A DNA stretch of 64,000 nt from Tubiluchus corallicola (GCA_030141605.1 JAQGDQ010000077.1:310001-374000); one strand, 5' to 3'. Numbered from the stretch's first letter, positions 1-64,000 are shown. A program made the numbers and translations. The notes: generated by a model not told the origin, from the letters alone.

Positions 1-839
1 AACTCGATTAAAATGTATGCGAAACTTTCATCTTTTTAATTTATTATTAATCGCCTTCTTCGAAAAAAACACAAAGCTAGGTCCCATCCCATTGCAAGTG
101 CGCTGAATTCAAGACAGATGGCACTACGTTCTCCTAATTTGATTTTAAACATGTGACAATGTATCACCGCAGTTGCTATTTGTATGTGAGACTGTCAGGT
201 ACAAAACTGATATTGATATAATACGCTTACTGCTTCCGCAAAAGATGGCATCATGATCTAAAAATTCAATTTATTAGATGCAAGAACAAAAAATATGATA
301 GCACTCCTTTACGTTCATTTTGAATAGGTAAAACTACTTAATACGCGCAGTTTATTTTTTATAAATTTTGCAATATTTTTCATCAAATTTCTCTACTGAG
401 GCTGGCGTCATGCATGTAAGTGGCCCCTTAAGCTTCTTACGCATGTAAAAATGTACACACTTTTGCACTTTAACTACAAGCGTCCCCATGTAATGAGGAT
501 AGGAAGCTTTGGTTTGCGTTTCTTGACATCGAATATCTTGAACTAACACGGTTATATTGATCAGTAGAAGACGGTATAACAGTTTAAACAATTGGACATT
601 AGTTGTAAGACTCTAATCTTCCCCAAGCCATGCGAGGAGCTGATATCAGAAAATCGAATGCTGATTGTACAGAAATAGGTTATATTATGTGAAAAGCACA
701 GATGAATCCGACTTAAAATAGATTACCATTGCACATTGCAATATGCACTATGGAAATTTAAAATTATTAGCCCAAAGCAACTAATATTGTGTTTTGATCA
801 ATAAGTGATTTCTGGAAGTCGCAAATCTATTTATGACTC

Positions 840-2290
840 TCAATTTCCATTTCACATATATAATTTATTAAATATTCAGCAGACTGCAGTTTTACAATTC
901 ATTATAATACATTACAAATACAATGCAATACATCACAATGCAAAAAACACTATGCAGACAGAACCCCGCACATGGGACGCACTAATAATAGTAACATTAG
1001 TAAACGGTATTTACAATAGTTAGATATTACAATTACATTATATTGTGTTATATTACAAAGTTTATTCCATTTTCAAAGTTTCAGTACACAACAAGTTATA
1101 GAACTGCATTTACAATTTTCAAAAAATTAATATTGTAGAGCAAATTGTATTCAAAATTCTGGTAAACTACATTTTAGGAGAAGCATTTTAATTATAATAT
1201 ACATTGGAAACTTTACCTTATTAACTAAAGCAATATGTAAACTAAATTTTGTAAATTTCGTTTTTTAAAACACTCAAAATTGTCATTTCAAATTTTTTGG
1301 TCCATAGGTAGATTAATAAATAAAAACACGGGAAAATTTTCGCAATAAAACTGGATAAATTTGTCCTTAGATCATGATAATTTTTACATTCAAGTACAAG
1401 ATTCATTTCGTCCTCAATTTTTCCTTCATTACCATGTTGACATATTTGATTCTTTCAGGTACCTTGGGTATTCTATGTCGGCCTAGTTGCATATACAAGT
1501 TGTGAGAACTGATGCGCAATTTAGTAAAGTTCGATCTTAGTCCATGATTATGTATAAAAAGAAGATACTTTTCGGTTTCAAATTCTTAATTAAATTTTGT
1601 ATAAGTTCTTAGTTTATTAGTTTCCCCTGTTTTGCCCGTTTCTTTTGTAACACATTCCTTCCAGTAAATTTTATAATTTGTTTGTAGCCCCCCTTAAAGC
1701 AAATAAAAAAATTTGGTTTGATCGACACTTTGCTGTTCCTAAACACGTGAAAAGCCCAAATGACGTGAAATGTTTCTTACGAATTGTAACCAGCATCCCG
1801 TATTTTGGTTAAGGAGATTTTTATTTTCTTCGTATGTTTGGTATGTCAATGTATTTTGTGGAGAGTTCAGTATTTTAAACCAGTATTTTATTGTCCTAAT
1901 TATAACGTCTACGTATAGAGCGAAATGACCCAGCTCTCCCCTGACCGCATGATTAACGGAAAATTTATTGACGCTAAGAACGAACTTACATAACTTTACA
2001 TTAAGTGATTCCAGGGGTATCATCGTACATATTTCAATTCAAACTTTATTATTTTTCGATATTTTCCTACTATTAAAGGAAAAAAGAGACCAACACTCTG
2101 AACTATATAATGCGATTGGTTTTATATTAAACCGTCAAATAAATGCGTTATAATTTTATAGCTCATGTCCCCCGGAATTTTTACGTGAATTTGAAAAAAC
2201 TCTTCTTGCCCTTTTGCACAGTTCTTCTTTTGCCTTGGTAAGGAACTCGCTTGCATTAAAGTTTATCCTTAAGTAAATATAATTTTGAAG
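840..2290 (-). mobile_element. Degenerate, 5'-truncated non-LTR retrotransposon (LINE; CR1/L2/RTE-X-like 3' end of ORF2 plus 3' UTR)
   Basis: Minus-strand translation gives interrupted post-RT motifs: YIYLRINF..KAKEELCKRARR, CKFVLSVNK..NHAVRGELG..YWFKIL, KLRTY..FETEKYL, FTKLRISSHNL..LGRH and IEDE..LVLEC..YHDLR. Stops and frameshifts are present. AATAAA and a short GAAAT(G/T)G tail lie near 840-870. Confidence 0.8.
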
Positions 2291-5200
2291 CCTACAAGCG
2301 GACGCTTGGCAAAATTCCTCTAAGGAAAATTCCATGCGGCATTCCTCACGAAAATGAAACACATTACTTTCTAGGACGCATTTCAAGCAAAAGTGTGTCG
2401 AGAACTTTCCTGAAGATTTTTCTCATGAGGAATTCTGCCGCCAAGTAATAGCTAGTTTGCGTCTTGGTTGAAATGAGACAAGTTCCATTTTTGTGAGTAT
2501 TCCTTGAGAAATTTACATTAAAATTTAAATTCTTAACTGTTTCTTATTTGATTATCGAACAACAATTATTTTTTACAAATCTTTTATTATAAATGATTTT
2601 TTCGTTTTATTAAGTTTACAATGTTGGTTATATCCGTGAAAACGAATAAATAACACATCAATATAATTATTATTCATTTATGTTCACAAACTACAAAGTG
2701 GTTAGTGGTTACAATAAAAGTGAACAGGTTTTCTAAAAAGTAAACATATTAGTTAGAATTTGGGTAAATTGCAATATTCAAAGGAAATGAATGGTGGAGT
2801 TAGCTGGACGTACGTTAGAAGCCGCCCGGTTTCTGAGTGAAATGTACTTTCTTTCTCTAAGGATTATCGCGAGAAATTATTTCTCTGAAAATATTTTGAT
2901 TCTCTGACAACAGTTTTTTGTTAATTTTCTTTGCGCCTTGGGTGTAAAATGGGCCTAAGAATATTATACTTTTTCATTTCTTATTAACTATTAGGAGTTA
3001 ATAAATTTACAGCACGATAATTTTCATACTCTCCGAGTGATAATACAGCAATATCCGTTCTGCAATTTTATTACTGTTGGAAGGCAACAAAAAAACTTGT
3101 GTAAAAATGCAAAGCACGCTTAATGTGGGTGGAGTTTTATTTCCCAATCTCACTTTGAAAAAACGTCACATTCGCAGTCTGCACTTCGGACTAATACGTT
3201 CTTATAATTTATCAGTAAGCAGGCAAGTAAGACGAATGAGCCAATTTAAGAAAGAATGAAATTACAAACACACGAATGTCAGACTAATGAACAAGCAAGC
3301 GAGTGAACAAACGAGCGAACGAACGAACGAACATACAAGCAAACAAACAAACAAACATGCGGATACACAAACAAACAGACAAATAGACAGACAAACCAAT
3401 AGACAAACTAAACAGATAAACTAAAAGTACTAGGTCTGCACAGGTAGTTAGCTAAGGTTTCCAAGCTAATATTTAATTACCAGAAACATTTTGACATTTT
3501 TGTTGGCGATAAAATGTATATTGTTTATCATACTTCAAAACTCCGAAATGGGATAAGAATTGAAAAATTATCCTCTTTTGCTTTAAAGTTATAGTAACAT
3601 TTTTATCATTGTTACTTAAGGTACCTTTATGTAAACGTTGGCAGTCGCAAGTCGTTGTATTTGTTACACAAATATGAATGATAAATAGGCAAACAGCCAT
3701 ATGCAGTAAAAGTGGATTTTGTATCGTATTTTTTGCTCTTAGGCAGACACAAACTAGAATTCTGTGCTCAGCTGGGGACCTACTTTAATGCTGATGTGTG
3801 TAGCGAGACCGGATTCTTGATGATCAGTAATAATCTCCTGAGATAAGACACTCAGCCGGTAGAGGCGTCTTAGCTACATCTGAATGTTAATAGGTCCTCC
3901 TAAAACGAAAAACAGCCAAGTCATTATAGCGAGTGAAACAGCCTGGGATGAGTATTGCACCAAAGATGTCATGAAACAAGCCTCTGACTGACTAGCAACG
4001 TCGTTGTTTAACCTCAACACGCTGTGAACACCCGGCCATTCATCTCGCCTCAGTGTACTTGCTTCGTGTTGTAAAGTAAAAAATATAAAAGGGTAGACAA
4101 TGATCCACATCATGATGACTTGTGTTCTTCTTTTAAGCGTCATTTAGTCGGGAATTGTAACAAAATTAATGGGAGGAAGCATTTTGGCAAGAGACAGGAA
4201 ATTATTTTCATAATTAATCATTCAGCGATTGTATTCAACTTTCGTAAACTGCCGTGAAGCTATCCTGGTAAACGCGACTGTTTTCCAGAATGTGAGAGGA
4301 TCCAGAAAATCGATTAATAAAATGCTGTTGAGATTGAAATATGAGATTATGAAAATGGATCGGGTTATTATGAGACACAGGAAGTAGTCGTATGACAGTA
4401 GAATGACGCAATTACAATATGGGAGTTATAATTATGATCTCATTTGACTTCTAGTGCTTTATTATTATACGCTGTCAATGGATTGTTTGAGACAAGTTCC
4501 AAGACATTCTTGACTGCATCAACCGACTGACGACCAGCAGCCATAGCTTTCAAATACCAGCGACTCCAGCGATTAGCTGTCAACGACTGGCGTCTGCGTG
4601 CACCACATGTTTTTGAATCATTAGAAAGCAATAACAATATGATAAAACAAAAAAGAAAGTAATACCTATATTTTTCTTTAAATCTCCAGTCAACGAAACA
4701 GTTTTGTTTGATTAATTTATTTATTTACTACTCATTTTCTCATCACAAAGGAAGAAGACAGTTTTTGTACTTGTCGCTTTACATGCTCGTAATGAGTGTT
4801 TACTATTTTCCTCGTCTGGATTTCTTTTGCTACCTCGTCTGAACGCTAATGATTAGCTTTGTTTCTTACTGATATGTTAAATTAAGACTGTGAACATATG
4901 AATGGAAATTTTTAACTAATTTTTGCAAAACAATTTTAGGACATATGATCGAACTGTCAATACTTAATAGTGAAAAGAGGCAGTTTTCAGTCCATCTTGC
5001 GGAAAATGTACGAAGGTGGATGAAAATCTTTCTACTACCGCTAAGCGCGGTCGCTAGTGTACGAGAGAGAATTTTTTTAGCTATACAGAAGAAAATCTGT
5101 CTGTGTGTCTGTCATGTATTATTTATGCACGCCCACCTGCTGCAGCGTAAAGCCAAATATGGTTTATCATGAGAACTAATATAACCACGGGAGAACTTCA

Positions 5201-6335
5201 CGTTAAAGTCACCGTCGCCGCCCGCCTCCAACATGGCTGCCAGCATGGTACTTATATCACATTATATTACAGGGTCACACAAAAAGTAACTTCTTCTTAA
5301 ATATACTATAGAACCGATATTTATCTATTTATCAAATTTGTACACACATTTAAAAGAATAAAGTAGAAGCATTATAGAACTTGCTCACCAATTTTTGCTA
5401 AGAAAGTCCAAAAATTAAGCTTTTTATGCTTGATATTATCATTAACCCATTGATATAAATAAAAGAACAAATGTTAGCATGATTGTATTGCCTTTATGAA
5501 CTATTTTTTTTCATTTTATTCATTTATTCATTTATTTCATTACTTTATTTTTCAGATTTCCAAAATCTTTTCTATTCACAAGTGTCTTAGTCTCGTCAGT
5601 TTTCCTGATGAACGCTTGACCATTTCTTATTGGGAAACTCTCTCATCAGTCTTTTTGCGCCAAATCCATATCACTGTTGTAGTGTTTAATAATTATTTTG
5701 TCTTCTTTTGTAAGCGGCATAGGTTTATATTTCAAAATTTAGAAATTTCATATACAGTGATAAAATCAAATAAAATAAATGAGACTACGAATAAAATAAA
5801 ATCAATACATCCATAAACACAATACAATTTTACTAATATATATAGTTGTGGATACACCCAGTATAAAACATCCAAAAGACATTGCTAAATTAATTAATTC
5901 AGTATAAAAGTGATTCCAAGCAACAAGAAATAATTAACAAGCGTAAATAGTAAGTTACAGCAGTTTAAATAAAAATATTTTATGTCAAAAAATATTATGC
6001 CAAAAATCGCCTAGTCCATATCTAATTTATAGCAAAAATAGTAGATAGATAGATAGATATATAGATAGATCGTAGATTCTTGCATTAATTTACACGAGAA
6101 AGATAATAGAATTTAAATTAGCAAAGGTTACAAATTGGTGACTAAAGTGGCATCCTGGATAACAAAACAAAAACAGCAATGTTGCGTTCTTCAGAATTAA
6201 AAAGTCGTAGAGAAAAAGCTATGATACACTCGTGAATGTATCTGTAATGCAATAAATTTAAAAAAGTTAAACTAAAAATATTTCGAAAACGTTCACAATG
6301 GGGGAGGGGCGTCAGCATTCACGCTAGTTTTCTCA

Positions 6336-6393
<58 letters not shown>

Positions 6394-7589
6394 TTATTTC
6401 GCAAATTATTATTTACTAATTATTATTATTTATTATTATTTGCAGTACATAATACAGAGGTAAACGGATATATATATAGATAATTAGTAACGGTAGAAAT
6501 ATAAACAAAAGAATATTACACTATATACAATTTTGAATTAGTTAGTTAGTAAATACAAAAGCATCTCATTCAGTTCTTTGCTAGTGAAACCAGAAGAGAA
6601 AAGAAAAACGAAAAAGAAAAGAGGGAGAGGGTACCGGAAAGGTTGAGAAGAGAGACAATAAAATGTAAAGACAGAGTAGGAGAGACAGAGTGAGTGAGTG
6701 AGATGATATTGATGACATAATTTCTGTACTGATGACAGAAAGAGAGAGAATGAGTGAGTGAGTGAGTGAGTGTGAGAGAAAGTATGTGTGTGAGAGACCG
6801 AGGTGGTAAGAAACATACGTTTTTGTTCGAGTAGACCTGTCTGCATAATATCAGATTCTTACCACGTGTTAATGACAGGAACTGCTGGAAAGACTGTGCT
6901 TAAGCAGCCGATCCGTCTCAACGTTTTCGCTGGCAAATATACTAATAACAGGCTGATCAGTAACCATAACAGATTGGCGAGCGAAGACTGCCTTACTTTA
7001 TCCAGCCTACTACAGCGCGAACGCAGGTTCTCATTTTACATAATGTAGCATATAATGCCTACTAGTAAAGTCTTTGTCTTTCTGTTAGCTCATTTAACAG
7101 AAAAAAATACTGAAAAATGAGCAAACGAATATTACATGATTTCACACGATTGCTTTTTAGAAACTTGAAAAATAGTGATTACAGATATTGTTGCTACTGT
7201 TGCTGCTCATGCTTTTGCTACTGCTGGCAGTGCTATTGATTGCTATTATTGCTATAGTTGCTATTTATTTTAATCCAATGATGTTAATAAGAAGAACGAC
7301 GATAACAACGACGATTGTGATGATGATGAGGGTCACGATGCTAAAGAAATTCAACATCAGTGTTTGTTAAGCAAACGAAAAAATTCCCAGAAAACTTTGC
7401 TTCCTCTTTAGTTTCTTGCTAACTATACCATAACCTACAGCCTATAGAATCTCGGTACACAGTGATCAGCCATAATAATGTGTACAGGCATTATTCAGCA
7501 TTAACATCGTCCTCACAGCTTTACAGAGTCCCGTCATGTGGCAATAACTTATTATCGTAATATTCAGAGCGAGGCTTTTCATTAACCCG

Positions 7590-7601
7590 TGCGCATGCGC
7601 A
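7590..7601. promoter_or_regulatory. Perfect NRF1-type palindrome TGCGCATGCGCA in a CpG-enriched patch upstream of the CCK-type receptor
   Basis: Exact 12-nt palindrome about 830 nt before the ATG, with a CRE-like GACGTCA near 7730. Function is inferred only. Confidence 0.4.
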
Positions 7602-8434
7602 AACAGACCGAAATTTGGCTTCCAGCTATAACGCTTTAAAGTATTGGCGATGTTTTTGACTAGTCGGCGATAAAAATTTTCAGCGAACGCGATATGGAAA
7701 ATCCGTGATTTATGTGTGTTAATTAAAGCGACGTCATGTTGTTCTACACAATAAGAATAAAATGAATAATGATGACTCAACTGAAAGAAAAACGTTTTTG
7801 TGAAGATAATGTTTCTTTCCTTCTAAGTATGTAAAGTATTTTACGGTGGTATCGCTCTGTCCGGTTTAGAAACATTATTATTATATTTATTATATATATT
7901 ATTATTATTATTATTATTATTGTTGTTGTTGTTAGAAAGCTATTTCATAGTTCTGTTTTTGGAGACTAAAGGCGTTATTGACTATAGTCTTTCAGGGAAA
8001 TGTCGCGAAACACTTTACGATACTTTTTGATTTTCACAGGTGTTATAGGCAAGCGGTCGTTGATCAGAAAAGAAGCCAGATTTTTCCTCGAACTCGATCT
8101 TTATTGGGATTTTTACCTTTTGCTTCAATGCCGTTAATCACGCAAATTCGAAACAATTCCCAGGTCGTTGAAATCCAGTACACTAAAAAACGCGAAAGGG
8201 CCGGTATTTCAAACCACTACTTAATATGAGATAATCGTGTTATTACACTTTCACGTCTAATGAATAGTTAACGATAAACCTTTTGTTATTATAATAAATT
8301 ATGTTTGGTACTGATCAGTGAATAAGATTTCTCGCTTAGTAAATACTTAACAATTTTTTTATGACCAGTGTTTTCAAAAACCATCGCCTTGATTGCTGTG
8401 TTGTGAGTCTATTAAATGGTTTTAGCTGTCTGCA

Positions 8435-8783
8435 ATGGAGATAGAAAATGTAACAGACTTTTATGACAGAAATGGAACTGATCCATATGTTCTGCACAAT
8501 AGAACGTTTGCGTACGAACCACGACCATTCACGGACATGGATATCGTTCGAATTATCCTGTACGCCATCATCTTCATTCTGTCTGTTTGCGGAAACACGC
8601 TAGTCATTCTCACGCTGGTCCAAAACAAGCGGATGAGGACGGTGACCAACGTCTTCTTGTTGAATTTGACCATCAGTGATCTTCTGCTCTGTATATTTTG
8701 CATGCCCATAACTCTGGTTGGAGCCTTACTACAGAACTGGATATTCCGAGCAGCTATGTGTACTCTCATTATGTACTTCCAAG
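8435..8783 (+). CDS. CCKAR: CCK-type receptor coding exon 1 (N-terminus, TM1 to start of TM3)
   Basis: ATG at 8435 follows an acceptor-like TTTAG (8421-8425). N-glycosylation sequons NVT, NGT, NRT. Donor CAAG|GTATGA at 8783/8784. Confidence 0.92.
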
Positions 8784-11700
8784 GTATGAAAGTGTGACTG
8801 TTATATGTTTTTTTCCGAGTGGGCTGCAGTCTCACATGACGTTCCTCTTCCTCATTTCTTAACAATCTATTTCTACATATTTCCAATACGGGAAAACCAG
8901 AAGAAATAAATATACCTGGAAAATTACAAGAAAAGTCGTTCAGTTTAGAATTAAGAACACTTATTTTACAATCTAGTAGCCATAAATAAAAAATAATTTA
9001 ATATATTAAATGCTAAAAAAGACACTTATACCTGCTTTTAAGTCTATGGGGATCTATCTTTTCTGACATGCACCGCTGTATTCCATCACCTAAAAATATG
9101 CCAGTTGGCTTATTTTGTTTTGAACTCATTTTGCTGTCAGACAAAGCATCAACGAGCATGCTCAACAATAGCAAATGACTAAGTAATGAATTAGCATATA
9201 AACTGGCTGGAAGATGAACGAATGGATGCAAGAGTAGCAAAAACAAGCAAAAACAATGATCTAACAAACAGGCAAACAAACAACATGCAAATAACGATTA
9301 CGCAGTTGTATTTATTTTTTTCAATGCCAAACTTCATTTTAGCGATAGTGCTACAATGAAAACTGTAATTTACATTTAAAAAACGTGGTTTAAACGTTAC
9401 ACAAAAGCATGCTATACTTATTTATACGTAATTAAATAATTACGTTGATGTGAATCATCATTGGTTATTTACTTTGCTAATTGATTTTTCCTTTTATGAT
9501 ACACTGAAATGCACCAGAGTTGATGAGAAAAATTTATCACTTCTAGTGACGAGTGGGTAAAATTAATAATAGTCTGTAAACAAAGCTATTGTGGGTTTGT
9601 TCAATACGGAAAACTTGTTAACCAGGTAACTGCTGGTACGGGCTGCCGCTCGATGTCACACAGCACACGAGAAATTTATTGTGAAAAAACTTAAATTATT
9701 TTGTTACGTTCACCATCAAATTTTAATTCAGTAAGAAGGCGTGGTGCTGTTCTCATATCTGCGGGCAGAAATTTAATGAAATTTCATTCCAACGGTTAAA
9801 ATTTTGAAATAGGCTTACATGCAGTTAAGCAAATTTATTACTGTTAGTTGGTAACGAACGGATCGTGAATAATTTGAAAGTTGAGGATCTAGTTCACTTA
9901 CACATCTAATGACAGCTCATTTGAGTCCACTATTTTGACACTCGCCAAAAAGCACTTTTCACTTGTTTACTTCCATTTTTTATATACACGTATATACTTT
10001 CCATTAAAATGTTGCGTATTTAAGAATGTATGGTACTTCGTCAGTGCACAAATTGCCAGTGATACAGTTCGCTTGTGGTACATTTCGCCGATGGTGCATT
10101 TCGACAGTGATACAACTTGCCAGTAGTAGAGTTCTCCACTGGTTATACTATTATCTTTTTCCTTTAACAAAATGTTTTAGTTTGTTTATGGTACAGTTCG
10201 CTAGTACAAATAAGAAAGAAAATGCATACCCGGTAGTGAATTAACCAGCAAGCAGATACCGTGATCTTTAGACCATTTTTCAAAAAATTAGCGAAAGGGG
10301 TTAAAAACACAAAAAACAAAATGGCCGCCAAGTTTTTGTACAAATAACGTAAATTAAGAAACATTTTCAGAAAATTTGACATTAAGAAATCAATATGACA
10401 TCCATTCCGACGTAGTTCAGGATGAAGAACACATACTGTGCCACAGTGTGAAAAGTGAACATTTTAGAGAACTTTATAGCTATTTGCACTTTACTAATAT
10501 ACAGTCATTATACAATAGTTGGACCAACATAATCTGATGCATTATGATTATGAGCGTTTTAATATTTTCAAATAATCTTATTTTTGCTATAACAAGCCTA
10601 GCTTGCAATTCTTGAAATTATTTGTAACTGCTTTGAATGGACTGTCACCAGTCAATAAATTTACAACTACTACTACTAGTCGGGCCCGAGGTACCCATTT
10701 CTGTAATTTCCATTTCAAAATTGTCTGCCGTTTTCAAAATGGCTCCCACGCGATAACAAAATAATGCCGACCATGCAGCTACATTTACCGTTTCATCATA
10801 AGATTCATTATATAAACAAAAAACAAACATCTGGATCTTTTCGAATCCAGAAAGTTGCTACTAGCCTCAAAATAATGCAAACAGCACAATAAATAAAAAC
10901 CAAAATAGTCAATGAGATAATTGTCTAGCAGAATGGTGAAAAACTAGGTATTTTCGCTTAAGTTACAAAACTTTGTACAATGTTAAAACTTAATCAAGGT
11001 GACTAATTTTTGATATAAGACCAATCGAACATCATCCAATATGGCTGCCATTTTCAAAACTGTAAACAAGATCGATGACTGTAATTGCTAGTTTTTGAAG
11101 CCATGTAATGCCATATCCTAATTGTTGGCGCAGTTAATATGACAACTTTGTTGTCAAAATATAGGTTAGGTTTTCAATTTCAAGGAAACAATTTCTGATG
11201 CTCAGAAACACCTATGACATCACCTCAGTTAGGATTTCAAGATGGCTGCCAAAATACTTGTAGCCGCTTCAGTAATATATTCGCTACATTGCCAGACCTA
11301 AGGTAAATTGGACGATGGTATTAGTATCTATATGTAGGCTTTAACGGTCAAGGATTTAGGGTAGTACCAATATGACCAACATTTTCAAAATGGCCGAAAA
11401 GGTAGATGTTGCTAGCTTACAAAAACCATATCTTATACCATGTAAAAATGTGAATGTCATTGATTCTGAAAAAAAATCAGCTCTGCAAGCAATCCATGCC
11501 AATACCAGACCAGACTTCAGTTTTTACAGAAAGAGAAAAAGGTGTCTTGGCCCGCATAACAGATCTAGTTGCATTTTTAAGAAATACTACTAGAGCAATA
11601 ACTATTGACAGAACTGATGTCTGTGCTGCAACGTTTCGTTGTACTCCTGTACTACAAAGCTGGCACATTGACATCAGTTGGCAAAGCATGTAAAGGCTTA

Positions 11701-12123
11701 TTTCTTAGAAAGGAAAAGCTTTTTGGTGACAATTCCTCCAATATAAACCACACTGTTGTGGCACACCACAAGAGTGGTATATTAGGCTGGCACTGTTGGT
11801 CAAGATATAAAAATAACATTTTTATCTAACTGTGCTTGTGCTTACTTTTAAGTATAGCAGGACCAATCGGGGCTTTCATTTCCTGACATCCTGTGTATAC
11901 ATGTTCTGTTCTCCTTCACATGAAATCAAAGCAATAATGGTTTTTCTCGTTTGCTGTTCGAGATCGCTTACCGAATGTATTGTTCACAAATAAAACTTAC
12001 ATGGTCAAATTATTAAGACTGGCTATGTTAGGAAAAACGCCTCAAAAATTTATAGAAACACTTTTTCCAGAATTTGGGCGTAAGATTATTTTAAGCATAA
12101 TATATAGATGACACTCATCCTGT

Positions 12124-12183
<60 letters not shown>

Positions 12184-13414
12184 AAAATAACAACAACAAC
12201 GATAATAATAGTAATAATAATAATAATAATAATTTTAGAAGTTTCAGAAGCAAGCAGAGCGAACAGTAGGATTTACGAACTTACAAAAGAAAAACATTAA
12301 CGTTAAAATAGAAAAGCAACATGAAATGTATACTGGAGAATGGCGAACTGAAACATCTTTGTAAAAGAATAAAGTAGAGAAACTTTGCTGACGAAATGTA
12401 CTACTGGCGAAATGTCAACTGGCGATATGAGAGGATGCCTTTATTAACTATATTCAACAGTCAACGAACTTTTTAAGCTGTAATAAAGATTCATGGAATC
12501 CCCTTCCTTAAATTATCGTAATTTTGCTTTATTTAACGTCTGTATAAAATTTTAATTCAATTGTTTTTGAATTTTTTATTTTCGTTTTTAATCAGTACAG
12601 CAGTTATTACGAAACCAATTTCACACCGTGTTTAGGGGGTGTTTGAGAGCTGCCTATGTACGTTATTAGCGTCTCATATTTGTGTTACACCAATTATTGT
12701 TCCCAGTATTCGAGTAATTTGTCATTTGGGTATTCTTTGCTAATCAGTGTCTATAATGAGACACGATAAGTTACACAGGATACGGTCTGAAGCGCAATTA
12801 TTATTACGAAAGAAGCGCACACATGCGTTTGCTTATATTTCTCGAAAGACAGGAAAAAGTATTATAAAACTGCCAAGTCTTCAAATTGCCAAGTGAATTA
12901 TTCATTGGTTGCTTATCATGTTATCAACAGCGCGATGTTTTCCCCAAGTTTTGAAATACTGCAGGCCCAAATGCACCCGCTGTGCGACAGCTAATTAACA
13001 GACGCAGGGAAAATCTCAGGAATGTGGCAAATGTATATGCCGGCTTTTATAATAACTTTCAATAGTAGCGAGTAAATAAGATTTTGCAATAGCAAAATCT
13101 TCTTTTCTCGTTTAATAACTCGTTAGTAAATAATGGGTGGCTGTCGCGAAAATTGCCTCCATGTGGTTTCACCTCCCATTCTGGCTTCTGCGACATACTA
13201 CTAATACTTACTATCCGTAGCAGAGAGATACCACTTATACCTTAGTTTGCGGCGCCGCTGATAACTGTAATTATTAATGCGACATATTGTAACTATAAAT
13301 GATGTAACATTACGTAACGCAAATGCTAAACCACGCCAGCCAAAATATTAAAATACACTTTTCTATTATTTAGATAAATGCGGTAAAATTAATGTCCATC
13401 CCTTTCTCTCTGTG

Positions 13415-13464
<50 letters not shown>

Positions 13465-16400
13465 TTTTTCTTTCTCTCTGTCTTGTTTTTCTTCTCTCTC
13501 ACTCTTTGTTGTACTTGTCCTGTTTCTATCTCTTTTTCCTTTTCACACCTGCATGATATTGCAAAGTGTGCAGATGTTTCGACAAAAACATTTGGACACA
13601 GGATGCTCCGCCACAAAACTCTTGGACACATATGCAATTTGGACACAAGGTGCTTTGATACTTGGGTTATTTGGACACACAGGTAATTTGAATACAGATA
13701 CCTTTTGACACGAGACACTTTGCACAAGAATTGATCACTTCTCGGCGTAGACACACGGCGTAGCTTATTTTTTGTCGTGCAGCATTAAGGAATCCTCATT
13801 GGAAAAATGCTCAGTGATGTTTTATTTTTAAGCTAAATATTAATCCCCAGTTTTGTGTCGAATTCACTTTTCTACTGCATACGTTTCCTGACAGAGACAA
13901 CGTTTGCTAACATGACTGACTATTGTTTTAATAATTTTGACAGTAGAGCATTGAAGCCATTTACCCTATAAGAAATTCAAAGCAACATAACCTCTAAAAG
14001 AGCACACGAGTTACGACAAGTGCCGCATGACGTTGATCCTTACACGCAAGCTGGTCTGAAGGTACACACTCTAGGGATGTAGATTTATTGTGTTATTATC
14101 GATTAGTGATCGGGAATTGATCAGTTTATCCTTAGGGTAACCATGCACATTGTTTTGAGGGAAGCCTTGCTTGGAGATATCAGCGTGCAGCGATGGAGAG
14201 TATGCCCAAATTTATTTTCACTTGCGGCAATTGCGGTTAGTCAGGCAGCTAGAAAAAGAATCTTTCCCAAAACAGATAATTTGTCATTCGCTTGATTAAC
14301 GTTTTTTGAGACATCAGAAAGCCACTGAATTTGGGAAAAAGCGGTTTTTAAATGTTGCTATGGTAGCGTATCCCACTTAAATCTAAATGGTTTGTGTCCA
14401 AATTACCTACGCGACCAAATCATCTGCTTTAAAATTGCAGTACAATAGGTTTAATTTATTTATAATCTAAACTCAAAACAGTTATACAGTTTGCGAATAA
14501 TCTGCGTCTGAGAATAATGTTAGGTAGCAGGTATGAGCAAAATTGATAACGATTTCTGTTGCGCTAGTATAACTCTTTCCCATAAAGGTCATGTAAAATC
14601 GAAGAATCGTGGAATTTACTGGTTTTAAAATCATTCAATAACGTGATGTATTTTGCAGACTTTTACGTAAGATATTTGTGCAGAGTAACTTTTGCTCTTT
14701 GATTTAATTAAGCGCCACGTGCCCCCGAGGTCATTAGATTTGTGATTTTTTCAGGGCGGCTACATGCTAGCTGGTGTGAATAATGCAGATTTAAACTGAA
14801 CAATAGGAACAATTTAATTTGGTTTGCAACACTTGATGTAACACTTTGACAAAAAATCAGGAATTGGCAAAGATAGGTTTTCGCATGATATCTCTTATAT
14901 AACTCGCACACGTACTGAGCTTTGATAAATAATACAGCAGCAATATAGGCGAAAAAAGATAAATAGATTGCAGTTAGTTCAAGTGACTGCAATTGAAAAA
15001 GCAAGACATACACAACTTATAGTGGAAACACACAGCTTTATGAACTCATACTTAAGCTACTCAACCAAAGATCTGGGTAAGGTACTTCCAAAGCGAGGAA
15101 TTCCTTTATTTATATTAATTTTGATAGACTCAGTTTATCATATGATATTACTCTTTTAATGTTTTCTTATTTTTACTGAACTATGTTGCGGACATTTATC
15201 ACACTCAGCTGTGCAGTAAGTCGGAGCGTGCTAAAATGTATAGGCGTGAATTTAAAAAAAGATTAAAAAGTGCACTAGGAAAAGGTTCGCCGAATTGGCT
15301 TATTCGCTTTAGCGCGATTAAATGAACTCTTAAACAAATCCTAGTAAAATATCTGAGCTCACTAATGATAAGAACGTAGCCTAGAGGTGCACTTGATTAA
15401 TTATTATGTCTAAACGAGTAAAAAAATCAACATTGTATTCTAAAAAGCAGAAACTCGTTCAAAAACTTTGAAAAATACATCACGAATATCCATTAATACC
15501 ATAGAGATTCACAAGTTCTTTGATCTCATATGAAAGAAATTTAATTTATAGACGACGTCCAGCTTGATACGGCGATAGATGAGAGCCTGGGGCTGTAGGA
15601 AGACATCCAATCAAAATATCTGTGGGAAACCAATAACTCTGATGATGTACGACCTCAGTTTACTGGGTGTGCTGCAAAGACGGCAGGAGTGACTTGATAA
15701 TGCGCGTACACGTTACGTACTGCTTAGCCAGGGAATTCACAAAAGTGCCAGTCGTAAAAAGACCTGTCGTGGTACTAGGGAGTGTGGTGCTTTTTCAAAG
15801 TTTGAAAAGCTAGGTTACAAAAATTAATAAGAGGACCTTATTTGAAACTGAGAGACTTGGTACAGAAAGTAATGCATAGTGAGGAATGGAATAAAATTAA
15901 ATGGAATAGAAGGGGAATTAGAACAGAACGATATGGAATGGAACGGATTGGCACAGGCATGTGATGGAATGGGACTGGAACAGACCGGACAGGACAGGAC
16001 AGGACAGGACAGGACAGGACAGGACAGGATAGGACAGGACAGGACAGGGCAGGGCAGGGCAGGGCAGGACAGGGCAGGACAAGACTAGGACGAGACGGTA
16101 CAGAACACGACACAAGAGAATAAACTGAATAAGTAAGAGTTTTTCAAAGAGAATCTAAAATGAGCGAAGTAGCTCGCCTTTTCTTAATTTGAAGCACTTC
16201 GGCATCTTGGCGTCCATAGGCTATAATCAGTCCTGACATTTACGATACTTGTGGGAAACCATCATCAGTATTTTGCCGAGAATTTTTGACACATGTTAAT
16301 TAAAACGAACGTACCAAATTTCCGCTCATTTTCTTCTACCAAGTAACTCTCTTTTTGTAATAATCTTTCTTCAGGAAGACATCACCATATTGTTCTTCTT

Positions 16401-19400
16401 GAGGCTTTGTAAATTTCTCGGAAGAGAAAAAAGGAAAATTTAAGAGCAAAGAACCCAATTTTCTTTTCGCGGATTGTCATTTCCTCGATTCAGGAAAATG
16501 CACAGGGTAGTTAATCACTGGAGACTTCCTAAGAGCGAGCAATAACTAATAACTTTTGTTTGCTTTGTCGCCAATGCGAATAAGATTGTCTCCATGTTAA
16601 TAGTAGTTAATTACATCGTGGCTCCATTTATTAGTTTTAACAGTTAACGCTTGTTCGACTTCTAAGTACACCTACATAATGTGCGTCACAAATCAAAATC
16701 AATCACTGCCGTGCAAGGTTTGCTATGGCCATTTGATTTGTTGGGACATCTCGAGTGTGTAAATGCTTGTATGTGCTATAGCTTTAACTTGATGATTAAT
16801 TCAGTTATGAAATAAATCAAACGTATTCTATTTTTTCACACTGTGATATCGGAAGAGGTTGGATGAGTCCACGGGACTGGAAATTACAGAGGGATGAAAG
16901 TGAATTGAAAAAATCTGAAATGACGCTAAATGATGTTGGTATTACCCAGTAACTGTAGAGGTGCGGAATGAACTGGTTTCACACAAGTACAATAACAAGA
17001 ACATGCCAATTTTGTAAAATAGTTAGTTTCTTAATTACTAATAATAAACGTTTAAAAAATAACTCCAAAGATATGAAAACATTTATTTTGTTACTAAAAG
17101 TTGTTAGCAGTCTCACGAACCATTAAAGGTTTCCTGAACAATGGTGTATAGGTGAATCTGCACCTGGTCTATCTTACCTAAATTTACTAGCTGTTAATCT
17201 GAGTATCGGAGCGGCTCACTTCAATGAAAAGCACCACGTCAGATATTCACTTCATTTTCCGAGACATTTAAATTTTGTTAAATAAAACTTAATTCACACT
17301 CTTCACATTCTAAACTGTCTAAATTGACAATGACAAAATTTATCTATGACAAAATAATAAAAAGGGGCTCATATGGTATCGCACATTCATTTCCTATAGA
17401 TTACATCTACTTCTAAAGGCGTCACTATGTACTGACTATGGAATAATGTTGCTTCTTAGTAATAAATTCTTTTATTAAAGTATAACATCGGATTTTATTG
17501 TTTAGTTTAAATGCTATTCTTGCTTTGTTAATTTAGTACTGTTGTGAGAGTTCTTGTAGTGATGTAATGAGATATAGATATTTCAACAAAGTTTGTTTCA
17601 TCATATTAAAATGCCGCATTTTTTATTCCAAACAAGTTTTTGTAATTGGGCTTAGCAGTATAGCTTGATTAAGCATTCCTAAAGTGGATGTAATAACATT
17701 GCAAATTTTCCTTTTTATATATTACAATTTTTTAAATAAAAAATAAGAATAAACGTAAAGAAAACCGAAAAATGCTCCACTGACATGCTAATTACATTGC
17801 CGCAGCCCCTGTGAAACGAAACCCAATAAAGACATTCATCCGCAAGCAGCTAAAATCGAATTTGGCTTCAATATTCCGAAGTATACTGGCGTAAAATGCG
17901 TAAATTTACATAAGGCATTATCGTAGATTTTGTGTACACGGGGAGGAAGACAGTATGGGGCCTATATTGTTGTCTCTTATGAGTTGCTAGGTTAATTCCT
18001 ATTTTCCTGGAAGGGACTTCGTGCGAAATGCAAGGATTCCATATTCATTTGGCAATGAGTTTTTGCGAATTTTGACTATTCACGTGATTGTACTTGTTGT
18101 TAGTATGGTATGGGAGAATTAATTGCAACACAAATGCTTTTGTTTTTCCTGAGCTAGTGTGTTACGTAGTATTTCAGACAAATTTTTTTCATGAATTGGT
18201 CTTGACAAAAAATTTTTAGGGACGGCCGAATTTTTAGCTCAGATGAGCACTGGAAATGAAAATGAGGAGGTAAGTTAGGAATTGACTTATTTTGATTGTT
18301 TCTATTGAAATGTCCTACTGAAACTTGACATGCTGTCAGTCTAGTAATAATGAGATAAACGTTACTTTAGTAAATTGCACATATTCCTTTGACTAAAAAT
18401 TAATTAATGAATAAAATCCAAAATGGCAGCCAAATTTGGAGCAAAAATGAATATTGTCATTTATACTATAAACTATAAAACTTTTTAGAAATAATGTTAG
18501 TAGGTGAGCCAAATTCCCAAAATTTAGTCAAAAGTACAATTAAAGTGAATAACTTCTACTAATGCATTTGGAAAAGGTACATGTCTATGTCAAAATGCCT
18601 GGTAAACCTTCCCAAGGCACACCTACATTTGTGGGCGGTACTGGTCCATTTGTGCAGGGCCACACTCAGAAAAAAACATGTTTATAAAAATTTGTGCATG
18701 GCAAGGATGAGACTGCACAGTGCAGTAGTGCAAAGTTGACTTTGTCTGTTAGTGCAGTAGTATTCTGTACAACACTGCGCACCATTGTAATCATCTAAAT
18801 AGTAGTAGAAAAATTGTGAATAGTCAATTCAGGTGCACTACCCTAAAAACTGTCCCGTCTCAGAATAGCCCAAAAATTTATTGATACCCTATTTATTTTC
18901 ACAGAATACTTTTTACTGCTGTTGTTAGTTTTACAGTAAGCAGTACACTTACAGTTTTTACTACAAGTATACTGCTCTCGGCAATGTTATGTCCGGTATC
19001 AGTGAAAGTGAGAGAGTAATTGTGCACAGGGCATTTTATGAAGCCACGCCCAAAAAACCATGTTAACTTAGAAATATTTATGTTCAAATAAAACGTAAAA
19101 CCAGCGTAGATAACCTAAGTGATTATTAAAATATGTCCGGTATCAGTGAAAGTGAGAGAGTAATTGTGCACAGGGCATTTTATGAAGCCACGCCCAAAAA
19201 ACCATGTTAACTTAGAAATATTTATGTTCAAATAAAACGTAAAACCAGCGTAGATAACCTAAGTGATTATTAAAATAGTCCATTGCATAATTTCCTTTGG
19301 CCAATTATGGGTGCATTGGTAAGAGAATACAACTTCTTCCTAGGATTAAAACATAACAAAAGTATGATATAGCTGACTTTTAATGCGTATTTTTTAAGCC

Positions 19401-22400
19401 GGTTCATATCTTCTATGTTTATCCGATGAATGATTCTTATTACTTTTTATTTGGGCCTTAGCAACCATATCATCACTGGCCTTTTTATGAGAATCTAATG
19501 CCGTTTACTCTAGGTTACCAAATATAGCTAATAATGTGATAAAAGTTATTTTTATAAGTTGGTTGCCATGGTTACTATTTATCTTAGCAACGGCATTGGT
19601 AACAAGATTAGATTGAAAAAATCTTGGGAAAGCTCGATTTTCACCATTATACAAACTGAAAACAAATCAGAACACACAGGAGGGGTAACAGTAGCTATAG
19701 TGATTATATGAAAGTTGCTTACGTTAGCAACTATGGAGCTATACTGTCGTTTTTGTATTAGCGCCTAGCATTTTCTATAACGGAAATCGTTTCGCTTAAT
19801 AACTTAAGAAACCACAGTCAATCGACTTAGCTAGATACATAATTGCCTATTGTCCTATTTCTAAAATTTGTGTAATGTTTAAATAAAAAAGTCCTGCAAA
19901 AATAAAGCAGTAGTTTTTAGAATCAGGGTGAATAATCCTGAATAATTTTACATTCCCGTGAACCTCGCTTCCTCCTGCAGGCGCCTCTGCGATCCAGCAC
20001 ATTATGGACTGCATATCTATAATAGCTGTTGGCATTGCGTGAATACATAAATATCTGATCGTAATGAAATCAGTGGGGCTTTTAGTGGCTATTATAGCTA
20101 GCACCATTCGATATAGGCAAGTTAAATAAGGTATTTTACGATATCAGCATGGCTTCAAACAAAATACAACGCGTGAAAGATAATTCCTTTTTGCGTAGTT
20201 GAAGTCACAAAGCCTGGTAATATTTAAATCCGGACGCTATACACATGTATATATGCATACGCACGAAACATTCTAAACGAAACTGTGAAGAAACAAATGC
20301 TATACATTTATTACACTATACAAAATCCAATATGTGTGGCGATACTTGTAAAAATATAGTATAATCTAATAGTTAAATAGTATGGAGTATAATGTCTTAC
20401 TATAAGGCTTAATATCGAACCGCGTTTGTTTGTGATTTTATCACCGTATTTCTACGGTGCTCATTCTTCTGGAGCTGTGAACACGGCAACGTTGACGGCA
20501 ACGTTGATAGAAGATACAATTATGCACAACGGTTGCACTTGCAGCACTGCGCGGTAGATACTTGATCATAACTTTGTAAATTTCACGTAACTTCGTGTAA
20601 TTAATTTTGTAATTTTGAAAAGTTAAAAACACTGCGCTATTATAAGATGATATTACTGTGAAAAGCCGTTTTTAAGAATGCTACAAAAACCGATCTATTT
20701 AAATCTACAGTTTAGTAATTATTCTAAGCGGATTTGAAGCTGACCATTCAGCATTTCTAGTTTATTGCCTTCTTGCTGCAGAAACAACAATAATTACTTA
20801 GGTTCTAATGTCAGTTTATAAAATATTCTTTCACGGATTTGGACGATAATCTAAAAACGTTAAGTTCAATTTATATTTTGTTTATATATGAAAATATAAT
20901 AAAAGCATATAAAGAAAACAAAAATTGAACTAAAAGTTTTTTAGATTAAGTTCATATGCATAAAGTGTCTCCTCTCCATATACATGTTTTCCCACTCTCG
21001 GTAACTGCATGACCACTCTTGTTTGGTTCACATTGTGACATTTATGTTGCTTCACTTTACTTTTAAACATTTTTATCAGACATTTGGTTTCCACGAAAAG
21101 CAGCATTTCTAAGCATTTGTCCACGGTTTTGTGGAAAAAAATGCAACAGACTTTTAACACAAATAAGCTGCATAATTGTCTATTTGTTGACGGTTGACAT
21201 TGACTAGGAGTTGAAGAATGATCCCGTTTCGTTATAACGTCTGACTTTCCGAAAAGTAATTTATCTTACGACAGTTACCTTGGGAAACCAAACTTAAAAG
21301 CTCGTTGTTTTGGATAACAAGTGAGCCTTAGAAAATCTAAATGCACTTACATTTGAGGGACTTTTCACTAAGTACGCAAAATTCAAATGATGGCGTTCAA
21401 AATTCAAAATTTTACCTGGATACTGATGATCATACTGTATGATAGGCCTTTCCTGTTCTGTAAAGATGTAGGTCCACATGAAAATGGGAGTGAAACCTTT
21501 TCACAAGGTTTCAAAATAATGATGCCAATTTAGTATAAATCTTGCATATGCGTCTTTATTTAAATCTAGATTTTATTTATTTATATTTTTGCTTAGTTAT
21601 TTATTAACCTATTCATCCCTTATTTGTCTACGTGCTCAGTAAAGCATCGGTATCATTATGCTGCAGAAAAGTTCCAAAGGTATTACAGAGGTGGTAATGA
21701 GTTAATCTTGGACACATATTTCAGACAATATTTTTTCCACTATGGGCAATTGCATATTGCATGCCTTATAAGTGTAGTAGTGACAGGCTTACTGGCGTAT
21801 TGTTAAAAAGGACAGGAAAACAAAATCAGTAAGTTGTCAATTTCTCGTTTCTTATGCTTTAAGTTATCGCCTTATTTTTGTTACTGTGATTACACTTTGG
21901 TGTTGTACGGTTTCGAATACCGAAGATCAGTGATTAAAATACTTCAGAAAAAATAAATACACTACAAAACACAACGTGCTTGTACAAAACGGCTAAAATC
22001 CACTGCAAAATGTAGAACCACACTAATTGTAGAAGTCACTAATTGTGTAATGTTGAGAACCAAGTTCTAATAGAACTCATTCACTGTTTTTTTCAGCCGT
22101 GTCCGTGGCCGTTAGCGCATTTACATTGGTGGCTATATCGTTGGAACGGTACTGTGCTATTTGCTATCCTCTACGATCAAGAAGTTGGAGGACAATGTCT
22201 CACTCATACAAGGTCATTGCGATTGTTTGGCTTCTCGCACTCACCATAACATTTCCCATCGCTGTAGTCATGAAGCAAATTAGATGGGGACCAAACAGGT
22301 AAGAATACTAAACTAATATTTTTATATTATCCAGGTTTAATCCAAAAAGGCTTTGCAAAACCATCGAAGTGTGTTATGGTTCCGGCCCACACAACTGTGC

Positions 22401-25400
22401 ATGTGGATCAGCATAATTGAGGTTTTTGAGACTGATTTGAAAATTTCTGAGGCGCCTATGATGACGAAAATAGTGATGGTGACGACGTTGACAACGATGA
22501 TGATGGTGAAACATATAAATATTTCTGGTAAGAAACAGGGAATACGTAGGCTCTTAAGCCAAAGGAACAAGCGTAGACATGCAGGTAAAGAACGTTAAAG
22601 TGGAGACAAGCAAACAACTAACTCACGTATTTTGTCAGTCGGTCATTTGGTCTGTCAGTAATCAGAAAGCCAACCAGCTAATCACAAACAGTACGTACGT
22701 TAGTATGTAAGCAAATAAAATTTTTAAAACACGCATGTAAATTAGTAGCGTGATCTGACAAGGGAAATGATAAACAAGAGCGAGTTAGTGGTCAGCTATG
22801 GGGAAGAACAGACTAAATTGAGGTCGTGGTCATGTACGTCACTTCGCCGGTGAACAAACTACCAGTAATATAGTTTAACAGTGGTACACTTCGCCAGTGT
22901 AACGTTTGGCAATGGTACATTTCGCTAGTGGTACACTTCGTCAGTGTAAAGTTTGCCAGTGATACCGTTCACCTGTGGTATACTTCACCAGTGGTACAGT
23001 TCGTAAGTGGAACAGTTCGCCAGTATAATTTCTCTACTATATGTTACAACCTTATTTCTTTAACAAAAGTTTGAGTACGTCAGTAGTACATTTTGTCAGT
23101 AAGATTTTAACATTATATAGTTAACTTATCTTTAAAGGAATATTTCAGTTCGCTAGTAGTACCTTTGGGCAGTAAAATTTCTCTACGATATGTTATTACC
23201 TTATCCTTTAAAAAATGTTTCGTTTCGTCAGTGAAAATTCGTGTACATTTCGCTAAAGGAAGACCGGACGATTGTTTAGACTCAAACTCATTTTAATTTA
23301 CTGTCCAAAATATACATTTGCTTGCCTGTAAAAGTTAACAATTGTTCCTCATATTTGAATAAATAGCTTAGAAAGTTAATTAACGGCAACGGAACACAGC
23401 TATTGCTTACGTCAGAAACTGACCACAGTTTGTGCAATGACAGGCATCTTCCCTTGCGCGTCAAGCACATTTGCGTAGGTGTTACAGTACTGCTTAAAAG
23501 CATGATGTCACGAAAAATTGGCTTTACATCATATGACGTCATGAAACTAACATAGCAGGTCATGATAATGGTAATCACGGTACCGCCTTCTATTTGTCGG
23601 CCACGCGCACGTGACAAAAAGACGCCGCTGCCAATCTTAGTATATTCACTGAGCCGCGCGGAACTTTGAAAGTTTAACGAAATTTGAGTATTCGAGGTGA
23701 TTATTATTTAATCTAAGCTTTGATTTAAAATAAGCTATTGTAGTTTTCAATATTTTACAGCATTCTTTATTCTGAATTCGTGCTTACACAATCATCCGGT
23801 TTTCCTTTAATAAAATACAGTAACGTAGGTTTCTGCCTTTATATGTTTTGCTGTCAATACACAATTTTTCTATCTATGTAATTTTGTTTCACTACTAAGA
23901 TTACTAAGATTGTAAATATTATGCATTTCAGGATTATAATTATTACGGTGATTTTCCTAAGTGCACAAACGAAAGACTTACCGAGTCTTTACAAATGTTA
24001 CTAATCGGCAAATATAAAAGTTGAAACTTTTTACATTTTTTGTGTCGGTAAGTGTTTGTCTGGCATTTAGGTTTTATCATATGTGTTAGAAAGGTAAAAT
24101 ATATGGAATATAGCAGAGAGATTTTAGTGACAAAATATACCATTGGCGAGCTGAAACATTTGTTAATAGAAATGCACCGACACTGAATACAGCAGATAAT
24201 TTTCACTGGCGAACTGTACCACTGGCTAGTTGAAACATTTTTAGAGGAATAAGGCAGAAACGTACAGCAGACAAATTGAGTGGCAGAATATGTCACTGAA
24301 GAATTGTCTGCTGGGATCACTGGTGAATTGTAACATTGGTGAATTGTACCACTGGCGAAAAGTGCCTTTGGCAAATTGCACTCCTGGCGAACTGTACCAC
24401 TGGTGAAATGTGGCACTGGCGAGACGTGCTACTGGCAAACTGTTCCATTGGCGAACTGTACCACTAGCGAACTATGCCATTGACGAAATCTCAACTGGCG
24501 AGGTTGGTGGTCAGGCATGGAAAAGCATGGACGGACAAGAAGGAAGTCGTGATCAGACAGGGGAAAACAAACAAGAGAAAGCTAACAAAATGACAGAAAA
24601 TATTTTACACTCAGGTTTATTTTACAGATACAAATGTCGAGAAGTATGGCCGTCAGTTACAGCTGAGAGAGCATTTTCACTTTTTATAGACGTGATTTTA
24701 TTTATCCTACCGTTGCTGCTGATGTTGATAGCTTATACGCTGATCTCTCGAACTCTATGGAGGAGGATAAAACTGGAAGAGGAGGATTTCCTGGCGGAAG
24801 CACAACGCAGAGCAGGTGAGAGGGGAGAGTCGGGCCGGGCTGAAAGAAGCACAAAACCTCATCTTAACATGATTTCATTTTGAAGAGATAAGTTCCAGTC
24901 CCCGTCAAATAAATTTACATGTATAGCATGCCTTGCTTTTGTGTGATCTATTTAGGTTCGGAGTCTGACTTGCTATATAAAAACACGCAAAAATGTGCAA
25001 AGCATTTGAGTGTTGTCAAAATAATAATTTAATATATCGATTTATTTTAAATAATTTAGCTTTAATGTGACCTAGCTAACGGCATAAATGCTCTCGAAGA
25101 GAAATTCAACGAAAATTAAATTGGGCACATTTTCACAGAAATTTTTGCGGTGACTCTAATATACAAGGGCTAGCCATATATCATTCAATATTTGCATAAC
25201 ATCAGTTACAAGCACAATTATTTGCGCAAGAAGCTCGTGTTGGTGGAAAGAAAAATTTCTAGTATGGTAAATAATTCGCGTCAACTAACTGGTTTAGATG
25301 CTCAGATTATGTTTCCGTCTTAGACAGATTAGCACTGGATTCACGCCAGAGTTAGAGACGAATCACATAACGTTACGAAGACCCAACTTCATTCTCTTAT

Positions 25401-28400
25401 CATCCACAAATTACTCTAATTTCTATTCGCACTGTACAATAAAATTATGGGACTAATGCTTTTATTAAGTTGCACACATGTTTATTGCTTTTGCCCACAT
25501 TCTGCATAGTTTTTCATTATACCTTGTTGTGACGTTTGATCAGGCTCCTTATATGCCAGGTTATGCAACTACATGTAGTTCCTTAATGTTAGAATTTCAT
25601 CATTAATTCTTTTCAGTTTTCATAAACAAATAAATTTAGTTAGTTGTTTGGTAATATAATGCAAGGAGTCATTCATTTTAAAATCAGATTTTACCTGCAT
25701 GTTCAATGTCGCTGTTTATGCACTGACATATAACGTGAATGCAGTTCACTTTGCATTGGTATTCGGCTCTAAGCTGGCTTAACATCATAATCTGACATCA
25801 CAAAATGATGGTCTAGTGTTTACAGTGTTTGCGTGCAGTAATAGAATTCTATCGACATGGTTATAACGATCATACTAGTGCTGTGCAGCTAACCGTTGCA
25901 TGGTACACCATTTCATGATAGAAGCCTGATGATAAGGAGTCTGAGTGACACTGGATGGGATCAGAACAAACTTGTCTGAAGATGCATCAGTAACTTCGAG
26001 AGAAGACTGGTGACAAAACTTTCAGTTGTTAATTTTCTCGATTTTAGCCAGCTTAATAACAATTGTTAATTTTTATCTGATTGTTCAATTTGAGTCGCAA
26101 TCTGTTTGTCTGTAATATATTCAAAATGCCCATTAACTTGTTAAATTTTTTATTAATCCAGTAGTTTTGTTCCTCTTATCCGACCAAGTCTTTTATTCTT
26201 TACCTAAGGGTTGCACTAAAGTCGCATACCACCCTTTTACAATAGCAAAAAATTAGACAACATCGTCACACTTGTAAATTATGGTCACTTGAATTGAAAT
26301 GAAACCTACTTTATGTTGTCCACTTCATACAATGATAATACCTCACTAAGCTCCCTTCATCTGTGCTCACGCTGCTAGGACAGTGTTGTGTGATTTAGGG
26401 AGTAATGAGGTATGTGTTGTGATTATCACCAAATCACCAGAAGTATGCATACTGGAAGTATCCAAACTTATTCTCGGTATGCAGGACACTGGTTAGCACT
26501 AGTTTAATGGTTATCAGCATGGCCAGTGATCTTTTGGTTCATTTCCTATTGTAGTTTACGTACTAGATTGCTTGTGAAAAGCTCGTGTGCCAGAAAGAAA
26601 AGCTTCTAATATGGTAAAGAGTTCGCGTCAACTAGCTTGTGACGGCGCATTTATTTTTGTGGATTGTTTTTGTCAGGATCGTGAACCTATTTATTTTGAT
26701 TAGACTCGAAAGCCCACCTCCCAAAAGAAGGTGGTTTTTATTATTAGCTATCAAATTATAGACGTGTTAAGCTCAATTACACGAATTTTCCTAAAGCACG
26801 TGTTATAGTTTGTATGTTATTTCCTCAATGTACCGCCACTACTATCTTGTACAATTTTTAGGAAAAGTTAGTCAACTACAATAATCGCAATTAACCAAAA
26901 TAAGCTCGGCATTAAATTCAACTTCTTTATTTAATAAAATCACACATACTTTGCGCATCAAAATTTTGCACATTTCATTTAAATAAAGCTGTACTAGTGT
27001 ATACAAAGATACAAGCGTACCAGCACCGGATTTACTACGTCAGAGCTCCAGTCTTGCTGTTCACTGCATCTCCTGCTGTTCACTGCAACTCCATTTCATG
27101 TCCATAGTTTCTACGTCATACCACTCCATCTCCATATCCTATTATTCCAAACCACTCGATTCGTCATTACATTCCATCAAGTTTTGACAACTCACCTTAT
27201 GGATCACAACCTCTTTGCCTTACTGCTGGCACGATAGTTACAGCTTCCTCGATACACGCCAATTTGGTATGCCTGATTCCATCCACCTACTTGCTGGGAA
27301 TCCGTCAACACAAGTCTAGATTACGTTCCGTTTTCTATGGACCTTCTTAATAGCCATTTCGCCTCGAATTAGGTTTCACAATAACACAAATCAAAGCATC
27401 CCACTCAATCTCATCAGAGAAACGTCAAAAGTGTGGACAGACCTAAGATGTGCCTGTCACACATTACGATATGCTTCAACCCAAATCTTAACTGTATGTG
27501 TTAGGCATTTTGAAAATAACTAGTGAGAGAAAAACATGCATTAAATCCAAACAGGTTGGCTGTGCCAATTTCACACCTGTAACTATGCAACTGTAGTTCT
27601 TAAAGAGGTATTTTAAATTCAAATAATTTCAAACAGCTTACTGGGTAACGTTTACAAAGTAATTTAATTAATTAAAACTGTTGATACTTACCAGTTGCTG
27701 ATTATTATGAAGTTACTTTGGCACCTGCCTGTTGCTGATGACTCTAACCCATTGTTAATGGTAGACTCGATTCATCTGAGTTTGGCGTCTGATGTGAAGG
27801 CGAGGATATTGTTACATTAATTTAGAGTTGTCAAAAATTCAGTAGACGTTGGAAGACTGGTGAAAAAGCTCTTAGTTGTTAATTTTCTTGATCTTACCCA
27901 GCTTAATCTTTTTGACTGTTGCTACTGACTTGAGTCGAAATCTATGTATTCGCAATGTATTCAAATTGTTCATTAAATTGTTAATTTTTTTACTAATTCT
28001 GTAGTTTTATTCATGTTGTCGGTCCAGGTCTTTTATTCTTCATCTAAAGGTTACATTTAAGTTATGGACCATCTTTTACAATATCAAAAAATTATGCAGC
28101 ATCGTCATACTTGTAAATTATGGTCACGTGGACTGAAACGAAACTCTAATAATACATTATGATTTATGTTATTCACTTCACTCAATCACAATACCTCACT
28201 AAGTTCAAACACAATGCTTCACTAAGATGGTTTGCCGACGGCGAATTTTCTAGTTTTACGAACAATCTGACTTTTTTGATGATCAGTGTAGCACACGTTA
28301 TTCTATTTCACTAATGCAGTTATATTAATTTTTTTAAATCACACTTTTTTGCTCGTTTTAACGTTATATCGAACTTTAAATTTCCTTGATGTTAATTTTT

Positions 28401-29140
28401 GTACAATCGATTTAATCCTATAATTGCATCTTATGCATATTTTTTTATAAATTGCCCTTTTAGATGTGCTATTACGCATGCATGTTATAATAAAAAAGCA
28501 TGTCTTAGTGCCGAATAAATAACAAAAGGTCCCGAATAAAAAATACCACAAGACAACCCAGCAACAATCTTAACTGAGGAAGTACTAAACAGATTTGCAT
28601 TATTTTGCAGACACTGTGACGCACGCACGCGCTGACGGGACAGGCGGCGCAACCACAGAGATCCTTAACGGGAACTCCTTCAACAGTCCAGCCACCAAGA
28701 CTGTTTCCTCCTCTTCAAACTCCAGCGTTGGTGTTCGACATGAAATGCGCAAGTATGGAGTGAACACGAAGAAAAATTTGACGGCCAAGAAGCGTTTGAT
28801 CAAGATGCTCTTTGTGGTTGTCCTGGAGTTCTTTGTCTGCTGGGCTCCGTTGTATGTCGTCTACACCGTGTTGATCTTCACTCCACCAGAAAGAGCCAGA
28901 GATCTGATCTCAGAAACGTCTTATCAGCTGATCTTGCTGCTAGCCTACACGTCCAGTTGCACCAATCCCATCACTTACTGCTTCATGAACAAGAAGTTCA
29001 GGCAAGCGTTCATCCAAGTGTTCAGTTGCAGTCAGAAGAGCTCCAGTGGACGCTTGACCACATTAGAGAGGCAAACGTGTGCCACTGTTCTTCACCAGGT
29101 CACAGGATCGTCTGGTAAGCCATATCGCACATTCTGCTAA
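8435..29140 (+). CDS. CCKAR: Cholecystokinin/gastrin/sulfakinin-type class A GPCR; join(8435..8783,22097..22298,24628..24815,28611..29140), 422 aa for this 3' end
   Basis: Four GT-AG exons in compatible phases (1,2,1) total 1269 nt. Family motifs: GNTLVILTLVQNKRMRTVTNVFLLNL, SVAVSAFTLVAISLERYCAICYPLRSRSW, AKKRLIKMLFVVVLEFFVCWAP, YTSSCTNPITYCFMNKKFRQAF. The symbol denotes family (CCKAR/CCKBR co-orthologue), not a 1:1 orthologue. Confidence 0.93.
10030..10210 (+). repeat. Dispersed repeat built of degenerate 15-16-nt units (consensus about CCAGTGGTACAGTTCG)
   Basis: The same unit and flank recur at 22842-23255 (+), 24125-24500 (-) and 12330-12430 (-). Confidence 0.75.
12124..12233. repeat. (AAC)n then (AAT)n microsatellite
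   Basis: Directly visible. Confidence 0.95.
13400..13530. repeat. (TC)n / polypyrimidine microsatellite
   Basis: Directly visible. Confidence 0.95.
15985..16082. repeat. (GGACA)n/(GGGCA)n pentanucleotide microsatellite
   Basis: Directly visible. Confidence 0.95.
18988..19277. repeat. Apparently perfect 144-bp tandem duplication
   Basis: TATGTCCGGTATCAGTGAAAG...GATTATTAAAATA starts at 18988 and again at 19132. Confidence 0.92.
22097..22298 (+). CDS. CCKAR: CCK-type receptor coding exon 2 (TM3 with ERY, TM4)
   Basis: Acceptor TTTTTTTCAG| at 22096 and donor AG|GTAAGA at 22298/22299. Confidence 0.93.
22842..23255 (+). repeat. Minisatellite-bearing dispersed repeat (CCAGTGGTACAGTTCG family)
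   Basis: About a dozen degenerate 15-16-nt units, followed by a duplicated TTCTCTAC..TATGTTA..ACCTTAT flank. Confidence 0.8.
24125..24500 (-). repeat. Inverted copy of the same repeat (CGAACTGTACCACTGG units)
   Basis: Reverse-complement units; these explain spurious ORFs 23943-24416 and 24241-24438 and the 5' part of 24410-24883. Confidence 0.8.
24628..24815 (+). CDS. CCKAR: CCK-type receptor coding exon 3 (ECL2 Cys, TM5)
   Basis: Acceptor TTTTACAG| at 24627. Reads YKCREVWP...LFILPLLLMLIAYTLISRTLW. Donor CAG|GTGAGA at 24815/24816. Confidence 0.92.
26003..28203. repeat. Diverged ~350-bp direct repeats (about 26003-26350 and 27852-28203) in CCK-receptor intron 3
   Basis: GAAGACTGGTGA.AAA.CT..AGTTGTTAATTTTCT...CTTGTAAATTATGGTCAC...AATACCTCACTAAG is present in both copies. 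Confidence 0.8.
26638..27461. mobile_element. Possible solo LTR or small TIR element (TG...CA)
   Basis: Begins TGTGACGGCGCA and ends TGTGCCTGTCACA (imperfect inverted termini), with internal AATAAA. No clear TSD. Confidence 0.35.
28611..29140 (+). CDS. CCKAR: CCK-type receptor coding exon 4 (ICL3, TM6, TM7, helix 8)
   Basis: Acceptor TTTTGCAG| at 28610. Contains CWAP and NPITY. Ends at TAA 29138-29140 or splices out at TG|GTAAGC 29114/29115. Confidence 0.92.
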
Positions 29141-29752
29141 AATGCTGTATCAGTTGGTTATCTACGTTTTTTATTTTTGCCACTGATGGAATGAACCCAT
29201 ATTTGTCTAGTTTTTGAAATCAAACTTGTTTAAAACAAGGAAGATGTGAAGAAGTCCGTACACAGCTTGAATTTGAAACAGAGACCTGTTGCAACTCGAC
29301 TGTCAACGCGAGCGGTCGTTTAGCCGCAGTGCCAGATAGCCATTCTACCTGTCTAAATTAGAAAAACTGGGTCGATTTTGGGTTGGGTTCCGATTAAGTC
29401 ATGAAATTCTGCTCGGGAATCTGTCTTTTCGTTATTTCTTAAGTGGAAACTCTAAAACCAAATAAAAGAAATAACAGTGTCCACTTTAGCAGCATATTAA
29501 CGAAATGTATACAGCCAGTGCCAGCAATTTAAGGTTCACTGTGGCATCACTATCTGCAGTAGGATGCATTACACAAATGATCGAGCAGTCGCAGTTTCAG
29601 CAGAGTAGAAATTGTTTCATTATTTTTAATTTTTTATTTTTGATTCTCCATCTATAATGTGTTACAGAACCAGGCAGCATTCTACATAACGTTATTATTT
29701 GCTGCTGTCATAGCCAATTTTTAAAATATATTATCTAAATTTTTCGTCTTAG

Positions 29753-32700
29753 TTACAGACAGATCAACACAGAAACCACAGGAAACCTCGCATACTTCGG
29801 GTAAGTGCTTTGAAACTGAGATTTTCACTATAGACTGGATATTGAGAAAAGTGGAACCCTGGAGTCTTTTTTTAAGTGGGCAAAATAGCGAGCCCTGCGA
29901 ATTTGACTTGGCCGAATCCGAAAAAAGGTTAATTCAGCTAATTACATGGTCAGTTGGGCACGATGCCAGTTATACTATAGATTTGGATGACAGTTACATG
30001 GATAATTAATTACGATGCAAATTTAACACTACGTTTACATTCGAGAACCAGTTTGCTCGGGCAGATCCAAACACTTTAACTCGTGATATGCCATACTGGC
30101 GTAGTCGTAACAACGGTAAAAACTTTCTCATTTCGCATACAAGTTATGAAATTCTGCACAAAGTTAGAGCCCATCAGAGTGATTAATTTTGAATATGAGG
30201 CCAATCAAAAATCATCCAGTCTATTTTTAAGATTGATTTTAAAGGCTTATCTTAAAAATTAGTTATCATTGCAATTGAGATGAAGATTTGCTTGTCTAAA
30301 TATAGATTTTTAAGATCAAAGAATCCACTGATGCTTGAACACACTTGAGACATCAACAATTACTAAATGAAGCTGCCAAATCGTGCAATTGCATATAACA
30401 TAATAACTAGACTGCTTTTCTAAGGTAAATATAGGGTCAGAAAGAAAAAGGTTTTGCTGCTGTCAAACTAAAGTTATAAGTGTAATATAATAAGAAGAGG
30501 TAATGTTATCCATGTTATCAGGATCTATACATTCTGACTTGAACTGTTGTTCTTATTGCTTCTTAGCGTCAGACACTACATTGAATGTGTGATGTGCGTG
30601 CATGGTAATTGTGATATTATGAATAGCAACAATTCTACCGTAAACTCTTGATCTTTAAGACCAATATCTACATATTAAAATCATTCGTCCGATCTCCAGC
30701 AAAACATGCAATATGACTAATATATTGCACAATCGGCTGCAGCCATCTTTACAAACATCTTGAAATTCTAAAGAGGTGATCGGCCATCTTGAAAATGGCG
30801 GCCATGCTGGATACAACCCTAAATCATTTACCTTTAACGTCTATGTCTAAATACTAAAGTCATCATCCTATCTGCCTTAGAAAGTGCAGTGTACTTTTGA
30901 AATTTTAGATAATATGATGTTTGTAAGCATCGGATGTGGACTTCTTAACCACGAAAATCTATATTTAGACACTACAATCATCATCTTATCTGATCTATCA
31001 GTTAAGAAGGCTTTTATATGTTAGCGACAGCCATCTTGTTGGCCATTTTGAAAACGGTGGTCATATTGAAGGATTTTCGATTGACGCCGTATTCAAAACA
31101 AATCACCTTGATGTATTCTATCATTGTGCAAAGTTTCATAACTTTTAGGCAGAAGACCCATTTTTCGAAATTCTGCTGAACTATATGCTGCGGACCAGGG
31201 GATCATTTTGCTTTTTGTATACAGGCTTATTTTTGTCCGTTTGCATGCTTTTTGAAGTTTAGCAGTTTTTTAGTTTCAACAAGGTCGAATTGAAAAAAGG
31301 AATGCATTTTGCTTATATAATAAATCTTTAGGTATGAAAAAATGAAAAAAACTCTGCCATTTTACATTTTGTTTGTTTGTATGTGCATCTTTGACCCTTT
31401 TCCCTAATTTCTCAAGCTAGTTTTTTCGGATCAATACAGTAAAATTGATAATAATTTTGAAATGTGTTAAATGTGTGCGCAATATCGAATTTCAGCATTA
31501 AATTTTCTTTGTACAGGAGCAGGTTTAGGATTATTGAGAGTATAACATTGTTTACACTTAAAAAGAACGAAAAGCTGAAAAACAAATCTATAATATTTGT
31601 TACCACTGAAAGAGTAGTTAAAGATATTTTGTAAATTACAATGCTGAATAGTTGAATGCCTGAAAGGTGAAATCATGTTGTTTCACGATTAGAGTGCTTG
31701 GCACGACATGATAATCGCAAATAAACGAGATTTTCTTCATAATGATTATGGATAAAAATTGATCCGGATTATTCCACAAACATTTTCATCTGCAAGGTCT
31801 AAATGATTTGACCTTTAGCAAGAAATCAGCGAATTCTAATATGAAGCTTTCAAAACCAGTTGTAGGCATATGCTGGCTGTTAGAAAGAAAACCAAACTTG
31901 ACGGAAAGCCTGCCTATGGCACGCACTAAATTGCTATAATAGTTAAAATCAACCTTGCGGAGGTCCAGGCTAAATATATGTCGAATCGCCAGCAAACTAT
32001 TTAGTTCAAAACTGCTAATGCTGTACAACAACAAACTTTTGAAATCAAATTAACTTTGGCAGAGAGATTATGACTACGTTTGACTACCACTGGATATCTG
32101 AAATCATAGGGTTAGAGTTCAGTTGGCGATAAACACTGTCAACAGTTTTGCAGCTCTACAATTGCTACGTATAGGAATCTGAAATCAAAGGTTGAGCATA
32201 GTAAGATTACAGTAAAATGAAAAATCACATTCACAAAAAAAAACAAAATTCATGGTGTTCATCTTATGGCATTATTGCTTCATAATGGTGATCAAGGCTG
32301 AAAGGTTTGATTGGTCAAAGAAATATTCGCGTATCTGTCAGAATCGATCTCCGTATAAATTAGAGATGCTGGTAGCATAATGGCTGATATTCATTCCTAA
32401 ATCGGAACGTACAACCGATATGGCGATCCTCGAGGACCTCGATTGACCTTACCTTCCCCAATATCAACTACCAATTCTAATTGCGCGTATCAGATGAATG
32501 AGAGCGAGAGGTGAAGAAATCTCATCAATACCGTGTAATTAGTTATAGGGAATTTAACAGGGAGTTGAAATCTCATAAATAAAAGAGAAGCTGTAACTAT
32601 AATGGCACCCCACATTCGCTTTAATCTTGTAGACTGATAACCGTTTTCTGCGGTTCGTCCTGTTATTTCGCATTAAATCTCCGTAGGTCCTCTGAGATTA

Positions 32701-33830
32701 AGCTAGTTAATCTTGCTTATAGATAGTATTGGTGGAGACGTTCCAATATGGCATACTTGATTTTCAATTTCCACTGGAAAATTAATAGGGTGTTATACTG
32801 CTGTTAGCTCGTCCATGTTCGTCCAAAAGTGCGCCGGGGATCTGCTGTTCATTAGTAAACTAAAAGTACTAGTTACAGTAATCTGTATATACGTTCATAT
32901 ATTATCATACATATGTCCTTTGTTTTCTTTCCACCATGTCATATACATATTTCCACCATGCCAATAATGACATGGCTGGCACGTATCCAGTTGACAACAA
33001 TGACGGTTTTACGATCTTGTAACACGAAAATTGCGCGACTTGCCTGTAACCTTAGTGAGATGAGTTAACATCTCATGCTTGTCATTATCTAGCATTATGA
33101 TGCCAAAACCTGCAATCTAGAGTAGTTGTCATCCTTTCAAATTACACGTATATATTAGGTCCATTATTATAGAAACTGTCAATTTAGTGTAAATTAAAGC
33201 TTTCTCTCCAGGTCTTTCACGGTACAAAATTTGATCCAGGTAATTTGCTTGTCCCAGTTTGACTTGGACTTGTCTAGAACAATTAGCACGTGTTCCACAC
33301 TGGGTTGGCTATCTGCTTAAAATTGTCACTCAGACGAGTTGTGAACGCAAAAATGAACCATTTACGACGAAAATCGTCAATTTATATAAACGTTAATCTT
33401 CAATCGGTTTGCCAACTCGCAACACAAATAAATTCTGTCAGCTAATTATTCACTTTTTAGTCGAATTCAAACTTTTATTGCAGAATAAAAAATCCATAAT
33501 ATACAACTATATCAAAGCGAAAACTAAATAATAAGGATACGTACTACACATTTTTCGTGCATAGTTATTTGCCAGTGTTCATACTTGACATGTACATTGG
33601 GGTTAAGATAAAGATGTCAAGAAACTGGCCTTCTGAAGATGGATTTCATTTTGAGCACAAAAACCCCAGTTTAAATAGTAGCTATTTGATTCAGTGTTCA
33701 CAGCATTTCGTGATTCGTTACCGATGTGCCGACATCACCCTGGCGTTTACAGAATCATAACAATCTTTGTTATTTTTCAGGAAGCACGGGTCATAATGAA
33801 AAAGGTGTGGAAGAAACAGATTACGTCTGA
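29753..33830 (+). CDS. Candidate C-terminal micro-exons of the CCK-type receptor (29753/29759/29763..29800; 33212..33239; 33781..33830)
   Basis: Each has a pyrimidine-rich acceptor, and the first two have GTAAGT and GTAATT donors. Phases chain to an open frame ending GSTGHNEKGVEETDYV*. Confidence 0.5.
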
Positions 33831-35636
33831 AGATGATTTTTGTGTGCATTGTGTGACTGGAAACATGGATTTAACTGTTTAAGTGAAATTAGTTTTTATG
33901 GCAACATTAATTGTACTGGTGTACAGCTTTATTTATTTATAATGACAAGCGGTTTCCGCGGCCAGCCGCTTCTCCATTAATAACTGTAAAAGACGAGTTT
34001 TATAGTTTAGTGTTTTCTCATCCATAGTATTTCGTGTAATGTCAAAGCCTTTATAGATATTGACAACTACCGCGATTTTACGTAAATGTTTCACGGGGCC
34101 TTCGCTAATGAATTTCTTCATACAAATAATCAAAAGGTAGAAAAGGTGCAAAGCTGAAAATGCGGTACACCATTATATGTCTGGTTCTGGCTGTCTCTAG
34201 TTTTTGATATACGATGTATCGTCAGGGATATAAAATATTTAATGGAGATATTATGCAGATTAGAGACCGCCATCTTAGAAAACTATTCTTCAGGGCTGGC
34301 TTCTACTAATTTTAAACACACTGATGCAAACAATAGACATAGGGTACCAAATTTAATGTTGAGTGTTGAGTAGAAAAGTTACATGTAGCTACAAGTTACA
34401 AGAAAACTACATGTAGCTATTAAAAATCAAATATATAAGCGTAGACAACAAAAATTCTACAGTATTTCCTTTTTACACATATATGCCAGATAAACTATGA
34501 TACTCGTAGTTGTAGTAAAAGGAGGCATGTTTTTGTGGTTGCCGGTCAATGCGGCAAAGAGGTTCTCAACTAACTACTGAAAAGGTCTGTATGATAAGAA
34601 TGTCTTTGCACCGGAATTACAATTACTAATTAAATTGCATGAGAAGCTAAGATGTTTCCATTTATACATAGTTCACTGGACTAAAAGTTGTGTGACATAA
34701 TATGTGTGTGTTTGTGTGTGTGTATGTGTAGAGCAGCACAAAATAAATGTTTAAAAAGCTGTGCTGATAACTTCATAAATGTATCTGCCATATTCTGAAA
34801 TCTGTGACCCTCAATTGCACGATGCTGTGTCTTAATGATAACAATAATTGTTACTATTATTATTCATTGTCGATCTAAATATTATTGTAAGTGTTTGTAA
34901 TGTAATATAATATAAAAATGAAGGATACACGCTAAGCTGAGCGATTAACGTCATCAATTTTGTACGCTGAATTTACAACTACATGCGCCTTCTTTACTGT
35001 AATAATATTCCACTGAGACTTCTTACCCAGAGAAAAACTTAAACCTGTAAAACCAAAAGTGTTCCGGCACAATAGTGATTGCTGCATCTTAGCTTCCCTT
35101 GCCTAAAACTAACAAAGTGTGCATTGTTTTGGCTAAAAGTGTTGCCATTTTTGATATATATCACTAAATCAATACAACATATTGACATAATGTGACGCAA
35201 CAAAACATATACTACATTGGTTGCAAGACAATGATACTAAATGAATGCAATACTTAAAAGACAAACCTAACAAATTGAAGCCAGGCATGCGTGCATATAC
35301 AGCTCTCAAGATATAAAAGGCTTTGTATATTTACAGTAGTTTGTTTAGCGCTTTCCTAGCTTTCCAAAGTGGTTCATAAAGGCAAATAATAAATTAGTTA
35401 AAATGACATGACTTGACAGTAAATAAACGTGATTAATAAGAATGTACAGTAATTAAAATATAGTGCCAAACAGTATTCTTATCAGTAGTTTTTAGTGTTG
35501 TCACCTGCCTCAAGGTTCTCGACTGTTATACAATATGTCGTCGCCACAGTCATCATTTAGCACAGTTTTAGAATTTGGCTTAATCTTGATTCTTTTCAGC
35601 AATTTTTGGCGCAAAGTTATTAAATAAAAAATCCCA

Positions 35637-35640
<4 letters not shown>

Positions 35641-35688
<48 letters not shown>

Positions 35689-35758
35689 GTGCGTGCGTGT
35701 GCGTATGCGTGTGCGCGCGTGCGAGCGAGCGAGCGTGCGTATGTGTGTATGCATGTAT
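35641..35758. repeat. (GT)n/(GC)n microsatellite
   Basis: Directly visible. Confidence 0.95.
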
Positions 35759-36021
35759 GAATCACAGCTTGATACTACATTACATTAACTTTCGGTTGTG
35801 GTAGCTACAAGTTCGTGAACTATAGTTGTTTTTAAGTCATGGCCGGAACGCTTTTTACATAGGCCTAGTAAAAATTAGATGCCGGAACAATGTCAGCTAA
35901 TCGTAATTAAAGAACAGCCATGTTAGGGTACACAGCACTCAATACATGCCAGTAAACAAATCAAATCAACCAGATTACTACAAAAGATAAAGCACGGTTA
36001 AAAATTGTTATCATAAAAATG

Positions 36022-36460
36022 GGACTTAATCGTCTGGAATACGGCACCTGAACTTCCCTTAAAAAGAAAGCGTATGTAGGCTACTCTGAGCAGTAACTAA
36101 AGACAAAAATTGTTGAATGCTGGAACCAAATATGTCTTAAAGAAGTGAGAAACTGTATAAGCTGTTGGAAGAAACGCCCTCGTCTAGCTTGCTTTGAAAA
36201 TGGTTGACACATGCAACGCTTACTCTAAACTATAACAATAGTGATAAACAAAATTTTTCCGGTATTTATTTTGTTGACTTGTTGTTATAAAACTTCTGTA
36301 CCTTTGGAATTTGGAAAAATTCAAGAAAATGACCAAATAATTTTAGTGTTTATACGTAATCGTCTGTAACATCAGCGTGGTAATTTTTAAGCAATTCCGT
36401 TATTTTCTTTCTATATAGTCGTGACCAAAACTTCGGCACATTTTTTGCACCACCTGATAT
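36022..36460 (+). mobile_element. Tc1/mariner transposon relic (3' end of transposase plus right TIR)
   Basis: Frame from 36022 reads GLNRLEYGT*TSLKKKAY..LKTKIVECWNQI..VRNCISCWKKRPRLACFENG*HMQ, matching the (SPD)LNPLDY..W..LK...W..I...R...C....GGH C-terminus. A TIR-like GGCACATTTTTTGCACCACCTGATA ends near 36460. Confidence 0.75.
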
Positions 36461-39400
36461 ATACTTTAGGCAGGGAAATTCAGTTTAGTATGTCAGTGTT
36501 GTATAAAAAACCACTAATACAAAAATGTGTTACTGAATGAACGAAATTTCTTCGGTATTAATCAACAGCTTTGTCAAGTAAGACGCTCAAACATTACTAA
36601 GTTTCATCGTACCTTCTTTTATCGTTCATTAAAAATCACACGTTTTAGCATCAATTTCGCTACCCAATTTAAGTCTTCCATGCTTTTTGTAATCGCTTTC
36701 AAGTTTCGTTGGCAATTTTCACAATTTCTGCGAAGATATTAGAGCGTTTAAAACTTGGAGTCATTAATAGTACAATAGTCACCAGATTGCTATTATTAAC
36801 CACCATCTGCGATTGTGAGTCACAAAAATGAGAATCTTATAACGTTAGAGACGTTGGGTCGAGATCGTGTGTGTGTGTGAGCGTGTCTATTTGCTGTATG
36901 ACTACAGGCCAGTAATCTGTACATAGAAGTAAAATGTCCCTCTCTTTCTTCTGTTTGTTCTTCTCTTTCTTTCTGTCTTCTCTCCTATCTTTCTCTCTCT
37001 CTTTTTCTCTCTTCTTCTTTCTCTCCCTCCTCTCTCTACTTGATGACTACAGACCAATAATATGTACGTACAAGTAAAATCTCTCTCTTTTTCTCTGTCT
37101 TTGTTCGTCTCTCTCTCCTCTCTCTTGCTCTGCGTACAATAAACAGCTGCCGGTTGCAGCTCTACGTATTGATTCACCAGTGATAAAGGAAAGACTCGTA
37201 AGATGCACACCAGCTAGATCACCTAAAAACTGATTGATTATAATATCACGTCTGGCATTTTATATCTGACAAATATACGTGAAAGCCTATTTTGTGATGC
37301 AGCAAAAGTGCAATGCGGGTATAAAACATCGATTTCAGACAACAAATTTCAGAAACTTTATTTCATCAGTACCCTTTAAAAGCGCCGTATGCAATGATGA
37401 TTTTTCCGTGTGATATCCCCAAATGCTCACATCAAAATATCGGTCAAAGTTGTTTGTCATTATAGCTTTATTAATACTTTCAGACGTTAGGTAATTGGTC
37501 GTGGCCTAAAGGCTTCTTAGTCACGGTGAAACATGCATACAATTTTCTTACGCTTTTACATTATGAAATTTAATTAACGGCTCGAAGCATTAAGAATGTC
37601 TCTATTAATAAAGTTATTGCATATTATAAACGACATTTTAATTATTCGGTTTTTCTTTATCAAGAATAAATTTTAAAAGTGGTTCGTTAAAGATGAAAAA
37701 GAACAAAACAGAAGTAAAAGGTAATAAAAACGGAAAGAAAAAGTAAAAGAAAAGTTGTACTCTAAGTTGCTTCAGTAAATCATTTTCATCAACTTGTTAC
37801 GATGTAGGATCTTATATTCCCATTGCTTTTGCTGCTTGTCACGATTTGCACGAGCACGATTCTTGCTCTAAGTGCCGTTTTCCATCAGATTATCTGCACT
37901 TGCTGGGTTCTGCTTTGACTTTTGAGTTGTAAAACGCGTTTTATATTAAGATAATAAAATATCTAAAAGCAACTTGGACGGCTTCAGCTGTTTTTGACGT
38001 CTTCTGAGCTCTCTCGCCGACTTCTGGTGTAATCTCTTTGAATCTGTTTAGTGGGGAAAAGAGGAAAACAAAATTACACGATTTTATGAAGCAAATCTTC
38101 ACAGCGGCGATGAGCTCTTAATGTGTTTACTGAGGAGCATTCTGAAATTTCTAAGCTCAAGTGATAAGATAGGAGTCAAGATTACTGAATTCTTTCACAA
38201 CATGTAGAAAAGGCTCTCACAAAATTTTGTAATAACAAGGTAAATCACCTTAAAATCACCGCAGTTTATGTTTTGGCAGGTAGTGTTTTCATCCGAGAAT
38301 TAGCCTGGCAATTATTTCGTGCTTACATAATTTTGGTATTACATTACTACTGTCAAGACTTAACTCAGTTTTCATGTACTGTACAGTAACCTTAAGTCAA
38401 AAAGTATTGTCTGGCGTAAGTGTAAAGCATTGTCGGCAAAATGTAAAGAAAAACTTACAAGTTTTACAAGTACAGTGTTGCTGCTAACATAAGGTCTGTA
38501 TGTAACACGCACATAAATTTTTAAGCTTTATTTATGAAGAGTGCTTTTCTTATATTCTTAATACATAAAGATGTCACACTTAAAAATTAAATATCATGCA
38601 AAAAACATAGAAATACATCAAGTAAAAAACACAAGGGGAAAACACGTTAATATAAAATCACTGGCCACAGTCACTGAACAGGGTGAGACACAGCAGAAAT
38701 TTGTTAAACCATTTTATAAGTTTTAGTAATTCCGTGTTATTTTTTTCCTATTTTCACATAAAGCAAAGCTACATCAGTAGTTTGAAAAGTCGTGGCTTCC
38801 TCATTTTTAATTGTATGATTTTTTTCATTAATTGTCACAATTCTTGTCATTAAAGAATTGTTTTTCTGAAAGTATGTCAGAAGAGTAAAGCTCTGCAAAA
38901 AGACTGTCAACTTCAATTATTACTGACATACATATTGGGGGCATGCTTATTGGTGGGGTTATGCCACGCAAAGTGTTCAGCAAGTGATTGTCAATATTCG
39001 CATTTGACGACTAAAATTGGTAGTTTGCTAGTTCTGTAAGCTTTCCAGAAAGGAGCTTCTGTATCTTATACGTCACCTTTTCCAAGCGTTTACTCGTTGC
39101 TCATTATGCATGCAGCGGGCTTTCAGAGCGTGCTCTGTCAGACAAGGCATGGAATTTTAACACTGGGCTAAACTGATGAGATGACAACGCGAACAGACGA
39201 GGCCGAAAATGAATCCAAGTATTTTGCGTCTCTGCGCAATTATTTTGTCATTATACATGTAATTTACGTCACTCTTAATCACCAACCTGAGTCGTTAGTA
39301 GCCACCGAGCGCGCGTTCAAAAGCTGGTTTGCCTCTGACCTAATCGATGTTTATTGCGGTACTTCACAACTCACTAAAAGCATCCAGATACATCCGCCCT

Positions 39401-42021
39401 ATTAGCAACTATTTCGCAAGAATAGAGGAGTAGGTCTAACACGCTTCAGTTATTGGATTCTGTTAAATGGGAGGTCTGATATTATTTATCTACATAATCT
39501 ACATTCCACATTCAGTCGTAATCCAAAGCTGCTAATGCTGGCAACGGGTCCTAAGCTAAAACCGTTGTTTACTTTAAACTACTGCCCTGCATTTTCCCAT
39601 TTTAAAAATCATTAAAAATTTATTTCTCTTTATACTGTTGCATTGGAATCAGATTTTTGACATTAAAATAGGTGCATGGATTACAACAATATCAAGCTAA
39701 ATAAAATTAATTTGCAGATTCTTATGTGGTTTAAATAAAACAGTTCAAATTTTCTAAAGAAACAACACTTAAGTACAACACATTACCCACATTAAAAAAC
39801 TGTTCAATGCGTTTTTCTGATACTTTACAATTTAGGTCTGAATTGACGTCAAACATATTGGTCTATCGCTCAATCCCCGTGCAACGTTCAGCAGAAATCG
39901 GGACAACAGCTCACGCAGGATAACAACTGTCCAAGCTAAACTAAACTAAATTAAACAACATGACAGTCACAACTAATGTCTAGTCAGCAGATAAATTTGC
40001 AAAGCAGCAGCTATTTTAGCACGGAATTAACACTTCAAGTAGCAAAAATTACTTTTCAATTTAAACAGAATGTAGAGACGAAACTTCAAAGCACTACAAA
40101 ATACAGAGACACAAATACAATAAAGACACTAAGCCAGTTAGCCCTGCTTTACAACAAATGAGCACCAAAAATATTAAGTCTCTTTTGCCAATAAAGATAC
40201 GAACATCAAGCCTGCGATGTATTTGTCTACATTAATTGATCATGTGCTCGTCTGCAAGATCTATTACGTTTTTGTATTTTTCCGTTTGTCAAGCTACGGA
40301 AATGGAATAAATTTGACTGTTCCATTCCATAGACGACTCTTATATTGAATGCCCAAGTCACATAAGTCCCAATGGTATCTTTTAAGCTTGATTATAACCA
40401 GAAAAATAGCGTAAAATTAGCTAATATTACATTGATGTATAATATAAGTTTTGACCACATTTGCATTCATTTTGACTGTGAAAATCTCATTGAGGTTTAT
40501 AAAAACTAGCCAGGAAAGAAAACATTTTGTTTTGTCCTTATTTAAAGTTAATCAAATAGTTGTTTTTATCTAACTTGCAAAACCATTAACTAAACTAAAC
40601 TGCGCGTTTTCTTGATTGCAAAATGGTTTAATCAGCAACTCATAGACGTAAGCGTTGTGCATTTTTTCCTATAAACGAAACTAGATTACATATTTCCACT
40701 AATTCACTTGCAATTTCAATTGACAATAATAAAATCTAGAACCAAGCCAATATTTATTCTGCTAACTAATGAAAAGTTGAGCATTTTTCATAACAGTGTT
40801 CGTCGGAGGTGTAGCTAAATGTCCCGAACGTACCTGCAGCAGTTGTGTGTGAAATAACTTGCACGCTGATTGAGCAGTCAACGAAAATGATTGGCATTTT
40901 GTTAGACGTCAATTGATCAGTAGGAAAGCTGACAAAGCAATCATACTAATACCCAGATTTTTTTTAACTTTTGTGCTTTATGAAAATAGCAAGCATAAAA
41001 TTTTTATTTTTTTATCAAAAATTAGTGGGTAAATGGTATCACTGTGGCTTAACTATGCCAAATACTGTGGTAACAACTCTTCAGTTTTGGTTGTTAAATT
41101 GTTTAGAGTGACCACTCATTAAAGGAATGTAGCACCCAATTTTAGGCAATAGCTAAAATATGCGATATTGAGTGAGAGAAAATATTTGTTTTGAAGGAAG
41201 AGTTATATTATATTAAAGAATTACCTACATTTTCGCGAAAACGATATTTCGACCGACACAGTATTCTGATATTAGCTTAAATACCATTACCCTTGATCGA
41301 GTTGCTATGGAGATGTCTTCATAGGCAAAAACATTTGTGCAGAAATTATTATACAGCGCTGATTGCTAAAGATAATTTGGTAAAGATAATTTGCGCAATT
41401 TTTTCGTCTGCCATAGTTCACCAGTTCTTGTATGTTTACTAACCAACTATAACTTTTTGAACCGCTTCTATTTTCCAACTTGAACTGTGAACTTAACAAT
41501 ATACTAGTGAGATGTGGGTGTACACGTAAAACTTGAATATTAGTCAATAATCACCCTCTTTGTGCCAAGTTTAATTATGAAATCTGACTCCTGGAAGCAA
41601 TACGCTGATATTTTTATACTTTAACCCTCTTGGTCATACCCCACTCTTAGCGATTCTGCAGGCAAATATGTGCGATAAGTATTTATTTCGCGCAGTAATT
41701 ATTGTTACTAATAACCAAAAGACAGCACCAAATGAGTTTAAATAATAATTGTTACAGTTCTTGATAAATTTTAGAAGGATCCCGTTCTTGCGCAAAATGA
41801 TAAAACATTAACTTAATGATCAATATGTGAAGCAAAATTAAATGTTGCAGTTGCAATATCTTATGCCTATACTGTGCAACAGTATAAATTGCACAAATAC
41901 CATAACTAGACTATTCCACGGTTGAGAAAAGTATGCGATAGACTGACATACACACACACACGCATAGACAAAACGGACCAATAATTCTATAGTTGAATAC
42001 ATGAAAGAACCAGCCTCTAGG

Positions 42022-42302
42022 AATTAACATATTGTTTCTAGCGCAAACGACCGTTTTGACAGCAAATGTAATTTTCAATGTTATAAATCAAGCCAGAACA
42101 AATAATCAGTACCATTATGTTACTACTAACCAAGGCATAGAATAAATTATATCTTTTGGCTGTGTAATGACATAATTTATTCTAAGCCTTGATTAGTAGT
42201 AACATAATTGTACTGATTATTTGTTTTGGGCTTGATTTATAGCATTGAAAATGACATTTGCTGTCGAAACGATCGTCTGCGCTAATAAATAATATGTTAA
42301 TT
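42022..42302. mobile_element. Foldback/palindromic element (MITE-like): ~132-bp inverted arms with a 15-nt spacer
   Basis: 42022-42153 is the imperfect reverse complement of 42169-42302. One arm plus flank recurs at about 53104-53255. Confidence 0.8.
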
Positions 42303-44478
42303 TTGTGGTTGTCCACGTCGTAGAAACAACTATAATAATACCAGTCTATGGTATATTAAAATACTGAGTAATATAGGATGGTCCATCTGTATGTTCAGCA
42401 TAATTAATAAAAGCTAAATGCAATAATTCATTAATTGGAATTTAATTTTATTATCTTGTCTTTTATTGAAATGAACATTTCATCACGAGCAACATTACTG
42501 ATGGCATCACGTATTACAGTACCAAAATGAGCTAAATCTAAACCTCTACGTTTACATTCTAGTGTTTGTTGTGAATTATTAAAATGATAATTCATTATCA
42601 TATTATTAAAATAATAATTCACACACGAAAAACATCGTTTCAAGTAATCATATAGTCACATTGAAAACAGTTTAGGTAAACACTCAAACTGTGATTAAAA
42701 AGCAAATTGGCAAAGCAGGCAAAATGCTTATTTATAATCACTGTACATGACTGACAAATATGTGAACCTATTTTTTTCAATTAAAATAAGTACTTTTTTC
42801 AATTACTGTAAAAAACGAATTCTTACACCGTGTTCTAACTGCAGGAACCAGTAAACAGTGCAGCAATGGCTTTAAATTTCTACACTTATTTCACTAGTCC
42901 AGTGTATGCATCTCTCAAAGTAAAATGAAATGCGGCCATGAAATTTACAAGCATAGAGTGACTTTTAGTTGCACTATTACCTAAAGTGAACAAATGGGAA
43001 AATTCTGACTTATCTCAACAAATACACAAAACTGTATAACGACTGGAATGATTAATCCACTTTTTAATAAATGTGTTCTAATAATTACATGCAAAAAACC
43101 TACATCACAAAGCATAGTCGCAAGGTTAGTGAAATTTCTTACAACCAAAATAGGTGTAACATTTACAAGTGAAAATGAACTAGGAAGCTTGTTGAACTAA
43201 CCAGCATTTTAAAACTTGCAGACAGGAAAAAATTGGACAAGGAAGAAACAGGTAAAAATCATGGTGGCAATTAAAACTTGTTATGCTAAAAGTTATTTTG
43301 AAAATTTGTACATTTATACGCTTGAACTATCAAGCTGTCAACCTAGAAATGACAAAGTAATAGACAAATAAATGTTATGTGATTAAAGTAATGACACAAG
43401 CGCTCTCATACCTAATCTTAGCACACTGAAGTATACTGACTAATTTAAGTGTGAACTGATAATTTTAAGGATGGAACCTGCACCAGAAAACTAAAACTAA
43501 TCAAAAATCTATGCATTCTGTGAAATAATAAAAGACAGCATTATTTGGGACGGTGTTCAACTAAATTATGAGGCAAAACAACCAGTCTATCAGAAACTTG
43601 TTAACACACTCAGCTGTATCAAAATGAATAATAGCAAAAGTGAATGAAAATTGCACTTTACAGTCTAGTGATGTGGACAGGCACTAAGCAAAAAACCAAT
43701 TCCTCTAAAAGTGTGAAGACAAACTGAGACAATTTATGTGAGCAAATAGTACAGATTGTTAATACATATTAAACACAATTAATCAAGTGTACTAATAATA
43801 CATACACAAAACAAATTCACTAAACAGTAATCCCGCCCAACAGTAAGAACTAATAAAATTGACAAGAACCAAGAAACAAATGTAAACGACAAACATTACA
43901 GAAATATTAAACTAAAGCACATTTGTTTTTAAGAGATGACATTTTCTTTTGAAAAAAGAATCATACTTTCAGGCCCTAATTTTTAAAGTTGAGGGCTTCC
44001 CTGCCAAGGATGATTTATCTATTTGTTTTAAACACTCGCTTGAAAATGTGACATGACATAAAAAAGAACTAAAGCTACAATATAGTTGATGATTATGGAA
44101 ATTCAACCTATATAACAGATGCATAACCACTATAGGTACATACAAGAATCTTTATATGTTGGCAGCCAGAAAATCAATAATGCAATGGCAAATGGATATA
44201 ACCATGGCATATTTAATTAATGTATCAAAGTGCAAGCTTTCAAGTAATTTCAAGTAAAAAAACCAAGAGAATTTATACAGATTGCCTAGCAACTTTAAGC
44301 CCATTTTAAGATACTACGATAAATGCATTTTCAAACACTTAATATTCTTAATTTTGAAAAGAAAAAAGTTGGAAAAAAGAAGAAAAGGTAAATAGCTATT
44401 TTATTATTAATTTCCAAACTATGACGTCACAGCATGGATTGTACAATTAAATAGCCGCATGTTTTTCAGCAACCCAAA

Positions 44479-46320
44479 TCATTTCTTGTTTTCAGGTTTT
44501 TCTACAACCGTCCCAGTGAGAATGTAGCCACCCGTACCATCCATATTCATTTCAGGGTGAGTCCGATCTGGTATGATCTGGAATCTACGAACCCAGGCTT
44601 CAGTGAAGTACATATTTACAATACCTCCACGGCGTCTCAGTTTGTGGTACAACTCTGTTAGTGGTTCTCTGTAAAGGCTGAAAACAGCAAAGCAGCGAGA
44701 CGGTTTCAGGAAGTCAACTAATTTCATCGCAATGTTTGTTGGATGATGCTTGCTGGCAATGATTAACCCATCCATTTTCTCTTCCAGCAGTTCTAGTGCT
44801 TTCACTGTTGACTTCAGCTCTTCAAATTCTTCATTCTTAATTCTTGTCTCATCCTCTGCCTTTCTTTTTCGCTTTCTAAAATCGTCCATTTTTCGGCGCT
44901 TGGCTTCTTCTTTCTTGCGCTTTTCCTCCGCTTTTTTACGCTTCATCTCTTCTTCTTTTTTGCGCTTTTCCTCCGCAGCTTTTTTCCTTGCTTTTTCTTT
45001 TTCCTCTTCAGTTTCCTCCTCTTTCTTTTCTTCTTCTTTACTTTCATGTTTCCTCTGTTCGTCTGCTTTCTCTTCTTTTTCGTAATCTCCCTCTTTTTCA
45101 GTTTCTTCTTTGTCCTCTGTTTTATCACGTTTCGCCTCTTCTTTTTCTACCCTTTCTACCTTACCACTTTCACCACGAGTTTCTTCCTCATCTTCTGTCT
45201 TTCTTTTTTTGCACTGTGGTTCGTCGTCTGATTCTTCATTTTCTACTATTAATTGTGCCTCTTCATCTTCCAAGGCTGTTTCAGCTTGAATGGCTGCTAT
45301 AGCATCTGCTTCTGCTTGGCCAAGCAATTCTTCTTTCTTTTCTAAAATATCTTTTCTTTTTCCTAGATCTGTGAATGAGACTGAACAGAATCTGTCAAAA
45401 TAATGAGGGGGAAAGTCAAATGCGCACAGCGCCAGGCGTACATGTGAATCATCATTGTGTAAGCGGACAAGGGCTCCAGTACCACCAAGTCGTTCCAACA
45501 CTGCTCCACACAACAGCCCGTTGCAAGCTTCTATGACCATAAACTTGCTGCCTGCTTTTGCATTAGTCATGGTTAATAACTGTGAAACTGCATCCACACG
45601 CAGATTGACAAATTTGGACGACTGTCGACCAGAGAAGGATTCACAGAGTAATCTAGTAGTTGGCTTAAGGAGAGTAAATTTTGCTACGTATTTTTTCTTC
45701 TTTTTCTTCACATATTTCTCCTTGGAATATTCCGTTTTATCCTTGTAGGTTGCACTATTTGCAACTAGTTTGCTGACAATTTCTTCTCCAGTGGCACCAC
45801 TATCCTTGAGTTCAGTTATATCTTCTGCAGACAGCTTCTGTGCTGAGCTATCATCCTGAAGATTGCGATTATCTGCATCTATACCACTAGTATCGTTAGT
45901 TTTTTCTTTTTCTTCACCATCAGCAATACCTTCACTTTTTTCTTTTGAATCTTCTGCAGTGGTTTTTTCCATAGATTCTTCTTCCTCTTTTTCGTGGTCA
46001 CCTTTTCCTTTGGGAGCACCTTCTTCCTTTTCTGCCTGTTTCTTTTCTTCCTTTCCAGTGCCATTTTCCACATTAATTACTTCTTCTTCTTCATCACTGC
46101 CTTCATCAACAACCAGCTCATTATTTTCAACCTGAAAGGTGGTGCCAAATGGATATCCAATGGCCCCATCCAATGTGAACTGGAATCTCTCCACCGAAAT
46201 CATACGTCCTTTGCGTACTTGATACAGCCGAGGACAGTCATCTTTTTGCACAATAACATAGGAATCCTCCTTTATCAATTTAGGCTCTTCAGAAACTACG
46301 GTTTCCATGGGTTCACTCAT
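44479..46320 (-). CDS. TRMT6: tRNA (adenine(58)-N1)-methyltransferase non-catalytic subunit TRM6/GCD10, 613 aa, intronless
   Basis: Uninterrupted ORF with Gcd10 family motifs: LDGAIGYPFGTTFQV, DNRNLQDDSSAQKLSAEDITELK, EIVSKLVANSATYKDKTEYSKEKYVKKKKKKY, LRVDAVSQLLT, GLLCGAVLERLGG, DGLIIAS, LKPSRCFAVFSLYREPL, WVRRFQIIPDRTHPEMNMDGTGGYILTG. In-frame TAA four codons upstream of the ATG. Confidence 0.96.
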   Translation of the reverse strand: MSEPMETVVSEEPKLIKEDSYVIVQKDDCPRLYQVRKGRMISVERFQFTLDGAIGYPFGTTFQVENNELVVDEGSDEEEEVINVENGTGKEEKKQAEKEEGAPKGKGDHEKEEEESMEKTTAEDSKEKSEGIADGEEKEKTNDTSGIDADNRNLQDDSSAQKLSAEDITELKDSGATGEEIVSKLVANSATYKDKTEYSKEKYVKKKKKKYVAKFTLLKPTTRLLCESFSGRQSSKFVNLRVDAVSQLLTMTNAKAGSKFMVIEACNGLLCGAVLERLGGTGALVRLHNDDSHVRLALCAFDFPPHYFDRFCSVSFTDLGKRKDILEKKEELLGQAEADAIAAIQAETALEDEEAQLIVENEESDDEPQCKKRKTEDEEETRGESGKVERVEKEEAKRDKTEDKEETEKEGDYEKEEKADEQRKHESKEEEKKEEETEEEKEKARKKAAEEKRKKEEEMKRKKAEEKRKKEEAKRRKMDDFRKRKRKAEDETRIKNEEFEELKSTVKALELLEEKMDGLIIASKHHPTNIAMKLVDFLKPSRCFAVFSLYREPLTELYHKLRRRGGIVNMYFTEAWVRRFQIIPDRTHPEMNMDGTGGYILTGTVVEKPENKK

Positions 46321-46439
46321 TTTTCTTAGTTAGCTTACAAAATACTTTTGCTACTAAGCCTAACACAACTATTAGTTGAAAATACAATAGATGCACACAG
46401 TGCAACTAAACAAAATACAATATTCTAAAAAGTTACAGA

Positions 46440-49400
46440 TTACTGAAAAGATGGTAGCTGGCAGATTATCTTCCTGTTAATTTCAGCAAGGTTGATAGAA
46501 CAACTAGCAAGTTTCTCTGGACTCAAATCGGCAAAAATGTCTTCTTCTTTGAGTTCTGCACCTAGAAGATCATAAATGAAATGTAAAAATAGTGAAAATG
46601 ATCAAGTTGTTTACCTTCTGTTATTATTTTACGTTGGTAATTTACTGATTCCACTGTAAGTAGCTCAAAAATGATTCTTTATGACAAAAATTGGAAAACA
46701 TCTTTAACAAAAACATTTCTCTCAACACATTTCAGTAGAAGCTTAGCTCGCGGAGCTTGCTTTGCCAGAGTAGAGTGGTAAGTAGCAACAAGTTTTTGAA
46801 TAATCTCAATCCAAATCCAACTACAGTTATGCTTGCAACGGCATTTCATTACCAGAGTACTTTAAAGTACTGGACATAAATGTTTGAGATGTCGTTGCAA
46901 TTTAAAAACCTAGAAGTATAGTAGGGCAAATTTAGTACAAGTTTTGAGTGAGTTAGTGTGTTCAAGTAGGCATATATGGTACAGTAATAGCATACCGTTA
47001 CCGTTGCTGTTAGAACTCTCACTTCTTCGTCTCACTAGCAATCTGCTAACTCTTTCTTCTTCTTCGCAGTCTTTTGCAGAATCAACTGAATTGCCTAACA
47101 GTCTGACCTCAGTAACAGTTTTGCTACCCTTGGGCCGAACACGTTGCAGTCTTTTGTTTTCAGGCTGTGGATTTTCTGCCTTAGCAGCATGCACTGAACG
47201 TGCCTACATATATGCAATGTATTAACAGAGATTAATGTATTTTAATTATCTATCACAAATACATACATAATTGGGGCAAAGAAGATAGCTGAGTGCTCAC
47301 AGTGTGTGCTTAATGAACAAGTAAAACAACACCAAGCCTCAAGAGCAAAAGGGTGGGCAATTGCCAGGAAAGTCTGAACAATTTCATCTGGCATGTTACA
47401 GCTGGCCATTTATCTCGTTGAAGGAGGATATGTTTGCACCCAAATGCGGCTAAGACATCTGGCAGTGGCTAATTCAGTGTCTCATCGGAAAAGATTATTC
47501 CTTACTAATGAGCACCAACACAATAAGCAGCAAGACAGTGAATGCTGAAATGCAAAACAATTAATTATACACATTATAACAATTCACTTTACCTACCTGC
47601 AAATTAAAAAAGTATTTAATTCTTGATTATAAAACACTTGTTACTGACAGATTGTACCATTGTGATTTAATTTTTTTACATTTACGAAAATATAATGTTT
47701 AATTGTCTATGACCATTGATTATGACTACTCAGTTACTATCTTTATGAGGCTATCAATTTGTGCCATTTTCTAACATTTGTAACTAATGGGCAAAAAATT
47801 TGTGCTTATCTAATTATTTAGCATTTATATTTAGGAGCAAAATAAAAATAGAACAGGCATGAAGGGTTCCTCATTTAAGCAATTATTAATACTACCGGTG
47901 GTGGTGGCAAAATTGCAGGAAAGTTCCATCCAGTGCATAAAATATCAGACAGCAGATTATCAGCATAATTTACAATGATAACTGCTCAGACAAACTACAT
48001 TCTCAAAGGAATTTATTTGAGTGTCTCAAATATGTGAAAACTTCTTTTTGAGTATGCATCACTATCTCGACTTATTTTGTTTAAGTAGTGCCTTGTAATA
48101 AACTTGTACCAATAACTTAATTTGTAAGAATTTAATTTTATTACAGTGAATTAACAATAATGTTTAAAGCACTAATAATTAAATAGTAACAGACATCACT
48201 TTACAATAGGATTTAACACAAAAAATATAAAAACATAATAGTAAATTAAGCTAGTAAATTAGCTAAATAAATTAAGCTAGGTTTCGAACTTTTGATATGA
48301 CATTTTAATGAAATTGTAGCTTCTGAATTTGTTTCCAAATTCAGTAATGAATAACATACAAGTACAACATTAAAGGTCCTATGACACTATTTTTTATGTT
48401 ACTTTCTTTTGAAGCTTAGGCAGAATTGCATATTTCCTAATTTTTAAAACAGTTTTGATGTATGCTTTTATGTGATATAGTAACTTAAATTAAGCGCTGT
48501 TGGTACTCGCAATTTTTACAAAAATTTTAGGCACATTTAGATATTTAGTCCTGATCAGTTTTACAGTATATTTTGACAGGCATAATTGCCATTTATAAAA
48601 AGTGCTGGAGAGCATTGTTGCTACAACCACGAATCAGTTTTTTTTGTACTAGTCTGCAATTCACAAAAAGGTAGGCTTCATGCAAGAAAAAATAACACAA
48701 AAGTTCACCTTTTCCAACTGACGCTGAAATCTGGCTGGAGAATAAAAATCTGGATCTCGTCTAATTCTTTCTGTGCGACGTCGCTTTACTTCAACTGATT
48801 GTCCTAAATAAAATGACAAAAAATCAGCTACAATTTACGTTCAGCATATACTGCAAGCGTGTTCAAACATATTGCAACGTTGCTGAAAAATTTCAAGTAC
48901 AAAGCCTTGAAACCGAAATGATATTGTAACCGCAAACACATTCTTATCGCATATATACTTATACCATATTTTCTTGAAAAATAATAGGTATGCTGCTAAA
49001 ACCTATGACTGACTTTATAGCATTGTGGGCTAAACTCATATAAATAATGTTTTGTTCTACCTCTTGTTATTTTCACTAATTGTTTTAAAAACCTCAGAAA
49101 ACAGTGTTCATTATGGAAAAATAAAGCAGTTTATCATGTGAACTTATAGATTGCACTTAATTAACAGACATCTTGTCATAATGCTTTCTTGTGATCAACT
49201 AAGGTTACAAGCTTTACAGAAGTTCAGGAGTGAATCACATGACGACTATTGCTACTGGACAAGCACAATACTTGCATGCTGACCACAAACGGCAAGGAGG
49301 CCTATATAAAAACTGGAAAGTAAACAAGTAAAATCCCTAACTAATAAATGACTTAGTAAATGAATAAAACAGAATATTAGACGGTTTGTAGTGTACTTAG

Positions 49401-52041
49401 CCAATCGGCTTCATACTCATATACTGATCCCATTTCAGTCCTGCTTTCTCACTGATCTTCCGCGATTTCATGGTGGCAGACAATCACGTATAAGTAGTAA
49501 AATTACGTACCTACTACCTATTAAGTACTTAGAGCCTTACATTTAATACAATTATACAGTAGTACTCTAATAATTTCTCATTATTAGAATTATAATACAT
49601 GTATATAACATGTATATTAAAACTTGACAAGTGCTTTCAGCAACTAAACTAAGAATTAGTAAACTAACACACAGGAAATATTATTTCAGAAATTTAATTA
49701 AATGAATTGAAAACATTTACTTTACGTTACTTTATTTTGTCCCTTTTTGACTTACTCGCCAATTTTCAATTTTTATTTTAGCATGCATCGATACATTACT
49801 TTTACAGGGCGAAAATTAACACCAGTCCACCCAGATGTTCCCGTAAAATTGCCTGAGAACTGACTCAACTCGTTTGTATACCGGTCCCTGTGGCCGGTAA
49901 ACTAAGCTTAGCCCTTCGTTTACTTTGTCTCCATATTAATGAAGCCTTGTACGTACATTTTCCAAGTCAGTGTACGCAGTTAGCGATGTCCTTACTTACA
50001 AAAATTATAATTAATGTTTACAGCGTAGTTTAAAGTAATCTGGTTGTTTAAGTTAAATCTACAGGTAAATCACAAAAAGTATTCACTTGCATGAGTTACT
50101 ATGGGGAAACCACCATGTTAACGATATTCGCGCTGGCATGTTCTAGATTTGAACAAATACGCTTAATCACGTACCAAACGAACTATTTAAAAAAATGAAA
50201 ATATGAAAGAAAAGAGCTGAAATGTAGGTAGATTTGACGAAAAAGTACACGAATTTTATTTGGATATTTTTACACAAAATTTGGAGATTAATTATAACTT
50301 CTTAAAAGTTCTGCCATTGGATACAAGTACTTATCAGCTATGCAGCACATGCACAGTGTGCTCACATCATAAGAGCCGAAAAATAAAAACAGTGTCATTT
50401 GGGAGTTTTTTATCAAAAAAATACTGTTAAATACAGATTAATACTAAAACCTAAATGGGAACACGAAAAGAAAAATACGGTATGTAATGTTGTCAAATCG
50501 CTATACAACATTAATGTTGTATAGGATTCTCTATGCACTATGCAAGAAAATGGCTAAATTTGCACTCTCTTTGTATCAATCATCACCAACCAAAGAACTA
50601 AAAACTCCAGAATCACAAGACAATATTTTAAAATAGAGAGTAGAATACACTGTCAGAGACAAATAGTTTTACTATTCATTATACATGCCTTACGAAAGAG
50701 TAGCTAGATGAGAAGAGAAACTAATTTATATAATATTTAATACATCAGATTACACAAAGTCATTATATGTATGCATTGTAAATAATAACATCAGGGCGAA
50801 TAAGGTCGTCACATATTAGATCACACAAGAATGAAAAAGAAAATTTTCAAAGTGCTCTAACAACTTTTTACAGCTTCCCAGATCCTTATCCATTAAAAAG
50901 TTTCCAAAACAAAAGTACTGTCATCATATATATTCAATTGTGCAAAAAAACTATTGCTATACAGTCTATTTTGAGGTATCTGACTAACAAAATGAACATT
51001 TTGACAAGATGTGTATGAAATTGGTTTGACGGTAAACAGTATTACAATTCTTGCACATAAGAAATTTGTTACGAAATTAAGCTTTTATTTGTTCAAACTG
51101 TTGATTTCTGATTAGTATCCAAGCCTATGACAAAGATAGGAAAGGTAGCAGGCCAACCCTATAATCTTAATTCGTCGATTAATATGGGAACTTTTATAAT
51201 GCAATAAATTTTATCAAAAAATAAAAACACACCTGATTCGTTAGACTCTTGTTGTTTTCCTTTCCGTATGAATTCGTGACCACACTTAGTACACTTCCTA
51301 CAAGCATTGGCTAACTAAAAATGAACCATTATATTTAAATATTGCTACATAAAAAGTCATTGCAAGTATTAAAATTACTTACATGTTCATATTATGAACA
51401 AAAGCTTTACAGAAGTAAAATGTTCAGCCATTGCACACAAATCAACAAATAACATCAAGTTTGCTAACAGAATTTGCCAAATTGAAATATTTAGTGTACA
51501 TGCAAATGCAAAAATTAAAACCTAAGGTACAGATGAGAATCCTGTATATTCTGATAATTGTGGTATAAGCCATAGCACAACTCGGCATGTACTAAAAGGC
51601 ATTATAGGCAGGCAAGCACAAAATTGTAGTTGCATTTATGTTCATCTTTGTGAGTTTAAATTCTTTCACTCGCATTTCGGTAAAAAATCATTTTACTAAC
51701 ATAAAGTTGTACTCTAAAAAGTTACTTTGCTAAATTATGAAAAGTAGATAGAATTATCAAATACGTTCGATACCTACTCCCAAGTTTTACAGAATTGTTA
51801 TCCATTCTGTGCAAAATAATACATTGACAACATAAATTCTTGTAAATTTCCATTGCGAGAATCCCAGCAAATTCAGGTAAAATTTAGAAAAAAAGCGAGA
51901 TAGCATAATACGTACTGAATTTTTAGTGATATAATTTATCTTTTCATCAAATCTACAAAACACGTGCAAAAGAAAGAGAACAGGGGGGAGTAATACTTTT
52001 CATACCTGAGTGTGACAAGATGGACATTCTTTATGGACCAT
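46440..52041 (-). CDS. C16orf87: UPF0547 / C16orf87-like zinc-ribbon protein, ~180 aa; complement(join(46440..46561,46996..47203,48709..48803,51233..51314,52006..52041))
   Basis: Five GT-AG exons in compatible phases (0,1,0,1), 543 nt: MVHKECPSCHTQ|LANACRKCTKCGHEFIRKGKQQESNES G|QSVEVKRRRTERIRRDP...QLEK|ARSVH...SNGN G|AELKEEDIFADLSPEKLASCSINLAEINRKIICQLPSFQ*. Matches recalled C16orf87 motifs K.CP.C..Q...AC..C..CG..F, KRRRTER.RR and DI.A.LS.EK....S..LAEINRKII.Q. Confidence 0.88.
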
Positions 52042-52285
52042 ACTCTAACCCTACATCCTAGAAATCATATTTTTCCTACTAAAGCAACTAGATATATATT
52101 AATTACGAAAAATAAGTTCTATTGTTTTCGAAAATTTCAAAACCGCCGACTCTCACAAACATGTCAGATGCACAAAGGGCCGACTTGATTCTACCGGGTG
52201 CAAAAAGCCATTCTTTGTTCTATTCAAGTAAGTTTATTTACAAGTTTTTCCAGATTTCGACAGCTGGTAGATCAAACCTGAAGAC

Positions 52286-52661
52286 TAAGGGTGAGCATTC
52301 TCTACCAGAAAGCGACTTCAAATCGAACCGAACTTCAGTATTTCGAATTCAAATCGAATTGAGATTGAAAGATTTTCGAACAAGTTTTCCAATCACTAGT
52401 AAAAATTAGTCTTACAAAGATCATGCATATTACTCGATTCTGTTCTGCAATAAAACCTCTAATAATTTATTTAAAACTGTGCACAGAAATCACCGCTAAA
52501 TTATGTTAATTGCATGATGATTCAATCGTTTCAATGATAAAGAACGTATGTGATTGAAGAGCTGAATTTTTCGAATCTTAGTTTTAGGTTCGAATTTAAT
52601 TTGAATTTAAAAACTCGTTCGAATCGAATTCGAACATTCGAACGTTCGATGCTCACCCATA
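52286..52661. mobile_element. Non-autonomous hAT-type DNA transposon (MITE) with perfect 8-bp TSD
   Basis: Termini TAAGGGTGAGCAT...ATGCTCACCCATA, flanked by CTGAAGAC at 52278-52285 and 52662-52669, with TTCGAA-rich subterminal repeats. Confidence 0.88.
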
Positions 52662-53103
52662 CTGAAGACACACGATGAGTCAATCACAAAAAGTAATTAA
52701 ATTTTAACAAGTTTATTACATGCTTTAAACGCATAATTTAACACTAATTTGAATGTTGTGAAAATTGCACACTTGTTATTAATATTCTTTTGAAATACTA
52801 GGGGTGAACATCGAACTTTCGATCCTAAAATTATAGATTTTATCATTACAATAAGTCTCAGAAAATGATGCACATTTTACACAAAATGTGCACTGTTCCT
52901 CTAACACTTTATACAGCGGTTCTTTGTTTTCCCAGATATAGACTTTGCTTGGTCTTAAAGTAATTGTTTGCTGACTGTTGTGATGTTTCCTTGAATCTGA
53001 TATATAAGGTACTATTTTTATGTTTTCTTTACATGAAATCTCTTTCTAAGTTATTTCTAGTTGTATTCTGACAATTTAATTTCAATCATTGATTGTGCAA
53101 TAA

Positions 53104-53255
53104 TATAATTTATTTTATATCTTGGTTAGTAGTGTCATAATTGTACTAATTATTTGCTTTGGCTTGATTTATAGCATTGAAAATGACAGTTGCTTTCGAA
53201 ATGATCGTCTACGATAATAAACTATTAATTCCTAGAGGCTGGCACTTTCGTGTAT
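53104..53255. repeat. Single-arm copy of the 42-kb foldback element
   Basis: GGCTTGATTTATAGCATTGAAAATGACA...ATCGTCT is shared with 42229-42280; AATTCCTAGAGGCTGG is the reverse complement of 42010-42025. Confidence 0.8.
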
Positions 53256-54299
53256 TTGTATGTAACTTTCTTCTTCACTGATAATGGTGAGAATCGCACA
53301 ATTGATACCTGTTCCTACAAATTACAATTCGCTTGGGGTTTGGACCATGTAGAAATGTGGCTCATTGCATCATGCTATAAGGTTTGGCCAGGTTTCTAAA
53401 TCGTGTAACAGAACTGAGGTGTGCAGTATCCAGCAAAAGGATACCATGAAACCAAAAGTAAAACGTGCCCTATGCACCAGTGAGAGGTGAAGCGAGGTAA
53501 TAACATTCCGCAATTTAACAATTTTAAGATCTGCCAAATTAATATAAATTATTTTTCAGTTAGATCTAAATGGGCCTTGGATATTTATGTAAACAGTAGA
53601 AATTTTGACACTGTTACTGTCCATTGTTTCAGAATTTAAAGCTAAGTCTGTTTTTAACCAATTGTCATGAAAATGTTAAAATTAGAAACCCAGATATTAA
53701 GGTGGTTGTTCTATATTTGTTAAGAATGAATTAATCAGCTGTTGTCTGGAAAACTTTGAGTATGACTTATACGTACTCTGTATGGGTTTTACTAAAACTT
53801 GTTTTTGACCAAGGAACTACAATTAGCAGCTGATAAAAAATGATTGCAAGAAAAGTGCACAAGATGAAGTGTATAGCAAGATAACCTTTTCTGGAAGTCG
53901 TACAAAATTTTTTACCCACAAACCACTTTGATATTTCAGTGCTGATTCTCAAAAGGTCTCTTCACATTAATTCAACCGATTTATGCCAAGTTCTTCTCAG
54001 TGGCGAACATGTACACGACGCTAACTTCGATGTCAGATAGCGCATTTTTGTTGAACGTAGTATAATTAATATTGATGTCTTTAGTAATGAGCCCTAACGA
54101 AACAACTCCATCTTTTGTATGAATGATTTAATTTCAGCAATTAAAGAGACCCCTATATTTGACAAAAGTATTGATTTTGACGTGTTTCGCACCTTAACTA
54201 ATAAATCACCTTGGTTTTTGGGCCAGAGCGGTATTTTCACATTTATGTAAACTTTGTTATATGTTGCATTAAACGTCGACAAATAGATTCGCCACAAGT

Positions 54300-55090
54300 A
54301 TTAATGTAGAAATTGTAGTATCAATATTAACCCTATAAAAGAATTTGGTACGGCCATGCAACTTTCTGTTCCCCTAGGTAAGAGAAAGTTTGAAGTGTTA
54401 GCATTCAGTTTTTACATAAGCAGAGAAATTTTTACGGATTTTTTGTTCGAAATTGGGCACGCTCCTAATAGTATATGTAGCTGCTTAACAAGCTCTCAGT
54501 CTGTACATCATTAATTATTTGAATGTATATTACTAGACAATACCAAAGGAAATGATTTTATTACCACTCTGCCTACATTACATGTCTGTTGGCGATAAAA
54601 TTTTATAATTAACCTTGTAGGCCTAAGTTAAAATCACGAAAAAACAACATAAATGTATTTAGTATGTAACTTGCGAACAAAACGCATTTTGTCTAGATTA
54701 TCAGATTTAGAGTATAAATTTTTATTCTGTTAACATATACAAGAATTTATAAATTAAGGTTTTGGTGTACGCTCTAGCCCCTTTTTGAAGGCATAAGTAA
54801 AAGAGTGTAATTAACTGTAATTATCTTTATTACATAATATATAATATAATATTATATATAATATAAATATATATATGCTCATTGTCTTTTTTTTGTGTAT
54901 GTGTAATAAATTGCAGCATTAGAATTTGTAGTTGTGTTTATTTTATTTATGGTAGATGTCTTTAATTGTGTGTAGCGCGTTAGATTTTGCAACTAAGTTT
55001 ATGATAAAAGCCCGGGCCTCGATGTCTTTTACTTTGTAAATGTTTGTCAGTACTGTATGCCTTGTAACCTGTAAACATAAACTTAAAACT
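54300..55090 (+). mobile_element. 3' fragment of a non-LTR retrotransposon (C-terminal Cys/His knuckle plus 3' UTR)
   Basis: Reads LFEIGHAPNSICSCLTSSQSVHH*LFEC (C-x-C...H....C motif typical of LINE ORF2 ends), followed by an AT-rich UTR and an AAACATAAACTTAAAACT tail. Confidence 0.55.
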
Positions 55091-55930
55091 GTGTTAATAC
55101 TTTTAGCACTTTTAAAACACATACCTTCAAATAGAGGGAACTATATTGTATAAAATTTTTAGAAACTTGAAATTGACTTTGGAAAGTAGCTTGCACATTC
55201 CATACCTGGCTGTACGCTAACACTGAATTTCCAATGAAAGTAGCATTGTGATCAAATTACTATTGCATTTGTGAGGTTCTCATTTGCAAAATGGGTGAAA
55301 AATTCAAAATGTAAATCTCATTACCATAGTCCCTTGAAAACGAAACTGAAAAATAGAAGAAACTGTTGCTCTGAACTGCAAGAATACTGATCTATGTACA
55401 TGCAGTCACCATAATTATATTGGTGGCTAGAAAACCACCCATTAGGCAACTCAGCGGGAGAATTATAACTGCACTGTAATTGAAATGGTTAGGTGCCACA
55501 CAGTGGCTTGTCTTTCCTGTATCTGGCAAAATGCCAAGATTAAATACACGTTTTACAAACAACAGATTTTGGCATGATACCTGAATTTCCGCTTCCTTTC
55601 TACTGATTCAGTGACTGAGAACAGGAAGTTATCGCTATGTTAACAGTTACTAATCTTTACCTGCCTAGTACAGACACGCTGCATTGCTACAGTCTAAATG
55701 CTTTTCTGCAGCATCACAGATATTTTAAGTTTCTGAAAAGAGTAGCCCTACCTACTTCGTGATACAGGGAAGCGATCTTGTGCTTATTTGGAGACTAAAT
55801 CTTTATTGGGCATAGTCACTGTTAATGGTTGAGTCATAGGAATAATAACATTTTGTGTCAGTATTATAGTGCGATAGTTACTGCTGATCTTTGTTCATTT
55901 GGTAGTCACATTTTACTGAGAAATTGAGTT

Positions 55931-55960
55931 ATTGGCGCGGACGTCACGGCGTCATCGATC
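55931..55960. promoter_or_regulatory. CCAAT box (ATTGG) plus two CRE/ATF half-sites in a CpG patch; candidate promoter between divergent genes
   Basis: ATTGGCGCGGACGTCACGGCGTCATCG in AT-rich surroundings, about 640 nt upstream of the GPCR ATG. Confidence 0.4.
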
Positions 55961-56589
55961 TACGCCTGTCCGTAACCAAATTTTGCAAGCTTGTGAAGCG
56001 CCGAAGATGTACAAATAATATACACAAAATACAGGACAATTAAACTTTTGAAGAAAATTTGAAGATTAAATGTTTTAGTTTGTCATATTCATCTTAATTA
56101 ATGTTTCGGTTTAGCTCGTTTTTGATATGCCTGAACAATTTATGTGTAATTACTCACAGATCAAAATTTTATCACGCAACTCAAAACAAGCCGGTGTCAC
56201 GTTTCAAAGGATTTATAGATGCTTTAGATTCGCCGAAGCGCCAATGAATACGTGCTACACGTTGTGAATGTACCTGCCTCAGAATAAAGAACAAACTAAT
56301 TTGCAAAGATGTTATGTTAATTGATCGGGCATCAAGCAAACTCGAAAAGGTGAGACACGATATCTCAGACTCATCTTTGTGCAAGCTTTTATATAATCAA
56401 TGCTGATGCAAACTGTGTAGCCTACACACAGAACGCAGATGAAGACTTGGTGCATGTGTTAAAGAGCGGTCAGACTTATTCAGAAATTGCAATGTAACTA
56501 AATGAAGATCCATTACCGTTTTTAGTGAATGTTTTTCGCAATCTGCCTGTCAAACTTACTTCTAGTTGTTGGTCTGTTTCTGTAAAGAG

Positions 56590-59073
56590 ATGGCCTTAAA
56601 TAAAAGTAACATGAACGATTCAAAGTCTTGTGTACATGCTTACCATGATGACGTAGTGGCGGAGTGCAACTACCACAGCCATTTAGAACCAACTGAAAAG
56701 TATATTGAAGCCACAATTCTGGTGATCTTAATCATAGTTGCTGCTTCTGGGAACCTTCTCTTATGGTGTTCAGTGTTGAGGACTCGGAAACTGAGGAAGC
56801 CAGACAATTATCTAGTATTATGTTTGAGTCTTGCAGACTTTCTGGTGGCGGTAGTTAATCTTCCGTTCACATTGGACGCAGTCTTGCGTGATCATTGGCT
56901 TTACGGGGACACGTTATGTGTTTTGCAGGGATTTACGAACATGCTGACTTTTGTGGCTAGTGTCATGTCACTTGCTGCCATTAGTGTGAATCGTTACATA
57001 ACCATCTGTCACTGGCATCGTTACCGTGGCGTGTACAGTCCTCGAAATACTATATTCATTTGCTTAGGTAAGAATGTGGGGCGTCAATTATAATATCAGC
57101 CATAGGTTTAATATGTAAGTGTTTGATAGCTAGAAAGATTTAATTATTTTGATACTGTTGGTAACAAGAGGCAATGATGACGACATCCACGATAACGACA
57201 ACCATACGCCAACCGTGACCAGTGCCACTGCTACCATAGCCACAACACAACCGCTGCAAAGATGGTGACGACAATGGTCACAATGATAGCAACAACACCA
57301 ATAACCACAGCAAAAACAACAACATAATAATGATGATAACGATGATAATGATGAAGATGAGACGATGATGATGATGATGATGACGATGATGACGATGATA
57401 ATGATGATGATGATAATAATAATAATAACTTAGTGACCATGAAAGCAGTGATGAGAAAGGCATCACGAAAAAATAAAAATCAACAACATCAATAATAACA
57501 GCAGCAGCAGCATCAACATCAGCAGGAGCAGTTCTGGTTGTGGTAGCAAACATGAAGACAACAACAAGAACAAGAACGACGATGACAAAAACAACATTGC
57601 ACAGACACTTTGTGATCATTTTTGTCGTCATTATTATTATCGTCATCGTCTTCCTTCCCCGTCTCAGTATCCTCTTTCACATTATAATCGTCGTTATTGT
57701 ATTATCATTATTGTCGTCGTCGTCGTCATCGTCATCATTATTAATCGTCGTTTTTACAATTATCAACTTTATCTTCATAAACTTCTTGCCTGCAATTTTC
57801 TTATGTTTGAAAACTGTAACTGTAGTACTGTATTGTCTTATGCTTTGTTTTAGGTGTATGGTTGTTTTCTGCCATTCTTGCAATGCCACCACTTCTTGGA
57901 TGGGGTATTTACGATTTCTTACCCAACGCGTCGTTCTGCTTTTCAGATTGGTCAAAGAGCATTTCGTTCACTTTTTTCATGGTGATTATCTGTTTTGGGG
58001 GACCGCTGTCTGTAATGGCCTTTTGTTACACCCGAATAATAAAAGAATGCCGCATGAGTAGTAAGAAAACGATGTCACCTAAGAAAAGCATCAAGAAACC
58101 CAAACCATTAACATCACTTTCATCAATAGTTGTGACTGGTTTGCACAAAAACATTGAGGAGGAACCTGCAAAAGATTGTAACACACCAGAGGTTAGAAGA
58201 TCTGTCAATCCAGTTAAATCATTCTTTACCTTGCCTGTGGTTACAGAGGATTCCGAAGGTGACTATGTAGATGAAAGTGAATACAATGCAAGTGTAGGTC
58301 ATTTGTCTGAATGCTCCCTTTCGTTTTCTTCGTCTATTTTGGACACAGTTGCACAGTCGTCAAATACAGCTGAGGAAAATCCAGCTAAAGATGAAAGCAC
58401 GAAAAGAAGATTTAGTGAGGGCGACATTCTAGAAGAAACCGAGATCTCAAAGAAAAACCAGCTGATGTTGCCACCACAAAGACTTTTCAGTCAAGGATTT
58501 CAAAAAAGCAGAGACAAGCTATACAAGTTGGGGAAAGCGTTGAATATGCACCCTTCTGAAGTAGTAAAGAGACTCCGTCAAAAGAAACGGAGAGAGCGCC
58601 GGAAGCAAAGGGAGATAAGATTAGCGAAGCTTTTTCTTATTGTCGTGTTTGCTTTTGTCATTTCCTGGTTCCCTTACTGCATTGTCATGTTTTGGGCAGT
58701 ATTTGGGAAAAATCCTGTCCCACGGGCAGCCGACATGCTAGCTCTGTTGCTGGGCTATGCCAATAGCTGTTACAACCCGATTATTTATGGAGCCCTGAAT
58801 AGAAACTTTCGTGATGGTTACAAAAAATTACTTTGCTGCCGCAACAACAGAGCGAAAACGATGCAAAAACTTAAAAAACGTCGTCGACCTGAAGGATTCA
58901 CTGGCTCAGATTCGCGTCCTATTTCTTCAATGAACACACAAACTGGAAGACCCGTTTCAAGTTTCATATCTGAAGAATCATTATCAATTAATTTGAAATA
59001 TTTCATTGGGGCAGATGTGTCTTTACCAGACGGTTGTAGTGGGATTGATTCTTCTTCATCTTTTTCACAATAA
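56590..59073 (+). CDS. Class A GPCR, melatonin-receptor-like orphan, 565 aa; join(56590..57067,57854..59073)
   Basis: GNLL (TM1), LSLADFLVAVVNLP (TM2), WLYGDTLC, SVMSLAAISVNRYITICH (NRY), PPLLGWG, ISWFPY (TM6), GYANSCYNPIIYGALNRNFRDGY (TM7/H8). Phase-1 intron TAG|GTAAGA ... TTTTAG|G. Confidence 0.9.
57170..57780. repeat. Mixed trinucleotide repeats (GAT/GAC/AAT/AAC in the 5' part; CAT/GTC/ATT in the 3' part) filling the GPCR intron
   Basis: Directly visible; source of the poly-Ser/His/Asp spurious ORFs. Confidence 0.9.
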
Positions 59074-59186
59074 CTGATCTAGCTGCGTTACAGTTATAAA
59101 TATCTTAAATTTCAATTACAATTGCAAAAGCAATGTCTTTGTTACCTTTCTCTTGTGCTAGCGGTTAACTACCATGGTCAAGCCAG

Positions 59187-59241
59187 TTCTTTCTTTCTCT
59201 CTTTCTCTCTCTGTCGGTCTGCCTGTCTGTCTATCTCTGTA

Positions 59242-59293
<52 letters not shown>

Positions 59294-59302
59294 CTCTCTC
59301 TC

Positions 59303-59393
<91 letters not shown>

Positions 59394-59425
59394 ATCTCTC
59401 TCTCCCTCGCCCCCTCTCTCTCCCT
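59187..59425. repeat. Long (TC)n microsatellite just 3' of the GPCR stop
   Basis: Directly visible. Confidence 0.97.
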
Positions 59426-59739
59426 GAGTGCCGCAATGGCACAATCAATAATCAAAATGATAATAAGTTTTTCATTAGCCAAAATTATTAATGGAATAAT
59501 ATAATTACATAAATTACATTTAGTTGGTTGTAACGATGCGCAAGAGGGCTACTTTGACATTTTTGGCTAGAATAAAGAGAATTTTTATACGAAAAAAATC
59601 TTGACTTCATAGTAATATTGCACCTTGGCAGAGAAAATTTAGTCAGTGGACATTTAGGTAGTGGACAGGGTACATGTGGGAGCAAAAACTTTAATCTGTA
59701 CAATATTTAATGCTACAAAGAATTTTCACTACATGCCTA

Positions 59740-60052
59740 TTTACCTAGCTATCTATCTGCCTACCCACCAATCTACTCCTATCTGTTTACCTGCCTACAC
59801 ACCCATCTATCTACCTACCTACCTATCTACCTACCTACCTACCTACCTACATACCTACCTACCTTCCTACCTACCTACCTACCTACCTACCTACCTACCT
59901 ACCTACCTACCTACCTACCTACCTACCTGCCTGCCTTCATGTCTGCCTGCCTGCCTGCCCGCTTGCCTGCCTACCTACCTACCTACCTACATACATACAT
60001 ACATACATAGCTACCTACCTATCTACCTACCACTTACCACCTACCTTCCTAC
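59740..60052. repeat. (CCTA)n/(CCTG)n tetranucleotide array
   Basis: Directly visible. Confidence 0.95.
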
Positions 60053-60372
60053 TAACATGCTTGCCAACAGATCTATTTAAAACTGTTTAGGCACATTGAT
60101 ATGTTGACACAAGGCAAAGGGGGTACACACAATAAAGTACGAACACACTATTCTATTATATTCTATTTCATTAAATTACGTAATTTTCCGTGCTGTTCTG
60201 CATTGCACTGCTCTGTTCTGTTCTGTTATGATCTATGCTGTGTCATTCCATTTATTCTACTGCATTTTATTGTGTTGTATTACAAGTAGGTAAGTAAGTA
60301 AGCAAGCAAGTAAGTAAGTAAGAAGGTAGGTAAGTGTACAATTATTACTTTTTACAATTGTACAATTGTAAT

Positions 60373-60418
60373 TTAGTTAGTTAGTTAGTTAGTTAGTCAG
60401 TCTGTCAGTCAGTCAGTC

Positions 60419-60471
<53 letters not shown>

Positions 60472-60550
60472 ATTAGTTAGTTAGTTAGTTAGTTAGTTAA
60501 TTAGCTAGATAGTTAGTGAGTCAGGTAGTCAGTCAGCAAGTCAGTTAGTC
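60373..60550. repeat. (TTAG)n/(TCAG)n tetranucleotide array
   Basis: Directly visible. Confidence 0.95.
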
Positions 60551-60724
60551 AATCACTCATTAGCAGTAGGGAACTAGGTAGTTAAGTAACTAGGCAAGTA
60601 TGTAGGTAGGTAGGCAGGCAGGCAAGTAGATGGGTAAGTAGGTGTATAAGTAGGTCGGTAAATAAGCAGCAGATGGGCAATTAGGTGGAAGCGATAGAAT
60701 CTACTGTAATTGCCAAAGTATAAA

Positions 60725-60922
60725 CTGTCCTATTGTTCACAGTCCAAATGTTCACTACTGGAGTGTCCACTGCCGAAATGTCCACTGTTCAAATGTTCGT
60801 TGCAGAAGTGCTGCTGGCCATGTATCTGCTAACCAACTGTCCACTGCCTCAGTGTCCACTGCCAAAGTGTCCACTACACAAATGTCGTACTACTCGATTG
60901 TCCACTGCCGAAGTGTCCGCTG
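60725..60922. repeat. Degenerate 15-nt minisatellite (TGTCCACTGCCGAAG)
   Basis: About a dozen units. Confidence 0.8.
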
Positions 60923-62245
60923 GTTGCTTGTAGCAAGTATACGTAAGGCGTACGCTGGGGCGTTTTTACATTGTCCGAGTGTTTCTGAGAACGGTAAGCG
61001 TATACGTATATATAAAGTTATACTGCTATGGAATAGAAAACTTATGCTAAACTGTATTCATCAAGTGGGTGTATACTAATATCTATTCCACAGGCAATCT
61101 GAAGTAACAGCCAGAAGCCATTATTATTTTTTCATTTTTCCCGTATGAGAAAATTGTAACAAAAGTTGAAAAATTACAACGAATCGTATTCAATTGCGTT
61201 TTCCGTCATATTCGATCATATTTTGACATATTTAGGACCGAAGGCGTCGTATCTGCCTACATCTACATCAGCGGAATACATGGCAACTTCCACGCCGATT
61301 GACCAAGCCAATGAGACTGTAAGCCCCAAAAAGCTAAATAAATGTACCATAAATTATTAAAGAAACTTTAAAAACAAACTTGAAATCAGAAATTGAATCA
61401 GAATGCAACTAAAATCTTATACAAAATTCTGAATCGTGCAGTCAGACACTTGACATCTATAACTCTTCAAAATTTCAACAGAATGTGATAATTTCTTACA
61501 TTCACACCAGTGTTTCTTTGCCTACTAACATTATTGTGGCGCACTGGTGTAGTAGTGTATCAATTTTAGATGCAAATAATATATGCAACCATGACGACGA
61601 CCACCACCAAGATCACCACCAAGACCACAGCAATAACAGCAACAACAACAACAGCAACAATAATAATAACGCAGATGCACTATGAAGTATAAATCGCAAT
61701 ACTCTAACTTGAGTGAGTTGGTATAGCATGACGCAGGCAAACTCGTTCATCTGCAGACGAAGATAAAGATGGACTAGGTAAAATGTTATCTTGGACTTTA
61801 TACCACAAGATTACAACTTTACCAATCAATCTTTTATCTTTAAAGTTCTCGAATATAGCATCTAGACTGGCTGTTTAATAAAAAGGATTGTACTGGGGCC
61901 AGTTTAAAATAAAATTTTGTGCTCCAACTTCCAATGTTATCCCTTCCCCAAGTCATTCAAAAAATACTGTTGTGCTCAATAATGGATTTCAACTATGATA
62001 TACATGTACGTATAATTTTATTTACAGTGGTGTTCTGCACAGTGTAGAGTATTTGAAATATCATTCTACTGTTATAATGAAGTCATCATTCACATTGACA
62101 CTAGTCCGAAAGTACTTGAGCATGCATATCCCTTTAGACGTGTCTGCCTGCAAAGTCTGTAACACATTATAAAATAATAATAGTATGCTAAGCATACTAT
62201 TAGCTACCATGTTATCCATATAGGATCTACTGCTTGCCCTACTTC

Positions 62246-62546
62246 TAGTGGTGAGCATTCTCTATCAGAAAAAAGCCTATTCGAATCAAATCGAATTCGA
62301 ATTGGGTTTGAAAGATTTTCGAACAAGTTTTCAAACCTCCAGCAGAAGCGGTCTTACAGAGATCACGCATATATTACTAGATTTTGTTCTGCAATAAAAC
62401 CACCAATAATTTGCTTAAAAATTGTGAGCAGAAATCACTGCTAAATCATGCTGGATGTTTCAAACGTGTAAGGAACTTATGTAATTGAAGTGCTGAATTA
62501 TTCGAACTAAAAAAATTAGATTCGCACGTTCGATGCTCACACCACT
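62246..62546. mobile_element. Second, more diverged copy of the hAT-type MITE at 52286-52661
   Basis: TAGTGGTGAGCATTCTCTA...GAAAGATTTTCGAACAAGTTTTC...GTTCTGCAATAAAACC...CGTTCGATGCTCAC is shared; partial TSD CCTAC. Confidence 0.85.
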
Positions 62547-62735
62547 CCTACCTATTACTGACGCTGGCCGGTGGGTTCATTGCCATAGACAGTATTTTGC
62601 CAATGCGCGCCGTGCGCTGAGTCGCTAACGTTGACCTGTCTCTAGCATTCCGCCACTCTCACTCATTTTTCAGGATTTCGAAGTGTGAAACACATGGTGG
62701 AACAGCCGCAAACTTCGCAAAGATTATAAAACGGC

Positions 62736-62783
62736 ATGGCGGCGCAGGAGGCGCTTTCTGAATTTTGTGGTTCTACATTTTGG
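62736..62783 (+). CDS. ABCC1: First coding exon of an ABCC1/MRP1-type ABC transporter (gene continues beyond the window)
   Basis: GGCATGGCG start in a CpG-rich patch reads MAAQEALSEFCGSTFW, then a phase-0 donor GTAGGT. FCGSxFW followed by an intron is the recalled N-terminal signature of long MRPs. Only 16 aa are visible, so assignment is tentative. Confidence 0.62.
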
Positions 62784-62921
62784 GTAGGTGGTTTTCACAG
62801 TTAAGAATCTAGAGATGAGAAATTTGGAATTTATGTAATTACCCACTAAGTGATAGTGCCGAGTACGTTAAGTGGTTACCACGTAGTAGTTGGCCTTACT
62901 ATTCAGTATTGTACCAGAATT

Positions 62922-63629
62922 CAGTGGCGGTTCGTGCCCGAAATTAGTGGGGGTGCTGCCTCAGAAAATTTTTAGCTATTGTTTTAATGCCGTGCAAAAC
63001 TAAACAAACATATGTATAATTTTAACGTTTTAGTCCAAGTCACTTTAACTCCAAACACGGGAAGCAAAACAATGCATTTTTTAACCGCAAAGCCAACCTT
63101 TTCTTTGGTACCATTTAGAATTAAAGCTACGAATATAGTTCTTGTTGTTGCTTTTTTCTGGCTGAGACATTTAAAGAGCAGGTGCTGAATGGCCTCTTTT
63201 CTTAACTGCAACTTTCTCCTGGAGAGACAAATGTGAAAAATTCAGCTGTTGAAGTTCACTTACAATCACAACTTTTCTTGGGGATGCAAGGCACCCATGA
63301 TTAAATTATTTATATTTTAAGCACACATGAGTCTACATTTTATCACATCCAAGAATGTGACGGTACACCATGAGCACGTGACAATTGAAACTGTGTTAGC
63401 AACAGTACTTTCTCTACGTAGCAGCAGATGCTTGCAGTGCAGGCTACATCATGTTATTTCAGACATGTGCGCATGTGCACAACAGCCAAACACCACGTTG
63501 CTTGGGCTGTGAAGCAAACAGTACTACTGCACAAGAACTAAAGAAATTGACTTATATTGAATGTTATCAATAATGAGTGAAAATAGGGGGTGCTGCAGTA
63601 CCACAGTACCCATACAGGAGCCGCCACGG
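62922..63629. mobile_element. Non-autonomous hAT-type element with 8-bp TSD
   Basis: TIRs CAGTGGCGGTTC...GAGCCGCCACGG, flanked by CCAGAATT and CCACAATT (7/8 match), with GGGGGTGCTGC subterminal motifs at both ends. Confidence 0.8.
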
Positions 63630-64000
63630 CCACAATTGCATCAGTGTCTTCATTAGCAGTCTTTAACTGTTTAAACTGTCACGTATAAGTATAAACCATA
63701 GAGTTAGAAGAATGCTATAATCACAGCTAGTGTGACCTTGAAAGTGAATGTTTAACTAGTAAATGTTAATATGAAATACAGCCTTTACCAAGTAATTCAA
63801 TTAATCTTCATATATACTACAGGGCTTAACTACTATGATTCATTCCTAGAAATTTTTTAATAGTTTCTGGTGTTAAGACAAAAATAATGAGAATTGATTT
63901 TATTTTTTAATTTTTGGGAAATGACCATTAATTGTAACCTAAAACAATGAAGCAAATGTAATAAAGTTTGAATACATATTAGGAGACTAGACTGTTTTTT

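What the first reader, a model, noticed from the sequence alone, without database searches (positions are those of the whole stretch)
44479..52057. Candidate bicistronic / operon-like unit: spliced C16orf87 followed 119 nt later by intronless TRMT6
Seen in the sequence: the C16orf87-like last exon (acceptor at 46561) stops at TAA 46442-46440, and the TRMT6 ATG starts at 46320 on the same strand. The 119-nt spacer is T-rich and has no AATAAA/ATTAAA, no ATG and no CpG promoter-like patch. There is no ATG anywhere from the 46561 acceptor to the TRMT6 start. The first minus-strand AATAAA I see downstream is after TRMT6 (~44400-44405). The two ORFs are out of frame and an in-frame TAA precedes the TRMT6 ATG, so a fusion protein is excluded. 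Inference: both proteins come from one transcription unit. Possible routes are (a) a true bicistronic mRNA with reinitiation, as in ASDURF-ASNSD1 or SNURF-SNRPN; (b) SL trans-splicing at a spacer acceptor (TTTTTAG, TTTTGTTTAG or GTGTTAG), as in nematode and tunicate operons; or (c) alternative splicing of a non-coding 5' exon straight to the last exon or spacer. Out-of-frame ATGs in C16orf87 exons 1, 2 and 4 argue against plain leaky scanning. This would couple a small nuclear zinc-ribbon protein to the m1A58 writer for initiator tRNA. I know of no description of this pairing but cannot search for one.
Basis: partly seen in the sequence, partly recalled or inferred. Interest (0 to 1): 0.85.

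Follow-up and report, generated by a model that had tools for sequence, protein, structure and literature searches.

The report
C16orf87 and TRMT6 share one mRNA
In this invertebrate the intron-free gene for a tRNA-methylating subunit (TRMT6) starts 119 bases after the stop codon of a spliced chromatin-repressor gene (C16orf87), and the two likely share one messenger RNA on which ribosomes would reach the second gene by skipping the first start codon, a new gene pair of a kind already known from flies.

Summary
Five-exon C16orf87 (178 aa) stops 119 nt before intronless TRMT6 (613 aa), with no AUG or canonical poly(A) signal in between. Support comes from a close relative: a spliced C16orf87 fragment (exon 3/4 and 4/5 junctions joined) and a complete TRMT6 each sit on one Logan contig of 3,685 nt, almost certainly the same contig. 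I could not view that contig, and a contig is not a single molecule. Only 3 AUGs lie between the two starts against 10.2 expected (P about 0.003, post hoc). A 5-codon uORF ending in AUG-stop closes 9 nt before the C16orf87 start. Best reading: a dicistronic mRNA translated by scanning or short-uORF reinitiation (0.55). Main rival: read-through plus an internal TRMT6 promoter (0.28). In three bivalves the two genes are unlinked. This is a new member of a known kind (159 fly dicistronic pairs); the scan noted similar pairs, not this one, in other genomes. Boldest reading: TRMT6, which stabilises initiator tRNA, senses initiator-tRNA supply GCN4-style.

The parts
52051..52068 (-). Short upstream frame (5 codons, MISRM) whose last codons form an AUG-stop element at 52056-52051; it ends 9 nt before the C16orf87 AUG. 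Whether it lies inside the mRNA is untested.
   Evidence: two ATGs in a 30-nt window occur in 9%, a start-stop in 4%, of 2133 windows of the minus strand
52006..52041 (-). C16orf87 coding exon 1; start codon with A at -3 and G at +4; out-of-frame AUG at 52027 (A at -3, 12 codons)
51233..51314 (-). C16orf87 exon 2 (zinc ribbon); out-of-frame AUG at 51307 (weak context, 30 codons)
48709..48803 (-). C16orf87 exon 3
46996..47203 (-). C16orf87 exon 4, two tandem donors (47002 and 46996); last AUG before TRMT6 at 47190 (weak context, 31 codons)
   Evidence: P0006 fits the first donor, P0011 the second
46440..46561 (-). C16orf87 exon 5 coding part, stop TAA 46442-46440; acceptor-like TTTTCAG at 46449-46443
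46321..46439 (-). 119-nt spacer: no ATG, no AATAAA/ATTAAA; further acceptor-like sites at 46425 and 46406
   Evidence: the allele in run X1 (5 differences) is also free of ATG and canonical poly(A) hexamers
44479..46320 (-). Intronless TRMT6/Gcd10 ORF, 613 aa, with long Glu/Lys-rich insertions
   Evidence: 15 of 18 listed differences in run X2 at third codon positions, 2 amino-acid changes
44400..44405 (-). First AATAAA after exon 5, followed by a T-rich stretch: the likely shared poly(A) signal

Best explanation
A spliced five-exon C16orf87 gene and an intronless TRMT6 ORF lie 119 nt apart on one strand with no poly(A) signal between them, and they are likely carried on one dicistronic mRNA from which TRMT6 would be translated by 40S subunits that bypass the C16orf87 start and scan an AUG-poor path. 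Shown: the layout, both intact ORFs, the splice junctions (as proteins of relatives), AUG scarcity, and the absence of linkage in three bivalves. Inferred: that P0011 and P0001 come from one contig; that this contig reflects one RNA; that the RNA ends after the AATAAA at 44405. Predicted: bypass comes from leaky scanning plus reinitiation after short frames. Ribosomes that start at the upstream MISRM/AUG-stop element would end 9 nt before the C16orf87 AUG, too close to reload initiator tRNA, and those starting at the +14 AUG stop at +53, past the +43 AUG. One or two weak AUGs (+43, +226) then lie before the strong TRMT6 AUG at +656. Likely origin (untested): an intron-free TRMT6 copy landed in, or was brought next to, the C16orf87 3' UTR in this lineage. 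A shorter TRMT6-only RNA may coexist.
For: (1) P0011 (112 aa, 98 of 112 identical to the window's C16orf87) begins at the last codons of exon 3 and runs through the exon 3/4 and 4/5 junctions; P0001 (608 aa, 560 of 606 identical to TRMT6). Each is a single-member Logan cluster on one contig, both 3,685 nt long. Spliced, the two ORFs plus a 119-nt spacer take 2,297 nt; the unspliced span in the window is 4,239 nt and would not fit. (2) In a second relative the full 177-aa C16orf87 lies on a 2,196-nt contig, 1,543 nt more than ORF plus spacer. (3) 3 AUGs between the two starts vs a null mean of 10.2, P 0.0026; five other coding stretches of the window (TRMT6 and four GPCR stretches) show no such deficit; no internal Met in the window protein, P0006 or P0011, against 2 of 37 other homologs, and 25 of those 37 have a Met in the exon-5 region. 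AUG scarcity upstream of ORF2 marks algal bicistronic loci (PMC11892635). (4) Stop-to-start distance lies within the -34 to 319 nt range of fly loci that are only polycistronic (PMC4528330). (5) In KSHV a short uORF at a strong-context ORF35 start lets ribosomes reach ORF36 424 nt downstream (PMC3561293). (6) TRMT6 is under purifying selection, so it has to be translated from some RNA.
Against: The shared contig is inferred from equal length only; I could not read it, and short-read contigs can join overlapping RNAs. The C16orf87 start is in strong context (A-3, G+4), unlike algal ORF1 starts, and the +14 AUG also has A at -3. The upstream frame may lie outside the mRNA (no start site known) and two ATGs in 30 nt are common (9%). 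No partial TRMT6 of 337 aa or more from the 2,196-nt contig appeared in two searches, although read-through predicts one unless edge-cut products are not held. P0011 was called from inside exon 3, not from the true start, so exons 1-3 are not shown on that contig. In run X1 one contig crosses the exon 5 acceptor unspliced and reaches 135 nt into intron 4; X1 also covers intergenic DNA, so this may be genomic. In flies 114 of 159 dicistronic loci also have a monocistronic form, usually from a downstream promoter for the 3' gene. The AUG test was made after seeing the sequence and its Met rate comes from distant homologs.
Confidence: 0.55

Rival explanations
1. Two 5' ends, one 3' end: C16orf87 mRNA reads through and carries TRMT6 as a mostly untranslated 3' UTR, while TRMT6 protein comes from a shorter RNA started at an internal promoter in intron 4, exon 5 or the spacer.
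For: Common in flies: the monocistronic form of the 3' gene usually comes from a downstream promoter. Strong C16orf87 start context. From 46696 down only one 3-codon uORF (46573) precedes TRMT6. An X1 contig bridges intron 4, exon 5, spacer and TRMT6 unspliced. A start inside exon 5 or the spacer would leave no branch in the relative's contig.
Against: Does not explain AUG scarcity in exons 1-4, where most of the deficit lies (Met absent throughout; 3 vs 5.9 out-of-frame). X1 covers intergenic DNA too and shows no evidence of being RNA. No CpG or GC patch at 46000-47000. The relative's contig follows the spliced path, not intron 4.
Confidence: 0.28
2. Spliced-leader operon: a polycistronic pre-mRNA is resolved by trans-splicing a leader onto an acceptor at 46443, 46425, 46406 or 46562.
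For: Three acceptor-like sites score as well as the gene's real acceptors (pyrimidine share 0.75-0.83 vs 0.50-0.75). The spacing resembles nematode operons (about 100 bp), and Ciona operons often have no intercistronic region (PMC7986045). A short leader could be clipped from contigs (inference).
Against: No AATAAA for the upstream gene. A spliced RNA continuing into TRMT6 is inferred in a relative. AUG scarcity would be unnecessary. Priapulids, the likely group by other notes of this scan (untested here), were not among the SL-using groups in the passages read, and three searches listed no paper on it by title. The rest of the window is gene-sparse, with no other tight pair.
Confidence: 0.07
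3. Shared promoter with alternative cis-splicing: a short non-coding 5' exon (upstream of exon 1 or inside intron 4, for example ending at the donor-like site 46614) is spliced to exon 5 or a spacer acceptor, giving a monocistronic TRMT6 mRNA.
For: ATG-free exon 5 and spacer; acceptor-like sites; a donor-like AAG|GTAAAC 53 nt before the exon 5 acceptor would remove the 46573 uORF.
Against: No such joint was seen in any data I could reach; skipping from coding exons 1-4 keeps the strong C16orf87 AUG on the RNA.
Confidence: 0.06
4. Two ordinary monocistronic genes whose ends overlap (C16orf87 ending in the spacer at a non-canonical signal, TRMT6 starting in exon 5), joined only by the assembler.
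For: Short-read contigs join overlapping RNAs (the tool states that a contig across two genes shows no single transcript).
Against: Of 15 hexamer variants scanned only AAGAAA at 46327 lies between 46560 and 46321, too close to the TRMT6 ATG to end an RNA before it. AUG scarcity unexplained.
Confidence: 0.04

Closest known systems
Drosophila dicistronic loci (FlyBase gene_with_dicistronic_mRNA; 159 pairs; PMC4528330, passages and supplement searches)
   Same: Two unrelated intact ORFs on one strand, short stop-to-start distance (119 nt, within -34 to 319), small upstream protein, likely one processed mRNA.
   Different: This pair is not listed: the terms CG9596 (my recalled fly TRMT6 name), Trmt6, Trm6 and UPF0547 had 0 hits in 12 of 13 supplementary files, with Mocs2 and primo-1 as positive controls. 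No cDNA or start-site data here.
Green-algal bicistronic loci translated by leaky scanning (PMC11892635, passages)
   Same: Shorter ORF1, short spacer, few AUGs upstream of ORF2, internal AUGs mostly weak.
   Different: Algal ORF1 starts are weak; here the ORF1 start has A-3 and G+4. ORF1 is 537 nt vs medians of 357 and 291 nt.
KSHV ORF35-ORF36 mRNA (PMC3561293, abstract and passages)
   Same: Strong-context ORF1 of similar size (151 vs 178 aa); short uORFs next to the ORF1 start; ORF2 several hundred nt downstream.
   Different: There uORF2 overlaps the ORF35 start; here the uORF stops 9 nt before it, is not shown to be transcribed, and the gene is cellular and spliced.
Human bicistronic mRNAs ASDURF-ASNSD1, MIURF-MIEF1, PYURF-PIGY, STREMI-SLC35A4 (PMC13303939, passages); RPP14-HsHTD2
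   Same: Two conserved proteins on one spliced transcript.
   Different: The upstream product here is a 178-aa, five-exon, animal-wide gene (MIER-HDAC corepressor subunit in human, PMC13133221) that is unlinked to TRMT6 in bivalves, so the pairing is lineage-specific.
SL-resolved operons of nematodes and tunicates (PMC7986045, passages)
   Same: About 100-nt spacing, T-rich spacer, acceptor-like sites.
   Different: No upstream poly(A) hexamer, no leader seen, an RNA contig that likely spans both genes, and a gene-sparse neighbourhood.

Membership tests
C16orf87 / UPF0547 (PF10571) | N-terminal zinc ribbon at Pfam cut-off and C-terminal helix motif | tested here: met
   P0006 (93% identical to the window model) 29.6 bits vs cut-off 29; profile of 40 homologs hits window exons 2, 3 and 5; named homologs among hits
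TRMT6 / Gcd10 (PF04189) | Full-length Gcd10p domain plus C-terminal region, intact frame | tested here: met
   214 bits; 5ccb_B E 2e-88; alignment
Dicistronic mRNA (FlyBase sense) | Two non-overlapping conserved ORFs with short spacing | tested here: met
Dicistronic mRNA (FlyBase sense) | One processed mRNA spans both ORFs | tested here: inconclusive
   Equal 3,685-nt contig length for spliced P0011 and P0001 in a relative; contig not read, not a single molecule
Dicistronic mRNA (FlyBase sense) | Both proteins are translated from that same mRNA | not testable with these tools
   Needs Ribo-seq or reporters; AUG scarcity is indirect
Leaky-scanning bicistron (algal type) | Few AUGs upstream of ORF2 | tested here: met
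   3 vs 10.2 expected, P 0.0026
Leaky-scanning bicistron (algal type) | Weak ORF1 start context | tested here: not met
   A at -3, G at +4
uORF-gated reinitiation (KSHV ORF35-36 type) | Short uORF overlapping the ORF1 start | tested here: not met
   uORF stops 9 nt before the ORF1 AUG; close but not overlapping
uORF-gated reinitiation (KSHV ORF35-36 type) | uORF lies in the mRNA and is needed for ORF2 output | not testable with these tools
   No start-site data; needs a reporter
SL trans-spliced operon | Leader added at an unpaired acceptor of the downstream gene | not testable with these tools
   Only contigs were served; acceptor-like sites exist
SL trans-spliced operon | Poly(A) signal of the upstream gene just before the acceptor (nematode type; feature recalled) | tested here: not met
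   No AATAAA/ATTAAA from 46561 to 46321
Retrogene | Intronless copy of a gene with introns elsewhere | tested here: inconclusive
   Intronless here; isoform labels X1-X3 in Lingula and Amphimedon suggest spliced genes but exon structures were not seen
Retrogene | Parental intron-bearing copy, or poly(A) tail and target-site duplication | not testable with these tools
   No whole genome is held; no telling repeat pair among those shown

The most novel reading that the evidence does not exclude
The mRNA is a GCN4/ATF4-like sensor that controls the enzyme feeding the sensor itself. TRMT6 (yeast Gcd10) stabilises initiator tRNA, and low initiator ternary complex raises delayed reinitiation (PMC4615748). 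After the upstream MISRM/AUG-stop element, scarce initiator tRNA would let more 40S subunits pass the C16orf87 start and the weak AUGs and start at TRMT6, raising m1A58 methylation and restoring initiator tRNA while lowering an HDAC-corepressor subunit: a translational feedback loop built from two housekeeping genes.
Probability: 0.08. Interest if true: 0.8.

Novelty: new member of a known kind. Interest (0 to 1): 0.45.

Why it matters
Two-protein mRNAs are catalogued in flies, green algae and a few human genes, but hardly in other invertebrate groups. This locus adds a lineage-specific pair in which a tRNA-modifying subunit that is essential in budding yeast appears to have become the second cistron behind a five-exon gene, with the upstream gene purged of AUGs. 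That would show an ordinary gene being reshaped to let ribosomes through. Annotation pipelines may drop or fuse such pairs. If the upstream frame gates TRMT6 by initiator-tRNA supply, it would be a direct feedback loop on translation initiation that a simple reporter can test.

Tried and rejected
No whole genome is held, so paralogs, a parental TRMT6 and other tight pairs in this genome could not be searched. No RNA holder was listed for the stretch; this is no evidence on expression.

Run X1 (kind unknown, contigs only): no joint at any C16orf87 intron and no cover at 46697-46807 or 44152-44306. Contig depth figures were 166-198 over 44307-46696 against about 2-16 over non-repeat bins of exons 1-4, introns and the intergenic stretch 37200-43300. 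If X1 were RNA this would favour the internal-promoter rival. But X1 covers intergenic DNA as it covers introns, no splice joint was seen in either call, target-enriched DNA would look alike, and the tool states that contig depth cannot rank genes or show starts. I used it only to keep that rival high. Run X2 (RNA a guess) gave two TRMT6 3' pieces about 94% alike and nothing on C16orf87 at 90% likeness.

Metagenome scans: P0001 found no relative among 589 candidate stretches. An alignment of 13 TRMT6 proteins gave 15 loci of unknown eukaryotes, 0 of 15 with a C16orf87 hit under E 2; they are not shown to be animals, so this says little. The 40-protein C16orf87 alignment was too variable to scan with. 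Rfam: 0 matches in the window. The sigma-70 promoter scan does not apply to an animal and was ignored. Pfam on 106 of 137 long frames (the rest overlapped known ORFs or microsatellites) found only further GPCR exons. Atlas searches did not resolve the phylum.

Rejected: a fusion protein (frame, in-frame TAA, intron phases); a TRMT6 pseudogene (intact, purifying pattern); a pan-animal pairing (unlinked in bivalves); plain reinitiation after the full 178-codon ORF as the main route (long ORFs need special factors, PMC5972666 passages).


Full report
Layout. The region holds, on the minus strand, five coding exons (52041-52006, 51314-51233, 48803-48709, 47203-47002, 46561-46440) with GT-AG borders that join to a 178-aa ORF, a 119-nt spacer, and an unbroken 613-aa ORF at 46320-44479. 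The second is TRMT6/Gcd10 (Pfam 214 bits; human 5ccb_B E 2e-88). The first is C16orf87/UPF0547: a search with exon 4 alone returned one protein among 57 candidates, P0006, which matches the joined model at 165 of 177 positions across all four junctions and passes the Pfam cut-off. The spacer has no ATG, CpG, AATAAA or ATTAAA; the first AATAAA downstream is at 44405. A fusion protein is excluded by frame, by a TAA 12 nt before the TRMT6 ATG and by the intron phases. The missing poly(A) hexamer is common by chance (74% of intron windows); the missing ATG is less so (4-13%). The other coding sequence found in the window belongs to two GPCR genes, 15 kb and 4.5 kb away, so this is not a compact genome region. 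The animal was not identified here. Earlier notes of this scan on the same genome call it a likely priapulid; I did not test that.

Evidence for one RNA. The only close TRMT6 relative found is P0001 (608 aa, 560 of 606 identical; 1 of 5 hits, 1 of 10), a single-member Logan cluster on one contig of 3,685 nt. A phmmer search with P0006 gave 45 proteins. The best, P0011 (112 aa, 98 identical to the window model), starts at the last three codons of exon 3, crosses the exon 3/4 and 4/5 junctions, and uses a second donor 6 nt after the first. It too is a single-member Logan cluster on one contig of 3,685 nt. The spliced ORFs and spacer need 2,297 nt, while the unspliced span in the window is 4,239 nt, so the contig is most simply RNA. 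P0006 lies on a 2,196-nt contig, 1,543 nt more than ORF plus spacer, which fits read-through into TRMT6 but could be 5' sequence. Against it, no partial TRMT6 from such a contig appeared. Contigs can join overlapping RNAs, so single-molecule proof is lacking.

Runs. Two runs were served, both as contigs. X1 has one contig from 45102 to 46696 that crosses TRMT6, the spacer, exon 5 and 135 nt of intron 4 unspliced. X1 also covers the intergenic stretch 37200-43300, so it holds genomic DNA and is not shown to be RNA. Its depth figures and gaps are given under Tried and rejected; they would favour an internal TRMT6 start if X1 were RNA. Five of that contig's eight differences fall in the spacer and none creates an ATG or a canonical poly(A) hexamer. 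X2 gave two TRMT6 pieces; of the 18 differences listed, 15 are at third positions and 2 change a residue.

How TRMT6 would be reached. Between the two start codons there are 3 AUGs. A null made of codon shuffles, the Met rate of 38 other homologs (1.43%) and dinucleotide shuffles of the spacer gives 10.2, with P 0.0026 for 3 or fewer. The parts are each modest: out-of-frame 3 vs 5.9 (P 0.08), no internal Met (P 0.08), spacer (P 0.05-0.13); five other coding stretches of the window (TRMT6 and four GPCR stretches) match expectation. Of 37 homologs with a C-terminal part, 2 lack an internal Met and 25 have one in the exon-5 region (the alignment held 40 of 46 proteins, six short or fused ones left out, and one more row was dropped for lacking the region). 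The test is post hoc. AUG scarcity upstream of ORF2 marks algal bicistronic loci, where ORF1 also has a weak start (PMC11892635, passages). Here the ORF1 start is strong (A-3, G+4), so plain leaky scanning is not enough. Two ATGs at -27 and -15 form a 5-codon frame ending in AUG-stop 9 nt before the C16orf87 start, and the +14 AUG opens a 12-codon frame ending past the +43 AUG. Reinitiation needs distance after a short frame (PMC13338717 and PMC3561293, passages), so such ribosomes would skip the C16orf87 start and meet only weak AUGs before TRMT6. KSHV ORF36 is made this way behind a strong-context 151-aa ORF. Whether the upstream frame is in the mRNA is unknown, and two ATGs in 30 nt occur in 9% of windows. 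Reinitiation after the whole 178-codon ORF is unlikely without special factors (PMC5972666, passages).

Age and origin. In 3 of 3 species named on both sides the genes lie on different sequences: Potamilus streckersoni (713,707 vs 2,948,601 nt), Sinanodonta woodiana (166.7 vs 156.4 Mb) and Mytilus trossulus (81.8 vs 94.3 Mb). Three more Mytilus pairs agree, two of them matched by accession series because names were cut. All are bivalves, so the range within the animal's own group is open. Isoform labels on TRMT6 in Lingula and Amphimedon suggest spliced genes; that human TRMT6 has many introns is recalled. Retroposition or intron loss next to C16orf87 is therefore an inference; no genome was available to look for a parent.

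Comparison with what is known. FlyBase lists 159 dicistronic pairs, 45 without any monocistronic form, with -34 to 319 nt between stop and start; monocistronic forms of the 3' gene usually come from a downstream promoter (PMC4528330, passages). Human examples are listed in PMC13303939 (passages). C16orf87 is a MIER-HDAC corepressor subunit in human (PMC13133221, passages). TRM6/GCD10 was found through raised GCN4 expression and acts through initiator tRNA (PMC4615748, passages). Not found in print: 0 papers hold both C16orf87 and TRMT6; 11 hold TRMT6 and bicistronic, and the 10 listed concern mitochondria, viruses or reviews by title and abstract start; the fly list had no hit for the recalled TRMT6 names in 12 of 13 supplementary files (file 1 could not be searched). 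The library lacks most subscription papers, and bioRxiv supplements were closed. SL trans-splicing in priapulids was not found in three search listings or in passages of PMC7986045. This scan has noted several other dicistronic pairs in other genomes but not this pair.

Verdict. The feature is real. Co-transcription is likely (about 0.85); translation of TRMT6 from the long RNA by scanning with short-frame reinitiation is the best single mechanism (0.55), with an internal promoter as the main rival (0.28); the two can coexist. It is a new member of a known kind, interest 0.45. The feedback reading, TRMT6 output gated by initiator-tRNA supply, is not excluded (0.08) and would deserve 0.8.

Noticed in passing
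window 8435-29140 (+): Multi-exon rhodopsin-family GPCR (7tm_1 hits at 8435-8797, 22057-22299, 24407-24880, 28745-29137); it looks like a cholecystokinin/sulfakinin-type receptor by recalled motifs, not tested.
   Followed up: partly
window 56590-59073 (+): Second rhodopsin-family GPCR in at least two exons with a long third intracellular loop.
   Followed up: no
window 44479-46320 (-): TRMT6 is 613 aa against 423-497 aa in the named complete animal homologs, owing to two Glu/Lys-rich insertions and a short tandem repeat at 44910-44985, shared with P0001.
   Followed up: partly
window 46996-47002 (-): Tandem splice donors 6 nt apart at the end of C16orf87 exon 4; relatives use one or the other, adding two residues.
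   Followed up: yes
window 46443-46449 (-): The last codons of C16orf87 read TTTTCAG directly before the stop, the best acceptor-like site in the region; P0006 ends one residue earlier at this place.
   Followed up: partly
window 46321-46439 (-): Five of eight differences on a 1,595-nt X1 contig fall in the 119-nt spacer; two of them remove the AG at 46352-46351.
   Followed up: partly
window 52126-52827 and 39685-41175: High-copy repeats by contig pile-up in X1; the first, rich in TTCGAA palindromes, begins within about 100-250 nt upstream of the C16orf87 start codon.
   Followed up: no
window 18988-19281, 22868-23024, 24318-24501: A near-perfect 144-nt tandem duplication, and two 16-nt minisatellite arrays close to GPCR exons.
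   Followed up: no
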